The position numbers were made by a program, and so were the translations under genes. A DNA stretch of 64,000 nt, from the IMG/VR virus record IMGVR_UViG_3300021959_008943; one strand, written 5' to 3'. This stretch comes from an uncultured virus (IMG/VR IMGVR_UViG_3300021959_008943) (Duplodnaviria > Heunggongvirae > Uroviricota > Caudoviricetes). Below are positions 1 through 64,000 of the stretch, piece after piece (within the stretch, counting starts at the first letter, position 1; the number at the start of each line of letters is the position of its first letter). The notes beneath the pieces were generated by a model. The model searched no databases, was not told the DNA's origin, and worked only from the letters and a program-made list of their open reading frames with translations.

Positions 1-146
1 TAATCAGTAAGTCGGCCTAGTTCTTTTTCAGTCGCCCGAATCATTCTGCGATTCGCTCTATACTGAATAAAAGATCTTAGTGCTTCGATGATAGTTTCAA
101 CTGCCCTCGTTGAGTAGCTGTGGGCTGTTAGTATCGCTTGTGTCAT
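1..146 (-). CDS. DUF1127 (YjiS-like) small protein, truncated at window edge; not in the supplied ORF track
   Basis: ATG at 146 preceded by GAGGA SD (153-157). Translates MTQAILTAHSYSTRAVETIIEALRSFIQYRANRRMIRATEKELGRLTD..., matching the DUF1127 pattern R..R.T..EL..L(S/T)D. Overlaps the hsp20 3' end by 50 nt. Confidence 0.7.
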   Translation of the reverse strand, partial: MTQAILTAHSYSTRAVETIIEALRSFIQYRANRRMIRATEKELGRLTD

Positions 147-567
147 TTTTGTTCCTCGTTTGACCAATATTGATTTTACGAGGACGCATTTCTTCTGGAA
201 TAACATACTGCAATTCAATTGCCAGAATACCATCCTGAATATCTGCTCCGTTTACATTTACATGTTCGGACAGCCTAAAGGTTCGTTTAAATTTCTTTGT
301 CGAAATGCCACGATGGATAAACTCTCTACCTTTAGAGACGTGTTCCCCTGTAACAGTTAAGGTTCTATCTTTAACTTCTACAGATATCTCATCCTTTGTA
401 AACCCAGCAATTGCTAGTTCAATCAAGTATTCTTGATCTCCAGCTTTAATAATATTATGTGGGGGATAGTGGTCTTGAGCATGTTTAGCAGTGAACTCTA
501 GTTCATTGAATAAATGATCGAAACCAACAAAGGATGACCGCGGGAATAGTTGTTGTAAGCCTGTCAT
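97..567 (-). CDS. hsp20: Small heat-shock protein (Hsp20/IbpA-like)
   Basis: Motifs FVGFD, YPPHNI, IELAIAGF, HRGIS..F.R.F.L, DGIL.I.L and PEE.RPRKI.I. Likely start is ATG 567 after AAGGAG. Confidence 0.95.
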   Translation of the reverse strand: MTGLQQLFPRSSFVGFDHLFNELEFTAKHAQDHYPPHNIIKAGDQEYLIELAIAGFTKDEISVEVKDRTLTVTGEHVSKGREFIHRGISTKKFKRTFRLSEHVNVNGADIQDGILAIELQYVIPEEMRPRKINIGQTRNKNDTSDTNSPQLLNEGS

Positions 568-622
568 TGTTATCTCCTTTTGAGCAAGCAAGATTGAATT
601 GGAGCCGGACTATCCGCACTCC
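565..622 (-). promoter_or_regulatory. ROSE-like RNA thermometer in the hsp20 5' UTR
   Basis: Minus strand AUCUUGCUU-GCUCAA-AAGGAGAU (594-572): the UUGCU motif pairs with the SD leaving a bulged G. A GC hairpin GGAGUGCGGAUAGUCCGGCUCC (622-601) lies upstream. Confidence 0.7.
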
Positions 623-627
623 GATAG

Positions 628-635
628 TATTTATA
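628..635 (-). promoter_or_regulatory. T4-type late promoter TATAAATA upstream of hsp20
   Basis: Exact TATAAATA on the minus strand, intergenic after regA. Confidence 0.7.
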
Positions 636-636
636 A

Positions 637-1050
637 TCAGTTTTTATTACCTATGTTATACTTAGGGCATAATTCCCATTGATTTTTATCTTTATATGAA
701 ATTACTTTAATTTGGCGCAAAGGTGCGATTTCAAGTTCTTCCTTTTTTACTAAATCAACTAATCCCCAATCAGATAGTAATGTCACGATAGTATTTCTAC
801 GTGCAATATCATTACTTTCTAAATTTGCTTTCTTACCATCTAACATAAACAATTCTTTGAAATGCACAATAAAGTATCTACCTTGTTTATGCAATATATG
901 GCATGATTGAAATAGTTTTTTTTCTTTACGAGAAGCAACACCAATACGGGTTAATGTTTCACGAACCTTAAGAAAATCATCAGGTTCGTTAATTGTAATT
1001 TCCAGCATTTGGTCCGGAGACCATTCAACAATATCATTTTCTTTTTCCAC
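637..1050 (-). CDS. regA: Translational repressor RegA
   Basis: DDFLKVRETLTRIGVAS, QSCHILHKQGRYFIVHFKELF.LDGK and W.L..KYNIG motifs. Confidence 0.97.
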   Translation of the reverse strand: MEKENDIVEWSPDQMLEITINEPDDFLKVRETLTRIGVASRKEKKLFQSCHILHKQGRYFIVHFKELFMLDGKKANLESNDIARRNTIVTLLSDWGLVDLVKKEELEIAPLRQIKVISYKDKNQWELCPKYNIGNKN

Positions 1051-1414
1051 CTTTACTCACCTTTTCTTTTATAGTTTTTATTTGGCCAGCGGATAGGAGG
1101 GAAAGAACTTGTTTTGCTTTTTGATTACTATAACCATAATATTCTTTAATCGCTCCAATATCATTATCTGACTCAGGTTTATTCCATTTCGAAAATCTTT
1201 TACGTTTTCTAACAGTATTTATAAGAAACGAAAATTGGAGCTTTTTGTCTAAGTGGTGGTATTGATTTACCAGATTTGCAAGAGCTACAGTATCATAGAA
1301 GTAGCTAAGACCACGATTAATCATAAAAGAATTATATGCTTTTTCGCATTCTTCGGTAATCATAATATCTTGTTTTGTATCATTAATAGCTTTTAAATAA
1401 TCAAAGTGGTTCAT
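1034..1414 (-). CDS. gp62: Clamp loader small subunit gp62
   Basis: FMINRGLS, RKRKRFSKW and YYGYS..KA motifs; lies upstream of regA as in T4-like phages. Confidence 0.93.
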   Translation of the reverse strand: MNHFDYLKAINDTKQDIMITEECEKAYNSFMINRGLSYFYDTVALANLVNQYHHLDKKLQFSFLINTVRKRKRFSKWNKPESDNDIGAIKEYYGYSNQKAKQVLSLLSAGQIKTIKEKVSKGGKRK

Positions 1415-1995
1415 AGATAACCTACTACAGTTTGCATTCGCATAACATCCATAACAATATCGTGACGAGGATCATGATGTACAAACTTTTCTTTTAATCC
1501 TTCAGGAATAAATGTATTAGCGATATCAGATCCCCACAATAAGCCATCTAACATTGAACGTGTATCCCGAATAGACCACCAAGGGTATGGTACAGCTTTA
1601 CCAAACGAATGTACAATACTTTCAAAGATAATAGGGTCAAAACCATTGCCACGAGTGTAGACCTTTTTAATGTCCATATTTTTTGTATAGTTCACAAAAA
1701 ACTGCCAAAGGTCTTCAATTGATTTATCTTCAGATGATGGTTTAATTAATTTTTTAGCAGACTCGCCTTGAGAGTTCCACCACTTAACTGTTTCCATATC
1801 AACAACACGCTTGTACTTATTCACTTGTTCTTTTACGTCAAACTTAATATAATCAGTTTGTTCTAGTAATTCTTCGTATGTGTATGGATTAGATTCATAG
1901 CGATTCTCATCAAACTTAAGTGTTGCCATTGAAATTGCTGCACCAGTTGCAGGAACACCACTAAGGGTTTCGAAATCATATATTACGCAATTCAT
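1411..1995 (-). CDS. DEDDh 3'-5' exonuclease (DexA-like)
   Basis: DFETL, T..WW..Q, RGNGFD, W..RD.RS and H....D...D motifs. Confidence 0.8.
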   Translation of the reverse strand: MNCVIYDFETLSGVPATGAAISMATLKFDENRYESNPYTYEELLEQTDYIKFDVKEQVNKYKRVVDMETVKWWNSQGESAKKLIKPSSEDKSIEDLWQFFVNYTKNMDIKKVYTRGNGFDPIIFESIVHSFGKAVPYPWWSIRDTRSMLDGLLWGSDIANTFIPEGLKEKFVHHDPRHDIVMDVMRMQTVVGYL

Positions 1996-2924
1996 TTAAA
2001 ATTCACCTGTGCCATAATTTCTGTCATCATGGCTACCATATTTAATTCATGATCTGCCACAAAAGCATTTTTATATTGATACTCAGCCAATATTAATACA
2101 AGTTGAGGAACTGATTGAGGAGCCACGGATTCATTTATATTATCATACAACTGGCGAATAATAGCCTGTGGCTCAACATCCATATTATTCACAACCCATT
2201 GGCGCATCTTTTTAAAGTTTTTCTCTTTAAGATGAGAAACTAGGCCATTAACATTGCTATTGGCAGACTTACTATTTCCGTCAATGCTATGACCAGAAGC
2301 TCCGGCGCGTTGGCATTCATTTAGTACTCGGCGCCAGTCAGGAGCATGCTTCATAATAATATCAGCTAGACCTTGACTAGTAAACGATACCTCTTCTTTA
2401 TAAAGGATATCAGCTGCGCGATCCATAAACTGGCCGCATAATTCAACCATATCTTTTTTAGACGTATTAAATTCATACACACCACACCGCGAATGAAGCG
2501 GATCAATGATTCGGTTCTTGAAGTTGCAGGTGAGAATAAAGCGGCAGCTATTTGAGAACTCTTCGATGAATCCACGCAAAGCTGGCTGGGTCGATTGTGG
2601 ATTGAGGTAGTCAGCTTCGTCCAAGATACATACTTTACTTCCTCCAGACAAAGAGACTGTTGAAGCAAATTGTTTGATTTTTCCTCTGAGTGTATCAATG
2701 TTACCTTCTTCTGAGCCATTAATGACAATATAATCTGCGCCAATTTCTTTACATAATGCTTTAGCTACAGTAGTCTTACCTAAGCCGGCAGTTCCGGCGA
2801 ACATCATGTTTTGAAGTTCACCGGAATCTACCATTTTCTGAAACGTATCTTTTAACGACTGAGGTAAAATTGTTTCAGAAATAGTTTGTGGTCGATATTT
2901 TTCGACCCATAAAAATTCAGACAT
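1992..2924 (-). CDS. gp44: Clamp loader AAA+ subunit gp44
   Basis: LWVEKYRP, Walker A GTAGLGKTT, Walker B LDEAD and SRC motif. Confidence 0.97.
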   Translation of the reverse strand: MSEFLWVEKYRPQTISETILPQSLKDTFQKMVDSGELQNMMFAGTAGLGKTTVAKALCKEIGADYIVINGSEEGNIDTLRGKIKQFASTVSLSGGSKVCILDEADYLNPQSTQPALRGFIEEFSNSCRFILTCNFKNRIIDPLHSRCGVYEFNTSKKDMVELCGQFMDRAADILYKEEVSFTSQGLADIIMKHAPDWRRVLNECQRAGASGHSIDGNSKSANSNVNGLVSHLKEKNFKKMRQWVVNNMDVEPQAIIRQLYDNINESVAPQSVPQLVLILAEYQYKNAFVADHELNMVAMMTEIMAQVNFK

Positions 2925-2952
2925 TCACGTACTCCATAATATAATAATGTCT

Positions 2953-2982
2953 ATTATAATCTATAAAAGAATAATTGTAAAC
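2953..2982 (-). promoter_or_regulatory. sigma70/T4-early-like promoter upstream of gp44
   Basis: GTTTACA-17nt-TATAAT on the minus strand. Confidence 0.65.
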
Positions 2983-3179
2983 TACTCTTCTTCAGAAGCT
3001 TCCATTTGAGCTTGGTTTTCACACACTTGCATAATTTGAATACACTGATCACGTAATTGGCCAATTGAACTAAGCTCTTCGCCACGGAATCCACCGCGTT
3101 GAACAACTGCGTCAATAACAGCTACAGTACTACGAGATGCTCGGCCGGCAAGTTGATAAATTTGAATTTCGTCAGACAT
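2982..3179 (-). CDS. Small hypothetical protein
   Basis: 65-aa ORF with GGAG SD between gp45 and gp44; contains QRGGFRGEEL. Confidence 0.75.
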   Translation of the reverse strand: MSDEIQIYQLAGRASRSTVAVIDAVVQRGGFRGEELSSIGQLRDQCIQIMQVCENQAQMEASEEE

Positions 3180-3188
3180 ATTTTTCTC

Positions 3189-3863
3189 CTATTTGTATGT
3201 CGATGTTTTTTCTAAAGCAACCCAATATTTTAGATCAGTATTTTCTTCATCTAAAGTAAATTGCGAAATAAGTTTAGATGAGATAGCAACATTATAATTA
3301 CCAGGAATCATCTGTAAATTTTTGATGTTAAGGATAAAATTGTAGTCGCCAGATGATTCACCAGGAACATCAATAGAGTACGTGTTTGATGTGGCATTAT
3401 CAATATTGACTACAGATAAAGTAATTACTCCATCGCCAGGAGTAATAGACAATTGATCGTGGCCAAGAGCTGACGCAGCCTTTTTAATACGACCAAGAGT
3501 TTCTTGATCCAAATAGAATTTAACATCTCCATCTGGCATAGAAATTGGTTTAGTTGGAGACGTAAGAATATCAGTGTCTGACATAAAGTATTTGATTTTA
3601 GAACGACCAGATGTATCACTAACTGTCATAAACTTTTCTTCTAATTTAATATTAGAAGTATCAAATAAATTTAATACAGATAGGAACTCTGATAAATCAT
3701 ATATACCAACAGTACGATTAAACGTCTCTGGAACGGATGCCTGAGCTAATACATTTTTAGCTTCGGACATAGTCATAATAGAATTACCTTCACGGATCAC
3801 CAAGTTAGGATTGATGCCTGAATAGTTTTTCAATAAGTTCATAGTAAAAGTGGATAATTCCAT
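3189..3863 (-). CDS. gp45: Sliding clamp gp45
   Basis: LKNYSGIN, GIYDLSEFLS and Y.VALE motifs; synteny. Confidence 0.95.
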   Translation of the reverse strand: MELSTFTMNLLKNYSGINPNLVIREGNSIMTMSEAKNVLAQASVPETFNRTVGIYDLSEFLSVLNLFDTSNIKLEEKFMTVSDTSGRSKIKYFMSDTDILTSPTKPISMPDGDVKFYLDQETLGRIKKAASALGHDQLSITPGDGVITLSVVNIDNATSNTYSIDVPGESSGDYNFILNIKNLQMIPGNYNVAISSKLISQFTLDEENTDLKYWVALEKTSTYK

Positions 3864-3864
3864 T

Positions 3865-5586
3865 TTAGTTTCCTTTTAATTTACTAAAGTTTTTCTCTTT
3901 ATGGAATTCCAATTTATTTTGGAATTTACCATCGAGAATATCGCCTTTGTGACTAATCACAAACACATTTGTATCATCTCCAAGTGTATCAATAATTTTC
4001 ATTAGATTATCTACACCTTCATAGTCTAGAGATGAATCGAATGTTTCGTCTAGTACCAATAAGTTAGTTGATACTGAGTTCTTCATCTTAGCAATATGGC
4101 GCCAAGTAAAGAGTAATGCCAAGTCAATACGTTGCTTCTCACCTTCAGAAAACGAATCATAAGAGAAGTTATCTCTATGACGGGAACGAATTGTTTCGGA
4201 AAATGCTTCGTCAAGATTAAATGAGACGAAGAAGTCAAGCACCTGTAAGTATTGATTGACTAGGTTATTTATAACAGGTAAATACTGTTTTATAATTTTT
4301 GTTTTAATTCCCGTGTCTTTTAGCATTTCTAAGATAACAGTATTATAAGCCATAGATTCGTTATTCTCTAAACGAAATTCAAATAAATCATCTAATTCTG
4401 CTTTTAATTTATCTAAGTCTGATTGCGATTTAGCTACATCACCATCATTCCCGCGAATCTTTGAAATGGCAACGGTGAGAGTTTTAATCTGTCCTTGCAA
4501 CCGTACGATTTCTCTGTTGTTAGAAGATATAAGTGAGGTTTTTGTTCTGATATCATTTGAGGTATCATTGAGCCGGTCAATATTTGATTCCACAGAAGAC
4601 GACTGCTCATACACATCGTCCAACGCTTTTTGTATCTCGGATGCTTTAGCTTTGGCGGCGGAGAGCTTCTCCGATCGTAAATCCGCGTTAATATCTTGGG
4701 AACATGTGGGGCATGTATCATTTTCCTCGTAGAACTTTGAGTCCTTGACAAGTTGTTTGATTTTTTGATTGAATTCCGCGTTATAATGGAGAAGCGTTTG
4801 CTTTTTATTGTGGTTCGTTTTGAGGCTTTCTTCAAGACCTTCGGCAAGGCTTTCGATTTTATCAGAGGTCTCGGCGTTTTCCAGCTGTAAACTTGATATT
4901 GAGTCTTCTGAGAGAACGATTTCGTTTTCTTTTTCTTCAATTTGATCATTACTTAAATCTTCAACTTCTCGAATATACTTTTTCTGTAAATCAATCTTTT
5001 CTTTAGTTAGCTCATAATTATATTCAATCTGGTTAGCTTTATCTTTCAATAAGCTATTCTTTTCTTTTAAGAGCTGATTCATCTTAGAAAATACGTTAAT
5101 GTCCAGAAGATCCTCAATAACATCCCGCCGATGTTGAGCCGGGAGCTGCATGAAAGGAATGAAGGAGGAGGAGCCCAGCACTACGATCTGATGAAAGCTT
5201 TTATGATTAAGCTTTAAGATGTTTTGCTCGAGGATCTTCTGGTACTCTTTGGAATGAGAGGACTGATTAATCATAATCCCATCTTTCCATATTTCAAATA
5301 TATTTGGCTTGATGCCACGTACTACTTTTAATGATGAGCCTAATACACTAAATTCTACTTCAACAAGACAAGACTTATTGTTAATAGAATTTACAAGTTG
5401 AGGCTTAGAAATATTACGATGTGCCTTGCCAAATAATGCAAATGCTAGTGCATCAAGCATTGTGGACTTCCCTGCGCCATTGTGGCCAACAACCAAAGTG
5501 GTTTTGTAGGTAGTAAAGTCAACTTCAGTAAAAGAATTACCAGTGGATAAAAAGTTTTTCCACCGCAGTTTTTTAAATTTAATCAT
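3865..5586 (-). CDS. gp46: Recombination ATPase gp46 (SbcC/Rad50-like)
   Basis: GHNGAGKST, CPTC zinc hook, FSEGEKQRIDL and LDETFDSSLD. Confidence 0.97.
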   Translation of the reverse strand: MIKFKKLRWKNFLSTGNSFTEVDFTTYKTTLVVGHNGAGKSTMLDALAFALFGKAHRNISKPQLVNSINNKSCLVEVEFSVLGSSLKVVRGIKPNIFEIWKDGIMINQSSHSKEYQKILEQNILKLNHKSFHQIVVLGSSSFIPFMQLPAQHRRDVIEDLLDINVFSKMNQLLKEKNSLLKDKANQIEYNYELTKEKIDLQKKYIREVEDLSNDQIEEKENEIVLSEDSISSLQLENAETSDKIESLAEGLEESLKTNHNKKQTLLHYNAEFNQKIKQLVKDSKFYEENDTCPTCSQDINADLRSEKLSAAKAKASEIQKALDDVYEQSSSVESNIDRLNDTSNDIRTKTSLISSNNREIVRLQGQIKTLTVAISKIRGNDGDVAKSQSDLDKLKAELDDLFEFRLENNESMAYNTVILEMLKDTGIKTKIIKQYLPVINNLVNQYLQVLDFFVSFNLDEAFSETIRSRHRDNFSYDSFSEGEKQRIDLALLFTWRHIAKMKNSVSTNLLVLDETFDSSLDYEGVDNLMKIIDTLGDDTNVFVISHKGDILDGKFQNKLEFHKEKNFSKLKGN

Positions 5587-6644
5587 GCAATCTCAAGAGT
5601 CTGTGCTTCAATCATAAGTTCGTGCATACGTGTTTTAATACGATCTTTATCTAATTCAGTATCAACACCATCTACATAAGTATTTAAAAGCGTAGACGTA
5701 TCCTCCAATGATATGCTGTTATCTTCGACATTAGATCCAATAAACTCGCTGAAGTTCTCAGCAATCTTAAGTTCATGAACCTTTCTTGATAGTATTCTAT
5801 CAACAAATCGATCAAATGTAAACTGGTCTTGTTTATTAATTACAACTATTTTTACAAATTTATTATCAACTACACTTAAATCATAATCCATATACTCGTG
5901 AACACTATCATCATAATAGATACGATGATAAAGAGTATGAGGATTCCCAATCGCATGCAACTCTCTTGTAGTTGTGTCCAAAATGTGGAAATGTTTGCTG
6001 TCGTGCGCGTCATTCCAATAAAACTCCATTTGTGAACCAAGGTAGTGAATATTGCCTTGGCTAGATTTAGTATGAAAGTGGCCTGATAAAACCGTTTCAA
6101 ATCGGTTAAACAAACTTGGATCAAGCCCATGCTCGCATTTAATACCTTTGATCATTTCATAACCAATAATATCAAAATGTCCGCCAACTATATCGGCTTT
6201 ACAGTTATTAATAAAATCAATAGATTCTTTTTCATTCTCAGCACAGATCCAAGGGATAAGCGCCATGCTTAATTCGCCATATTCCATAACGGTTGGCTTA
6301 TGTACGATATGAACCTCATTCATATAATGACCAAGTAATTCTTTTAAACTATTAAGCTCATTTGTATTTTTATAGTAAGTGTCATGATTACCACAGATAA
6401 TATCCATAGTAATGCCATTGTCTCTTAACGGTTTAAGAAAGTGATCGCGGTTACGGTTAAGAGCACGGAAGTTGACAAACTTCCGGTTATCGTAGTAATC
6501 ACCAAGATGCACAATATGCTTAATATTATGTTCCAAAAGATAAGGAAAGAATACATCGCTATAAAATTTCTCTGCATTATCGAGAAATACGTCAGAGCTA
6601 TTGCGAATACCACAGTGAGTGTCATTAAGAATTGCTACCTTCAT
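5583..6644 (-). CDS. gp47: Recombination nuclease gp47 (Mre11-like)
   Basis: DTH, HLGDYYD, GNHD and SGHFH phosphoesterase motifs. Confidence 0.97.
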   Translation of the reverse strand: MKVAILNDTHCGIRNSSDVFLDNAEKFYSDVFFPYLLEHNIKHIVHLGDYYDNRKFVNFRALNRNRDHFLKPLRDNGITMDIICGNHDTYYKNTNELNSLKELLGHYMNEVHIVHKPTVMEYGELSMALIPWICAENEKESIDFINNCKADIVGGHFDIIGYEMIKGIKCEHGLDPSLFNRFETVLSGHFHTKSSQGNIHYLGSQMEFYWNDAHDSKHFHILDTTTRELHAIGNPHTLYHRIYYDDSVHEYMDYDLSVVDNKFVKIVVINKQDQFTFDRFVDRILSRKVHELKIAENFSEFIGSNVEDNSISLEDTSTLLNTYVDGVDTELDKDRIKTRMHELMIEAQTLEIA

Positions 6645-7234
6645 TCCAAAAAGCCGCTTAGATCAGAGTCAACTTTTACAATACGTTTTTTTCTGTTTTT
6701 TTCTTGTTTTACATACGCTTTTAATTCTGTATCTTTTTCTTTTATTTTATCAATACGATCTTTGAGTGTATCAATAAACGAATTAATTACGCTACCAGCG
6801 GCTGCGTCCTGTAGACCATCACCAATTACATATTGCTCGATACCGCTTTCAGACAAGTATTTAAGTTTAATGTCTTGTTGTTTCTTTTCTTTAGCAATCC
6901 GGCGTAAAAAAGCATACCATGAAATTTGAGTGAAATATGCGAATGCGTTTGGATTTCCCGATCTTGTTGCTGCATCTATATTATAGTTTTCAACTGCCTT
7001 AAGACAATTCTCAACTGCATCCATTACCATTTCTTCGCGATATGTATAGCGAATAAAGTTTGACTTGTGAGACAAGCCTTCAGCAATTTTTAAAAAACAT
7101 TGAGCAATGTAATCAGGAACTTTTGGTAAAGGGTCATCAGTTTCTTTACATTCTTTTACGTGTTTACAATACTCAACAATAGCTGTTGAAAATTCTCTGT
7201 TATTTACGTAATGTATGCTTTTCTTTTTTGCCAT
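6641..7234 (-). CDS. gp55: Late-transcription sigma factor gp55
   Basis: HYVNN.EF, NF..YTYREEM..D and NPNAFAYFTQI...AF.RRI..EKKQ. Confidence 0.96.
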   Translation of the reverse strand: MAKKKSIHYVNNREFSTAIVEYCKHVKECKETDDPLPKVPDYIAQCFLKIAEGLSHKSNFIRYTYREEMVMDAVENCLKAVENYNIDAATRSGNPNAFAYFTQISWYAFLRRIAKEKKQQDIKLKYLSESGIEQYVIGDGLQDAAAGSVINSFIDTLKDRIDKIKEKDTELKAYVKQEKNRKKRIVKVDSDLSGFLE

Positions 7235-7258
7235 AATATATTCCTTAAAGTCTATTCA

Positions 7259-7288
7259 ATTATAGACGGATATGCTGAAAATGTACAC
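7259..7288 (-). promoter_or_regulatory. sigma70-like promoter upstream of gp55
   Basis: GTGTACA-17nt-TATAAT on the minus strand. Confidence 0.55.
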
Positions 7289-7339
7289 AACTTTTTTTAA
7301 AAAATTAAAACTTTTTTTTAACAGCTGCTCATTTTATGG

Positions 7340-7368
7340 GTTTACAATCTTGAAAATTAGTGTATAAT
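7340..7368 (+). promoter_or_regulatory. Divergent sigma70-like promoter with no downstream sense gene
   Basis: GTTTACA-16nt-TATAAT on the plus strand; same -35 heptamer as the promoters at 2976-2982 and 32495-32501. Confidence 0.5.
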
Positions 7369-7401
7369 AAATCTACAGGATTTTTGGTGTGGGTGGATAT
7401 A

Positions 7402-7836
7402 CTAATGTATTTTACGATTACTTGGGAAAGTAATCACATTTGGATCTGACGAATCATCTGAATCCATACTATCTAGAAAATCTTTTAATTGCTTAAATCT
7501 ATCGTCTAAATCTAACTTTTCGTCTAACTCTTCGTCTGGGATTTCATTGTTTTTAATTGCAATTTTATATTGCTTTACCATTTCTGAAGAAGGTAAACCT
7601 GACATAAGTATTTGATCAGAGTTTAGACTTAGAACATGGTGAGGTCCCACTTGAAAAGACATATATGGTCTAATAGCGTAATATCTTGCGTTTAATTGTT
7701 CATTTTCCCATTTACGAACTTCAAAGCAATGTCGAACAATAAGCTCAGCATTTTCTGCGTCATCCCATTCTATAACTTCACATAACAACTCGTCACCTGA
7801 AGATAGTTTAAATTGTCTTATACTATCTAGTTTCAT
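7402..7836 (-). CDS. Hypothetical protein downstream of uvsW (possible Sm-like fold)
   Basis: N-terminal KLSSGDELLCEV pattern is typical of small Sm-like T4-type ORFs; ATGA overlap with uvsW. Confidence 0.65.
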   Translation of the reverse strand: MKLDSIRQFKLSSGDELLCEVIEWDDAENAELIVRHCFEVRKWENEQLNARYYAIRPYMSFQVGPHHVLSLNSDQILMSGLPSSEMVKQYKIAIKNNEIPDEELDEKLDLDDRFKQLKDFLDSMDSDDSSDPNVITFPSNRKIH

Positions 7837-9308
7837 ATATTAACCTTAATGATTTTATATTTAAATTGTTCTTTTTCATAAATTTTTACGCGTTCTGCTG
7901 AATGTAATAGTGTATAGTTTTGTTGCGATTTCCAATGTAAGTCGTCTGCTACATCATAAAGTGTCGTGATCCTACCATCGTCAGATTTTCTAAGTCCTCG
8001 TCCAATTGACTGTAAAACTTTGATTTGCGATTTTGATGGCGAAGCAAAAACAATATTATGAAGATTACGAATATTAATACCAGTACTAAAAGTTCCTAAA
8101 GAGGCGACGATAATTGCATTTTTCTGACCTTCTACAATTTTTCGTATAGCTTCACGATCTCCAGTTGCAACTTCGCCACTCACAAAAAATACTTTTCTAT
8201 TTTCATTTACTTTACTATTTATCAACTCAAATAATGGCTTTCCATGAGCCTCCACACGATTAAATAAGATGAGAGTATTTCCTTCAGCATCAATAGCCAA
8301 ATTAGAAATAAGACGATTTCTAGCTTCATGTCCAATAATAAAGTCAATTTCTTCTTGATACGTTTTCTTTCCAAAATTTTTCCTTACCTCCTCTGAATAA
8401 TTTAATAAAAGGACTTTAATATCCAATGGCGCTAAAGTATTATTGTCTTGCAACTTTTTGGTCGTTGTAACCTTATAGACTGGACCAAACAATCCTTCTA
8501 GAACCAGTCTGTGTGTTTGAGTGCCATCTAAAGTACCGGTTAGACCAAAACGATATTTAGCTTCTGTTGACTTATTCATAATTGAGGATAGCGATTTTGA
8601 TTTAAAGCCATGACATTCATCGCCAATTACCATACCAAATTGACTAAACCACTTTTTCTGTAATTTATATATTGATTGCCAAGTACTAATAATAATACGT
8701 TTATTTGTTGTTTTATCTTTGCCAGAATATATTCTATGCATGTCTTCTGGCTTGTAGCCATAATCTATAAAGTCTTGATGCATCTGCTCTACAAGGGAAG
8801 TTGTAGGTACAATAACTAGTATTTTATTGTTATTAGACAAATGCATTAACCAGTATCTCATAATGAGATAAATAATAAATGATTTTCCAGATCCAGTAGG
8901 AGATAATAAAATTGCTCGAGTTCTTTTTAGGGCTTTTTCAATCGCATCGTATTGATAGTCTCGAGGTTGAAATGGAAGCGCTTCGTCAGCTAGTAAATCA
9001 GACATATATTGAAGAGGTTGTTCCGCAGGAAAAGGAAATCCATATTGATGAGACTCTTCTGTGTCTACAGAATACGACCGCTCTGCTGCAAACTTTAACA
9101 AATAAACATATAGCCCAGCGCCAAGCTCACCAGTCATGCTATTAAATAGACGTATTTTACCGTCCCAAACCTTATTTTTGTAAGCAGGCATAAACTTATA
9201 ACCAGGAACATAGAATGAAAAATATTCTGATAGCTCTTGGGCAACTCCACGGCTACAATCTATATTCATCATACTGTAATTGTCAAGTTTTACGGATATT
9301 TGTTCCAT
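7833..9308 (-). CDS. uvsW: UvsW SF2 helicase
   Basis: WDGKIRLF, RDYQ, SPTGSGKS, DECH and QSIGRGLR. Confidence 0.96.
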   Translation of the reverse strand: MEQISVKLDNYSMMNIDCSRGVAQELSEYFSFYVPGYKFMPAYKNKVWDGKIRLFNSMTGELGAGLYVYLLKFAAERSYSVDTEESHQYGFPFPAEQPLQYMSDLLADEALPFQPRDYQYDAIEKALKRTRAILLSPTGSGKSFIIYLIMRYWLMHLSNNNKILVIVPTTSLVEQMHQDFIDYGYKPEDMHRIYSGKDKTTNKRIIISTWQSIYKLQKKWFSQFGMVIGDECHGFKSKSLSSIMNKSTEAKYRFGLTGTLDGTQTHRLVLEGLFGPVYKVTTTKKLQDNNTLAPLDIKVLLLNYSEEVRKNFGKKTYQEEIDFIIGHEARNRLISNLAIDAEGNTLILFNRVEAHGKPLFELINSKVNENRKVFFVSGEVATGDREAIRKIVEGQKNAIIVASLGTFSTGINIRNLHNIVFASPSKSQIKVLQSIGRGLRKSDDGRITTLYDVADDLHWKSQQNYTLLHSAERVKIYEKEQFKYKIIKVNI

Positions 9309-9752
9309 TTATCCACCGGCTTCAAACTGCTTCCATCTTATAATATTGCCAATAGTTTGGTGGCGCCATTTCAAAGAATCAACAATCTCTGTTAATGTTT
9401 CAATTATTGTTTTGTAATACTGAATTTTTTCTTCAGATCTGCTAATTTCAGGATCACTATCATAATAATAGTCCATTTCGCCTTTCATAATTTTTAAACC
9501 ATTTAATGGATCTGGATCCCATCCAAGGTCTTCAATTGTTTCTTGGTCCATTTTGCCATTATACCAAAGCCATTTTTGTTTAAGCAACACCTTTTGTTCT
9601 CGCTCAGTACGCTTTAAAGAAAGCTTAGCGTGACTCAGTAATTGTAAATATTTTGCGTGAAGTTTTGGAGTATTTCTAGAAGTTTCGTCAAGACTTACTT
9701 TATCAATTACACATTCTTTAGACCATTGGTCTAGTATATCTTCTAAATTCAT
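9309..9752 (-). CDS. uvsY: Recombination mediator UvsY
   Basis: PKLHAKYL, W.WYNGK and I.N.I.W..F motifs; adjacent to uvsW. Confidence 0.9.
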   Translation of the reverse strand: MNLEDILDQWSKECVIDKVSLDETSRNTPKLHAKYLQLLSHAKLSLKRTEREQKVLLKQKWLWYNGKMDQETIEDLGWDPDPLNGLKIMKGEMDYYYDSDPEISRSEEKIQYYKTIIETLTEIVDSLKWRHQTIGNIIRWKQFEAGG

Positions 9753-9769
9753 AATAAAATATCCTAAGA

Positions 9770-10318
9770 TTATTCAAGTTCAAAATACGAGAATCTAAAT
9801 GTTACTGGATACGTAATCACTGATTCCCCACCGGCAATTGCTTCAAATTGGATATTACCTAATCCCGTTGGTACACAATCTATATATTTAATTTTTCTAG
9901 TTTGATTATTATGGCTAGATAAAATAACTAACGATATATCAGCATATGTTGGAGGGACATCTTCAATTCTATCTAAAGCCGTCCGGTTTTTATGCTCTAC
10001 AAGTCTATTTACCCAATTATACATTTCAACATATGAGTTTAAGTTCTCATCTAAAATAACCATTGCAGTTAATTCGCCGAACGTTAATTTATCGCCTGCA
10101 ACTGGAATATTACTAACTCTTTGATAGAACGTATCAGCGGCCTGGACTGTTAGATCCGGGTGCAATACAGTTTGAGCAAAAAACTCTAAGTTTTTAAAGT
10201 TTTTTCTATCTATAATTAATTTAAACGCGTTAGGTTGTAATAAGTTTATATTATTTAGCGTACTACTATAAGTAACATCACTTACCTCAACCGAAACTGA
10301 AGGGTTTAATTCTGGCAT
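9770..10318 (-). CDS. gp3: Tail tube terminator/completion protein gp3
   Basis: F..Q.V..P, GDKL.F, DENL..Y.E..NW and F.(Y/F)SYF motifs. Likely start ATG 10318 after GGAG. Confidence 0.85.
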   Translation of the reverse strand: MPELNPSVSVEVSDVTYSSTLNNINLLQPNAFKLIIDRKNFKNLEFFAQTVLHPDLTVQAADTFYQRVSNIPVAGDKLTFGELTAMVILDENLNSYVEMYNWVNRLVEHKNRTALDRIEDVPPTYADISLVILSSHNNQTRKIKYIDCVPTGLGNIQFEAIAGGESVITYPVTFRFSYFELE

Positions 10319-10339
10319 AAATAACTCCAAGGTTTGTTA

Positions 10340-10347
10340 TATTTATA
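10340..10347 (-). promoter_or_regulatory. Late promoter TATAAATA for gp3
   Basis: Exact motif about 20 nt upstream of the gp3 start. Confidence 0.7.
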
Positions 10348-10357
10348 TGAGGAAATT

Positions 10358-11119
10358 ATGGAAAGTTTTATTAGACAGCACCAAGTAGAAGATGTAAAAT
10401 TATGTGATGACATTGTAAATGTTTTTGAATCAGATCCAAATAAAGAATATAAATGTTCTGGTCAATCGGGTGGTTTTGTACAGAACCACGTAAAGGTTAG
10501 TTTAGACGAACAATTTAGTAGATATAATTATGGAAGAATTTTTGACAGATATGTCAAACACCTAACTCCACTTATTGCTGACTATATGGCTGAATTTGGT
10601 ATGCCTAATTTAGGTTTACAAAATGTACAGGTTCAAAAATATCTTCCTGGAGAAGGATTTAAAAAATATCATTTCGAAAGAGATGTTATGAACCCATGTA
10701 GAACACTCACGTTTATGACATATTTAAATGATGTAGAAAATGCTGGAACAGAATTTCTATTACAGAATATAACGACTGATGCAAAAAAAGGCTTGACTGT
10801 AATATGGCCAGCTGAATTTACACATCCTCATAGAGGAATCGTTTCAGAAACAGACATAAAATACATTATTACAGGCTGGTTTTCTTTCCTTGCTCCCGGA
10901 GGTGAGACCCCCAACGCTGTAGGCGAAGGTTTTCCTTGTCCAGAATCTCACATATATCTTATGCCAAGAGATCACGATCATAAATATAATCCGCCGATTC
11001 CGCAAGCTACTTTTGTTAATAACCGAGCTTTGGACTATGCTGATGGATCTATTTATCATCACCCAGATTATGATGAACTGCTAAAAAACTTCAAAGAAGA
11101 AGAAAAAAGGAGCGCCTAA
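10358..11119 (+). CDS. 2OG-Fe(II) oxygenase with C-terminal extension (only convincing plus-strand gene)
   Basis: QKYLPGEGF..YHFE, MTYLNDV...GTEF, WPA.FTH.HRG and KYIITGW. GAGGA SD before ATG 10358. Confidence 0.9.
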   Translation: MESFIRQHQVEDVKLCDDIVNVFESDPNKEYKCSGQSGGFVQNHVKVSLDEQFSRYNYGRIFDRYVKHLTPLIADYMAEFGMPNLGLQNVQVQKYLPGEGFKKYHFERDVMNPCRTLTFMTYLNDVENAGTEFLLQNITTDAKKGLTVIWPAEFTHPHRGIVSETDIKYIITGWFSFLAPGGETPNAVGEGFPCPESHIYLMPRDHDHKYNPPIPQATFVNNRALDYADGSIYHHPDYDELLKNFKEEEKRSA

Positions 11120-11126
11120 GCGCTCC
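11103..11126 (-). terminator. Rho-independent terminator downstream of gp23
   Basis: Minus strand GGAGCGC-TTAG-GCGCTCC-TTTTTT. Confidence 0.85.
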
Positions 11127-11147
11127 AGTTATAATAAAAGATAGTTT

Positions 11148-11172
11148 GGCGGGGTTTATCCCCGCCTTTTTC
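11148..11172 (+). terminator. Rho-independent terminator of the plus-strand oxygenase
   Basis: GGCGGGG-TTTAT-CCCCGCC-TTTTTT. Confidence 0.85.
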
Positions 11173-11181
11173 TTATATCTC

Positions 11182-12501
11182 TTATGTTTGTAGAATGTTG
11201 TCCACGCGGAAGATACGGTAGTATTGGTTCTGACGAGCATTACCCAAACCATTGTTTGAAATCGCACCAGGTACGAATGGATTTGCAGCCATACCGTAAC
11301 GAGTTTTGAAGCCAATTTTTGGTTGGAAATCGTTTTCACCAACTGCGCGTACCATTGTTAATGGAACGTATGGGCAATAGAACACACCAGCGTCATATGG
11401 GTTTGCACCTTTATAGCCAACTGTGATATAATCAGTTGTTGCATATGGGTCGATGTATACTTTCATCCGGCCATTAATAACACCAGCAAATGTATTGCCT
11501 GTGTCATCAACGTTCAAGTTAGTTGACAATGCTGGAGCATAATCCAAAGCACCTGCAGCAGCCAAAGCTGAAGCAACGTCTGATGAACAGATGATGAAGT
11601 TACCTTTACCGCGACGTGTGTCTTTTGCGATTTGGTTTGCTTCACGATCTAGTTGGACCAACAGACCTTTGAATTTTTCAACTGACCAGCGGCCATCAGC
11701 GTCTGTCGACAGATCGAAGATACCGTTGATTGCTGTGTTTTCTGTGCCTGCACCAGTTTTTGCTTGTGAGTTGATTGTACGTACAACTTCACGGTTGATT
11801 TCAGCCAAGATCTCTGTAGACAAAATGTTTGACAATTCTGTCTCAGCGTCCAAACCGTGGATCGCTTTAAGGTCTTGTGCCAGCTCCAAGCTGTATTCTG
11901 CTTTCAACGCACGTGATTTTGCAGTAACAGTTTGCTTTTCAATGGTGAAGCCCATGTTACGGAATGCACCTGAAAGTTCTGCATTAGCAGTTGACATGCC
12001 ATCGCCGAATGTTGGGTTTGAACCACGGTCATTGTCGATAGACGAGTCTGAGTTAGAGTCTGTCAAACCACCAAGGCCAGATGGATCTGAGCTTTGTGTA
12101 TCTGAAGAGTCGCCAGCAAATGTAGTATCTGCTTCGTTGAATAGCGCTTCAGCTGCGCCAGTTGTACCTGATGTGTAGCGTGATTTCATTGCGAAAATCA
12201 AGCCTGTTGGACCAGCCATTGGCTGAACGCCACATACGTCATATGCCATCATGTTTGGCATTGCGCGGCGGACCAATGAGATAAGGACTGGGTCCCAATT
12301 TGCTACAGAAGAGTTACCTACAGATGTTGCAGGTGCTTCTGACAAAAAGTTTTGTTGTGCACGTTCTTCGCGAAGTGCTTTTTCTGTGTTCTCCAGAACG
12401 ACAGCGGTAACTGCACGCTTATGCGTGTCAGCGATTTCACCAGCTGCTGATTCGTTCAAAACTGGAGACCATTTCTCTACGAGACGATCATAAGTTTCCA
12501 T
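11182..12501 (-). CDS. gp23: Major capsid protein gp23
   Basis: DPVLISLVRR.MP, GVQPM.GPTGLIFAM, SRALKAEYS.ELAQDLKAIHGLDAE.EL and FQPKIGFKTRYG. Confidence 0.99.
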   Translation of the reverse strand: METYDRLVEKWSPVLNESAAGEIADTHKRAVTAVVLENTEKALREERAQQNFLSEAPATSVGNSSVANWDPVLISLVRRAMPNMMAYDVCGVQPMAGPTGLIFAMKSRYTSGTTGAAEALFNEADTTFAGDSSDTQSSDPSGLGGLTDSNSDSSIDNDRGSNPTFGDGMSTANAELSGAFRNMGFTIEKQTVTAKSRALKAEYSLELAQDLKAIHGLDAETELSNILSTEILAEINREVVRTINSQAKTGAGTENTAINGIFDLSTDADGRWSVEKFKGLLVQLDREANQIAKDTRRGKGNFIICSSDVASALAAAGALDYAPALSTNLNVDDTGNTFAGVINGRMKVYIDPYATTDYITVGYKGANPYDAGVFYCPYVPLTMVRAVGENDFQPKIGFKTRYGMAANPFVPGAISNNGLGNARQNQYYRIFRVDNILQT

Positions 12502-12516
12502 AATAGGATCTCCTAA

Positions 12517-13458
12517 TTACTTTATTGATTTACGGATTGCTTGGATATACTGAGCCATCGCATCAGAAACATCTTCTTGAAGAGATTCTTCTTCTGTTTC
12601 TTCGTCGATTACTGACTCAGCTGTTTGTTTTTTGAAATATGATTCTTTGACAGTTGCTACTTTTGATTCAAAAGTTTCTGCATCTACAAAGTCCATATCT
12701 TCTACTAATGACTTAAGCTTTGCAACTTGAGTTTCTGCTAAATCTTTAGAAGCTTCGCGAATAATCGCTTCACGCTTATATGTTTCTAGCTCTTCTGCAA
12801 GTTCCATAGTTTTTGCTACTGCTTCATTGAATTGCTCTTCAAGCTCTTCGTTGTCTGCAGATAGTTCGTCAATTAGGTCAACTTTGGAATCTGGAACTTC
12901 AACATAAGATTCTACAAATAGGTCTTTCAACTTATCCATAAAGCCTTCTGCGATTTCTGTGCGTAAGCCAGATTGAATCGCAAGTTTATTTTCTTCCATC
13001 CAGTTCTCAACAACATAGTTGAGGTAGCTATCAACTTTCTCTACAAGGTCGCCCTTGATTGAAGCAACTTCTTCGTCTAGTTGAGTGCTATACTCAGATT
13101 CTAGGCGATTAATTTCTTCAGAAAGTTTTGATTTTACTGCTGCTTCAAAAATTACAGCTGTTTTGGCTTTAAACTCTTCAGAAAGAGTTGCCTCAGATTC
13201 CACCAAAGCATTTAAGTCTTCACTAAAGTCTCTATTAAATTCAATAGACTCGGCTTGTGGTGCAGCTGGTTTTGTTGCTGCAGGAATTACTGCTTTTTCG
13301 CCGCCATCTTTATCACCCTTACGCTTTTTAGCTTTAGGGCCTTTTTCTTCGGCAGCATCTACAGAGGCGACAGATTGTGCTTCTGCATTTTTTGGATCAT
13401 GAGCTTCTTCGATTTCCTCGTCGAGCTCTACATCCTGGTCTTGTACTTGATCAGTCAT
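12517..13458 (-). CDS. gp22: Prohead core scaffold gp22
   Basis: LSEEFK.K...IFEAAV, VDSYLNYVVE.W..EN and KESYF; acidic coiled coil. Confidence 0.93.
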   Translation of the reverse strand: MTDQVQDQDVELDEEIEEAHDPKNAEAQSVASVDAAEEKGPKAKKRKGDKDGGEKAVIPAATKPAAPQAESIEFNRDFSEDLNALVESEATLSEEFKAKTAVIFEAAVKSKLSEEINRLESEYSTQLDEEVASIKGDLVEKVDSYLNYVVENWMEENKLAIQSGLRTEIAEGFMDKLKDLFVESYVEVPDSKVDLIDELSADNEELEEQFNEAVAKTMELAEELETYKREAIIREASKDLAETQVAKLKSLVEDMDFVDAETFESKVATVKESYFKKQTAESVIDEETEEESLQEDVSDAMAQYIQAIRKSIK

Positions 13459-13473
13459 GTTTGACACTCCTAA

Positions 13474-14130
13474 TTATGATCTTTTCAACAACGAGAGGAA
13501 ATTCTTAAACTCACGTGTCTGAACTTCGTAAAGATCAGAACGTGGAGCTGCTTTAATTTCAGTCTCCATTTTATCAATTACTTGAGCTTCAATGATTCCA
13601 TTATTCCAAACCCATTCGACACCTTCCATTATTCCATTAACAAAAGCTGTTGGTGCAGATGGATCTTGTACAATATCAACTGTATTAAGAATAAAGTCAT
13701 CCTTGACGTACATAGTTCCGTTACGTTGCTCAAGGCTACCCATACCACGAGTTGAGACACCAAGTTGAACACCACCTTCAAGCAAACCTTTTACAATGTT
13801 TCCCATTGGAGTATCCAATATTTGTGCCTTACCCACAACATCATTACCATTCCATTCTAGTTTGGTAATGAGGTGGGATACTTTATCTAAGTTTACTGTT
13901 GGTCCATCTGGATGGTTTAACTCACCAACTGCGCGCTTAGTATTAATTTGTTCTGTAACGTATTTTCCTACGGCTTTCTCCATGATTGCCTTAGGGTAAA
14001 TACGTCCATTTCGGTTTTTCTGTTCTGACTGCATAAAAATGCCTTCAATAAAGTGATTCTTGCCGCCACCTTCTTTGGCTTCAACAATACACTCTAAACT
14101 TTGGTCATTATATTCTGCAATCAGCTTCAT
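13474..14130 (-). CDS. gp21: Prohead protease gp21
   Basis: IEGIFMQ, NRNGR.YP, GELNHP, GVSTRGMGSL and DIV.DPSAP.AFV. Confidence 0.97.
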   Translation of the reverse strand: MKLIAEYNDQSLECIVEAKEGGGKNHFIEGIFMQSEQKNRNGRIYPKAIMEKAVGKYVTEQINTKRAVGELNHPDGPTVNLDKVSHLITKLEWNGNDVVGKAQILDTPMGNIVKGLLEGGVQLGVSTRGMGSLEQRNGTMYVKDDFILNTVDIVQDPSAPTAFVNGIMEGVEWVWNNGIIEAQVIDKMETEIKAAPRSDLYEVQTREFKNFLSLLKRS

Positions 14131-14134
14131 GTTT

Positions 14135-14320
14135 TTAACCTTTATATTGTTTGACGAATTCTTTCGCCATTTTTATAGCTTCAGCTTCTGACTTATATTT
14201 ATCTAGCCTATCGCCATCAATAAAAACATCGTATACGTTTTTGTTCTTTTTGATTTCAACCGGTATCCGACCGATTTTCATCTTCTTAGAACTTTCACGT
14301 ATTTGATTAAATGTTTTCAT
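14135..14320 (-). CDS. Small basic hypothetical protein (gp68 position)
   Basis: 61-aa ORF starting MKTF.QIRE, downstream of a late promoter. Confidence 0.7.
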   Translation of the reverse strand: MKTFNQIRESSKKMKIGRIPVEIKKNKNVYDVFIDGDRLDKYKSEAEAIKMAKEFVKQYKG

Positions 14321-14342
14321 TTTATATACTTTCGTTTGAATT

Positions 14343-14350
14343 TATTTATA
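14343..14350 (-). promoter_or_regulatory. Late promoter TATAAATA for the prohead genes
   Basis: Exact intergenic motif. Confidence 0.75.
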
Positions 14351-14374
14351 ACATTTCAAATTTGTAAAATAAAT

Positions 14375-14707
14375 TTATTCTTTATATCCTAAACGTATCA
14401 TCTCGGCTTGAATCTTACCTTCTTGATTCATATCCTGAATTTTTTGAAAATCTTCTTCAACTTCAACTTCAGTTTCTTCTTCATCAGATTCAAAATCTTC
14501 ATCTTCTTCATCAGATTCAAAATCTTCATCTTCTAAGTCAAGTTCAAGTTGTTCTTCTTCGCCATTAAAAACTTGCCCAGCTACTTCAATTTTCGCTTGA
14601 TCTAAAGCGTCAGTCATTCTTTGGCCAATTAATTCTTGGAATACATCATTTGCAGCATTAAAGTCTTGGTTTGCTGCGTGCCCAATCATTGTTTCAATAT
14701 CACTCAT
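14375..14707 (-). CDS. Acidic prohead core protein (gp67-like)
   Basis: Very acidic small ORF overlapping the end of gp20; T4-like synteny. Confidence 0.7.
   Translation of the reverse strand: MSDIETMIGHAANQDFNAANDVFQELIGQRMTDALDQAKIEVAGQVFNGEEEQLELDLEDEDFESDEEDEDFESDEEETEVEVEEDFQKIQDMNQEGKIQAEMIRLGYKE
14475..14534. repeat. 27-bp tandem repeat, about 2.2 copies, encoding EDEDFESDE
   Basis: TCTTCTTCATCAGATTCAAAATCTTCA at 14475 and 14502. Confidence 0.9.
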
Positions 14708-16238
14708 TTTTATCTCCTTGAGGTGCTGGATTTATATGGTCATCATCGTGACCAATTTCTCCAGATTTTAATTCATCATCAATCTGATTACGCATTTGTT
14801 TAATATCGTCGTCATCAAAATGAAGTACATTCTTCATAACCCATTCTTTTGAATAGAACTCACCAACATACTGTTGCATAATATCTAACGTTTGTAAACG
14901 TTCTCTTAAAATTTCGGCATCTTTTAATTCTGAAAAATGATTATCTCTAATATAATCAACAAGAATATCGTTTGACCATTCATTCCAATCATCTTCAGTA
15001 ATAATACCTTTTAAAATTAATTGTTTTTTAAGAATATTATAAAAGAAATGGTTGAATCTAGATCTAAGCCTGTCAATAAACTTTTGAAATTTAAGTTCAT
15101 CCCGATTAATTTCTGTAGATCTGCCAAGAGAAAATTGAGATTCTTGTTCTAATCTATTAATTGGAACGTTTAAAGATCTATATAGGCGTTTTTGAAAGTA
15201 AATAATATCGTCAATTTGGCCAAGGTTTTCACCTCCTGGCAGTGTTGAAATCTCGGTGCCTCGGCCGCCTTCTCTACGAGGAAGCCAAAAATCTTCAAGC
15301 ATTGACATATGTTTACGGTCATCTTTAATTGCGCCTGTTGATGCGTCATAAACTAATTTATTACGGTACTTAGCCATAATGTTTTTCATATATTCTTCAG
15401 ACTTACCCTTTGGCAAATTACCAACATCAATATAGAATATACGGCGCTCAGGAGCTCTAGCTAATCTATAAATGACTAGCGAGTCTTCCATCATACGTAA
15501 TTGATTAATTGGTTTTAATGATTTATGTAAGTGTGAAACAACTCTTTTTCTGCGCTCATCTAATAAGCCAGAGGTAACATATGAAACGGAATCTGTTGTA
15601 AGTTTTACGCCTTGTGCCTGAGCACCAGGTTTTTCTTGGTAAATAAAGAACTCATCAACATTTTTAATAACTGAAACGCCTGATACTGGATCTTTTTCTC
15701 TTCTTACTTGTTTTACTTTACGAATCTTAGAAGCATCAATTGGTCTTATTTCTTGAATACCAGCTTTTGCATTTTTATCATCAATAACCAAATGGTGATA
15801 CATTCTACCATCAACATACCAACGCTTAAACATGTCGTGCCCATGTTCGCCAAATTGAATCATTCTATAAACGTTATCGAATTCTTCTATAATTTGTTTT
15901 TTAATATTATCAGGTGCTTTTACTTTATCTAAAACTAAAGAAACGTTTTGCTCTTCATTTGAAGAAGTAATAGATTCGTTGATAATATCTTCTACCGCTG
16001 CGTCTACCTCAGGGTGAGTAGCTACAGCTCTATATTGTAATATAAGTTGCTGGTCATCTTTAGTTTTATCGTTACCTTCAATATCGACGTACGTACCAAA
16101 ATGTGCTCCAGCCGCAGTAATATAGCCAGCGCCGTCATCGTCCAATGGAGGAACGATTGAAGGTAACATATCTTTGTTAACCTTTTTACCGGCTCTTTTA
16201 ATCTCAAAACCAAATAATGTTAAACTATTGTCTGCCAT
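14700..16238 (-). CDS. gp20: Portal protein gp20
   Basis: WYVDGR, NQLRMMEDSLVIYRL.RAPERRIFYIDVGN.PK and EDFWLPRREGGRGTEI.TLPGG. Confidence 0.99.
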   Translation of the reverse strand: MADNSLTLFGFEIKRAGKKVNKDMLPSIVPPLDDDGAGYITAAGAHFGTYVDIEGNDKTKDDQQLILQYRAVATHPEVDAAVEDIINESITSSNEEQNVSLVLDKVKAPDNIKKQIIEEFDNVYRMIQFGEHGHDMFKRWYVDGRMYHHLVIDDKNAKAGIQEIRPIDASKIRKVKQVRREKDPVSGVSVIKNVDEFFIYQEKPGAQAQGVKLTTDSVSYVTSGLLDERRKRVVSHLHKSLKPINQLRMMEDSLVIYRLARAPERRIFYIDVGNLPKGKSEEYMKNIMAKYRNKLVYDASTGAIKDDRKHMSMLEDFWLPRREGGRGTEISTLPGGENLGQIDDIIYFQKRLYRSLNVPINRLEQESQFSLGRSTEINRDELKFQKFIDRLRSRFNHFFYNILKKQLILKGIITEDDWNEWSNDILVDYIRDNHFSELKDAEILRERLQTLDIMQQYVGEFYSKEWVMKNVLHFDDDDIKQMRNQIDDELKSGEIGHDDDHINPAPQGDKNE

Positions 16239-16249
16239 TTTGAATTCCT

Positions 16250-16282
16250 AAAATAAAGATGTAGGGCCTGTGAAGGCCCTAC
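16250..16282 (-). terminator. Hairpin/terminator between gp19 and gp20
   Basis: GTAGGGCC-TTCACA-GGCCCTAC followed by ATCTTTTATTTT. Confidence 0.6.
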
Positions 16283-16290
16283 GATATTTT

Positions 16291-16298
16291 TATTTATA
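16291..16298 (-). promoter_or_regulatory. Late promoter TATAAATA upstream of gp20
   Basis: Exact intergenic motif. Confidence 0.65.
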
Positions 16299-16301
16299 CT
16301 A

Positions 16302-16829
16302 CTATGAAGTAGTTGCTGCTTCCCAGTATTGTACTTGGAATTCAACAGTAAATCTTTCAATTTCATTTTCTGAAGCATAGCTTAGATCAATTGGTGAAAT
16401 AGCTGTTGGGAAAGCGCCACGGAAATTGTATGTTTTTAGTGTGCTTCCATCTTTGTCAATTTGCTCAACAAACAGATCAGCTTCATAATCAGTGGGGTTT
16501 GTTAGACCGGTATTTGCAGAGTGTGCATTCATACCATTCATCCAACGCTCCATTGCGTTACGAACATTAAAATCTGTATCGTTAATAATTGTTGGAGTCC
16601 ATACATCAAATGTACGATCTCCAGCCATTTTTAATTGACGCCCCCGGAAAGGAACAATAATTGTTCCCATTGTTGATCCTGGTAACTGAGCTGCTTCACA
16701 TAAGAATGAAGTAAGCTCTATATCGCCACCAGCATATCCTGGAAATGTAATTGTAGATTTAAAGAGATTAGGGCGTGCGCCTCCACCTCTTAGTTTTGCT
16801 TTAAAATCATCAACACCTAGTACTGCCAT
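16302..16829 (-). CDS. gp19: Tail tube protein gp19
   Basis: GGARPNLF, A.LPGS, FRGR..K.AGDRTF..W and IE.F.V.F...YW. Confidence 0.96.
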   Translation of the reverse strand: MAVLGVDDFKAKLRGGGARPNLFKSTITFPGYAGGDIELTSFLCEAAQLPGSTMGTIIVPFRGRQLKMAGDRTFDVWTPTIINDTDFNVRNAMERWMNGMNAHSANTGLTNPTDYEADLFVEQIDKDGSTLKTYNFRGAFPTAISPIDLSYASENEIERFTVEFQVQYWEAATTS

Positions 16830-16840
16830 TTTTTATCTCC

Positions 16841-18460
16841 TTATACCTGTAGTCCAGCGACTTCTTCAAAGTCCACACCGGTTCTAACAGCTACAAAGTT
16901 AAGAGTAATGTAGTTAATAGAACGTGCAGGTTTAATGAAAATGTTTGCAATAAATTCATTTCTATCGATTACAGCTGCTGTGTTATTTGTTTCGTCACAT
17001 ACGACACGGAAGTCTGTAATACCTCTCCGTCCTTTTACTTCTCTTAAAAATGGCTCAACGATACTTACAAATTCTGCTCTTGTAAATTCATCGTTAAATT
17101 CGAACATTGTGTTTCTCGCAGCCAAAGCAATTGATCTTTCCAAAACTAAAAACAGGCGACGTACGTTAATACGATCAAATGCTGATGGTCTATTCATGTG
17201 AGTTTTATCACCAAATAGAAGCACACCTTGTCCTGGCATATTTGCAATTGGATTAATACCTGCTTTATACAGCGTATCTCTTTGAGCTTTTGTTGGTGTG
17301 TATGCTAGGTTAGTTACGCCTAGATAGTTACCACGTCTTGGGCCAGCTGGTGAGAACCAAGGTGCTGCGTTTGCATCTGATGCCGCCATAATACCGGCTG
17401 TAGATGATGATGCAGGAATATGAATGTATTTGTCGTTATATTTATCATACACCTTTAACCAGTTATTATCAACAACTAAGTATGAACTGTATGTATAATC
17501 ATCAACATCTGCTACAGTAGCAGTAACAGGATCTGATGCATTTACAACAGAAGCGCTAGCTGGAGATGTTACTACAACACAATCTTTACGTGTTGAGCTA
17601 GCAGTTGCAACTAAATCATCAACAACTGTTTCTTGAGCAGACGCAGTGGTCATACCTGGTGCAATTAAGAAATCTACTTCAATTGTATCTTTATCTTCAA
17701 CTTGATTATAAGCAGTTGTATAATCGCCTGTTGAAATCGTGCCGTCGTGGCCAAATGCAAGCGAAGCAGAATCTTTTGCGTCTGCAAAGGAAGCACCATT
17801 ATACCAAAGCCAGTTTGATCTAGCATTAATAACGTCTTTTGCATAGTTTGTTGAACCATCAGCGTTTGTTGCTGAAGCTGAAGTTGATAAGAATGAATAT
17901 CTTTCTAGTACACTATTTGAAGTACCTGTAATTACGCCATCCTCATCAAGCACGAGAACGTGAACTTCACCTGCATCTGGTTGTCCATCAAATTGCGCTT
18001 TAAATGATGCTGCATCTGTAGCCCAAGATCCATTATTAAGAACAGCGTATTTTAAGCTGTTTCCTAGTGTTCCTGGATATTTTGCTGTCCAATCAGCAAG
18101 TCCAGTAAGTGTATCTCTATGGTCAGCATTCTTAATAAGATCTGCTGAATCTTGGCCTGCGAGGCCTGCGGCAGCGTTTGCAGCGCTGTCTCCATCTATT
18201 GCACGAACGACTTGAAGTGCATTAGAATATTTTAAAAAATATGCAGCTGTATGGAAGTCAACTGCGCGGTTGTCGTCTGGTGCGCCAAAAGTTGTAGCTA
18301 GTTCAGTTTCTGTACTGATCTTAGTAGCTACTTCCGCCGGGCCCCAACGAAATTCACCAGCATATGCGCCAGTAGTAGATTGAACGTTAGGCACACCGCC
18401 TGTTAGATCTACTTCTTTGACGATAATAGCTGGAGATTCGGAAGGTACGCCTATTGCCAT
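16841..18460 (-). CDS. gp18: Tail sheath protein gp18
   Basis: SP...VKEVDLT, F.WGP, WFSPAG..RG, FDRINVRRLF and KPARSIN.I.LNF.A. Confidence 0.97.
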   Translation of the reverse strand: MAIGVPSESPAIIVKEVDLTGGVPNVQSTTGAYAGEFRWGPAEVATKISTETELATTFGAPDDNRAVDFHTAAYFLKYSNALQVVRAIDGDSAANAAAGLAGQDSADLIKNADHRDTLTGLADWTAKYPGTLGNSLKYAVLNNGSWATDAASFKAQFDGQPDAGEVHVLVLDEDGVITGTSNSVLERYSFLSTSASATNADGSTNYAKDVINARSNWLWYNGASFADAKDSASLAFGHDGTISTGDYTTAYNQVEDKDTIEVDFLIAPGMTTASAQETVVDDLVATASSTRKDCVVVTSPASASVVNASDPVTATVADVDDYTYSSYLVVDNNWLKVYDKYNDKYIHIPASSSTAGIMAASDANAAPWFSPAGPRRGNYLGVTNLAYTPTKAQRDTLYKAGINPIANMPGQGVLLFGDKTHMNRPSAFDRINVRRLFLVLERSIALAARNTMFEFNDEFTRAEFVSIVEPFLREVKGRRGITDFRVVCDETNNTAAVIDRNEFIANIFIKPARSINYITLNFVAVRTGVDFEEVAGLQV

Positions 18461-18523
18461 CTTTGTTTTCCTTTTCCAGTGAAACAATTATAAGTAATCA
18501 TGATACGAATATTCAATTACTAG

Positions 18524-18531
18524 TATTTATA
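18524..18531 (-). promoter_or_regulatory. Late promoter TATAAATA for gp18/gp19
   Basis: Exact intergenic motif. Confidence 0.75.
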
Positions 18532-18535
18532 ATTT

Positions 18536-20143
18536 TTAAAAATTGGTGTGACTAGGGTCATATTTAACTTCCATGTCACCATCTAAAGACCAAGAATTTT
18601 CTGGAATGTCTTCAGTTTCTTCTACCCCGTCATCAATAAACCCAAATGGCACGACATCGGCTTCAATTTCTTCCATTCTCTGTTTAAACATCATTTCTTT
18701 TAAATTAATATCAGTAAGATTTCTAAAATAATCTCCTGTTGCAAAATAACCAAACATAACTAAATTCATCATTAAGTCATCGTGGTTGCCATCTGAAGCT
18801 TCGTATGATTGACCTTTTGCCACAAATGTAGATATTTCTAATATAGTATTTTCATCATATATTTCTAATTTATTTTCTTCTAATATATCTTTTATAGCAG
18901 AACAACCAAGTCGCTTGACTTTACGAGTCATTTCAACCCCAAGCGCATTTGCTTTAATAGCTGACTCAATAAACAGATTTTCATATTCTAGTTCATGATA
19001 TAACCCATTGCATACAACCATGCCTTGGTCATTAGATTCTACTACAACCATTGCTTCATTGTATAGTTTTGCATATTTATAAATAATATTTGGGAAGAGT
19101 AATGGAGAGATAGTGTTATTGCGATATACAGCAACCTGTTCAAACGGGCGCGCGCTAATATCGATCAAATTAAAAGTTGAATAATCCTGTCCTCTTCCCC
19201 TCGAAACATCGACTGTCATAACGTAGTCATGTTCTTTTTTAGGTTCTTCATAAATATATAATGAATTAGATTCTAACAATGCTTTAGATGGTTTAGCTCT
19301 AAATTCTAATAGTTTATTTCCAGATATTAATGTATCACCCGTGCCAAAAAATGTATTACCAAACTCTTGGTCAAATTGCATCTGAGATGTATTAGCAATG
19401 GTTTGTTTTTTCCATTCTATATCTCTTCCAGGAACATCCCACCAATCTACTTTAAATGGCGTAAATTCATTTGTTTTTTGGACAGCGCCTTCCCATATCT
19501 TTTGAAATGTATTACCAATACCATTTGCTGTTGATGTAATAATAATTTTAGTATTTTTACCAGATGATACAACTGGATATGTAGATGTGTAAAATTCTGC
19601 TGCTCTTTCAACGAAAGCAAATTCGTCAAGGTATAGAAGGTTAACAGACATACCACGAATAGAACTACCAGATGTTGCCGCAGCAATAATACGAGAGTTA
19701 TTACTAAATTCTATAGAACCTTTGTTTAAAGCTTTACATCCTGGCTGTAAAAAGAACGGTAAATTTTCAAGTGTCATAGTTACTCGAGATAACATTTCAC
19801 GAGCAGTTGCCCCTTTATTCGCAAGGATAGCAATTGTTTTTTCTGGATTAAAAATAGCAAACCATAGCAAATACACAACTGAAGAAATTGATTTACCAGA
19901 CTGTCGGCATGCTAGTACAATATTAAATCTGTTATTATTAAAATGGCTAAACATTTTTTCTTGATATGGATAAAGCTCAAATGGAACTAATCCTAAATCA
20001 AGAGAAATAATTTTACAATATTTTGATGCAAAATATGCAGGATTGTTCATGCACTTAGCGTATTCTTGCACTTCATGTTCAGTCCAATTTTGAACAATCC
20101 CATCGCGCTTTACATTAGGATTGCCAAGATAAGTGTCATTCAT
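18536..20143 (-). CDS. gp17: Terminase large subunit gp17
   Basis: YLGNPN.K, RQSGKS, LDEFAF, STANG and HDDL.M. Confidence 0.98.
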   Translation of the reverse strand: MNDTYLGNPNVKRDGIVQNWTEHEVQEYAKCMNNPAYFASKYCKIISLDLGLVPFELYPYQEKMFSHFNNNRFNIVLACRQSGKSISSVVYLLWFAIFNPEKTIAILANKGATAREMLSRVTMTLENLPFFLQPGCKALNKGSIEFSNNSRIIAAATSGSSIRGMSVNLLYLDEFAFVERAAEFYTSTYPVVSSGKNTKIIITSTANGIGNTFQKIWEGAVQKTNEFTPFKVDWWDVPGRDIEWKKQTIANTSQMQFDQEFGNTFFGTGDTLISGNKLLEFRAKPSKALLESNSLYIYEEPKKEHDYVMTVDVSRGRGQDYSTFNLIDISARPFEQVAVYRNNTISPLLFPNIIYKYAKLYNEAMVVVESNDQGMVVCNGLYHELEYENLFIESAIKANALGVEMTRKVKRLGCSAIKDILEENKLEIYDENTILEISTFVAKGQSYEASDGNHDDLMMNLVMFGYFATGDYFRNLTDINLKEMMFKQRMEEIEADVVPFGFIDDGVEETEDIPENSWSLDGDMEVKYDPSHTNF

Positions 20144-20471
20144 GATCTATAATTTTTTCTTCTTGTTTTAGCATTCTTTGTAAATCTGTTGTAGATCCAA
20201 TGAATACATTATTTGTGGTTTGGCCTTTAGGCAACTCCGTCAATTCATCCTTTTTATCAAAGTCTTTTTTCTTTTTATGAAGATCTAATAAATTTCCATT
20301 AATATCAGCCACATGTTTCATCATATTAGAAAATACTTCAAACGCTCTAGGATGTTCTGTTGCTCTAGCAACTTCTATCATCTCATCAAGCGCATCAGTG
20401 CCTTTTGCTAGTAAGTCATGGTAATTTCTTCTAGCATATTCAAAATCATTATCGGGTGTATCAGAATCCAT
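20136..20471 (-). CDS. gp16: Terminase small subunit gp16
   Basis: DFEYAR, HPRAFEV and NN.F.GST.DL. Confidence 0.93.
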   Translation of the reverse strand: MDSDTPDNDFEYARRNYHDLLAKGTDALDEMIEVARATEHPRAFEVFSNMMKHVADINGNLLDLHKKKKDFDKKDELTELPKGQTTNNVFIGSTTDLQRMLKQEEKIIDHE

Positions 20472-21259
20472 TAAGCACTATCACCATAATAAGTTATTGT
20501 TTCAGTAAATCCAAAGTCGCTATCTGCCAAACCAATCGTATCGATTGGATTTGGGGTAACAGATATTTTTTCTAAAGCAACATCTGAATCATTAAGCCCA
20601 TTGTCAATTTGATAAAGATTAGTATCCGCTTGGCGAATAATAGTTTTAGAAGAAATAGGCCCATAAAAATTGACTTTCATATCAAAGTCTAAAGTATATA
20701 TTATTGTGCGCCTTTGCTCTTGAGTTCCTTCATAATCATCAGTAAATGAAATCCCAGATAAAGAAATTGGAATATCTTCTTTTATATTTGAATAATCATC
20801 AAATGGCTTAATCGTCAAAGTATATTGAGGCGTAAAATAAGGAAATATTTGTTCTACAATTTGTAAAGCATCATCTTGGTTTTTTGCATAAACACTTAAT
20901 TGAAAGCTAATAATATATGGAACATAAGAGTTAAATTTATTTCTTTTATTAACATTTGACCCAGCTTGGGAAAAGGTGTTATTCTTTTGAAGTTGCCTTG
21001 TTAAATCATATGCAATAGCCGTGATTTCAAAAGACATTCTTGGTAGTTTAATTGATACTTTTGAGTCATCAACTAAATCTGGTTGCTGATTAATTCTTTC
21101 GAGAAATTTTTGTTTTGGCCCATATGCTAATGGAACTTTCATTTGATTGATTACAGATCCCGAAGAATTTTTACGAATGACATAAAGATTATTAAATAGC
21201 GCGCCAAAAATAGCTACGCTTTTTCTAATTTTTTCGTGATAAAAGTGACCGCCGAACAT
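20471..21259 (-). CDS. gp15: Tail sheath stabilizer gp15
   Basis: FG.LFN, KVPLAYGPKQKFL, LPRMSFE and QIVEQI.PYF.P. Confidence 0.95.
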   Translation of the reverse strand: MFGGHFYHEKIRKSVAIFGALFNNLYVIRKNSSGSVINQMKVPLAYGPKQKFLERINQQPDLVDDSKVSIKLPRMSFEITAIAYDLTRQLQKNNTFSQAGSNVNKRNKFNSYVPYIISFQLSVYAKNQDDALQIVEQIFPYFTPQYTLTIKPFDDYSNIKEDIPISLSGISFTDDYEGTQEQRRTIIYTLDFDMKVNFYGPISSKTIIRQADTNLYQIDNGLNDSDVALEKISVTPNPIDTIGLADSDFGFTETITYYGDSA

Positions 21260-21261
21260 AT

Positions 21262-21522
21262 CTAACCTTTATATATTTGTTGAAGCTTTGTTTCAAATAA
21301 TTCTATTTTTTCTAATCTATTTGGCCACAGAATATATTCTTTTTCTGGATTTTTCTTTAAATTATTTAAAAGTGGAACTACAGAATTATAAAGCTTATCT
21401 AATCTAGATTGAGTAGTCATAGCTAATTGCTCAGCATTATGTGCTACTGCAGCAGTTTGTTGTACTGTTTGAAGCTCATCTTCATCTACGGCCGTAAAGC
21501 CAAAATCAAACATTTCATCCAT
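21262..21522 (-). CDS. Hypothetical protein
   Basis: FDFGFTAVDEDEL...PLL.NL..NPEK.YI.WPNR; coupled to gp14. Confidence 0.75.
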   Translation of the reverse strand: MDEMFDFGFTAVDEDELQTVQQTAAVAHNAEQLAMTTQSRLDKLYNSVVPLLNNLKKNPEKEYILWPNRLEKIELFETKLQQIYKG

Positions 21523-22421
21523 TATTCAGGATCTCCAAATGGATTAGATTCAGAAAAATCTAAGAAATCAGTAAGTGTATCAAAATATGTATTTTGTTCG
21601 GTGTTTGATAATTGATTATCTTCAGCTACTGATACTACATTAGACAATGCAAATAACTCACCAGCTGAAGTATCTAAATCTGTTGTACCTACAATTGATC
21701 TGCCACTAACAAATGTATGATATAATCCATCATCAGCGCCAGCATTAATAACTCCAAGAATAAGATCTGAATCACTCCAACGAGAAACTTCGCCAGACAT
21801 TACAACACCATCCGAGAAAGTTTGATTTACAGTTTCGCCTAATGCAAAACCACCACCATCTGAATCTAGTGTAAGTAAATACTCATAGCCATAATCTCTT
21901 GCTATATCATCTACGTCAGTAATATCAGTATCAAAGTCTTCACCACTAAATTCAAATAGTTCGCAACGCAATTTATATGTTGGTAAATCTTTTAATTGGT
22001 AAAACGGTTGTTCATGCTCAACATGCGTAATTTCAAATAATTTTTTAGAAAACGGAATGTAAAGTAAATCACCTTCAAAGGGTCTTACACCTTCAAGTTC
22101 ATTATCATATCTTGCAACAGTTTGCTCCCAACGTTTTTTTGCCACAATAAATGTGGCCTGATCTCGTATTTCAACTCCAAATTTTGTAAATAGATCTCCT
22201 TCGCCGTCAAAACCTTCAATGTTTTCAATGTACATTTCAATTTTATATGACGAATTAAAACGAGAATTAGCATCCTCATTTAAAATATTATCTTTATTTA
22301 CTATATCGCGCGGGAGATAGTAAATATCTTGGCCATAGATTTTTAGAGATTCAATTATAATTTCTTCATATAATTGTTGCTCTGGCCTACTGCCTTGGCT
22401 GAAATACATATTAGTTGCCAT
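21522..22421 (-). CDS. gp14: Neck protein gp14
   Basis: ES...YG...YYLPR, KFG.EIRD, P.EGDL.Y, PFYQL and DFSE.NPFG. Confidence 0.95.
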   Translation of the reverse strand: MATNMYFSQGSRPEQQLYEEIIIESLKIYGQDIYYLPRDIVNKDNILNEDANSRFNSSYKIEMYIENIEGFDGEGDLFTKFGVEIRDQATFIVAKKRWEQTVARYDNELEGVRPFEGDLLYIPFSKKLFEITHVEHEQPFYQLKDLPTYKLRCELFEFSGEDFDTDITDVDDIARDYGYEYLLTLDSDGGGFALGETVNQTFSDGVVMSGEVSRWSDSDLILGVINAGADDGLYHTFVSGRSIVGTTDLDTSAGELFALSNVVSVAEDNQLSNTEQNTYFDTLTDFLDFSESNPFGDPE

Positions 22422-22424
22422 AAT

Positions 22425-23177
22425 TTACCCCATAAAAAAATCTGATGGGAATTCATGCTCTAAACGAATAGATTCTCTTAGCCGTTCTAAATCTTGTTGT
22501 GCATCTTCAAAGATTTGTCTGCCATTAAGAGTTACGCCACCAGGAAGAGTCATACCTTCAAACTTAATTAAATTAGAACCCCATTGCCTTTTGAATAATG
22601 CTGTTGTGTATTCTTTTAACCAGCGATCATTATAAATTGAAGTGTTTGTATTAGGGTCTAAAATCTTATAAACTTCTGCTACAATGTAATCATCCTTTTC
22701 AATATCTTTATCTTCGAAATCCCCATAAATATAAAGTCTATTTTCTCTTCTTGAAAATTGAACTTGAGGAGTACCATTTAACTTCATATCAATTAATGAT
22801 AAGTATTGCTGCATTTGTTCATAATAAGCTAAATCGCCCATATATGTATGAAGGTTTGCAATGTCATTTAAATGTAATTGGTATTTAATATCGAAAAAAT
22901 CTTTTGTGACCGCGCCGCCTTTTATTGGAAACAGTCTAGATACATAAGTAATACTACTATCTAAAGAAATATATTGATTTGTAACATCGTCTTCTGTTAC
23001 TTTATGTTTTAAATATGTCCTTAAAGTCGCATCAGAATGAAACTCTTGATAATATTGAAGAGCTTCATCTACACGATCTTCTTGTTGTTCAGGGTCAATA
23101 TTGATTTCAATTACTGGATCACCCAATGAACGCATTACGTAATCAATTAAACTCTGCCTGCTGGTTGGATTAGCCAT
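22425..23177 (-). CDS. gp13: Neck protein gp13
   Basis: LG.PVIEIN and WLK.Y..A..K.QWG.NL.KF.G..LPGG...NG. Confidence 0.95.
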   Translation of the reverse strand: MANPTSRQSLIDYVMRSLGDPVIEINIDPEQQEDRVDEALQYYQEFHSDATLRTYLKHKVTEDDVTNQYISLDSSITYVSRLFPIKGGAVTKDFFDIKYQLHLNDIANLHTYMGDLAYYEQMQQYLSLIDMKLNGTPQVQFSRRENRLYIYGDFEDKDIEKDDYIVAEVYKILDPNTNTSIYNDRWLKEYTTALFKRQWGSNLIKFEGMTLPGGVTLNGRQIFEDAQQDLERLRESIRLEHEFPSDFFMG

Positions 23178-23203
23178 GTTTAAAACCTTTAAATCTTTTT
23201 ACT

Positions 23204-23211
23204 TATTTATA
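23204..23211 (-). promoter_or_regulatory. Late promoter TATAAATA for gp13-gp17
   Basis: Exact intergenic motif. Confidence 0.75.
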
Positions 23212-23212
23212 C

Positions 23213-24727
23213 TTACGTATTTGCATGACCATATGACCCTGCATAATAACCTGAGCGGAGATAATTAGGGTAGAATGATAATGAAGGTTGATAGCTATCA
23301 AAGGCAGTAACCGAAACAAAAGAAGAATATGGAAAAACAAAAGTCTTTTCTGTTTCACTATTAAAATTAAGAGGGTATGTATTCGGTGTTATAGCTAGCG
23401 TGGGTGATCCAATGTGATACATAGCTTGATGGGCATCCCCGCCGCTAGATACTTTTCCGCCGTAATGGCCAACATAATTAGTATCTCCTAACGTTGTGGC
23501 TTCGCCATCAGCTGTTGCGTGCGGATAGACTCTTACTTTTCCAATTACAGCAGAAATAGTGTTTGGACAGCCGCTGTTAGCTGACCATCCACCCCAAACA
23601 TAACCCGAGGACGCACTGCTAGTGGCGGCGTGTGCTCCATATGTGCCTTGAGGCCCTCTGTTGGTAGAACCAGATCCAGTTTGAGGTACTAAGCTTTGCC
23701 CCATGTCTGCTTGAGGTACGCTATAACTGTTACCATATGGAAATGCAGCATACGGAAATTGAACTGTTTGTTCTCTAAGACCATTACTATTTCCTGGATA
23801 ATATTTATGAGCTGGGCCACTGCCAACAAAAATTTTAGCATATGTTTTTGATGATGCTGCTTGACCATGATTCCACGAAAAATCCCCAGGAGCATTGTAC
23901 TGAGAGGCATAGTTTCCACCTGATTGAAAAGAAGTATCAGACGAATATGGAGTAGTCAGCCAGCTGCTAATATTCCAAACATGTATTCTTCCATTTGTAT
24001 CTTCTGAATATGGAGTGCCTACCCTATTGGATGGAATAGATGATACTGGCTGCAAAATAAATTTTGTCGGATAAGAACTGATAGATGGATTTCCTATTGT
24101 CTCAATTTGATGCTGTTTTGACATTTTCCAAAAAGTATTGGAGAAGTTGTTGCTGCTTGGATATTGGGCGCCACGCATCCAATATACATGAGTAGGTGAT
24201 GCAGCTTTATGCGATTCCGTCAGGCCGTGGTGTGCTGGTCCGGCAGTACCTACCATTATAGAAGTTTTATTTGCAAAATTAGTATAGAAGACATTCTGTC
24301 TCGTAGTGCTTTTACTGCCGCCAAGTGGTGCGTTATTGACAAGCGGGCTGTTGGCGCCGCCACTAAACCATCCAGTTGTACCAATCATATCTTTATTAAA
24401 ATATGGCTGTAATCCAAGACCTTTAATTCTCCCACCCATATTCATTTTTACAAAACTTGGAGAGTTTACAATAAAGTAACTGCCAAATGTAAAAGAAGCA
24501 TATTGATAGCCTCCATTACGTGGCGTCACACCCTTTCCGGGAGCTAGATTTGGCATAAACGCTGAAGACGCTTGGGCAGGTCCAGCAGATTTTATTGAAT
24601 AATGCGTGGTGTTTGGCGTACCAAAAGACATCTGAAATGCGTAACCATTGTTCGCTTGATTAGGATTACCAGGACTCGGCGTCGTGCTGCTTCCCCCAGG
24701 ATTTCTTTGTAAAAAACGTACTACCAT
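23213..24727 (-). CDS. G/S/P/T/N/Y-rich putative virion protein with degenerate (F/Y)P(F/Y)(A/S)S repeats
   Basis: 504-aa ORF with TPYSSD, FPYAA, YPHAT and FPYSS; few acidic residues. Function inferred. Confidence 0.55.
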   Translation of the reverse strand: MVVRFLQRNPGGSSTTPSPGNPNQANNGYAFQMSFGTPNTTHYSIKSAGPAQASSAFMPNLAPGKGVTPRNGGYQYASFTFGSYFIVNSPSFVKMNMGGRIKGLGLQPYFNKDMIGTTGWFSGGANSPLVNNAPLGGSKSTTRQNVFYTNFANKTSIMVGTAGPAHHGLTESHKAASPTHVYWMRGAQYPSSNNFSNTFWKMSKQHQIETIGNPSISSYPTKFILQPVSSIPSNRVGTPYSEDTNGRIHVWNISSWLTTPYSSDTSFQSGGNYASQYNAPGDFSWNHGQAASSKTYAKIFVGSGPAHKYYPGNSNGLREQTVQFPYAAFPYGNSYSVPQADMGQSLVPQTGSGSTNRGPQGTYGAHAATSSASSGYVWGGWSANSGCPNTISAVIGKVRVYPHATADGEATTLGDTNYVGHYGGKVSSGGDAHQAMYHIGSPTLAITPNTYPLNFNSETEKTFVFPYSSFVSVTAFDSYQPSLSFYPNYLRSGYYAGSYGHANT

Positions 24728-24728
24728 A

Positions 24729-25865
24729 TTAGACTCCTAACTGGGTAATTGGTCGACCAGAGTTATAAGCCTGGTTTGCAGAAGATGAAATCGGATAAAA
24801 TCCACTACCATCTGTTCTCGCATAATATTGAACACCTGGAGATCTTAGTCTTATTGTTCCAGAGGCATTATAGTTTGGTGTAACTTGCCCCCAAGTTACG
24901 TTCATTTGAATTCCGCCTGATCCTGGATATGTAAATGGCGTACTAAATGTAAACGTTTTTGCGCCTGAACCAGACCACGTATAGGGCGTTGGGCCAAAAT
25001 TAATAGTAGATGTATAATAACTGCTACTAGTAGTAGACGCGGCGTTAGGAGTAGGGCCCATTGCAATTGTAAATTGCGGAGCCACTGGGCGGTTAGGCGC
25101 GGTGTTTAAATACCATGAACACGAATTAATTGTTTTAGAACTAGAAAGCCCTGCTGTGGTCAATTCAGCTGATGGATAATTAAATCTTACAATTCCTCTT
25201 CTATACCAAGTATTAGCAATAGAATGTGTACTGTTTGGATTTGTAATGTAAGGGGTGCTGGCATATGGCGAGCCCCCAGGAAGAAAGAAAGGCCCTGAAC
25301 CACCACCACTTGGTGTAGGTGTTACAGAAGTATCGCCAACCGTAACTGTAATATTTTGACCGCTTGCCCCAGTTCCATCAGCCGGATATGCTGATGGAAC
25401 TGAAAAGGTCATTGTCTCAGTGCCTTCAGTCGTTAAATCATTTTGGAATTGGTAAGGAATAGCAGTTCCAAGAGTAGCTGTTCCAGAAGTTGGAGTACCA
25501 GTTGGGTTAAAATCAGGACTTGTAACACCAGTAATACTATATGGAAATGGGGTAGTGGCGCCATCAGAGGCGGTCATTGTAATTGTTACGGTATTTCCTT
25601 CATTTACGGTGGCGGTAGGAGATTTAGTTAATGTGTAAGATACAGGCACCGTCCCTGCTCCCCCCTCGCCGCCATAATCACCTGGAGATAAATCAGCATA
25701 CAAAATTCCGCCACCCATATTAATTGTGCCACTAAAATTAGTAGGCTCTAATACACCAGTCTGCGAGGTGTTAGGCGTAACAATTGTTATATCAGGGCCA
25801 ACGCTATTTGAAAAAATAGTGGTTGTGGTTGTTGGTGTGTTTGATGATGTAATAGTAATTGCCAT
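24729..25865 (-). CDS. Thr/Pro-rich putative virion protein with an Ig/Calx-beta-like domain
   Basis: VNEG..VTIT...PYSITGV...D..TEG.ETMTF pattern. Likely start MAITITS at 25865 after GGAG. Confidence 0.6.
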   Translation of the reverse strand: MAITITSSNTPTTTTTIFSNSVGPDITIVTPNTSQTGVLEPTNFSGTINMGGGILYADLSPGDYGGEGGAGTVPVSYTLTKSPTATVNEGNTVTITMTASDGATTPFPYSITGVTSPDFNPTGTPTSGTATLGTAIPYQFQNDLTTEGTETMTFSVPSAYPADGTGASGQNITVTVGDTSVTPTPSGGGSGPFFLPGGSPYASTPYITNPNSTHSIANTWYRRGIVRFNYPSAELTTAGLSSSKTINSCSWYLNTAPNRPVAPQFTIAMGPTPNAASTTSSSYYTSTINFGPTPYTWSGSGAKTFTFSTPFTYPGSGGIQMNVTWGQVTPNYNASGTIRLRSPGVQYYARTDGSGFYPISSSANQAYNSGRPITQLGV

Positions 25866-25869
25866 TTTT

Positions 25870-27363
25870 TTAAACTCCAAACATGCCCATGTTGCGGCGA
25901 ATTAGTGGTGTTGGCACCTGAGCATAAGTGTTTACAAATGATGCATAAGGAGTTATAGTCGGAACTATTCTAATTTGGCCACCAGAAAATGTATTATATC
26001 CTCCACCCATATATAATTTACTATCTCCTCCAGACACTATATGCGAAGGTGACCCATGCGGCAGCATGGTGCTTGACGTTGAGGACCCGGGAAATGTGAC
26101 AGGCGTTGGCGCAAGCGGCCTATATGATGTAAATACCGGAGCATTAATTGTAGTATTACTAGCAGTTGAATACTTGACTATTGCCCACTGATTCGTCCCT
26201 GTCGATGGTGGGCTAGGCGCGTATGTTCCACCACCTGCAAATATATTACCGCCACCGACATCTTGACCAACACCACTTTCATACATGCCACGGCCGTCAG
26301 GTGTTTTATGCTGAGGACCCAGTTGAGCTGCAACACTAACTGAATTAACAGATGCCGTTGGATATTTGACAAATCCCCCTTGGCCCCAGACTGTTGACCT
26401 AACAGCTGATCCGCCACCCATATGAATAGAATTATCTCCTTCTGAGTAAAAATTCCATGCACCTGAAGAACGATAATACCATCCATTTGAAGCCGGCGCC
26501 GCAGCACTTACCCATTGTGGTAATGAAATGTTTGTTGCCAGCTGAGTTGCTATTTCACTAGCAAAAGGAAAGGTTGTGTACGTTATCTGTGGTGAATATG
26601 ACGGAGAAGGCATAGTACTAGTAATTGGAACAACTGTATTGGAAAAAGTCTTAATTGCATGTAATTTATCTGGCGCAGATCCCGAGCGCTTTCCACCAGT
26701 ATACGTTACTGGCTGGGGTAAATATGTGCTGATAATATTACTAGTTGAAACCGGTGCGCCATCTGTTAAACTAAGAGGAACTTTATACCATTGGCCAGAT
26801 CGCGGCGCGAAATTTGGATTATAATATGGATAAAAAGTAGAACTACCGGCTTTTGCCATATACGCATTCACCGAAGAGGTGCCAGTTCCAAAGCCCCCTT
26901 GTGGCGCATTAGATCCATAAGTTGATCCAATAACCGTTACTGTAGCACCTGGCGTTGCGGCAATTGGCATATAATGCATTCCATCAGAGCCATAACCTGC
27001 TGGATTACTGTTACCCGTAAGACCTGCAAATTGATATATTCTTATATTAGCTTCTTCGTATGGCTCATCTCCTACACCGTGAGCATATTCTGTAGCCCAT
27101 ATATAACCTGGCCCGATTGCCCAACCCTGTGGAGTAGCCTGAAAAGATGTATGCTGTACGTTGCCCGGCGCCGGATTGCCGGCATATGGCGACTCTCCGG
27201 TTGCAATCACTCCTCTAATCAAATCTAAAGGACCAAATTGAGTATTTTCTCTATATTGAGGTTGTGTCGGACCAGCTGGTCCGCCAGGGTTTGTAGTAGG
27301 GGAAAATGAGTCAGGTATCCCACCATACAAGATAATACTATTTCCGGTAATCATAATAGGCAT
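25870..27363 (-). CDS. G/S/P/T-rich putative virion protein, probable paralog of 23213-24727
   Basis: FPFASE, KYPTAS, KYSTAS and PYAS repeats with interspersed GG motifs. Confidence 0.55.
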   Translation of the reverse strand: MPIMITGNSIILYGGIPDSFSPTTNPGGPAGPTQPQYRENTQFGPLDLIRGVIATGESPYAGNPAPGNVQHTSFQATPQGWAIGPGYIWATEYAHGVGDEPYEEANIRIYQFAGLTGNSNPAGYGSDGMHYMPIAATPGATVTVIGSTYGSNAPQGGFGTGTSSVNAYMAKAGSSTFYPYYNPNFAPRSGQWYKVPLSLTDGAPVSTSNIISTYLPQPVTYTGGKRSGSAPDKLHAIKTFSNTVVPITSTMPSPSYSPQITYTTFPFASEIATQLATNISLPQWVSAAAPASNGWYYRSSGAWNFYSEGDNSIHMGGGSAVRSTVWGQGGFVKYPTASVNSVSVAAQLGPQHKTPDGRGMYESGVGQDVGGGNIFAGGGTYAPSPPSTGTNQWAIVKYSTASNTTINAPVFTSYRPLAPTPVTFPGSSTSSTMLPHGSPSHIVSGGDSKLYMGGGYNTFSGGQIRIVPTITPYASFVNTYAQVPTPLIRRNMGMFGV

Positions 27364-27753
27364 TTAGAATATAATACCTTTATTTTCTATATCTTCATGA
27401 TACCTAATTAATTCATCCCACTGGTCTGAGGCCTCAATTCTACAAGAATCATCACTCATTTTTAATGGATAACCATTACTGTCGTATCCAAGAATTGAGC
27501 CATCACTATCAAGAAGCAAAAACTCTCCAATATTTGAATATTTAAGATTTGATCTTCTCTCAATATAAGAAGCACTATCTAAATAAACTAGAGTGTTCGG
27601 GACGTGAAAAAAGCTGTCGGATTCTTTTGCAATATAACCCACATAGGTGTAATCAGATTCATTAAAGTCATAACCGCCAGAAGAAATAAATTCCGGCGTT
27701 TTGCCCATTTGATTTTGCGTGTCTCTATGAAGTTTATATTCAACAAAAGGCAT
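27364..27753 (-). CDS. Hypothetical protein
   Basis: 129-aa ORF tightly packed in the operon. Confidence 0.7.
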   Translation of the reverse strand: MPFVEYKLHRDTQNQMGKTPEFISSGGYDFNESDYTYVGYIAKESDSFFHVPNTLVYLDSASYIERRSNLKYSNIGEFLLLDSDGSILGYDSNGYPLKMSDDSCRIEASDQWDELIRYHEDIENKGIIF

Positions 27754-27758
27754 TTTAA

Positions 27759-28739
27759 TTAGTCCTTATTTAATAGTGGTTTTTCTTCACTAGCGTCTTC
27801 AACATGTAAAGCAACAGGTATAATAGAAGCTGCGCCAGCATCAGGTTTCGGATTTAGTCTAGTAATAGATAGTCTTGTTTCGCTTACTTTAAGATTGCGA
27901 GCTAAATCATTAGCTAAAGAATTTACAAATTCAAATAATTCTCGCGTATCCCAATTATCGCTGTTCTCTTCTCTAATTAAATAGTTTTTAATAGCATTAA
28001 GCAGTTTTGAAGGATTAATTCCAATTTGTTCTAAGTATTCCTGTTCACCCTTAGTAATAGATCCGCTTTGCCTAACATCCCGAATACATTGTTGGATTGA
28101 TCTAGACATATGTGCATATGCTTGATCTTCTTCGATTTCATATTCAGTAATTCCTGAAACCGTTTTATTAAGCTCTTCATAATTTCCTTTAATTGCAATT
28201 AGATCTTTCATAGCACCTTCTAACATAAGAAGATCGCGTTCTTCAGAAGCCCGCATTGAGCCTAATGCTAGCATTAAACGCATTTTCTTAAATCTTTGCT
28301 GCGGAATAGATTCATCTAATTGACCAATTTTATGTTCTACTTCTTGAATTTTAATTTGAGTTTCTAAAACATTCCATTTTGATTGATCGACAATATCAGC
28401 TTTATTTTGAATTTCAGCAGATATTTGGCGCATATTTAAAATAGGGTCAAAGTTAGAAAAGTTAATATGTTTCCATGCATATTGAGTATGCGCATGATTC
28501 CAAATTTCATTTAGATTAGTTGCAATCTGAACAGCTTCATCACAAAGCTTAGCATTTTCTACTAGACTTTTACCTCCAAAGCTTTTCCTGTCAGCATACA
28601 TTCCTTTACTATAAACTTCAGCAATTGAGAGCTTTACGCCTCCACCTAATTTATCTGGATCAGTTAAAAGATTTTCAATATTATCTAGAATTGATAAATC
28701 TTTTTTACCATCAATTTTTTTCACAGCGTTCTTTGCCAT
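27759..28739 (-). CDS. Coiled-coil-rich hypothetical protein
   Basis: Helical heptad-like composition. Likely start MAKN at 28739 after AAGGAAG. Confidence 0.7.
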   Translation of the reverse strand: MAKNAVKKIDGKKDLSILDNIENLLTDPDKLGGGVKLSIAEVYSKGMYADRKSFGGKSLVENAKLCDEAVQIATNLNEIWNHAHTQYAWKHINFSNFDPILNMRQISAEIQNKADIVDQSKWNVLETQIKIQEVEHKIGQLDESIPQQRFKKMRLMLALGSMRASEERDLLMLEGAMKDLIAIKGNYEELNKTVSGITEYEIEEDQAYAHMSRSIQQCIRDVRQSGSITKGEQEYLEQIGINPSKLLNAIKNYLIREENSDNWDTRELFEFVNSLANDLARNLKVSETRLSITRLNPKPDAGAASIIPVALHVEDASEEKPLLNKD

Positions 28740-28749
28740 AATACTTCCT

Positions 28750-30132
28750 TTATCTAAATCTACTTCTGCCATGTACCCAAATAACTAGGCAATATCTTGT
28801 CCCTTCTTCAATGGGCTTGACCATATGCGGCAAATAACTTGGGAACATATTAATTGCACCCTTTTCTTTTGAGCCTATGACTTCCATACCATTGTTATTT
28901 ATAATAAGATCGCACCCTTTATATTCTGAAGGATCTGTTAACTGAATTACAATTGATAACTTACGAGTTGCTGATTCGCCTGGACCAACATCCATATGCC
29001 AATTATAGTAATCTTTTTGTTCTGCGGCTGGATCAAATTTGTATTCTAACAATTGTATATTGTTATGGAAACCAACTAATTCAAAGTCGTAATAAAATTT
29101 ATTTACTACTTGTATAGCATTTGCTATCTTATTAAAAATTCCAACTGTTTTTTCATCTTTCATAACACCATAAACTTTACAGCTTCTAATTTGTTTTGCG
29201 ACTTGAGCGCCGGTCATATTAGATCCTACTCCAGCATCCGTCGCATATTGTTTACTAACAACTTCATCCATCAGCATTTGGATATCGTCAGGCGTAAGAA
29301 CTATTTGAGAATTATGCTCATCTGGGGTAATTGACAAATGTCCAGGTAAATCATGATCTTTAGGACTAAGTACTGTCATATCATGATAAATGCTGCTAAA
29401 AGTTCTTAGTTGAGTTTTTGCATATTCTTCTAATTCACCATACATCTGGTCGTTATTAGCGCCTTCTTGAACTTTTTGGTTAGCTGGGCGTTCACCGAGA
29501 TTATTTCTTCCATCTTTATGCATATCTTTATGAGGGCCATTAGCATCGACATAATGAAAAAATACTTGAACTTGCCAATCACCTTTAAATTTATCGCGAT
29601 AATGATCGAGTTCGCACCCACGGTACAAGCACAAATCGCCTCTATCTAAAATAACATTTCTAGCATCGCCCATATGAATAGGCCAAATTGGATAGTCAGA
29701 AAAATCCACTGTCATAGTGGCGCTAATTTCGCACGAAGGACGATCTTTATGAATTTTTAATTCTTCTCCTTTGTAATAAATTCTGGAATATGTATATGTT
29801 GGAAGAAGATCAATGCCAACCATTTCGCCGAGCGGTTTAGCTAATTCTTCAAGCATTTTATCCCATTCAGGATCTCCATAGATAGAATCAGACAAAGGGC
29901 ATTGCGGATCTTTTTCTGTTTTTCCTGCATCCCGTAAATCAAACATATGTTTAGAAAGTTGTTTACACCGATCTTCTGGAATAACGTCAGTAATAACAAG
30001 AAATCTTTGCTCTTCAAATGTTTTAGCTGGGGTCATCGCCGGCCCAGCCATATCTTGTTGTATCATTTGCTTTGTGTGTTCCACTTGCTCTGTGTGTTTC
30101 ACTTCTTGTGGTTTAGTTCCTAGTGTAATCAT
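28750..30132 (-). CDS. Tandem two-domain 2OG-Fe(II) oxygenase
   Basis: Domain 1: PTYTYSRIY..G.EL.IHKDRPSCEIS...H.R. Domain 2: WHMD...RKLS..IQL...FPSYL.H.V.P...GTRY.LV.W. Confidence 0.9.
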   Translation of the reverse strand: MITLGTKPQEVKHTEQVEHTKQMIQQDMAGPAMTPAKTFEEQRFLVITDVIPEDRCKQLSKHMFDLRDAGKTEKDPQCPLSDSIYGDPEWDKMLEELAKPLGEMVGIDLLPTYTYSRIYYKGEELKIHKDRPSCEISATMTVDFSDYPIWPIHMGDARNVILDRGDLCLYRGCELDHYRDKFKGDWQVQVFFHYVDANGPHKDMHKDGRNNLGERPANQKVQEGANNDQMYGELEEYAKTQLRTFSSIYHDMTVLSPKDHDLPGHLSITPDEHNSQIVLTPDDIQMLMDEVVSKQYATDAGVGSNMTGAQVAKQIRSCKVYGVMKDEKTVGIFNKIANAIQVVNKFYYDFELVGFHNNIQLLEYKFDPAAEQKDYYNWHMDVGPGESATRKLSIVIQLTDPSEYKGCDLIINNNGMEVIGSKEKGAINMFPSYLPHMVKPIEEGTRYCLVIWVHGRSRFR

Positions 30133-30144
30133 TATTAAATTCCT

Positions 30145-31164
30145 TTAAATCATAAGCCATCTATCATTAGATAGGGTCCAGTTAACTACTTCTTCAATTC
30201 TTTTTTGCACAGGTTTTGGTTCCCATCCAAGCGATTTCATTTTAGATCCGTCAAGAGCATAGCGTAAATCATGGCCAGGACGACTTGTATGAAAGTCAAC
30301 CATTTCATAATTAAGTTTTTTGCCTTGAGCATCAGCAATCATTTTTGCCAATTCTAGGTTATTTATTTCATTTGCTCCGCAAATATTAAACTTAGGGCAT
30401 TTGGCTCCAGTGTTGTCAGCTACTGCTTCAAACTTATTTTTTAACAAAAATAAAGTAGCATCTGCCACATCTTCGGCATGAATATAATGACGAGATCCTG
30501 GAGTTGTTTTTGCGGCATCAGAATGAATTGTTACTGTTTCTCCATCTCTTGCTTTCTTAATACACATTGGAAAAAACTTTTCAGGGTGTTGTCTTTGACC
30601 AAACACATTCATAGTATGCGTAATGTAAATTGGCATTCCATAAGTATTTTCATATGCTACTGCTAATTCTTCGCCGCCAGCCTTCGAAGCACTATATGGA
30701 TTTGTACAATTGTACCTATCATTCTCTTTATATTTAATTCCATCAGGAGCTGGACCAAAGATTTCATCTGTTGAAAAATATAAGAAACGTTCTAAATTAT
30801 CTTGCTGTCTAGCAAATTCTAGTACGTTACATGTACCAACAACATTATCCATTACAAATTCCATTGGTCTATCAATGGAACGATCTACATGTGAACCAGC
30901 GGCAAGATGCGCAACAATATCTACTTTACCAATATCTGATTTAAGCATTGGATTGATTTCAGCTTTAAAATCATGGTAGATTGTGCGAACTCTTTTACGT
31001 TCAGCTGGAGCATAATCTTGTAGCAAATCATGCAATCGATTTAAATTACCACTATAATCAAGACGATCTAGTGTTACAATTTCCCAATCAGTCCGTTTTA
31101 GAACTTGTCCAATTAAATGATGGGCAATAAAACCTGCACCGCCAGTAATTAAAATTCTTTTCAT
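30145..31164 (-). CDS. NDP-sugar 4,6-dehydratase (RmlB/RfbB-like SDR)
   Basis: TGGAGFI, HLAA.SHVDRSI, STDE, YSASK and RPGHD.RY. Confidence 0.9.
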   Translation of the reverse strand: MKRILITGGAGFIAHHLIGQVLKRTDWEIVTLDRLDYSGNLNRLHDLLQDYAPAERKRVRTIYHDFKAEINPMLKSDIGKVDIVAHLAAGSHVDRSIDRPMEFVMDNVVGTCNVLEFARQQDNLERFLYFSTDEIFGPAPDGIKYKENDRYNCTNPYSASKAGGEELAVAYENTYGMPIYITHTMNVFGQRQHPEKFFPMCIKKARDGETVTIHSDAAKTTPGSRHYIHAEDVADATLFLLKNKFEAVADNTGAKCPKFNICGANEINNLELAKMIADAQGKKLNYEMVDFHTSRPGHDLRYALDGSKMKSLGWEPKPVQKRIEEVVNWTLSNDRWLMI

Positions 31165-31174
31165 TCATTCACCT

Positions 31175-32437
31175 TTAAATTTTCAAAACATGTGGATAGC
31201 GAATGCTATCATCTTTTACAGCTGTTAACCAAGCTGTTGTAACTAATACTTGTAAATTTTCCATCCAATCATTTGGATAATAAGTTTCTTTACGAAATTC
31301 CTGAAAACGAATTTTATCATTATCAATAAAATCTCCGAGATATTTATCAGTATAATATAAGAAGCTATTTTGGTTCCAATAACTTACATGAGTTGGATCT
31401 TGAAATGCACCACGGCCATCTGTGCTTGGTACTTCAATAAATGCCCAACCACCGTGCGCCAATACTCTATGTATCTCTCCCATAATTTTTGTCTTATCAT
31501 GTAGATGTTCAAGAATATGACTTGCATTTAAAACACCGACACTGTTATCAGGCAATGGAATTCCGTCATTTAAATCTGCGACAGTATCTGCATTTTTTCT
31601 TGTGTCAACCGTATGATAACCGGGATATGGATTTAATCCTCCTCCAATATCAATTTTCATCAAGCCACGTAAATCGGCATCTCTTTCAGCAAGAAGCTGG
31701 CCATACTCTCTAAATAGATCTACAGTTTTTATTTGAATTGCTTCATTACGTTCTAACCATGTATTATTACCAGTAATTCTATATAAGTAAAGGACTTTTG
31801 GTATGCGTTTCATTTTAGTAATAAGGTAAGTACGAATCATAAGCTCGTGGTCGTCACAAATAGAAAGGTCATTATTGTGGCCATCAACTTCTTCATAAAT
31901 ATCTTTACGCCAAGAACGAACATGATCTGGAGCGTACCATATATAAGATAAAGATTGAGCGCTTGGTTCAAAACTATGCATGGCCTTTAGCGTTTGGCCT
32001 TTCCATTCAAACTCTCTCCAAGTCCAACCGCCGTCTTCGCCATATGGAATAAATTCTCCTTCCATTTGTAATACAGCATTATCGCTATAAACAAATCCAA
32101 CTTCAGGATCAGATTCATACGCCTTTTTTAATTCTTCTAAACAATCAGGAGTAATTAAATCATCGTGATCGACTTCTACTAAAACATCGCCTGTACCAAT
32201 ACCAAACGCTGCTTTTTTAATTGCACCAATATTTGTATCAGTATCGTGCGTACGGAATATAATTACCTGAGCATGATTTTTTATTTGATCTGGAATGTGT
32301 TCTACTTGAATTTTATTATTCAAATATAAAATCCACTCCCAATCTTTGTATGTTTGATTAAGAACACAATCAAATAATTCTAAAAGAAAGGGAATGTTAC
32401 CTGGATCATGTTCAGGTGTAATAATACTAAATTTCAT
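31175..32437 (-). CDS. GT2-family glycosyltransferase fused to a class I SAM methyltransferase
   Basis: N-terminal FSIITP, Q.Y..WE, DHDD and DD.EL. C-terminal DIGGG, SHILEH, EI.RVL..GG and DPTH..W. Confidence 0.85.
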   Translation of the reverse strand: MKFSIITPEHDPGNIPFLLELFDCVLNQTYKDWEWILYLNNKIQVEHIPDQIKNHAQVIIFRTHDTDTNIGAIKKAAFGIGTGDVLVEVDHDDLITPDCLEELKKAYESDPEVGFVYSDNAVLQMEGEFIPYGEDGGWTWREFEWKGQTLKAMHSFEPSAQSLSYIWYAPDHVRSWRKDIYEEVDGHNNDLSICDDHELMIRTYLITKMKRIPKVLYLYRITGNNTWLERNEAIQIKTVDLFREYGQLLAERDADLRGLMKIDIGGGLNPYPGYHTVDTRKNADTVADLNDGIPLPDNSVGVLNASHILEHLHDKTKIMGEIHRVLAHGGWAFIEVPSTDGRGAFQDPTHVSYWNQNSFLYYTDKYLGDFIDNDKIRFQEFRKETYYPNDWMENLQVLVTTAWLTAVKDDSIRYPHVLKI

Positions 32438-32472
32438 AATATACTATCCTGGTTTGAAAAGCTGTTACTTTT

Positions 32473-32501
32473 ATTATATACGGTTTTGCTGGAATGTAAA
32501 C
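32473..32501 (-). promoter_or_regulatory. sigma70/early-like promoter inside the modification cluster
   Basis: GTTTACA-16nt-TATAAT in the only sizeable intergenic gap of the enzyme cluster. Confidence 0.6.
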
Positions 32502-32504
32502 AGT

Positions 32505-33239
32505 TTATTTCGTATTATACCAAATAACTGCATGAGGATCTGACTTTTCTTCTTCTGGTCTATCTTCAGTATAATAATACAGAGCAAGTGAATATCTAGA
32601 TACAGTTTCAGGACACTGGAGAGGCTCTGGATGTCCATGAAATGCGTCGTCTGTGATATTGAATACCACCGCTCTATTAAAAATAGGTTCTACTTTAACA
32701 CAACACTTTGAAAGATCTTTATCCCATAATTCAAGATGTCCATTCCATTCTGGATTCCAATCTTCATTTAAATAAATTAAAACATTAATTCTACGATGAA
32801 GGTTATTTACAAAGTTAACATTAAAATCTGCATGGACACCTAACTTACCACCTCTTGAAATTTTATGCATTCCTGCGCCTAGCCAGTTTTCATCTGGTAA
32901 CAATCCTTGAATGCCAGTTAAATCTTCAAGAAAGTTTAATACTGTTTCAGAATACATGTAATCTAAAATAAGTTTTGTTTTAGGAGCATACTTAGCTAAA
33001 ATTTCAACGTCATTCGGATCTGCTACTACATCAGGCGCATATTGTTTTAAAATTTGAAATTCTTCTACCCATTCTGACTCATCTTGTCTCCAGTGTTGAT
33101 AGTTTTCTATTTCAGGGATAGCCTGTCGGAGCATCCAAGGATCTAGGAAATTATCCAATATGGTATGAGGAAACGGATACGCTTCTCTATAAGAAGCAAC
33201 AGATGTGTCTAGTACTGATAAGATTTTATTGTTAAGCAT
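32505..33239 (-). CDS. 2OG-Fe(II) oxygenase (prolyl-hydroxylase-like)
   Basis: PFPH..LDNFL, GAGMH, HADFN, RR.N.LIYLN, FNRAV.F, HGHP and R.S.A.YYY. Confidence 0.92.
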   Translation of the reverse strand: MLNNKILSVLDTSVASYREAYPFPHTILDNFLDPWMLRQAIPEIENYQHWRQDESEWVEEFQILKQYAPDVVADPNDVEILAKYAPKTKLILDYMYSETVLNFLEDLTGIQGLLPDENWLGAGMHKISRGGKLGVHADFNVNFVNNLHRRINVLIYLNEDWNPEWNGHLELWDKDLSKCCVKVEPIFNRAVVFNITDDAFHGHPEPLQCPETVSRYSLALYYYTEDRPEEEKSDPHAVIWYNTK

Positions 33240-33241
33240 GA

Positions 33242-35287
33242 TTAATCAAAAAAGAATAAGTGTGTGAGTCTGCTGTCGTGTAAGTCTTTTCCAAAATATT
33301 CTCCAGCAGAATGAATATGCCTTGCATCAAAAATAGCAAGACGATTAAATAAATTTCCTACAGTATCAAGAGTATGAAATCGAGTGGAATCTAGAAAGTT
33401 TCCATCAAATGCGTCATCAATAATATCTGCATCTTCTATACTGTGCTTAGCTTTATTTATCTTAGAAATATGTAGGCGTGTTCCGCTTTCATATGGAGCG
33501 TTTGGCGACAAATAAATCATTGCAGCCCAACGTTGCTGGTCAAAATGCCAAACTTGTGGATCTTGTGCTCTTGTAACTTGGAATACGCCATTCATACCGC
33601 CATCCCAATCTACAATTTTTTCACCAATGATATTTTCAAATCTATATTTTAAGTCAATTGGTCGATATTTTTCTTCTGAACGAAACCCTTTGTACCATCG
33701 GCTATCTTCTTGAAAATTAAGGCTAGTTAATGCCCAGTCTCTTAGTTCATCTGGTCTTTCATAAAAGTTATCTACAACCCATACTCTTTTTGTTGGAATT
33801 TTATTTACTGCAAAATATGTAACATCTTTTTTAGAGTTTCTTGCTTGATTTAAAGTTTCAGTATCTTGCTGAATCAATATAGGTTTAGGTGATGCTCTAT
33901 TTTTTACATCAGGGTGGCTAAATAGCCATTCCTCATTTAGTCTTTCAATGTTAATTCTTTTACATATTTGATGAAGGTAATCCAAATTAGAATCTTTTGA
34001 AATCCAAATTCTAGCAATATAATCTCCCAATGGCGTAACGTTTTTAGTTCCATCCCAATCTTGAACATCTATTTTGCCTTGCTTCCAATAGCTTTTTGCC
34101 CAAGGACATAAATCAATTATAGAATCAAAATACATTTCCCAATCAGTAGATTCTTCTTCAGGGTACATTTCATTTAATCTAGTAGCTTCTTTATATAACC
34201 TTTGAACATCGCCAGTTCCGTCAACATAATGTTTTCTGTCAATAAAGTTACAATATTGAGGAAATGGAAATGTTCTTTCAGGATCCATCATTATTGTAGT
34301 TGTGTCCAACATTTTTTTATATTGTTTTGTTTCCTGATATAAATGAACCATTTGCCATAGATGGTCATTTCTTCCAGGAGCAAATTGTTCAAGCATTGAA
34401 TATGCAGTTATAGCTTCTTTCTTTTTTCCCATAAAATTATAGCATTCACCAGCCATAATTCCAGCCATATAGCACATCTCATCTATACCAATATCACCCT
34501 TTTTATTTTTCATAGTTTGATTAATATATTCGTTTAAATACCAAATAGATCTACGGGCATATTCGTCTGCTTGTTTTTTCTTTAATGGAAAAGCAGATGA
34601 TTCCATTGCATCTCTATAGCTCTTACCAATGTACCAGAAATGATACATATTTTCTAAAAGGTTTTGCTCACGGATAAGTTTTTCTTCTAATCGCAAAGCA
34701 TCTGAAATAAATTTAGTAGGAACTGCCCACGACATTCCGTCATTAGATCCAATTTGATTAAAACCTAACGGCAGTGGATAAGCATTATAATTATGGTCAA
34801 TTTCTGGATCTAGGCAATAAATGGTTTCATGACAAGGATCGTGATTAAACGCCCATTGTAAATCGTTATTCCATAGCCAAGTTCTATAATAAACACCAGT
34901 TCCACTTACTGCTGGAATATTAAACCCATGAATTGTTTTATCATTAAATACAGACCAATCGAAATCATCATAAACTTCTAAAGTTTCATCGCAGTCCATT
35001 TTAAGAATCCAATCACACCCATGATCGACTTCATTTTGGCAATATCGAATTAAATGATCTCGGTTCCATCCAAAACCTTTCCAGCCTTCTTCCACTTCAT
35101 AAAGAACTCCTGGAATATTATTTTCCTTAGCCCAATCTTTTACAATATCTGGAGAACCATCTGTTGAGCCATTATCTTGAATTACATAATAATCAATATA
35201 TCCAAGTACAGAATCAAGCATCTTTCGAAGAACAGGCGCCTCATTCTTAAACATGGCGACCATAACAATTTTACATTCTTTATTCAT
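33242..35287 (-). CDS. Multidomain protein: GT2 glycosyltransferase, TPR-like helices, unknown insert and C-terminal 2OG-Fe(II) oxygenase-like domain
   Basis: KNEA, DNGSTDGS, DCDE (DxD) and HE; helical WYIG.SYRD region; C-terminal VVDNFY..PD, HFD, AAMIYL.P, GT, FNRL.IFD, H.A and RLT.LFFFD. Confidence 0.85.
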   Translation of the reverse strand: MNKECKIVMVAMFKNEAPVLRKMLDSVLGYIDYYVIQDNGSTDGSPDIVKDWAKENNIPGVLYEVEEGWKGFGWNRDHLIRYCQNEVDHGCDWILKMDCDETLEVYDDFDWSVFNDKTIHGFNIPAVSGTGVYYRTWLWNNDLQWAFNHDPCHETIYCLDPEIDHNYNAYPLPLGFNQIGSNDGMSWAVPTKFISDALRLEEKLIREQNLLENMYHFWYIGKSYRDAMESSAFPLKKKQADEYARRSIWYLNEYINQTMKNKKGDIGIDEMCYMAGIMAGECYNFMGKKKEAITAYSMLEQFAPGRNDHLWQMVHLYQETKQYKKMLDTTTIMMDPERTFPFPQYCNFIDRKHYVDGTGDVQRLYKEATRLNEMYPEEESTDWEMYFDSIIDLCPWAKSYWKQGKIDVQDWDGTKNVTPLGDYIARIWISKDSNLDYLHQICKRINIERLNEEWLFSHPDVKNRASPKPILIQQDTETLNQARNSKKDVTYFAVNKIPTKRVWVVDNFYERPDELRDWALTSLNFQEDSRWYKGFRSEEKYRPIDLKYRFENIIGEKIVDWDGGMNGVFQVTRAQDPQVWHFDQQRWAAMIYLSPNAPYESGTRLHISKINKAKHSIEDADIIDDAFDGNFLDSTRFHTLDTVGNLFNRLAIFDARHIHSAGEYFGKDLHDSRLTHLFFFD

Positions 35288-36018
35288 AATGATTTCTCAG
35301 CCCGTTTTTTAATAAACTCAATAATATCATCGTTATTTATTTGATCTTTTCGTGGACTATACAAAGCCCTAGGTCTATCTACCGCGGTATCAGCAATAGG
35401 CGACAAATAATACATAGCAATGCTTTTTCTATATATTCCATTAGGGCAATTAATAGATTCTGGAAATCCATGCCATGAATTTTGTGTAGTATCAAACAAA
35501 ACTGCTCTATTAAATACGCAGTCAATAGAAGATGAAATTTCATGAGCTTGGTTTAATTCTGGATTATGACTCCAAAATTCAAGATTCCCACCCCATTCTT
35601 TTTTCCAATTAGGAGTAAGATATATAATGATGTTCCATTTCCTTTGCATATTTGCCATAGGATGAATAGAATAATCTTGATGAATATTTAAATGGTCTCC
35701 ACGTTTACTCATATGCCAACCAGCACCGTGCAAACCATAATCAGGTTTTAAACATTCATCACCTGTCAGTTTTCTTAATTTGTCTGTAAATTTTTCACAG
35801 CATAAAGATAAAAACAATTGATATGTTTCTGGAGGAAATGATCCCCAAGTTTGAATTGCCTTTTTTCTTTCTAATGGATTGTCATAAGCAAACCATTTTT
35901 CAGATGAATGCGATGGAAATTGTTTTGATAATGTATGAGCTAGATCTGCTTTTAAAAAGTTGTCTATCACGAAATGTTTAAAAGGTGCTTCATACTCTTT
36001 TGCATGACTTAAGTCCAT
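35284..36018 (-). CDS. 2OG-Fe(II) oxygenase, paralog of 32505-33239
   Basis: PF.HFVIDNFL, GAGWH, HQDY, FNRAVLF, WHGFP and RKSIA.YY. Confidence 0.92.
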   Translation of the reverse strand: MDLSHAKEYEAPFKHFVIDNFLKADLAHTLSKQFPSHSSEKWFAYDNPLERKKAIQTWGSFPPETYQLFLSLCCEKFTDKLRKLTGDECLKPDYGLHGAGWHMSKRGDHLNIHQDYSIHPMANMQRKWNIIIYLTPNWKKEWGGNLEFWSHNPELNQAHEISSSIDCVFNRAVLFDTTQNSWHGFPESINCPNGIYRKSIAMYYLSPIADTAVDRPRALYSPRKDQINNDDIIEFIKKRAEKSL

Positions 36019-36587
36019 TTTGGTCCTTCAAACCACGCAGAAATACTATAGCGAACCCCTTTTGTTACAGGTAAAGCTCTATGACTTAAAACTGAAGGAA
36101 AATATATAAATGTTCCTTGAGCCTTATAATCATTTGGATCCGGTGGATTGGATGAGCCAGTAATTTCTAATTCGCCACCTTCATAATCATTTGGATCTGA
36201 TAATTGTAAAACACAAGATACTTTTCTATGATGTGATGGATCATCATTCATCCAAAATGTATCTACGTGTTCTTTATATTCGCCCTGAACGGCCGAATTA
36301 TATTCAGCAAATTGCACGTATTCAAGTCTATTGACGTGAATATTAAAAAAATCTTGATTTGCTTGTATTTGTGTTTTCCATAAAGTATCAAAAAGTTTTT
36401 GGAATTTCCAATCACCAGCTTGAATAAACGATACTTTACTTTTACGATATTCTGTAAGGTGCGCATCTTCGCCCAGACCAACTACAGCATCTTGTGATGG
36501 TAATAGTTTAGCCTGAGCAATAATTTCTTCGCAATCTTCTTTACTTAAATACGAACCAAAATAACACCAGTCGCCGTCCCATGCCAT
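36009..36587 (-). CDS. 2OG-Fe(II) oxygenase (PKHD-type)
   Basis: R.S.V, HVD, RK.S..LQLSDP.DYEGG.L and FPS...H...PVT.G.RYS...WF.GP. Confidence 0.92.
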   Translation of the reverse strand: MAWDGDWCYFGSYLSKEDCEEIIAQAKLLPSQDAVVGLGEDAHLTEYRKSKVSFIQAGDWKFQKLFDTLWKTQIQANQDFFNIHVNRLEYVQFAEYNSAVQGEYKEHVDTFWMNDDPSHHRKVSCVLQLSDPNDYEGGELEITGSSNPPDPNDYKAQGTFIYFPSVLSHRALPVTKGVRYSISAWFEGPKWT

Positions 36588-36613
36588 AAATCACCTCTTT
36601 TATTATAATTTAA

Positions 36614-36868
36614 TTAAACTTCAAATTTAATATATACGTGTGTAGTATCTTCATCATATTGATGAATATATCTTTCGCCATCTTCTAAAGTTGCTTCATC
36701 TGGCGCTTCAGTTATTGCTTCTGCTGCAGTAAATTGCGCTTCAGAGTTTTGTGTCAATTTCCACCAACCCGTTGCATTAATTGCTGCGTCTATGGCAGCT
36801 TCGCCTTCATTAAAAAAGCCTTCTTTACTATTTAAGCCTAATTCTGATGTTGTTAGATCAATTGCCAT
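36614..36868 (-). CDS. Small acidic hypothetical protein (possible fibre accessory)
   Basis: 84-aa ORF overlapping the last collagen gene by 11 nt. Confidence 0.6.
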
Positions 36869-38660
36869 TTAACTTTCCTATTCTAGATTTTAAATCATTA
36901 ATTTGATTTTTTTGTTCTTTTAACGCTTCAACCACCAAAGGAACAACTCTTGCATAATCTACTGTAAGATATTTCTTACCTGATTTACTATGCCCGTGTC
37001 TATTTATATCAAATGGAGCACCACGAACAACCTCAGGTAAAGCCTTCTCTAGTTCTTGAGCAATCAAACCAATTTTTCTACCAGACCTATCTCCAGCAAT
37101 ATTCATGGCTAATTTATTTGGTGAATAGAAATAGCCATTTAATTTACTAATTCTTTTAATAGGATTATCAATTGGACCTTTTACATTTTTTAAGCGCCTG
37201 TCTGAATACCCAGCAACAATATCTAATTGGGCGCGAACATCGCCTGAGACCATTCCGTCATCTACAGGAGCTGGAGATCCAATTCTTACAAAACCAGTGG
37301 TTTCATTAATTACTCCAGGTGTACCTTGATAACCTTGATAGCCCTGAACACCTTGATAACCACCAACACCACCTCCGCCTCCTACACCTGTTCGTCCTTG
37401 ATAACCACTTGCTCCAGAAGCGCCACCACTGCCCTGTGGTCCTCGTGGACCCTGCGGACCGCGATACCCTGTTGTCGGAGCACCCTGTCTACCTTGATAG
37501 CCTTGGACACCTTGATAACCTTGAACACCAGTTACACTACCAGCAGCACCAGTTGCGCCAGTTGCTCCGGATGGTCCTTGCGGTCCTCTTCCACCCTGCG
37601 GTCCACGATGGCCAGATCTACCAGTTGAACCTTGTGTACCTTGTCTGCCTTGAACACCAGTTGCGCCCTGAGGTCCTCTAGCACCTTGTGGACCTCTTCC
37701 GCCCTGTGGACCGCGTGATCCTTGCGAACCCTGTGGTCCTTGCGGTCCTCTTCCACCCTGAGCACCTTGTCTACCTGTTGCACCAGTAGATCCTTGTCTA
37801 CCCTGTGGACCTCTTCCGCCTTGTGGTCCTTGCGGACCTTGGACACCCTGTGGTCCAGTTCCACCTTGAGAACCTTGAACACCTTGAGTACCCTGAGCGC
37901 CTTGAACACCTTGCGGTCCTCTTCCGCCTTGTGGTCCTCTTCCACCTTGAAAACCTTGTGCGCCGGTTCCGCCTTGTGGTCCTTGAGCGCCTTGAGCACC
38001 TTGTCTGCCCGTCGGCCCTTGTGTACCTTGCCTACCCTGAGGTCCTCTAGCTCCTTGCGCGCCTTGCGGTCCTCTTCCACCTTGTGGGCCTTGATTGCCA
38101 GTGTGGCCAGTAGATCCTTGAACACCTTGCCGACCAGCAATACCAGTTGATCCGCCAGCACCGCCTGATCCTTGGACACCCTGTGGTCCAGTTCCACCTT
38201 GAGCACCTTGTCTACCAGCAACACCACCAATACCACCAATACCAGTTGCGCCTACTGCGCCCTGAGCACCTATTGGATTATTACCCTGCCTACCTTGCGG
38301 TCCTTGTGTACCCTGCCTACCTTGCGCGCCTTGTCTACCGGTCGACCCTTGCGGCCCTTGCTGGCCAGTTCTACCAGTTGCTCCTTGCGGACCTTGTGGT
38401 CCTTGTGGTCCTTGAGCACCTTGAACACCAGTTGCCCCTTGAACACCTTGAAAACCTGGTACTCCACCTACACCTTGAAAACCTGCAGCGCCAGTTTGAC
38501 CAGCAACACCAGTAAAACCTTGAATACCACTTCTACCCGTTGGCCCTTGTGGTCCTTTAATATTATTATTAACAGAGCCAAGCCAAACACCGTCGCTGTC
38601 AACTAGATCAGTACCGTTAATGGTAACACCATTTTTGACTATGAAGGGTTGCTTAGCCAT
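36858..38660 (-). CDS. Collagen-like fibre chain C with C-terminal peptidase S74-type chaperone
   Basis: Gly-X-Y residues 36-448; SDRRLK, GLIAQE and V.Y...VPL..EALKE. Confidence 0.9.
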
Positions 38661-41091
38661 TTAATTCTCTTTGTTCTACTTTTTGTCTTAGTATATTTAT
38701 TTGTGCTTGCTGCTCTTTAATAGCTTGCAATAATAGCGCAACAACTCTATCATACTTGACAGTTTTATATTTTTTATTAATAGGCGCAGTTGCAATAAGT
38801 TCAGGAGCAACCTCTTCAATTTGTTGAGCAATAAGGCCAAGTTTACGTCCATCATCTGGCAAGCCTAAACTTTTACCTAACCCATTTACTGTAAAATAAA
38901 TTCCAGTGATTGATTTTAATTTTTGAACTGCATCTTTTATTACTTCAATTTGTTCTTTTAATCTTTCATCTGAATAACCAGCAGTAATTCCGCCCCCTAC
39001 CCAAATAGATCCTGTAGGACTTGACCACTGCGAAGAGTTAGTGCCAATTCTTAATCTACTACCAGTCAGCTCGTACGTTACAGAATCTGCGCCGCCTGGA
39101 CCCTGCGGGCCCTGTGGTCCTCGTGGACCCTGTGGACCGCGATAGCCCCCAGGGCCTTGAACACCTTGATAACCTTGAGGACCCTGCGCACCTTGGCGTC
39201 CAGCTACGCCAGTTCTACCAGTAGGACCAGTTCCGCCTTGCGGTCCTCTTACGCCAGCTGTACCCTGTGGTCCTTGCGGTCCTCTTGAACCCTGTGGACC
39301 GCGCAAACCCTGCGCTCCTTGTCTGCCAGTATATCCTTGAACACCAGTTCTACCAGTAACAGACCCACTCGGTCCAGTTCCACCCTGTGGTCCTTGAACA
39401 CCTTGAGCGCCAGAAGCTCCTTGAGTACCTTGATAACCTTGAACGCCAGTTCTACCACCTGTGCCAGTTACGCCACTAGATGCGCCAGTAACACCACCAA
39501 CACCTGTTGCGCCCTGAGCACCAGTTGTGCCTGTTGGATTTGTACCTTGTCTACCTTGAAAACCAGAAACACCCTGAGCGCCCTGTCTACCACCAGCACC
39601 AGTTGCACCAGTTGCACCGGCTGGAGGAAGATTACCTAAACCAAGAAGATTAGCAATTGAAGGTTCGTTCCCGTCTATTTTATCTACGCGAGGATGGGCA
39701 AACTGTTGGTTAGTAGATGTATTAGTAGAATAATAAAGATATGTTCTATGCGTAGCGCCATTAGCATTAGCAGACCAAACGAAGTCACTATTTGATGCAA
39801 TTTTATGTCCATCAGTAGTCCAAACACCAGTATCAGCGTCATTTGAACCAATACCTGTTCCAGCTGCCCAAACGTGCCCTACAACTAAATACCATGTATC
39901 AGCAACACCCCACCAGCCAGATGCTCTAAAATAAGGGTTTGATGTAGTTGATGAGCTCGCCCGCGATCGAGTAGCAGTATTAGTACCATTTTCACGGCTA
40001 TAATAACCTAGATAAAAAGAACCATTACCAATAGTTTTTCTTCTTACCCATGTAGTAAATCTATATTTGTATGTTTTATCGATGGACATAGTACTACTAG
40101 CCCATCCGCCGTCAGCATTACTCGTCGCGTCTTGATTCGATACGTCCCAAACAACAACGTTAGTATTACCCCAAGGATCCGTATCAAGTATTCTTGAATT
40201 ACCGTCGCCATTTTGGCCAAAGAATGTAGCACTACCAGTTTGACCAGCATACCAATTATTATATGGCAAAAGACTATTACCAATAGCAGGCGAACCTCGA
40301 CTTCCGCCTTGAACACCAGTTGCACCTTGTGGTCCTTGAGCACCTTGTCTGCCACTAACACCACCAGTGCCACCTCCACCTTGTGGTCCGCGATGTCCGG
40401 TAGCGCCTGTTGGATTTGCACCTTGCGGTCCTTGAACACCCTGAGGACCACTTCCACCTTGAGCACCTTGTCTACCACCAGCACCAGTAGCTCCTTGAGC
40501 CCCCCAAGCACCTTGCGCTGAAGAACCTTGTGGACCTTGAACACCAGCAAATCCTTGAACACCTTGCCGGCCTTGTGCTCCACCTACACCTTGAGCTCCT
40601 GAAGCGCCTTGTCTACCTGTTGCACCAGTAGATCCTTGTCTACCCTGATAACCTTGAACACCTTGATAACCTTGTACTCCAGATCTTCCTTGAAATCCAG
40701 CTTGACCTGATACGCCTTGAACACCCTGTGGTCCAGTTCCACCTTGCGCGCCTTGTGGTCCTTGAGCGCCTTGACGCCCTTCTGCACCAATTGAACCTTG
40801 AGCGCCTTGAACACCAGTTCTACCTGAAGCACCGGTTGGGTTTGTACCCTGTCTACCTTGAGGTCCTGAAGCACCCTGAGGTCCTTGTGTACCTTGAGCG
40901 CCTTGAGGACCTTGGGCTCCATTAAAACCCTGTCTGCCTTGAGGACCCTGAGGACCTTGTACACCCTGTGGACCAACTCCAATTTGAGTTTTCGGGCCGC
41001 CCCAACTACCATCTTCATTAACAACAGTTTGGTCTGTGCCATTTTTACGGACGATCAATCCTTTTTTTACATCAAACTTATCAACCGTCAT
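38653..41091 (-). CDS. Collagen-like fibre chain B with an inserted globular domain and S74-type chaperone
   Basis: Gly-X-Y residues 40-264 and 492-669; 227-aa aromatic-rich insert; SDERLK and GLIAQQ. Confidence 0.9.
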
Positions 41092-42850
41092 CTAATAATA
41101 TCCCAGCTAACTCTTCGATCTCTTCCTGCTGCTCTTTAATAGCTTGCACTAACAAAGGCACCACAAATTCGTACTGTACTGTTAAATATTTATCCTCGGT
41201 TTTCTCAGCTGAAGTAATTGGTGCGTCTTTAACAACCTCAGGTAAAACTTCTTTTACTTCTTGAGCTATTAATCCTGACTGCTGACTATAATCATGATAT
41301 CCTAAATTTTCAGCAATTTTATTTTGAGTATAAAATACACCATTAAGTTTTGATAATTTTTCATTAGCATCTTTAATATATTCAATATTATCTTTTAAAC
41401 GTATATCTGAGTAAAAGCCAACAATATTACCGCTTGCTCTTAAATCGCCAGCTGGTGGTGTAGGTGCATTTACACCAAGTCTTAGCATTGAAGTTAAGGT
41501 TCCTGCTTGTGAGGACCCGGTTCTACCAGTTCTACCAGTTTTTCCGCTTGTGCCAGAAGAACCTTGCGGACCCCGTGCCCCTTGAGATCCTTGTGGCCCA
41601 CGGCTATTTCCGCCCTGCACACCCTGATATCCCTGAACACCTTGATAGCCCCCTGGACCAGTTCCGCCTTGAACACCTTGTCTACCTGTTGCGCCTGTTA
41701 CGCCCCCAACGCCAGTTGCGCCCTGTGGTCCTCTTCCGCCTTGTGGTCCTTGCGGTCCTCTTCCACCTTGAAAACCTTGTGCACCTTGATAACCACCAAC
41801 ACCACCTCCGCCTCCAGGGCCTTGAACACCAGTTCTACCAGTTGCGCCTTGCGGTCCTCGATATCCTTGAACACCTTGGTATCCTTGTGCACCAGTATAA
41901 CCTTGAACACCTTGTCTACCTTGTATACCAGTGTAACCTTGAACACCTGTTGCCCCGGCTGTACCCTGAGGGCCTTGCGGACCTTGTCTACCAGTATAAC
42001 CTTGAACACCTTGAAAACCTGTTTTACCACCAACACCAGCTGGTCCCTGAGGTCCGCCTACTCCGCCTACGCCTCTTTTACCAATAATGCCAGTTCTACC
42101 AGTATAACCTTGAACACCCTGATAACCTTGAACACCTGTTCTACCAGTTGCGCCTTGCGGTCCTTGAAAACCTGTCGCGCCGGTGGTGCCGGTCGAACCT
42201 TGAGCACCTTGTCTACCAGCAACACCAGTATAACCTTGAACACCTTGTCTACCAGTATAACCTTGAACACCTTGATAACCTTGCGCTCCAGCAGAACCAG
42301 TTCCGCCTTGAACACCTTGAGGGCCCCGTGATCCTTGAGGGCCTTGAGGTCCTTGTGTCCCTTGAAAACCTTGAGTACCCTGAGCGCCTTGAACCCCGCT
42401 AGCTCCTTGCGGTCCTTGCGGTCCTCTTCCACCCTGAGGCCCTTGTGCGCCTTGAGGTCCTTGTGTCCCTTGAGCACCAGTTGCACCTTGAAAACCAGTA
42501 ACACCACCAATACCAGTTGCACCAGTTGCTCCGCCATTGCCTTGAAAACCCTGAGCGCCGACTCCCCCAGTTGCCCCTTGAGCACCCTGAGCACCTTGAA
42601 CCCCTGAAGCACCGGTTGCACCTTGCGCGCCTTGTCTACCGGCCGGGCCAGTGGCTCCAGTAGGCCCTTGCGCGCCACTTGCTGTACCAGCACCAGCTGT
42701 TCCTTGAGTACCCTGTGGGCCTGTGCCACCTTGATTACCTTGAAAACCTATAAGACCTGAAGTTGATCCTATCCAATAGCCATCAGAGTCAACAACTGAA
42801 GTGTCATTAACTTTAAGTCCTTTTTCAAAGATAAATGGTTTTTTTGCCAT
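41081..42850 (-). CDS. Collagen-like fibre chain A with S74-type chaperone
   Basis: Gly-X-Y residues 35-447; SDIRLK and GLIAQEV..VLPE.V. Confidence 0.9.
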   Translation of the reverse strand: MAKKPFIFEKGLKVNDTSVVDSDGYWIGSTSGLIGFQGNQGGTGPQGTQGTAGAGTASGAQGPTGATGPAGRQGAQGATGASGVQGAQGAQGATGGVGAQGFQGNGGATGATGIGGVTGFQGATGAQGTQGPQGAQGPQGGRGPQGPQGASGVQGAQGTQGFQGTQGPQGPQGSRGPQGVQGGTGSAGAQGYQGVQGYTGRQGVQGYTGVAGRQGAQGSTGTTGATGFQGPQGATGRTGVQGYQGVQGYTGRTGIIGKRGVGGVGGPQGPAGVGGKTGFQGVQGYTGRQGPQGPQGTAGATGVQGYTGIQGRQGVQGYTGAQGYQGVQGYRGPQGATGRTGVQGPGGGGGVGGYQGAQGFQGGRGPQGPQGGRGPQGATGVGGVTGATGRQGVQGGTGPGGYQGVQGYQGVQGGNSRGPQGSQGARGPQGSSGTSGKTGRTGRTGSSQAGTLTSMLRLGVNAPTPPAGDLRASGNIVGFYSDIRLKDNIEYIKDANEKLSKLNGVFYTQNKIAENLGYHDYSQQSGLIAQEVKEVLPEVVKDAPITSAEKTEDKYLTVQYEFVVPLLVQAIKEQQEEIEELAGILLDDG

Positions 42851-42861
42851 TTAACTATACC

Positions 42862-43932
42862 TTACGCGTCAATTAATGTAAGAGAAATATTAAACACCGT
42901 GCTTGTTGCCGAGCTAGGGGTTGCCCTTATCCTTACATTTCCTCCATTTATATCTACATTATATGTAGCTAAATTTGTTCCAGTATCTACCGTACCATAC
43001 TCAGTATGAGATACATTTGTGCCATCATGCACAATAAGTAATTTGGTTATATGTCTGTTTGATCCTCTTTTTGCCGCGATTAATACTTCGGCCGAACCGT
43101 ATGAAGCTGCCGTAAATGTTGCTATATTTGTCTGAGAAGTTGTAGTAGTTGTAGAGCTTACAGATGATAGTCTGTGTTTATCTAGTGTAATATTGCCGGT
43201 AGTAGAAAGAGCTCCAACTGTTGCTGTTCCAGTAATAGCAAAGTCTTCAGATCCATCTTTACTAATTAACGTCCCAGAAGTTGGCAGTGTAACGGAAGTT
43301 GTGCCTGTAGTAGTTAATGTAGTAGCATGCCCACCGGAAGTGGTAAGATTTCCACCAAGAATTAAATTACCAGTAAGATCAATTAGTCTATCTGCATTGT
43401 TAACATCAAGTGTTATTGTTCTATCTGCAGATAAAATAGGACTAGCATTATTTGAAGTTAATTTTGTTTGATAACTTGTAGTGGTAGTATCTCTTAAACC
43501 AAAAGTACTAATATTAGTAATTGATCCTGGGCCAGTTATAGTTGGCAAGTTTATGGTTGGAGAAGTTAATGTTTTATTTGTAATTGTTTGTGTTGCTGAT
43601 ACACCAACAACATCATCACCACTTATCCCAGAACTTAATTGGGATAAGGTTGTTGTTAATGTATTATTAGAAAGATTTATAACTTTATTTGTAAATGTTT
43701 GGTTACCAGCAAGAGTAGCAATGGTGTTATCAACTGAAACAGTAGGAGAAACCGCATGGCCTGTTGTTGAAACATCTATTCCGGTGCCACCTACTATGTC
43801 TTTTATATAATTTCCACTTGTACCAGAATCTAGTAAAATGGTTTCACTTTGTACAATAGCTCTGACCCCAGCCGAATCTAGCGAAGCTTCTGTTAATGAT
43901 GTAGATAAAAATGTACTAAGCTTTTGTACCAT
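42862..43932 (-). CDS. Putative tail fibre/virion structural protein
   Basis: Thr-rich; QT.TNK repeats; C-terminal SA....(H/E)...LIVHDG.....EYG domain typical of marine T4-like fibres. Confidence 0.65.
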   Translation of the reverse strand: MVQKLSTFLSTSLTEASLDSAGVRAIVQSETILLDSGTSGNYIKDIVGGTGIDVSTTGHAVSPTVSVDNTIATLAGNQTFTNKVINLSNNTLTTTLSQLSSGISGDDVVGVSATQTITNKTLTSPTINLPTITGPGSITNISTFGLRDTTTTSYQTKLTSNNASPILSADRTITLDVNNADRLIDLTGNLILGGNLTTSGGHATTLTTTGTTSVTLPTSGTLISKDGSEDFAITGTATVGALSTTGNITLDKHRLSSVSSTTTTTSQTNIATFTAASYGSAEVLIAAKRGSNRHITKLLIVHDGTNVSHTEYGTVDTGTNLATYNVDINGGNVRIRATPSSATSTVFNISLTLIDA

Positions 43933-43941
43933 TTACTTTTC

Positions 43942-46878
43942 CTATGCTTGGGCCTCGCCCCATCTTAGCTGAATCGTTCCTTTCACATCACCTGATTTAA
44001 CAAAAGCATTAATAGCTAAAATATCTGGACCGTCTGGGTATTTGTAGTCGCCTCCTAGTGGAGCGCCTGATAGTTCTTTTAGATCACCCAATTCTAAAAC
44101 AGTTGTTAAAGCATCAGCTCTAGATGCATTACAAACAAAAGCAAAGATTCTCTCACCTGGTAATGCATATGTTCCTGTAGACCAAGTAATATCTTCAAGT
44201 TCAGCAACTTGAGCAAAGGATGGTTGTCCCCCCTCGTTCACAGCATTTAAAGATTTCCAAGTAGCATCTTCAAAGTTTCTTGGGTTGATAATACCTTGAA
44301 TAACCACCTCACCTGATGAAGATGAACCACGTGACAATCCAACCGCACATTGCTGTAAAAGAAGTTGCGATCTATTAAGAAGTTCTTTTGCTCCTAATCG
44401 ACCCACAGAAGAGTTAGATACTGAAGGTGCTAGTCTCAAGCAGAAGGATGTGATTGGCGTTACGCCAATCTTATCGCCAGATGTATTGTGAGATCTTGAG
44501 TAGTTAAAGATATAACCTCTATCAAAGTCAAATCCACCATCCATCACTAAGGCAGAACCCCAGTGAGATAGTGTTGGCGAGCACGTGTTGGAGATTTCAA
44601 TAATACCAGTGTTACTACTGTGACCCGCAGCAGAGCCTGCTGTAAGGCTGTTAGATGTACCTTGCAAATACTGATTTAAGGTAGCAGCCCTTGTACATCC
44701 TGTAAAGTTACCTGCACCATCTGTTACACTTCTACCAGTATATGAAATGATTTCATTATCAATCATTAAAACACCTTCGTCATCAAACTCTTGTAGGTTT
44801 GCTGCTGGAATGGTAGTAGTGCTTGCATCAATTGTACCTGTAAGGTATGTAACTGGCGAGTCATTCTCAATAGAATATCTGACAGGAAGGTTGCCTGATC
44901 TCATATAAGCTTCATCATTAATGTTGTTGTTTTTCATTCTATGGATATATAACCATCTACCATCATCACCTCTGACCATGAAGTGAATGAATCCTGCACC
45001 ATACCATGAGTACTCAACACCAATCATTTGCATCTTGTTGAAATCCCAATGGTATCCAGAAGATCCTAGACCATCAGCTTTATCCATATTCCATTTAGAT
45101 TGTGGTATTCTAATTTCTGTAACTCTTTGAGCTCTTACCCCAGCTTGAGTTATTCCTCTATAATCAGGGGTAATAAACATAGAGGTGTTACTAACGACTT
45201 GAGTAACAAAATGTGTCATACCCCTGATAACAATTCTATCACCAGCACGTACTTGTTCACTAAACCTGGTATTCGTTCCTGTTACTGCATTACTATTCTG
45301 TGTCATGCTCAATGTGCCAGTGATATTGTCTGTAGAGGATCTCTTAACACAGAACATTTGGTTACCATCAAATTCAAAGAAGATGCCGTTTTGATCATCA
45401 AACATCCCAGCGCGGACGGCTGATCCGATCCAACCTTTTACATACACCTTAGATTGTTGAGCTAAGACAGCAGTAGTGTCTCCCAACGTTGATTTTGCAG
45501 CAACTGTAAATGTATAGTCATCTACAATACTTGCAACTGTGTAATCATCCTCATATCCTGAAGTGCTGATACCATCGAGAGTAACAGACGCACCAATTTG
45601 AAGACCGTGATCAATATCATCAGTCTTTACAGTAATTGCAGACCCAATAGTTGTACCTGCTGCGGTGACAGATTGTAAGTCGTAGTTTGGCGCAAATAGA
45701 GTACCAGATGACCATAAGAAACCTTTACCAGATTGATAACGGAAGAACCTTTTTGATTGTCTGATAACTGCAGCTGCATATGTAGGCGTCTTCGTAGAAA
45801 GGATAACACCACCATCAGAAGGTCTGTGTAAAATAGTTGCATTTGAAATAGCATAAAGAGTAACACCAGTTGGACTTGCAACAACAGCGCCAGATCGTGC
45901 CACATATGTTAATGAAGTCAAAGATGGAGTTGATTTAATAACAAATGGCCCCGTTGCTTCTTCTTTATTAGTACCTGATGCCACTGTAGCATGAATTGGA
46001 GTTCCTGGTATTAAACCATGAGGGTTTGTGAAGTTAAGTGTAATAACACTTGGATCGGCACCATTTGAAGTAGCGGATGCTACGGGAATAGATGAGTTTG
46101 CGTATACTCCACCTTTTCTACCAATAGTTTCTTCTGTTTTAAGTGATTGACCACCTGTTGTTCCTACAGTTCCACGTGCAAAATATTTAATAGTTTGATT
46201 GTCTGGAACCTGATCAATTATGAAGCTACCATCAGCTCGTGAGAATCCTGCTGTACCTGCATCTAGACCTGATACGTTTACAACATCTCCAATTGATAGA
46301 TCATGAGCTGAATCTGCAAATGTGAGGCTGATCAAACTATTTGAAACACTAGTTGTTTGATAATCTGTCGTGATAGTGTTAACTGTAAGGTCAACACCTG
46401 GCTCATCATACGTAGATGGATATCCTTTAATCGTACCATACCCTGCCCACTTAGTAGGCTGCAATCCATATTCAAAGTCAGCATCAATCATAGACTCCGG
46501 TGTTGATACACGCATTCTTTCAATAGCGTCTGTACCAAACTGCCAAGGTCTAATAGTTTGCCCAAAATCTACTTGAGGCTCGGCAAAGATTTGAAGTACA
46601 TCTGATGAACTCATAGAAGATGTGTCTGCAGCTAAAGTAATAGTGGTATATCCGCTGTGTAATGTATCTACTGTAGGAAACGCTGTAGTGGTTCCTTTTG
46701 TAAATGCGGCTGTTGTTCCTGCAAATGACGCATCACCAAAGTTGTAAATAATCACATTATCTGTTACGTTTGTAATTAAGAGAAGTTTATCAAGTTCGTA
46801 TCTGCATGGAACTACAATAGTTCCAACACCTGCTGATCCGGGTGTAAAAACGTAATCTCTCACTAACTGTTTCGCCAT
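43942..46878 (-). CDS. Large virion structural protein (baseplate-associated)
   Basis: RMRVS.P.S.IDADFEYGLQPTKW, RYQSGKG, WYGAG, YMRSGNLP.RY, HWGS...MDG.FD and W.EAQA, resembling marine T4-like structural proteins. Confidence 0.7.
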   Translation of the reverse strand: MAKQLVRDYVFTPGSAGVGTIVVPCRYELDKLLLITNVTDNVIIYNFGDASFAGTTAAFTKGTTTAFPTVDTLHSGYTTITLAADTSSMSSSDVLQIFAEPQVDFGQTIRPWQFGTDAIERMRVSTPESMIDADFEYGLQPTKWAGYGTIKGYPSTYDEPGVDLTVNTITTDYQTTSVSNSLISLTFADSAHDLSIGDVVNVSGLDAGTAGFSRADGSFIIDQVPDNQTIKYFARGTVGTTGGQSLKTEETIGRKGGVYANSSIPVASATSNGADPSVITLNFTNPHGLIPGTPIHATVASGTNKEEATGPFVIKSTPSLTSLTYVARSGAVVASPTGVTLYAISNATILHRPSDGGVILSTKTPTYAAAVIRQSKRFFRYQSGKGFLWSSGTLFAPNYDLQSVTAAGTTIGSAITVKTDDIDHGLQIGASVTLDGISTSGYEDDYTVASIVDDYTFTVAAKSTLGDTTAVLAQQSKVYVKGWIGSAVRAGMFDDQNGIFFEFDGNQMFCVKRSSTDNITGTLSMTQNSNAVTGTNTRFSEQVRAGDRIVIRGMTHFVTQVVSNTSMFITPDYRGITQAGVRAQRVTEIRIPQSKWNMDKADGLGSSGYHWDFNKMQMIGVEYSWYGAGFIHFMVRGDDGRWLYIHRMKNNNINDEAYMRSGNLPVRYSIENDSPVTYLTGTIDASTTTIPAANLQEFDDEGVLMIDNEIISYTGRSVTDGAGNFTGCTRAATLNQYLQGTSNSLTAGSAAGHSSNTGIIEISNTCSPTLSHWGSALVMDGGFDFDRGYIFNYSRSHNTSGDKIGVTPITSFCLRLAPSVSNSSVGRLGAKELLNRSQLLLQQCAVGLSRGSSSSGEVVIQGIINPRNFEDATWKSLNAVNEGGQPSFAQVAELEDITWSTGTYALPGERIFAFVCNASRADALTTVLELGDLKELSGAPLGGDYKYPDGPDILAINAFVKSGDVKGTIQLRWGEAQA

Positions 46879-46887
46879 TTTATTTTC

Positions 46888-49734
46888 CTATCCTAATGCC
46901 ACCGAAAATGCTATAGATTGTGCTCTCGTTGAAAAATCTGCTTCATCTGCTGAATCACCTTTAGGTCCTTGTGGTCCTCGTTGACCAATAGAAGTAAATA
47001 TTTGCCACGTACTATTTATAAAGATCAACTCAAGGATGCTTTGTCCTAAGTCTAATTCAAAATTTTCAGCGTATCCTTCAATAGTTGATCCATTGCGATC
47101 AATAAACAAAGAATTGTCTGTCCAATTCCCTATGTCTATTAGCTTAATATAATCTCCAGTTGTAGGAGATGCTGGCAATGTAACTGTAAATGAGGCTGAA
47201 GTTGTATCAATTGCGTATCTTCCTGCTGATACTGCTGTAAAGTTAGTATTATATGATGTATAGTCTGTAGAAAATACTCTAAAGTCAGAATCAAATCCTA
47301 AATAACTACCTCTTAAAGCATTGAAGTTCCATGTACCAAGTTCAAAAGATGCCGCGGCGCGATTTATGGTTGATGCCGAAGGGCTTGAATCAAGATCATC
47401 TTGAATTAAATTATTAAACGCATACCATTCGCCATTTGTAGCATCTCTGAAAAATCCAGCTCTACGAATGGTTGAACCACCGTCTTGGGAATATCTTCCA
47501 ACCACACCAATATCAACAGCATCAGAAGTATTTGAATCGGCAACTTTTATAAGAGCATTGGTAACACGAAGATCGTTTTGCTCATTAAGTATGTAAGCAC
47601 CACCAACAGTAAGATCGCCTGTGATAGTCATTCCAGCAAATTCTACTGAATCTGAAGTTGCTATTGTTTGGCCAATAGCAATAGATCCACTATTAATTGT
47701 TACACCAGTTCCGGCAGTAAAATGAGCTCTTACATCTGTTGCAGAAGGTCCGGTATAACTTATGGCTCCAGTTGAAGAATTATATGATAAAGATCCATCA
47801 CCACCATTATCTACTACAGAAATAGCATTCTTAGCATCGCTATCTGCTCTTGCAGTAGTGTAATATAATCTAGTACCTTCTTGAATATCTGTAGTATTAA
47901 TACTAGTATTGACATATGAATCTACTCTAGCATCAGTGTAATATAATCTAGTACCTTCTGTTAAGTCTGAAGTAGATCTGTCAGTCAAAGATGCAGCAGA
48001 TAACGTACCAAATAATGTGCCGGTTGCAGTAACATTACCTTGAGCAATAATATCTTGGGCTCTAATGTTTTTATCAACACCAAGACCACCAGCAACCGTC
48101 AAAGCAGCGCTTGTTTTAGAAGCTGCTTCCGTAAAATTCGGAATATTAATTTTACCACTAGTATCAATTGAAAGTAAAGTGGTGCCACCATCTAAATCGA
48201 ATGGCGAAGATCCAATGTCACTTTTAACTTTAAAGCTAGTATTTGTTCCAGAAAAACCAACAACCATTTCATTACTAGCTGTTGTTCCACTTACTCCAAT
48301 TCCATGACTAAATTGATTATCAATGGACAGCGCTAAAACAGAATTTCTAGAACTATCATCAGAGCTAAAATTAAATACTGATTGAGTAGAGTCACCAATA
48401 TTTGTATTACTATTGATAGCCAGACTTCCGTATTGCCGGCCATATACGGCTGTAGAATCAAGTAATGGATCTACTAATATTTTATTAGTAAGAACTGTCG
48501 TTAAATTATCTACAAAAGCAGAATCAACTCTAACATCTATTGCACTATCTGCTCTAGAAGTTGTATAATATAGATTAGTACCTTCTGTAATATCATCTGT
48601 ATTTTTAGTGTCTAACCTAACATCAAAATCGCTATCAGATCTTGCGGTTGTATAATATAGATTAGTACCTTCTGCCACATTAGTTGTTGACTTGGTTGTT
48701 AACCTAATATCAAAATCACTATCTGCTCTAGAAGTTGTATAATATAGATTAGTTGAACCTTCGGGCAAATCATTAGTTGAGTTATGGCTCAATTCAAAGG
48801 TCATAGGATTGCTGTCTGCATCCCTAATAGCTAATTGACCATTGCTTTCATGCAAAATCATAGTACCTAAGAAGATACTATTACCACTTAAATAAAGATC
48901 TTTAAATCGTAAATTATTAGAACCTAAATCATATGCAGAATCGGTATCGGGTATTATGCTAGTAGTAATATTTTGTAGGTTTGAATCAAATCTTGATCTA
49001 GTATAATAAAGATTAGTTGAACCTTCAGTTACAGAATCTGTATCGATGGCATTACGCGTTATAACACCCGTTGCAGTATTGTAAGCTATTCCATCCCCAG
49101 CAACAAGATGCTTTCGAGTTTCTGTTTGCATCGATGAAGTAGATGCATAATTCGAATCATTACCAATAAAAATATTACCAGCATTTAAGTTTGGTGTAGC
49201 TGCTGTACGACCGGCTCCGCCAACTTTAATAATACCTTCAGAGGCATGGGATCTTACAACTTTACCGATGTTTTGAATAAGAGAGGCTTCACCGGCTGGC
49301 TTAACGTTAGTGATTGCTCCAGCTGTAGTAGATACATATAATGTATTGCCTACTGCAAAACTAGAAGTATCTAATCCTGTTAAATTTCCGGAAGTAATAA
49401 TTACAACTTCAGCATTATTATTAGCACTGGCTTTAAGTAAACCAAACGCAGGCATGGCAGAAGGATTATTTGCGTCAGCTAGGCCTATCGTGGGTTTGCT
49501 TCCGCTCACACCATTAATGTAAACAGCCTGTCCTTTTGTAACAGGAAAACCTGATTCGTTTTTAGCAGCGAATTCTATCGGGGATTCTTGTAATGACTTA
49601 ACATCATCATCTGTATTTTTATAATACAGATTTCCGTCTTGGTAGTTAATGGCTAGTTCGCCATAATCTAATGATGCGACTTCTGGAATTCTGCCCGCAA
49701 CGGCGGACTTCTTCAGTCTAACTTTAGTAGCCAT
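46888..49734 (-). CDS. Putative tail fibre protein with EG(S)T(N/R)LYYT repeats
   Basis: N-terminal ..LKKS.V.G..P....YGELAIN; six repeats; C-terminal TVTLPASP..GD and a short GQRGPQGPKG. Confidence 0.75.
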   Translation of the reverse strand: MATKVRLKKSAVAGRIPEVASLDYGELAINYQDGNLYYKNTDDDVKSLQESPIEFAAKNESGFPVTKGQAVYINGVSGSKPTIGLADANNPSAMPAFGLLKASANNNAEVVIITSGNLTGLDTSSFAVGNTLYVSTTAGAITNVKPAGEASLIQNIGKVVRSHASEGIIKVGGAGRTAATPNLNAGNIFIGNDSNYASTSSMQTETRKHLVAGDGIAYNTATGVITRNAIDTDSVTEGSTNLYYTRSRFDSNLQNITTSIIPDTDSAYDLGSNNLRFKDLYLSGNSIFLGTMILHESNGQLAIRDADSNPMTFELSHNSTNDLPEGSTNLYYTTSRADSDFDIRLTTKSTTNVAEGTNLYYTTARSDSDFDVRLDTKNTDDITEGTNLYYTTSRADSAIDVRVDSAFVDNLTTVLTNKILVDPLLDSTAVYGRQYGSLAINSNTNIGDSTQSVFNFSSDDSSRNSVLALSIDNQFSHGIGVSGTTASNEMVVGFSGTNTSFKVKSDIGSSPFDLDGGTTLLSIDTSGKINIPNFTEAASKTSAALTVAGGLGVDKNIRAQDIIAQGNVTATGTLFGTLSAASLTDRSTSDLTEGTRLYYTDARVDSYVNTSINTTDIQEGTRLYYTTARADSDAKNAISVVDNGGDGSLSYNSSTGAISYTGPSATDVRAHFTAGTGVTINSGSIAIGQTIATSDSVEFAGMTITGDLTVGGAYILNEQNDLRVTNALIKVADSNTSDAVDIGVVGRYSQDGGSTIRRAGFFRDATNGEWYAFNNLIQDDLDSSPSASTINRAAASFELGTWNFNALRGSYLGFDSDFRVFSTDYTSYNTNFTAVSAGRYAIDTTSASFTVTLPASPTTGDYIKLIDIGNWTDNSLFIDRNGSTIEGYAENFELDLGQSILELIFINSTWQIFTSIGQRGPQGPKGDSADEADFSTRAQSIAFSVALG
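47840..49030 (-). repeat. Six dispersed EG(S)T(N/R)LYYT..R.DS peptide repeats, partly conserved at DNA level
   Basis: GTATAATATAGATTAGT-like units near 48565, 48650 and 48735; related units near 47860, 47940 and 49000. Confidence 0.85.
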
Positions 49735-49768
49735 AGTGGTTCCTTAAAAAAGGTTATGTGTAAAGGTA

Positions 49769-51262
49769 TTAGTAAATACCGCCATCGACAACGGCAATTG
49801 TTACATCGCCAGATGATAAGCTAAATTGTCTTTCGTTTCCTGGTGCAGACGCCAAAGCACTATCAGCATATCCGCCAAATGATGCAACGCCCAAGTTTGT
49901 TAGTGTAGATGTCTCAGCTGAGATTGTTAAGGTATTCGACCCATCAACGTATGTAAGATCAACACCTTCACCTGCAAGCAAGAAATTATCAACTAAATGA
50001 TCTTCAATTGCTTCTTTTACTGATACATCGTTAAATGTAAGTGAAGAACCGCCAATAGAATCTGGAAGATTTACTTTATAGTTAAAGTCCCAAGCTTCAT
50101 TAGCATTATCCCAAGTAATAGTTGGTTTAGTACCAGTGTACCCAGCTCCACCTACAGTAATTCCAGCGCCATCAGCTTCAGTGCCATCAGCAGCAGAATC
50201 AGCAAGAACAATATTTAAATCATTCACTGACATTGTTGTAGAATTAATTATAGTTTGAGTACCTTGAACTGTAAGGTTACCACGAATAATTAAATCGCCA
50301 CCATCAGAATCGACAGGAGCTGGATCAATATAAAGAGTATTAGATCCGTCAGTAGAACTAATAGTATTACCATCTAATTTAATATTATCAACTGTGAGTT
50401 GACCAAGATTTAATATATCAGAATCTAAATTAACTGTAACTATATTTCCTGAAACTGCAGTGTTAACATTAACTCCACCAGCAATTGTAAGATTGGAATC
50501 AAGAAGAGACACATCGCCATTACCACCATCAGCATCTAAATTCAAAGTAGATGCAATTGATTCCGTAGCAGCGGCGGTTAATTGGCCGCGAGAGTTAACT
50601 GTAAATGTTGGAATTTGAGTTGCAGAACCATAAGAACCAGCAGTTACTGTTGTGTCTGTCATCTTAATGGTAATTTTATTACCATCTGCTCCATCGCCAG
50701 ATGTAGTAATACCAATTTCACCATGTATAGAAAGTTCAGAATCAGCTAAATTAATTCTTGTATTATTATCTGAATCGTCTCTAATATTTATTACAGATGA
50801 ACCAATATTTGTATCAACATATGCTTTAGTTGCAGCATCTTGATTTCCTACTGGATCTGTGACATTAATAATTTTAGATGAGTTAACATCAACATTACCA
50901 GCACCATTAGGATCAATAATAATACTTTCATCTGCAACAGTTGATGTTATGCTGCTCCCATCAAGTCTTAAGTTATCAACATTCCATTGATTTACTTTAC
51001 TTGATCCGTCGAGAATTACAACTTTATCAGCTTCAATATTACCATTTGCGCTTGTTGCTGAAAATAAACCAGCAAAATACTCACCACCAATTACTACAAT
51101 AGATGTTGCATTACCTGATCCATCATCGCCTTTGCCGTAATAAAGTCTATCGCCACCATTGTTATAAAGACCAGTACCACCAGAATAAGCTAACTCTCCT
51201 GATTTAAGGTTTGTAGGGGCAATCGTACCTGTAGACCTTTTTATTCTAATTATAGTGGCCAT
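49769..51262 (-). CDS. Putative tail fibre protein
   Basis: IRIKRS....P..L..GELAY N-terminus, DAATKAYVD, AGSYGS...IP.FTV...G.LT and GNLTVQGT motifs. Confidence 0.75.
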   Translation of the reverse strand: MATIIRIKRSTGTIAPTNLKSGELAYSGGTGLYNNGGDRLYYGKGDDGSGNATSIVVIGGEYFAGLFSATSANGNIEADKVVILDGSSKVNQWNVDNLRLDGSSITSTVADESIIIDPNGAGNVDVNSSKIINVTDPVGNQDAATKAYVDTNIGSSVINIRDDSDNNTRINLADSELSIHGEIGITTSGDGADGNKITIKMTDTTVTAGSYGSATQIPTFTVNSRGQLTAAATESIASTLNLDADGGNGDVSLLDSNLTIAGGVNVNTAVSGNIVTVNLDSDILNLGQLTVDNIKLDGNTISSTDGSNTLYIDPAPVDSDGGDLIIRGNLTVQGTQTIINSTTMSVNDLNIVLADSAADGTEADGAGITVGGAGYTGTKPTITWDNANEAWDFNYKVNLPDSIGGSSLTFNDVSVKEAIEDHLVDNFLLAGEGVDLTYVDGSNTLTISAETSTLTNLGVASFGGYADSALASAPGNERQFSLSSGDVTIAVVDGGIY

Positions 51263-51495
51263 TAGTATGTGCCTCCGTTAATATTTTGATTTTCTAAGTC
51301 TTGAGTTGCAGTCCATTTTGAAGTAGACCCACTATAAACAAGAACACTGCCATCTACTACATTACTAACATCAACATCTCCAGCCGAATTAATATTATTC
51401 GCTGCTTGGATTACTCGACGCACAGGCCTTCCCAACACTACTTTTTTTACTTGTGTTGTTGTGCCAGACGAAACAACTAAACTTCTTTGTACCAT
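51262..51495 (-). CDS. Small fibre-associated protein
   Basis: DV......DGSVLVY.....KW and C-terminal INGGTY. Confidence 0.65.
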   Translation of the reverse strand: MVQRSLVVSSGTTTQVKKVVLGRPVRRVIQAANNINSAGDVDVSNVVDGSVLVYSGSTSKWTATQDLENQNINGGTY

Positions 51496-51502
51496 AATAT
51501 TC

Positions 51503-51856
51503 CTATTGAGTTACTGATGGAGTGACTTGTATTCTTCCCTCAAGAACTCTTTCTATAATAGTATTACTATCACTATCTAAGAAAGAAATTTCTGCATCAT
51601 ATACGTATTTACCAGAGCGAAGAGCATCAGTTTGAGTATTAGTCAAAGCTAAAGTTAAAATGCCATCCGTCGATGGATTTGATATTGTGGTGGTAAAAGT
51701 TGTCGTATCGGAGCTATCGCTGTTATACGATTTTTTCATTTTAGCTAGTGCAGAATAGTTTGTTAGATCTTTTACTGATCCATCTGCTTCTACTAAATGA
51801 ATTTCAATGGCTACATCTGCGCCTTGATCAATTGTAAATTCTTCGTATTGGGCCAT
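51503..51856 (-). CDS. Small beta-sandwich virion/baseplate-adaptor-like protein
   Basis: IDQGAD, DLTNY, G...L.L...QT..L..G.YVYD and RVLEG...V.P.VT. Confidence 0.7.
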   Translation of the reverse strand: MAQYEEFTIDQGADVAIEIHLVEADGSVKDLTNYSALAKMKKSYNSDSSDTTTFTTTISNPSTDGILTLALTNTQTDALRSGKYVYDAEISFLDSDSNTIIERVLEGRIQVTPSVTQ

Positions 51857-51909
51857 GCTTACTCCGTGTAACCTTTGTCGGACGCGAACGCCCCTGCACC
51901 ATTTTGTTT

Positions 51910-51917
51910 TATTTATA
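51910..51917 (-). promoter_or_regulatory. Late promoter TATAAATA heading the fibre/collagen operon
   Basis: Exact motif just downstream of a terminator. Confidence 0.75.
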
Positions 51918-51934
51918 ACAAAACAGATTTATAT

Positions 51935-51966
51935 AAAAAGAAAAGGCCAACCGAAGTTGACCTTTT
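51935..51966 (-). terminator. Rho-independent terminator with a UUCG loop
   Basis: Minus strand GGTCAAC-TTCG-GTTGGCC-TTTTCTTTTT. Confidence 0.88.
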
Positions 51967-51991
51967 ATACAATTATTTGATTTTAAAAACC

Positions 51992-54121
51992 TTAAAGACC
52001 AGGTCTACCATAAAAAACCATATCTCCACCACCGACCGGACGGCCGTTGATGATGTCACCATCAGAACCAGAATCAGCAAATGAATATCTATTTGCTTGA
52101 GAATTACTATCTCTTAAAGCTGTACATTCATATTGAACAACTCCGCCATAGTTATTAACTACATACAAATATTCGCCAGTATGATTCCAACAAATACTAT
52201 TAATTCCGTTCGCCCATCCTCTTCGGTAGCTAGATGCTTTGGTGTAAACTACATGAGGATTAAGATCGCCCACATAATAATCATAGAAATCTGCAATACT
52301 AGTATAACCACTATCTGCATGATTAATTGGGGCATGAATAAGTTCATCTATTTTTGCTTGCAGTCTTGAGGAATCTCCAAACAAAGCAAAGCTTTCAGAA
52401 TCTCTTAAATGTTTTGCATTACTTCCAAATCTCCTAACAATATCAGCATCTTTATCACCTGGACCTCCATATCCACCAGAATCCATATCGCCGAGGGGGT
52501 CGCCAAATGCATTTATTTGATTAAACGCTGAATCAAATCGATTCAGAGGAAACAGCGCGGGCGGACCAATGGTTGACCATGCGGACACATGATCAGCTAA
52601 GTCATCCCAATCTATTCCGGCATATCCTAGAGTCATGCCTTTCCAATCAGCAACATTCTCAAGTCTATATGTTGCAGCTGAATCGGCATCACTATAAATA
52701 TCATATTTAGGATTGTTCAAACTCTGTCCACTGCTGGCCACCAACGCATCGCCATTTCGTGTGAAGCTTCCATTGCCGGTTGTTGCGCTATCAAAGTAAT
52801 CAAAAGGTTGAACTGTGCTCAAATCCCACGGAGTATCTAAAACAAAATTCACAAGCTCCTGGCCTCCGGCAAAGTTATTCGCAACTAGAGTCATTATTTT
52901 TCCATCTTGAGATATATCAAAAGCATCAAACCCCCTATTGGCCCAATAAGTGTTAATGCCAGAGTTGGGATTGCTAGAATGTCTTTTCAGATTAAAATGA
53001 TATTGATCGCTATCTATAGTAAATGAGCTGCCTTGATAATTACTCATAGTAGCAGATATAATCCAACTATCATCTACAAATGTATTATAACCATCCCACC
53101 CTTCACTTTGTTTTTTAAGACCAGTGCAATGAATAAGCACTTTTAAATTATCATCGCCATAAGTAGGATTACCATTTGGCGTTGGCCCTAATTGCATTCG
53201 CATTTTATACGCATGTGCATCAAAATTATAATTGCCTGAAACACGCGAAATCCACCAATCTTCGCCATTGGCGTTAAAAAAATCAGAATCTAAAGTTGCA
53301 ATTGTAGTTGGTACGCGAAATGGTACGCCGCTTCCAGGGCGCCAACTTCCAAAGTTTTGCGCGGTGCCGTAATCGGTGGGATATCTTCTAATTGTACCGC
53401 ATTTAGCAGTTGTATCGGCAATTGGGTCATTATCGCTTAGAAGGTAAGTAAACGCAGAATTAGTAAGTTCTATATCTCGCACACTGCTATTAATCACATT
53501 AGGGTAGCTAATATACGACGCACCGATAGGAATATAGTTTTTATGTAAATTTTGCTCAACAAATATCTTTTGGTCTGAATCATTATTACCGTTTGGATCA
53601 GTGTAATATTTATGAAATTCAGATAAATCGCCCTTATTATTATTTACTTGCCAATGGGAAATTTGAGTACCATTTCCTCTAAGTTGATAAATACCGGCAC
53701 CAATATAAGTTCGACGTGTTCGAATTGGCATACCAAAATGAACTGTATAAAAAGACGCTGCGGGTTTGCCTCTATTACCATCTTGCAAAAATGGAACAGG
53801 CAACATTTTTAAATTAAGAATTCCACCATTAAAAACTGGATCAGGGCTCTTAGTAATACTACCAGTTTCTCTAGACGTATTACTACCATATTCAACGACA
53901 TCATTAGGATAATATGTTCCATTAACTATTTGCGATCCTGCTGCGTTTCCAGCATGACTATCTCTCAAAGGACCCCGGTTCAAAATAGAAGCATTTCTAT
54001 ATTCTGGATAATTCATATCCACAACCATTAACGGACCATCTGAACTATCTAGTCTTGACGGCCGCAGATGTCTAATATCCCAATTTAAAAGATGACTGGA
54101 TTTACCGTTGTTTAATATCAT
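51992..54121 (-). CDS. Hypothetical putative virion/fibre-tip protein
   Basis: 709 aa. Degenerate propeller-like motifs DISQDGK.M, L.TPWDLST and WN.TG..LYVV......QY. Confidence 0.6.
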   Translation of the reverse strand: MILNNGKSSHLLNWDIRHLRPSRLDSSDGPLMVVDMNYPEYRNASILNRGPLRDSHAGNAAGSQIVNGTYYPNDVVEYGSNTSRETGSITKSPDPVFNGGILNLKMLPVPFLQDGNRGKPAASFYTVHFGMPIRTRRTYIGAGIYQLRGNGTQISHWQVNNNKGDLSEFHKYYTDPNGNNDSDQKIFVEQNLHKNYIPIGASYISYPNVINSSVRDIELTNSAFTYLLSDNDPIADTTAKCGTIRRYPTDYGTAQNFGSWRPGSGVPFRVPTTIATLDSDFFNANGEDWWISRVSGNYNFDAHAYKMRMQLGPTPNGNPTYGDDNLKVLIHCTGLKKQSEGWDGYNTFVDDSWIISATMSNYQGSSFTIDSDQYHFNLKRHSSNPNSGINTYWANRGFDAFDISQDGKIMTLVANNFAGGQELVNFVLDTPWDLSTVQPFDYFDSATTGNGSFTRNGDALVASSGQSLNNPKYDIYSDADSAATYRLENVADWKGMTLGYAGIDWDDLADHVSAWSTIGPPALFPLNRFDSAFNQINAFGDPLGDMDSGGYGGPGDKDADIVRRFGSNAKHLRDSESFALFGDSSRLQAKIDELIHAPINHADSGYTSIADFYDYYVGDLNPHVVYTKASSYRRGWANGINSICWNHTGEYLYVVNNYGGVVQYECTALRDSNSQANRYSFADSGSDGDIINGRPVGGGDMVFYGRPGL

Positions 54122-54132
54122 TTAATTCTCTA

Positions 54133-57100
54133 TTATGCAAAATCTTGACCAACAACAGAACCATAAACAGTAGCTCCACCATCAGTTGTAAAAAATTGAT
54201 AAAGTTGAGTGGAACTTGAAGCAACCGGAGTTTGAGGTTTTACTCCACCGCTCCACTTTACAGAAGATGGCCAAGTAATCTCTCTGCCACCGGTTGCTCC
54301 GTTTACGAGCATTACCATTAATTGAGCAAAATAACTATTTGCAGGCAAATCAGTAAAGCCTATTGGAAAATTATTATTACCAGTATTTGTAATTTTATAA
54401 TATTGGTTAGTTTTCCAGCTAAGGTTTTCTGTTGAAGTATTAGTTTTAGTAATCTCAGTTCTAGAAGTAAATACGGTATTTGATGCTGTATATCCAACAA
54501 CATTTACTATACCAGTACCATCAGACTCTTTAAGGTCTAGAGCCGATACGCCATATCCATCACCAACTGTATTGCTTTTTAATTTGAATGAAAGCTGATC
54601 TGCTGTATTAAGGTCTAAAAATCCTCTTTGTGCTGTTCCGTCTCTGAAATTAATTATTCCCAATCCAGCATCAAGTGTAAGATCGCCGTTACCAGTCTTT
54701 ATAGTTACAGCGTCTGTTCCACTACCACCGCCACCAGTTCCATAGAACTCCCCATCCCCAGATACAGTAACCCCGCCTGCGTTAGATCCATTACCATAGC
54801 TAATTAATGTGTAATACGCTCCGCCTGCGTTATCTGTTACGCGCAACGCCCCACTGGAATTGAGGGTTTTAAGCTTAATATCTGCACCATTACCTGTAGT
54901 TTTTAAATTAATAGATTGCGCATTACTAATTTCAAAAAGACCATTATCATCTAGGGTCATGGTAGTAGTATCACCACCTAGGCCATTTTTAAACAAAAAG
55001 TCATTACCCTCAGCATCAAATGTAATATCGCCATCAGATGTTAATCCAAGGCCGTTTAAACTACGTGTATCAACTGCGCCTAATGCCATTCTAGTAGCTG
55101 AATCGCCATTCCATAATACAAACTGGTCTGTGCTATCTGCAGATATTTGAGTAGATAATTCATTAGGCGCAAATTCTAATGAATGATTAATGTTGGATCC
55201 ACTAATGTCGCCAGTTGATGTTAAACCAATTCCAGCCTGTAAAGTTCCAACATAATCAGTAGCTGTAAATGTTGCATCAATCATAGCTTGAGCAGACGAT
55301 GAATCCATAACATCTAATGTTACATTGCCACCAAGAGATACTGATTTACCAATAGTATCTTCTCTAGTTTTAATTGTAATACTATTATTGGTTAGTTTAG
55401 AATTAGCAATTGATCCAGCAAGTTGTGCATTTGATATGCCTAAAGCTTTAACACTTACAGCACCAGCGGTAACACTAAAGTCATTACTATTAAATGAAGC
55501 AACACCCAACGTAGATGTTGTTGCAGCAGCTACAGATAAATCTACAGTATTGTCATCTGATTGATATGTTGCGGTAATATTTGTTTCGACATTCCCACTA
55601 AACAATCCGCCCGCAATTTTCTTAACATCTGAATCATTTACTTCAATAGTAACTTTATCGGTTGAAGAATTAACACCAATATCAATGCCTTCACCTTCTA
55701 CAAAAGTAAGAGTTCCGCCTAACGAAACTGCTGCAGTATTACCATCAGAATCTTTAAATGAAATTGATGAGTTAGCCAATTCAGCATTTGCCACTCCACC
55801 ATTTTTAATTGTAACATCGCCGGCTGATACTAAGAAATTATCAGAGCTAAATGATGCAATACCAAGAATGTCTGAATCTGCTTCATCAACAGAAACTGTT
55901 AAAGTAGATCCTGCCAAGTTTGTTTGAACTGATGTACCACCATCAATCTTTAATGTTCCGGAACCTGTGGTTGCATTTACAAATAGATCATCATCATCAT
56001 CGTCTTTAAAATGAATACCACCTGTAGTTGGAGCAGCAATTGACAATTGATAGAACGTACCAGTTGAGTCAGTTGCTTCCCAATATCTACTGGTTTCATT
56101 CCATCTAAAGCCAGCGTAAAAAGTAGCTGCATCAACTTCACCACCAACAAAAACCCCAGCTCCACCAGCTTGGTTTGAATCAGTTAGGCCTGACCCAAGA
56201 ACAATACTTTTATCTTCAACATTTAATGTTGAGGTATTTAGAATTGTTTGTGCGCCTTGAACAGTTAAGTTACCAGCAATAACAACATCATCAGGTAAGC
56301 CAACTGTAATTGTATCGCCAGATCTTACACTCGTAACTTGGCCGCTTGTTCCTTGTACTGTAAGAGTATTACCTCTATCCAAAGCAGAACCAGTATCACT
56401 GGCGCTGTCTTTTAAAGTTAATAGTGTATTTAAACTTACTGCACCAGATGTTACTGTAAAATCTCCAGAGTTAAATGATGCAACGCCTTTATTTGAACTT
56501 GAAGCATTTTCGCCTTTAATTGTATAAGTGCCAGCGCCATTTGTAATATCAATGCCTTCTCCTTCAACAAGAAAATTGCCTAAATCTGAATCAACTCTAG
56601 CTGTTGTATAGTAAATGTTTGTTGAGCCTTCATCTACTGAATCTGTAGACATAGCGTTCAATTCGTTAATAGCACCAGATAGTGTATTTGAGACAGTAGT
56701 TAAAGAAGAAGCACCAATTTCAGCATCAAGCTCATTAATACCACCAGTTAAAGTTTTAGAAGTTGTTGTAAGATTTATAGCTGGTCTACTGCCAATGTCT
56801 GAATCTAATTCGTTAATAGCATCTACAACGTTCTGGCCTGTTGTGTTTAAACCTCCAGAGCCCATTGAATCATTCAATGTAGTAATATCAGTTTCGTGCT
56901 CATTAATAGCACCGCGAAGAGTACTTGCAGAAGTAGTTAAACTAGCCGCACCAATTTCACCATCAAGCTCATTAATACCACCAGTTAAAGTTTTTGCTGT
57001 GGTTGTCAAACCTGTATAAGGTCTTGCTCCAATGTCTGAATCTAATTCGTTAATAGCATCAGATAAAGTAGTTGCAGTAGTTGTTAAAGCTTGACCAGGT

Positions 57101-58002
57101 TCTACTTTAGTGTTAAGAGTATCAATTTCAACTTCTAATTCGGATATAGCTCCACTCACTGTGGATGCCGTTGTGCCCATAGCACCGGCTGTGATAGTAC
57201 CTAGTTCCGCATCTAATTCATTAAGAGCTGTGGTTAATGCTGTTGCTGTTGTAGTTAAGTTACCAACTGTGCCAATATCAGATTCATGCTCGTTAATGGC
57301 CGCAACTATATTTTGTCCAGTAGTATTTAAACCACCAGAACCCATTGAATCATTTAGTGTATCAATTTCAACTTCTAATTCGGATATAGCCCCGCTTACT
57401 GTAGAAGCAGTTGTTCCCATTGCGCCGGATGAAATAGTACCTAACTCAGCATCTAATTCATTGATGGCCGCAAAAGCATTTTGAGCGCTGGTACTTAGAC
57501 TAGCTAGTGTACCTACAGAATCACGTAGCTCATTGATAGCATCGGTAAGTGTAGTACTGATGAATCCAACAAGACTTTGCGCAGGTTCGACATGAGCGTT
57601 GAGCGTATCAATTTCAGCTTCTAATTCACTAATAGCTCCACTTACAGTGGAAGCAGATGTACCCATTGCAGCAGGACTAATATCGTCAAGTTCTGCATCT
57701 AACTCATTGATAGCATCTGTTAGATTTTTAGCAGTGGTTGAAAGAGATATATAAGGTCTAACGCCTACGTCAGAATCAAGCTCATTGATAGCATCTGTTA
57801 AATTTTTAGCAATAGTAGTTAAATTAGAATGTGGTCTAGGACCAATGTCAGAATCAAGCTCATTGATAGCATCAGCCACAGGGCCAGCAGTAGTAGTCAT
57901 TGTTGAAACATCGCCAACGGAATCAATAAGATCGTTAAATCTTAATCTGCTAGTATTTAGTGTATCGCCAAGATCAACGTAAGGTATCTTTGAATTAGCC
58001 AT
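54133..58002 (-). CDS. Long fibre protein with a segmented coiled coil (AINELD repeats; fibritin-like)
   Basis: Many L.T.A..L..AINELD and GAISELE.EIDTLN repeats in the N-terminal third; GVASF...F.V..G.V repeats; C-terminal ITWP...KW.GG..P...Y.F.T.DGG. Confidence 0.75.
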   Translation of the reverse strand: MANSKIPYVDLGDTLNTSRLRFNDLIDSVGDVSTMTTTAGPVADAINELDSDIGPRPHSNLTTIAKNLTDAINELDSDVGVRPYISLSTTAKNLTDAINELDAELDDISPAAMGTSASTVSGAISELEAEIDTLNAHVEPAQSLVGFISTTLTDAINELRDSVGTLASLSTSAQNAFAAINELDAELGTISSGAMGTTASTVSGAISELEVEIDTLNDSMGSGGLNTTGQNIVAAINEHESDIGTVGNLTTTATALTTALNELDAELGTITAGAMGTTASTVSGAISELEVEIDTLNTKVEPGQALTTTATTLSDAINELDSDIGARPYTGLTTTAKTLTGGINELDGEIGAASLTTSASTLRGAINEHETDITTLNDSMGSGGLNTTGQNVVDAINELDSDIGSRPAINLTTTSKTLTGGINELDAEIGASSLTTVSNTLSGAINELNAMSTDSVDEGSTNIYYTTARVDSDLGNFLVEGEGIDITNGAGTYTIKGENASSSNKGVASFNSGDFTVTSGAVSLNTLLTLKDSASDTGSALDRGNTLTVQGTSGQVTSVRSGDTITVGLPDDVVIAGNLTVQGAQTILNTSTLNVEDKSIVLGSGLTDSNQAGGAGVFVGGEVDAATFYAGFRWNETSRYWEATDSTGTFYQLSIAAPTTGGIHFKDDDDDDLFVNATTGSGTLKIDGGTSVQTNLAGSTLTVSVDEADSDILGIASFSSDNFLVSAGDVTIKNGGVANAELANSSISFKDSDGNTAAVSLGGTLTFVEGEGIDIGVNSSTDKVTIEVNDSDVKKIAGGLFSGNVETNITATYQSDDNTVDLSVAAATTSTLGVASFNSNDFSVTAGAVSVKALGISNAQLAGSIANSKLTNNSITIKTREDTIGKSVSLGGNVTLDVMDSSSAQAMIDATFTATDYVGTLQAGIGLTSTGDISGSNINHSLEFAPNELSTQISADSTDQFVLWNGDSATRMALGAVDTRSLNGLGLTSDGDITFDAEGNDFLFKNGLGGDTTTMTLDDNGLFEISNAQSINLKTTGNGADIKLKTLNSSGALRVTDNAGGAYYTLISYGNGSNAGGVTVSGDGEFYGTGGGGSGTDAVTIKTGNGDLTLDAGLGIINFRDGTAQRGFLDLNTADQLSFKLKSNTVGDGYGVSALDLKESDGTGIVNVVGYTASNTVFTSRTEITKTNTSTENLSWKTNQYYKITNTGNNNFPIGFTDLPANSYFAQLMVMLVNGATGGREITWPSSVKWSGGVKPQTPVASSSTQLYQFFTTDGGATVYGSVVGQDFA
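56660..57880 (-). repeat. Array of AINEL/AISEL coiled-coil repeats with near-identical DNA copies
   Basis: For example GTATCAATTTCAACTTCTAATTCGGATATAGC near 57119 and 57359, and CCAATGTCTGAATCTAATTCGTTAATAGCATC near 56792 and 57029. Confidence 0.85.
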
Positions 58003-58213
58003 TATTATTGCTCTCTAATAGTTGCTGCAGCATTGCTTTAATTTCTGTTACATCTGTCTTTATTTGTTCAAATTCTTCACGTTCTTTAATTTTAGCATCC
58101 CGAGCTCTTCGACGCAAATTAGACTTATCTTTATTTATATTAACTATGGAGTTAGTTCTAACATCTCTGGCTAAATCTGGATATCCTTCAACTTTAATTA
58201 AATAGTCTTTCAT
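57995..58213 (-). CDS. Small hypothetical protein
   Basis: KVEG...L.RD.....I.N with a C-terminal coiled coil; coupled to both neighbours. Confidence 0.75.
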   Translation of the reverse strand: MKDYLIKVEGYPDLARDVRTNSIVNINKDKSNLRRRARDAKIKEREEFEQIKTDVTEIKAMLQQLLESNNNG

Positions 58214-59874
58214 TATATTGTTGCAAGCGTTCTAAGGTTTTTAATAATAGGAACATTGGAAGATCGAGTTGAATTGAAAGTAATTTTTATTTGATATTCA
58301 TCAAACGATTCTATATCAAAAATATTAAATTCATATTGTCTAGTAAAAGGACTTCTTTCGTTCTGAGAATAATTAGATTTATTCGGTGGGTTAATAGTTT
58401 TACTAAATTCTGTCCAATCGATTTCTGATATTCTTGTTGATGATGCGCTTTGATTTGTTCTGTACCAAACAGAGAAATCAGAACCGTGAGGACGGATAGC
58501 ATCCATAATTACTCTGATTGATGTAGCATCATCTTCTAGCACGAATGGTATCGTAATATGTTTAGAAGCAGTAGTACCACCATCAGCATTTGTTTCTGCA
58601 ACATGCGTAATAGTCGATAATACGTTTCTATCGCTATCGCCATCAGAATTAATATCTTCACTTGCAGAATCTTGATAATCAATAAAGTTGCTAATAACTC
58701 CAAAAGATCCTGCATTAACGTTAATGCTAGGAGCAACATACTTATGATCAGTTTTAAGAGTAATATCGAAATATGTAGAAGAACTATCTGCTGCTTCATT
58801 ATTAATTGATTGTACCACATGAGGATCTTTTAGTCTCATAACCTGGCCAATATCAACAGCTACGTTATTCGTTCTAGCTCCTTGGGTTTCTGTTCCGCCA
58901 AACGATTTATGAGTAATAAAATTACCAGTTGCATATATTTCAGTGTGTATTGGTTCATAACGCGGCAGAGATAATATCATATCGTTAATTACATATTGTT
59001 CTGTAGCTTTTACAATATTATTACCAAATCTTCCACTTGAATCTGCTGATGAATCTATCGCAATCGTGTAGCCATACGGATCTGCTTTTGTGATAGTTCT
59101 TTGTCCTACAATACTTGAACCAAAAACACCGCCATAAGATGTTGAGCTATCAAGGCCAGTTAAGTGAACTGTATCACCAGGCAAAAACCCGTGCGATGGG
59201 TGAATCACTTGTGCAGAATCAGCTCCTGCAGTTAATATAATTGGATCAGAAGGATATTTAACTAAGTTTTCTGTAAAGCGATTTTCGGTCAGAGCTTTGA
59301 CTGGGGGAGTAGGAATTCTGACTCTTGCTGTATTAATATTATTAGTAAATACTGCTCTATAAACTTTAAAAGCAATATCTGTATTTTGATCCTTTGACCA
59401 AGTTGTACCATTTGAAGATTGAAAGAATACACCAGCATCTAGCTGATGAGTTACTCTTACTGAATTAGAATTAGGTAATTTATATTCGCCTAATGTTCCT
59501 GCAAAAACTTTGTATTGACTAGCAGGCGCAGCAGTATAGGCCACAATAGCCATTTCAGTATTTCCAGGAACATAAAGTGGTTCTCTAAAAGTAAATTTAT
59601 ATTCTGTCGCATCACTGAAAGTTGCGCTTGCTACTGTACGAATTTGAGCAGCTGATGCTGTAACTCTTGTACCAGGAATAAATTCTTGTGATGATGGATT
59701 ACCACCATTAACGACTGGTCTTAATTCTATAATGATAGGCAAATCATCTTGTAACGCTGTCGGAGCACTTGAAAAGAATAAACCTACACCGGTAAGAACA
59801 GAACCTTGACGCTCTACAACCCTGAATGTTTGAGCCATAGGATTGAGCTGTTCTGTAAGTGAAATTCCAGCCAT
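58213..59874 (-). CDS. VrlC/DUF4815-like structural protein, C-terminal part
   Basis: P.AQTF, F.F..P.Y, G.FF.S.NG.TW...Q..D..F...RA.F and F..YQIKI......P.I..LR..A. Confidence 0.7.
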   Translation of the reverse strand: MAGISLTEQLNPMAQTFRVVERQGSVLTGVGLFFSSAPTALQDDLPIIIELRPVVNGGNPSSQEFIPGTRVTASAAQIRTVASATFSDATEYKFTFREPLYVPGNTEMAIVAYTAAPASQYKVFAGTLGEYKLPNSNSVRVTHQLDAGVFFQSSNGTTWSKDQNTDIAFKVYRAVFTNNINTARVRIPTPPVKALTENRFTENLVKYPSDPIILTAGADSAQVIHPSHGFLPGDTVHLTGLDSSTSYGGVFGSSIVGQRTITKADPYGYTIAIDSSADSSGRFGNNIVKATEQYVINDMILSLPRYEPIHTEIYATGNFITHKSFGGTETQGARTNNVAVDIGQVMRLKDPHVVQSINNEAADSSSTYFDITLKTDHKYVAPSINVNAGSFGVISNFIDYQDSASEDINSDGDSDRNVLSTITHVAETNADGGTTASKHITIPFVLEDDATSIRVIMDAIRPHGSDFSVWYRTNQSASSTRISEIDWTEFSKTINPPNKSNYSQNERSPFTRQYEFNIFDIESFDEYQIKITFNSTRSSNVPIIKNLRTLATI

Positions 59875-61040
59875 TATTGATTCCTCATTTCCATCTTAGT
59901 ATTTGTCAAATATTTTCCAATAAATTTACATAAAGGAACACCAGCATTAAACATTAATCTTCCTGCTAAATTATCTTTATGTTTAGTAGGTTCCATCTTA
60001 TGAGCAATATGTTGAGCCCAACATCTGGTGAATGGGATAACCCATGCATGAAGATATATTTTAGATAAAATAGATCCTGTATTCATCCATTTAATCATAG
60101 GCTCAGCCCATGCATGATATCCTTCTAAAACAACTGGATTTTCTGAAGCTACTATATCGCCAAACTGTTCATCTAAAATCCAGACATCTTTATCAAGATA
60201 ACCTAATTCGTAAATGTAGTTACAAAGAACTGATTCACTATTACTACTATTATTAGCATTTTTACCTGCATCGCTATTATTGTCTTGTGCTGTTATTATC
60301 ACGCCTTGGTTATTTGGCGTGCCCTTGGCGATTGCCACTTCGCCCCAACCAAGCGATTTAGCGTGCTGTTCAGAAACATAATAATTATAGCCATCATTGC
60401 CAAGATAAAGTTTCTTATCGTCGCTGCCACGATCATTGTCAGAGTTGTTGTTTTGCGGAGATTGAGAAGCAGGTACTGTCACCCAATCATAAATTGGCGC
60501 GTCATATGCTACATTAGTTGTTACACTATATTCCCAATACACTTCATATAAACCTGTTGAAACAAATTCGCCTTCAGCATAAGACAGAGCTTTTGATTTA
60601 TCTAAAATATCAATATCAATAGCTGTTATTTTTTTAGTTCCTGTTTTGAACGAAAGAGTATCATTTGATTGTAAATAAAATGCACCACTTAAAGTTCCGC
60701 TGGCATCAGTGCTGATCGGGCCTGAAGCATTTGTAGGACCGCCTTGTGCAGTAGGAAATGATGTAGCAGTAATATAATTATCGCCAGGATTTCTTAATAT
60801 TGAATTTATAGGAGCGTTATTAAAGCTATCTAAATTATAACTAGTATTAACCCATTTTGTAACATCAATACCGTCAAAGAAAATCCAATGGGGTGTGCTT
60901 GGTCTCAAACCCACCATTTCAAAAAAGACAAATTTTGGCTTACAAATAGAAACTGTTTCATAACCTAAGTTGTTTTCATAGGTATTAGTTTCGGATTTGT
61001 ATTTTACTTCTGTTCCAACCTGTTGGTATGCTTGCACCAT
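59874..61040 (-). CDS. VrlC/DUF4815-like middle part with an appended C-terminal helical domain
   Basis: GLRP.T....FFDG.DV..W, TD..G...G.F and F.TG; C-terminal VLC..IY.LG...GYHAWA.P. Confidence 0.65.
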   Translation of the reverse strand: MVQAYQQVGTEVKYKSETNTYENNLGYETVSICKPKFVFFEMVGLRPSTPHWIFFDGIDVTKWVNTSYNLDSFNNAPINSILRNPGDNYITATSFPTAQGGPTNASGPISTDASGTLSGAFYLQSNDTLSFKTGTKKITAIDIDILDKSKALSYAEGEFVSTGLYEVYWEYSVTTNVAYDAPIYDWVTVPASQSPQNNNSDNDRGSDDKKLYLGNDGYNYYVSEQHAKSLGWGEVAIAKGTPNNQGVIITAQDNNSDAGKNANNSSNSESVLCNYIYELGYLDKDVWILDEQFGDIVASENPVVLEGYHAWAEPMIKWMNTGSILSKIYLHAWVIPFTRCWAQHIAHKMEPTKHKDNLAGRLMFNAGVPLCKFIGKYLTNTKMEMRNQ

Positions 61041-61049
61041 ATCTATCTC

Positions 61050-64000
61050 CTATGCTCCACCATCAATATTTTCATTACCTTGGGATGTAACGGTTTTGGT
61101 ATTTATTTCAGCTACTGCTGCTGTAGTTCCTAATTCATAAGAACCATCAACTTTTTTCCGAGTAGTAAATGCGTCGCGTGGTGGTTCAATTGTAGCTGAT
61201 CCTACTGATTTGTTCATCTCAAATTGATTTACATTTATAACTTTTGATGCTACATTTTGATTTATATAAACTTCTTCAGTATATGTAGGCCAAACAGTGT
61301 TACCTTTTTGTTGTACATTGGATGATGTATCAGAATCATAATAAAGAGTAAGAGCTCTACCAAATATCATAGGTGATACTCTACTCATATTACGATCAAT
61401 TCTAGCTCTATAATCCAAATCAGTCATATAAGACTGTATATTACTATTAAAAGTGTCGCCGGTAATACCTTGCTTAACTCTATCTGGTAAAGTGGCATCG
61501 TTTGGATCTTGAACATCTAATTGCTGTAATTCCATTTCTGAAATAGTTAAAGCTGTAAGCTCTTCAACATTATTAAGTCTGTCATTCATTCTACGAATAT
61601 CTGACATTTTAAAGCCACGATGGTCAATAGTTCTTATAAATAAATCATTTTCATTAAATGTATATGGATTTAGCATAACACTGTGCAAAAGCAGTTCATT
61701 CAAAGGAACAGCTGGTGCTACAGGATTAGGTGATGTCTGACCTTTTGTAACAGTAATAAAACCGGTATTAGAAATATGCACAATATCTCTACGAGGCATC
61801 CAGTTTGCTACAGTTCCTGCAGTTATAGTTGCTCCGTTCTTCGGTAAAGGTTCAATGACTGAACCAGTTCCTGTAAATTGAGCTCCAGTATCATTTTTAA
61901 CTGGTCTCATATCAATAACATCTGTTAGTTTATGGAAAATACCAGTACTTGTCGAATATTGCGGTACTTTTTCATATGCAATATCTGGATAAGAATTCTT
62001 ACCCGCAAAATAATCTCCGGCTGAATGTGTGAAATAATCGTATGTTACTGTCACAGTACCACCAGGAACTGTAGATCCACTCTTTACTGTACCAGTACCA
62101 ACTGTGTAGAAATCATCTCTTTGACCGTTATTAAATATAAATCTGTTTGTAATATCTAAACCAGTTGCATCTTCTACAACTGACTTAAATATATAAATGT
62201 CAGGCTTAGTAAGAGTAAATGTTCTGCCAACTATTGAAAGACTTTCAGAATAATTTAGTTGAAGTCTTTTAATTTTTTGAACTGCTGTTTTATTTTCATA
62301 TGCTAATAATGTAACAGCTTTTAGCGCTGGTAATCCTGAGATAGTAGTAACAGCTCCACCTGCAGAATCATATGATGGTGGAGAGAACATTTCACCATCT
62401 GAATCTACTTGAATCATCCAGCTAGCGCCATCGGTAAAATTATTATTTGAAATGTCTGATACTTGGAATGTAGCTATACCTGAAACGTTTGTAGTGTCTG
62501 TAGTAATACGAGTAACTGGCATTGTTACATTTGTGATACTTTGAACTCTTGGCTGGCCAATTGGTATTAGTAAAGAGCTTTGTTGTTTATCAATTAAACT
62601 AATAACACCATTTACGGCTTTTAAATCTGCAAAGTCAGATGAATCCGTACCAATAGCTTTTACGTTTCTAAATGATTTACCAGCATTTAGATTTACATCG
62701 AATAAATGAATTCTATATTCGTTATCGAAATCTTGAATATTTCTAATTCTTGTAGTACCAACTACAGAAGTTTTTCCTATATCATCATATAAATTAACTG
62801 TACTAAAATCACTAATATGGCTAATTAAACCTTTTACATTTGCAGAATCTGCTAATACATAATTACCATATCGTGCTGATATAAACTCATTTGTTTTATT
62901 ATGCAAATCGCTTGTAGTACTTCTCGGTTTTTCTATACGAATTGGATTACTAGCAGATCTTCTTTCTACTCTATTACCATTAATGAATAGGACACCGCCG
63001 CCAACATTAAATCTTAAAAAATTATCATCGCTATCTTCATCGACAATTAAATCAAATTGCGAACCAGGGTTGTTTACAATAAAGTCACCAGTAATATCAT
63101 TAGTTCTTGCATTAATAATACTACCTAATTCACCTAGTGTATCGTTACTTTGATTAATCTTACGTACCACGCCGTTTTGCATTTTTAGAAGAGGATAGAA
63201 CGTTTGACTTGCTGTTACATCTGACTCTTTTGTTAGAGTCATTTTAATTCTATAACGATCAGCACCCGGAGATGTTAGATTCGGTGTTGAACCAGTATTA
63301 TCATATAAAGCGTTATCATCACTTACTGTCACAACATCTTCTGTTAACACATAACCTATTACTTCATCGGGTGCGGGATTATATTTGCTAATAACTAAAC
63401 TTTGTGAATTTACAAAAATAAAATGACCGGCTACAAAGGTATCAAATTTAGGAATTTCGATCATAGAACCTTTACCAATAGCCAAATCATTTTGGTTATT
63501 AGCTGCGATTGTTAATGTTCCGCTACCATCACTTGTAGAATAATTTAAAGTTTCCCCTGCAACAAAAGTTTTTGGCGCAGCTGATGGGTCATCTGAAGTT
63601 AAATTATTTGAACTAATATATCGTACTAATAAGGTATCAGGATCTCCAGCAGCTGCTGGAATGGCAGCTTTTACTGTAGCGCTTATACCATCAGCATTTG
63701 TAATTTTAGTTCCAACTAAAGTAGGATAACTTACGCTTAAAGATCCGAATGAAACTAATTTAACGTAACCTACAGGACTAAACCCACTACTTAGATTTCC
63801 GCTTGATCCAAATATTCCGGCTTCATTAAATAAGAATGAACCAACTCTTGCTAATTCTGATTGAATGATAGTTTGAGACTGAGTTAGCTCTCTTGCTTGC
63901 AAAGCTCTGCCGCTATTAAACAATATTCTGTGATAGTTATCACTATCGCGATAGTCGTCTTTATACTCAGTAGAAAAAGTAGTTTGTATTAGATTAGTTG
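61050..64000 (-). CDS. VrlC/DUF4815-like structural protein, N-terminal part; start lies just outside the window
   Basis: The frame stays open to 64000 (..TNLIQTTFSTEYKDDYRDSDNYHRILFNSGRALQARELTQ.Q). Also PGADRY, GQRD..Y and M.DI.....R..N.E....L...E. Confidence 0.8.
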   Translation of the reverse strand, partial: TNLIQTTFSTEYKDDYRDSDNYHRILFNSGRALQARELTQSQTIIQSELARVGSFLFNEAGIFGSSGNLSSGFSPVGYVKLVSFGSLSVSYPTLVGTKITNADGISATVKAAIPAAAGDPDTLLVRYISSNNLTSDDPSAAPKTFVAGETLNYSTSDGSGTLTIAANNQNDLAIGKGSMIEIPKFDTFVAGHFIFVNSQSLVISKYNPAPDEVIGYVLTEDVVTVSDDNALYDNTGSTPNLTSPGADRYRIKMTLTKESDVTASQTFYPLLKMQNGVVRKINQSNDTLGELGSIINARTNDITGDFIVNNPGSQFDLIVDEDSDDNFLRFNVGGGVLFINGNRVERRSASNPIRIEKPRSTTSDLHNKTNEFISARYGNYVLADSANVKGLISHISDFSTVNLYDDIGKTSVVGTTRIRNIQDFDNEYRIHLFDVNLNAGKSFRNVKAIGTDSSDFADLKAVNGVISLIDKQQSSLLIPIGQPRVQSITNVTMPVTRITTDTTNVSGIATFQVSDISNNNFTDGASWMIQVDSDGEMFSPPSYDSAGGAVTTISGLPALKAVTLLAYENKTAVQKIKRLQLNYSESLSIVGRTFTLTKPDIYIFKSVVEDATGLDITNRFIFNNGQRDDFYTVGTGTVKSGSTVPGGTVTVTYDYFTHSAGDYFAGKNSYPDIAYEKVPQYSTSTGIFHKLTDVIDMRPVKNDTGAQFTGTGSVIEPLPKNGATITAGTVANWMPRRDIVHISNTGFITVTKGQTSPNPVAPAVPLNELLLHSVMLNPYTFNENDLFIRTIDHRGFKMSDIRRMNDRLNNVEELTALTISEMELQQLDVQDPNDATLPDRVKQGITGDTFNSNIQSYMTDLDYRARIDRNMSRVSPMIFGRALTLYYDSDTSSNVQQKGNTVWPTYTEEVYINQNVASKVINVNQFEMNKSVGSATIEPPRDAFTTRKKVDGSYELGTTAAVAEINTKTVTSQGNENIDGGA

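Follow-up and report, generated by a model that had tools for sequence, protein, structure and literature searches.

The window studied here was the whole 64,000-nt stretch of DNA from an uncultured virus of the Caudoviricetes (IMG/VR record IMGVR_UViG_3300021959_008943). The three open reading frames that an earlier note had described as collagen chains were all present on its minus strand. The encoded proteins, chains A, B, and C, were built alike: an N-terminal anchor of 31-39 aa led into a long Gly-X-Y rod, which was followed by a tip of about 33 aa and then by a Peptidase_S74 domain. The features of this trio are given below; each chain was assigned from its open reading frame (for chain A also the translation), Gly-X-Y runs, Pfam matches, and clade.

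41081..42850, minus strand: chain A (alpha type, alpha clade), 589 aa
42758-42850: chain A anchor, aa 1-31
41510-42757: chain A Gly-X-Y rod, aa 32-447
41411-41509: chain A tip, aa 448-480
41084-41410: chain A S74 chaperone, from Ser481
38653..41091, minus strand: chain B (beta type, beta clade), 812 aa
40975-41091: chain B anchor, aa 1-39
40300-40974: chain B rod 1, aa 40-264
39619-40299: chain B inserted globular domain, aa 265-491
39085-39618: chain B rod 2, aa 492-669
38974-39084: chain B tip, aa 670-706
38656-38973: chain B S74 chaperone, from Ser707
36858..38660, minus strand: chain C (gamma type, gamma clade), 600 aa
38556-38660: chain C anchor, aa 1-35
37308-38555: chain C rod, aa 36-451
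37206-37307: chain C tip, aa 452-485
36861-37205: chain C S74 chaperone, from Ser486

The Collagen family (PF01391) matched chains A, B, and C with E-values of 4e-44, 4e-37, and 3e-44. Counting of the Gly-X-Y runs gave a 416-residue span with 137 triplets for both A (2 breaks) and C (3 breaks), and 225+178 = 403 residues with 131 triplets and 6 breaks for B, where a 227-aa insert lay between the two segments. The figures reported previously for chain B were recovered exactly. The earlier value of 413 residues for A and C became 416, a difference due only to the cutting of the end triplets, and the match between the two chains stood. The predicted rod length was about 115-119 nm. The triplets carried Pro at the X position and mostly Gln or Thr at Y. 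Each rod domain had at most one D and one E, the rods of A, B, and C held 3, 0, and 0 lysines, respectively, and the net charge per chain in each rod was about +22 to +28. The genes of A and B overlapped by 11 nt (41081-41091) and those of B and C by 8 nt (38653-38660), as had been noted before.

The C-terminal domains, previously proposed to be S74-type chaperones, indeed matched Peptidase_S74 (PF13884) in all three chains, with 44.5 (A), 37.2 (B), and 40.3 (C) bits against a curated Pfam cut-off of 22 bits. The motif Y-S-D-x-R-L-K was invariant in six of six aligned S74 domains, its serine being Ser481 in A, Ser707 in B, and Ser486 in C; we take the SDxRLK motif of these domains to be catalytic in cleavage. 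The solved S74 relatives that were found, PDB 6F45 (a long tail fibre distal subunit), 7DC3, and 8JOV, were entries in which all chains (3 or 18) shared a single sequence. The C-terminal domains of A, B, and C were 39-45% identical to each other and the anchors 41-55%; judged by these sequences, the three chains are old paralogues. A comparison of the anchor profile with solved structures gave no relative (best E 0.11). Chains A and C lacked a receptor-binding domain apart from the tip of about 33 aa. Pfam returned nothing for the chain B insert, even at E 1. However, the insert was predicted at pLDDT 90.3, and its best PDB folds were the CBM4, CBM22, and CBM16 sugar-binding modules (TM 0.4-0.5); the model is that of a beta-sandwich resembling a sugar-binding module. 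PA14/GLEYA inserts were present in two related loci, L004 and L192.

A tree of the S74 domains separated three clades: alpha (16 rows, support 100/97), beta (16 rows, 99/92), and gamma (17 rows, 98/93). One gene of each clade was present in all 10 related loci with three complete genes; in 5 further loci the third gene was cut by the contig end. Two gene orders occurred, alpha-beta-gamma and beta-alpha-gamma, depending on the locus. The locus scan used a 7-sequence anchor subset, the 20-sequence anchor alignment being too varied. From this sequence comparison, the trio is an old, conserved module in T4-like aquatic myoviruses. The nearest record, G001, was a 27.9-kb fragment in which the chain C layout was identical. 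When the C-terminal domains of the alpha and gamma chains were used as protein queries, 713 and 874 records were returned, none of which reached 60% identity, and among them no cultured phage carrying the trio was found. A DNA search of a cultured-phage collection with 6.9 kb of flanking structural genes gave no match, and S-CAM1 and S-PM2, the nearest cultured relatives of a 978-aa structural protein, had no collagen genes at the matching place. A scan of metagenome contigs, mostly short ones, gave no new complete trio.

The earlier note had left a choice between an ABC heterotrimer with a looped-out domain and three homotrimeric fibres whose lengths are constrained together; it named co-variation of the three gene lengths in relatives as a check and one, two, or four copies of uncorrelated length as evidence against its idea. 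The relatives showed the opposite of the latter: the same three chain types were found, and their lengths co-varied tightly, which strongly supports the joint length constraint. Across 17 loci (44 genes), with rods of 23-205 triplets and thus a nine-fold range, the within-locus intraclass correlation (ICC) was 0.992 for triplets and 0.996 for span, and none of 20000 shuffles reached the observed spread. This count left out L185 and L197, two-gene sets with bead-like inserts, which matched poorly (28/40 and 41/47 triplets). Between sister loci all measurable chains shifted together: 86/87 triplets in L043 and 199-205 in L183, 65-68 in L220 and 23-26 in L224, 110/115 in L223 and 130-137 in L225, and 131-137 in the window and 122-125 in L004. 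Moreover, the collagen segments of insert-bearing chains summed to about the length of their partners, with 403 against 416 residues in the window, 378 against 383/378 in L004, 542 against 560/549 in L209, and, for two such chains in L192, 509 and 500 against 511. Residues gained were offset by a loss of triplets (slope -0.86 +/- 0.13). Span was held more tightly than triplet count (pooled SD of log 0.021 and 0.035; 12 of 17 loci), but we judged this comparison uninformative about the assembly since a break may mean a bulge just as well as a triplet slot that has been damaged. The match was approximate, as in 137/131/137, 180/175/177, and 156/143 triplets, with relatives within about 2-4% and rarely exact. 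The triad and its length lock very probably hold, and the trio works as one length-matched set.

Recent gene conversion was rejected as the cause of equal length in the window. It fails to explain the match because the rod DNA of paralogues was only 63-77% identical (longest exact match 12-51 nt in 16 loci). Conversion tracts were lacking in 15 of these 16 loci, the exception being L209 with 68 nt at 97% identity, and the DNA of the window's trio showed 60-79% repeats only. Several offsets of the A, B, and C rods aligned equally well, and A and C were no closer at the matched register than at other offsets (z -2.9). No period or register was common to the window chains. In many relatives, by contrast, a 12-13-triplet super-period was common to all chains of a locus, and the L183 rods were colinear and in phase (z 9.3, 6.6, and 3.2 at lag 0). 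The anchors were re-assorted among the chain types, so that the paralogues do recombine, and near-identical anchors occurred within some loci (an exact match of 60 nt in L039 and of 39 nt in L183; identical in L212). The window and L004 each retained one of each anchor type.

The genes around the trio were the following, all on the minus strand; the domain assignments were made with Pfam.

42862..43932, minus strand: Ser/Thr-rich fibre-like protein, 356 aa, upstream of the trio
36614..36868, minus strand: very acidic open reading frame, 84 aa, whose start overlapped the chain C stop by 11 nt
36009..36587, minus strand: 2OG-Fe(II) oxygenase, 192 aa, PF13640 (prolyl-hydroxylase-type family), conserved neighbour
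35284..36018, minus strand: 2OG-Fe(II) oxygenase, 244 aa, PF13640 + PF13661, conserved neighbour
33242..35287, minus strand: family-2 glycosyltransferase (GT2) + DUF6445 fusion, 681 aa, conserved neighbour
32505..33239, minus strand: third 2OG-Fe(II) oxygenase, 244 aa, with a counterpart in L183 and L004
31175..32437, minus strand: family-2 glycosyltransferase + methyltransferase fusion, 420 aa, conserved neighbour

Neither the 356-aa protein nor the 84-aa acidic frame had a Pfam or PHROG family. The C-terminal end of the former matched the end of a 1212-aa protein preceding the trio in L004. The latter was missing from this position in some relatives; the gene next to the trio in L191 started 14 nt downstream. 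The 192-aa oxygenase had PKHD-type hydroxylases as PDB relatives and a counterpart after the trio in L191, L220, L183, L192, L225, and L216, and the 244-aa oxygenase at 35284..36018 had a weak PDB match to OGFOD1. In the 681-aa fusion, the N-terminal part was the glycosyltransferase and the C-terminal DUF6445 part had the look of a prolyl-hydroxylase-type 2OG oxygenase. The AF2 model of this protein (pLDDT 78) gave Foldseek matches to OGFOD1 and PHD2 (TM 0.45-0.60), and HxD...H...R was invariant in nine of nine aligned DUF6445 parts. Thus, the oxygenase-type neighbours had the iron triad, the 2OG-binding Arg, and the double-stranded beta-helix fold of prolyl-hydroxylase-type 2OG oxygenases. 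The glycosyltransferase-methyltransferase fusion was also found in L191, L220, L183, L192, L224, and L225. These enzymes probably decorate the fibres. Similar oxygenases stood in cultured cyanophages beside S74 fibres with little or no collagen.

In the relatives, prolyl-hydroxylase-like oxygenases and GT2 transferases followed the trio, ahead of the neck genes. Namely, in L191, L220, and L224 the trio was followed by 2-4 enzyme genes, a gene for a protein of about 260-317 aa, and then gp14 and gp15. The window had about 9 kb more genes between the trio and gp13 (22425-23177). The T4 whisker gene (wac) lies just before the neck genes gp13 and gp14. The position of the trio suggests neck or collar fibres for a first, sugar-directed contact with the host.

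We leaned towards three separate homotrimeric fibres over a single mixed triple helix, and gave about an even chance to three homotrimers that are kept equal in length by selection on the set. By analogy with solved S74 proteins, each chain would trimerise via its own C-terminal chaperone, the triple helix would zip from the C-terminal end, and the chaperone would then cleave itself at the serine of the SDxRLK motif. The mature fibre would consist of the N-terminal virion anchor, a positively charged rod, and the tip, and the chain B fibre would carry a sugar-binding-type knob after 225 rod residues. The three homotrimers may be mounted through their homologous anchors, with rod length changing mostly in repeat-unit steps. 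Lateral bundling of three homotrimers was thought unlikely because of the net charge of the rods and the near absence of acidic residues.

The other way to read a length-matched set is a single ABC heterotrimer, in which a mixed alpha/beta/gamma S74 trimer nucleates one triple helix, the chain B insert forms one looped-out sugar-binding knob, and two regular partners buffer the breaks of the third chain. We considered this possible but rather doubtful. A mixed helix fits the retention of one gene per clade in all 10 complete trios and of one of each anchor type in the window and L004 despite re-assortment, the overlapping genes, the ICC of 0.99 with a spread of about 2% within a locus, the common super-period with the in-phase rods of L183, and the insert-bearing chains whose segments add up to the partner length; much of this, like the poor match in L185 and L197, is awkward for homotrimers. 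Related trios with the same anchor and globular domains of 210-1147 aa point the same way in one respect. Such domains vary inside a single locus, which rules out a common helix and makes the trios clear homotrimers, and their stalk lengths did not match (ICC 0.13, 6 loci); equal length is therefore no general need of three fibres on the same anchor. Nor are three separate functions evident for the homotrimers, since neither A nor C has its own receptor-binding domain. On the other hand, these same trios show the anchor serving homotrimers, and the solved S74 relatives are single-sequence assemblies. The L216 gamma chain, with a 411-aa N-terminal domain in place of the anchor, and the single-chain differences of 6-24 triplets among close relatives also argue for homotrimers; among the near-identical L188, L189, and L190, a 6-triplet difference between L188 and L189 was in beta alone, and L190 had 187 triplets in beta and 163 in gamma. 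With folding from the C-terminal end, the only roughly equal triplet numbers would leave the anchors of a mixed helix 4-15 residues out of step. The window chains lacked a common period or register, and with rods nearly free of D and E there is no charge pairing to set one. The breaks bear on both sides. Their number per chain varied widely (2/6/3 in the window, 2/0/26 in L027, 2/14 in L073), so that a mixed helix would pair chains of 26 or 14 breaks with chains of 0 or 2, and none of the window's 11 breaks coincided between chains. However, only 2 (counted from the N-end) or 4 (from the C-end) of 170 breaks in 14 loci coincided, against about 15 expected, and in 10 loci 1-2 coincident pairs stood against 5.5-7.1 expected (P 0.004-0.02 in several settings, uncorrected). 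Breaks that are rarer together than by chance hint that the chains feel each other, and physical coupling is possible.

We thought it improbable that the fibres are homotrimers with lengths that history, and no functional need, has left equal, through occasional copying of whole rods between paralogues or shared descent with slow drift. The colinear, in-phase rods of L183 are as expected after an old copying event, and the near-identical anchors of L039, L183, and L212 and the re-assortment of anchors between chain types agree with exchange. However, the window's A and C rods were saturated at the X and Y positions and differed in their breaks, yet both spanned 416 residues. Conversion tracts were lacking in nearly all loci, every sister pair shifted all its chains although one exchange cannot replace three interleaved rods, and the offsetting of extra residues by fewer triplets is likewise against a mere by-product.

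Collagen-like phage fibres with S74 chaperones are already known, and collagen repeats fused to S74 were described for fibres of polinton-like viruses in the available text of PMC12220804. The S74 fibres of phages and viruses, such as endosialidase-type tailspikes and distal long tail fibres, have the same C-terminal S74 domain and SDxRLK motif. The trio differs in its three anciently diverged copies that always occur together, in its length-locked rods, and in two chains without a receptor-binding domain besides the tip of about 33 aa. The PCL genes of Pasteuria ramosa, as far as the available text of PMC13233619 and bioRxiv 10.1101/2025.03.22.644704 describes them, also come in threes, one per sequence group. 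They resemble the trio in this arrangement; however, they encode bacterial spore adhesins and keep a fixed order and orientation, whereas the trio encodes phage fibres and its order varies. That text mentions neither equal lengths nor S74 domains for the PCL genes. T4 fibritin (wac) is laid out in a similar way, with a short anchor at the N-terminus, a long rod formed by a trimer, and a small folding nucleus at the C-terminus, but it is a coiled coil with a foldon from one gene, whereas the trio has collagen-like rods, a putatively self-cleaving S74 domain, and three paralogues. The trio is an analogue of fibritin by layout and apparent position only. Neck fibres with distal sugar-binding modules appear in the available text on myophage A-1(L) (PMC10966104).

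The trio resembles the animal heterotrimeric collagens and C1q in that adjacent genes encode three different chains, the Gly-X-Y lengths are nearly equal, and each chain has at its C-terminus a non-collagenous domain that might govern chain selection. There is no sequence relation beyond the Gly-X-Y repeat, and the likeness to procollagen C-propeptides drawn in the earlier note is an analogy. In contrast to the animal proteins, the triplet numbers were not exactly equal, as A and C agreed (137/137 triplets; 416/416 residues) and B had 131 triplets and 403 residues, and the breaks of partner chains were not at matching levels as in the type I, type IV, and C1q kind. Mimivirus L230 and animal LH3, as the available sources describe them, combine a hydroxylase with a glycosyltransferase, similar to the oxygenase-like/glycosyltransferase fusion next to the trio. 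Lysyl hydroxylation is not the chemistry here because the rods hold almost no lysines.

In the literature searched, we found no conserved three-gene set with rod lengths in lockstep over a nine-fold range without homogenisation. In this trio, nature offers a clean example of selection on a length that several genes encode together. The trio makes testable whether heterotrimeric collagens exist outside animals and whether an S74 chaperone specifies the choice of chain. If the ABC reading were true, the trio would be the first collagen of mixed chains from outside the animals; three diverged S74 chaperones would select one chain each, dedicated enzymes would hydroxylate and glycosylate the collagen in the cytoplasm, and rod length would evolve as a single trait encoded by three genes. 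Collagen rods that assemble and trim themselves, and whose length can be tuned, could also appeal to protein engineers. The hydroxylase-like and glycosyltransferase genes conserved next to the trio suggest that the phage encodes a pathway of fibre decoration. Since the trio seems to stand at the place of the T4 whisker gene, its proteins may be what serves a large group of uncultured aquatic myoviruses as neck or adhesion fibres.

According to its annotated genes, the window was part of a T4-like myovirus that encoded the gp23 major capsid protein, scaffold, prohead protease, portal, sheath and large terminase, as well as gp15, gp14, gp13, UvsW, the sliding clamp and the clamp loader. Among cultured phages, Synechococcus phage S-CAM1 came nearest in the 978-aa structural protein (46% amino-acid identity), and the flanking genes had no DNA match in the phage collection. 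Three tandem genes (the trio) each encoded an N-terminal anchor, a Gly-X-Y rod, a tip and a C-terminal S74 chaperone of the self-cleaving type.

Collagen-like genes of the window (breaks are interruptions in the Gly-X-Y run)
41081-42850, minus strand: chain A (alpha type), 589 aa; rod at residues 32-447, span 416, 137 triplets, 2 breaks
38653-41091, minus strand: chain B (beta type), 812 aa; rod at residues 40-264 and 492-669, span 225+178 = 403, 131 triplets, 6 breaks plus a 227-aa insert
36858-38660, minus strand: chain C (gamma type), 600 aa; rod at residues 36-451, span 416, 137 triplets, 3 breaks

At the collagen rise of 0.286 nm per residue, the rods would measure 119, 115 and 119 nm, and those of relatives between about 21 and 180 nm. 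Their X positions were predominantly Ala, Pro, Val or Arg, and their Y positions Gln (about half) and then Thr; acidic residues were nearly absent, and Arg gave each chain a net charge of about +22 to +28. The G+C content was 0.43-0.49 in the rods and about 0.33-0.39 in their surroundings. An 84-aa, highly acidic ORF (36614-36868) shared 11 nt with the end of C and was translationally coupled to it; it had no family match and was absent from the same place in some relatives. Elsewhere, a 948-aa fibre protein (46888-49734) with repeated EGTNLYYT motifs carried a short collagen-like stretch (GQRGPQGPKGD) at its end.

Judging from their sequences, A, B and C are old paralogues. Their C-terminal domains were 39-45% identical and their anchors 41-55%, and inter-gene DNA repeats in the window reached 60-79% identity at most. 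The best rod-to-rod DNA alignments showed 65-68% identity with exact matches of no more than 41 nt, and rod alignments scored equally at several offsets. The earlier note had described rods of near-equal length with differing triplet order, an S74-type C-terminus on every chain, and gene overlaps of 11 and 8 nt. The spans of 416, 403 and 416 agreed with the first point; A and C, both spanning 416, were if anything less similar at matched register than elsewhere (z -2.9). In all three chains, the Pfam matches to Collagen and, at the C-terminus, to Peptidase_S74 exceeded the curated cut-off, and the ORF coordinates gave both overlaps. Thus, the original observation was confirmed in every particular.

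Relatives were sought in scans with the alpha C-terminal domain, with a six-sequence S74 alignment (also run on metagenome contigs) and with a seven-sequence anchor alignment. Together, these recovered about 226 loci (numbered L). In 33 of them, genes that combined the anchor with a Gly-X-Y rod, S74 and a tip of about 30 aa stood in tandem sets. After removal of duplicates, 17 loci including the window formed the plain-rod set, and 6 loci formed a big-domain set in which 210-1147 aa of globular sequence separated a short collagen stalk from S74. Two two-gene sets with bead-like inserts, L185 and L197, were in the first count and outside the 17 loci; their chains matched poorly (28/40 and 41/47 triplets) and their S74 domains lay outside the three clades described below.

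A maximum-likelihood tree of 73 tip-plus-S74 sequences resolved an alpha clade (16 rows, support 100/97), a beta clade (16 rows, 99/92) and a gamma clade (17 rows, 98/93). Relatives with one, two or four copies of uncorrelated length had been named in the earlier note as evidence against its reading; each of the 10 loci whose three genes were complete carried one alpha, one beta and one gamma. At five further loci (L190, L043, L223, L039 and L026) the third gene was of the missing type and interrupted by the contig end, and L073 had two genes that formed a separate lineage. The triplication is, on the evidence of this tree, older than the split among all of these phages. The gene order was alpha-beta-gamma in the window and most loci, and beta-alpha-gamma in L004, L183, L220, L039 and L026. 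The anchor types were re-assorted relative to the S74 types between the window and L004: the window alpha, beta and gamma anchors resembled the L004 beta, gamma and alpha anchors, respectively, and each locus retained one of every anchor type. The paralogues thus recombine within or near the rods.

Triplets per chain in the plain-rod loci
Window: 137/131/137
L004: 125/122/123
L026: 140/139
L027: 180/175/177
L189: 186/187/181
L190: 187/163
L039: 100/98
L043: 86/87
L073: 156/143
L183: 202/199/205
L192: 168/159/169
L209: 178/173/183
L216: 29/28
L220: 68/66/65
L223: 110/115
L224: 24/23/26
L225: 136/130/137

The co-variation of lengths among related genomes, which the earlier note had proposed to check, was very strong. 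Over the 17 loci, the intraclass correlation of rod length was 0.992 when counted in triplets and 0.996 when measured as residue span, and the observed within-locus spread was reached by none of 20000 shuffles; with one locus per close clade (12 loci), the values were 0.994 and 0.996. Between loci that were sisters in all three clades, every measurable chain had shifted in the same direction by a similar amount (about 86 triplets in L043 vs 202 in L183, 66 in L220 vs 24 in L224, 112 in L223 vs 134 in L225, and 135 in the window vs 123 in L004). Recent homogenisation was ruled out as the source of this length lock because paralogous rods were only 63-77% identical in their DNA across 16 loci, where exact matches measured 12-51 nt; the sole exception was a 68-nt stretch at 97% in L209. 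The lock was not absolute: L190 had 187 triplets in beta and 163 in gamma, and L188 differed from L189 by 6 triplets in beta only. The trio with its length lock is a real, non-chance feature.

The earlier note had offered either one ABC heterotrimer or three homotrimeric fibres under a shared length constraint. The shared constraint held, and we leaned against the heterotrimer: three separate homotrimers were given about an even chance, and a single helix of mixed chains was considered rather unlikely. Some physical coupling was favoured by the retention of one chain of each type with tightly matched lengths, and in insert-bearing chains the collagen segments added up to about the length of the partners. 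Nevertheless, the match between chains was approximate, and break counts were unequal among them (2/6/3 in the window, 2/0/26 in L027, 2/14 in L073 and 0/5/0 in L225). None of the 11 window breaks was aligned between chains, and in 14 loci taken together 2 to 4 of 170 coincided. Physical coupling was favoured by a comparison with circular shifts in 10 non-redundant loci, the window among them, where breaks of different chains coincided below chance (1-2 pairs vs 5.5-7.1 expected; P 0.004-0.02 at 3-4-residue tolerance, weaker at 6-9, over several settings and uncorrected). A super-period of 12-13 triplets common to all chains in many relatives, in phase in L183, pointed the same way. It was seen in L183, L043, L027, L189, L039, L225 and L004, the L183 chains being colinear and in phase counted from the N end; the window chains had neither a shared super-period nor phase (z at most 2.4). 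The better conservation of span than of triplet count was dropped as support for a purely physical length, as it does not discriminate.

The big-domain trios bore on both sides. Sharing the anchor, they carry globular parts that are hundreds of residues apart in size and so must be homotrimers, which speaks against mixed chains; on the other hand, these clear homotrimers lacked the length match (intraclass correlation 0.13). Moreover, a 411-aa N-terminal domain replaced the anchor of the L216 gamma chain, and the solved S74 relatives that we found were single-sequence assemblies. We therefore leaned towards three homotrimers. In L212, L214, L217, L218, L221, L206 and L184, near-identical anchors and short stalks of unmatched length were combined with large, unequal globular domains before S74, and such trios probably comprise three distinct receptor-binding fibres that share a docking site.

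Five enzyme genes were located 3' of the window trio.

36009-36587, minus strand: PF13640 oxygenase
35284-36018, minus strand: PF13640 oxygenase
33242-35287, minus strand: GT2-DUF6445 fusion, 681 aa, family-2 glycosyltransferase and DUF6445 part
32505-33239, minus strand: third oxygenase
31175-32437, minus strand: GT2-methyltransferase

The DUF6445 part had an invariant HxD...H...R and a fold resembling the prolyl-hydroxylase-type oxygenases OGFOD1 and PHD2; on this basis, it looks like a 2OG oxygenase domain. Among seven loci scanned with Pfam, five (L191, L220, L183, L192 and L225) had oxygenase, oxygenase, GT2-DUF6445 and GT2-methyltransferase 3' of the trio and two (L216 and L224) had reduced versions, and L004 had the same set as judged from the sizes and sequences of its genes. 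In L191, L220 and L224, the following genes encoded a protein of about 260-317 aa and then gp14, with gp15 after it in L191 and L220. This position appears to be that of wac on the T4 map. We infer that the enzymes decorate the fibres; the rods were nearly without lysine. Two more 2OG oxygenase-type genes were present in the window (28750-30132 and 10334-11119), one following a part annotated by PHROGs as ferrochelatase and one on the plus strand between capsid and replication genes, and the phage had at least six such enzymes. In the cultured cyanophages S-SSM7 and S-CAM9, a small ORF and 2OG oxygenases likewise came after a single giant S74 fibre (2328 aa with 0 Gly-X-Y triplets and 1830 aa with 59, respectively). 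Thus, the fibre-oxygenase pairing is wider than the collagen trios, and the enzymes may be tied to fibres of any kind or to a variable part of the genome. Modification of collagen-like and tail-collar proteins by bacterial dioxygenases encoded alongside them has been proposed by Iyer and colleagues (PMC2938197).

Gly-X-Y ORFs have been regarded as candidate tail fibres in P-SSM2 (PMC1079782), pelagimyophages (PMC7029224) and rhizobiophages (PMC4621102), and S74-fused collagen repeats have been described in polinton-like viruses (PMC12220804). A search of the literature outside subscription journals found no publication on length-locked phage collagen trios. The nearest parallel to the gene triad was the PCL triplets of Pasteuria ramosa, to which three groups contribute one gene each and in which the order is fixed (PMC13233619, bioRxiv 10.1101/2025.03.22.644704).

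The B insert had hundreds of relatives at 40-66% identity, most of them forming the N-terminal half of a protein of about 450 aa with a Laminin_G_3 domain in the remaining half. Its predicted fold was a beta-sandwich (pLDDT 90.3), and the best solved matches, of moderate quality, were the CBM4, CBM22 and CBM16 sugar-binding modules (TM 0.4-0.5, 6-14% identity). PA14/GLEYA domains formed the inserts in L004 beta and in both the alpha and the beta chain of L192, and the L209 insert had no family match; by BLAST, none of these was related to the window insert. A 539-aa record (P0001) on a 123879-bp public contig, 89% identical to the B insert and starting inside it, is probably a chain B relative with a mis-called start. 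Thus, one chain of the set would bear an exchangeable knob of sugar-binding type partway along its rod, which suggests that the trio acts in glycan-directed adhesion. The interest of the trio lies in its length lock together with the possibility of a heterotrimer.
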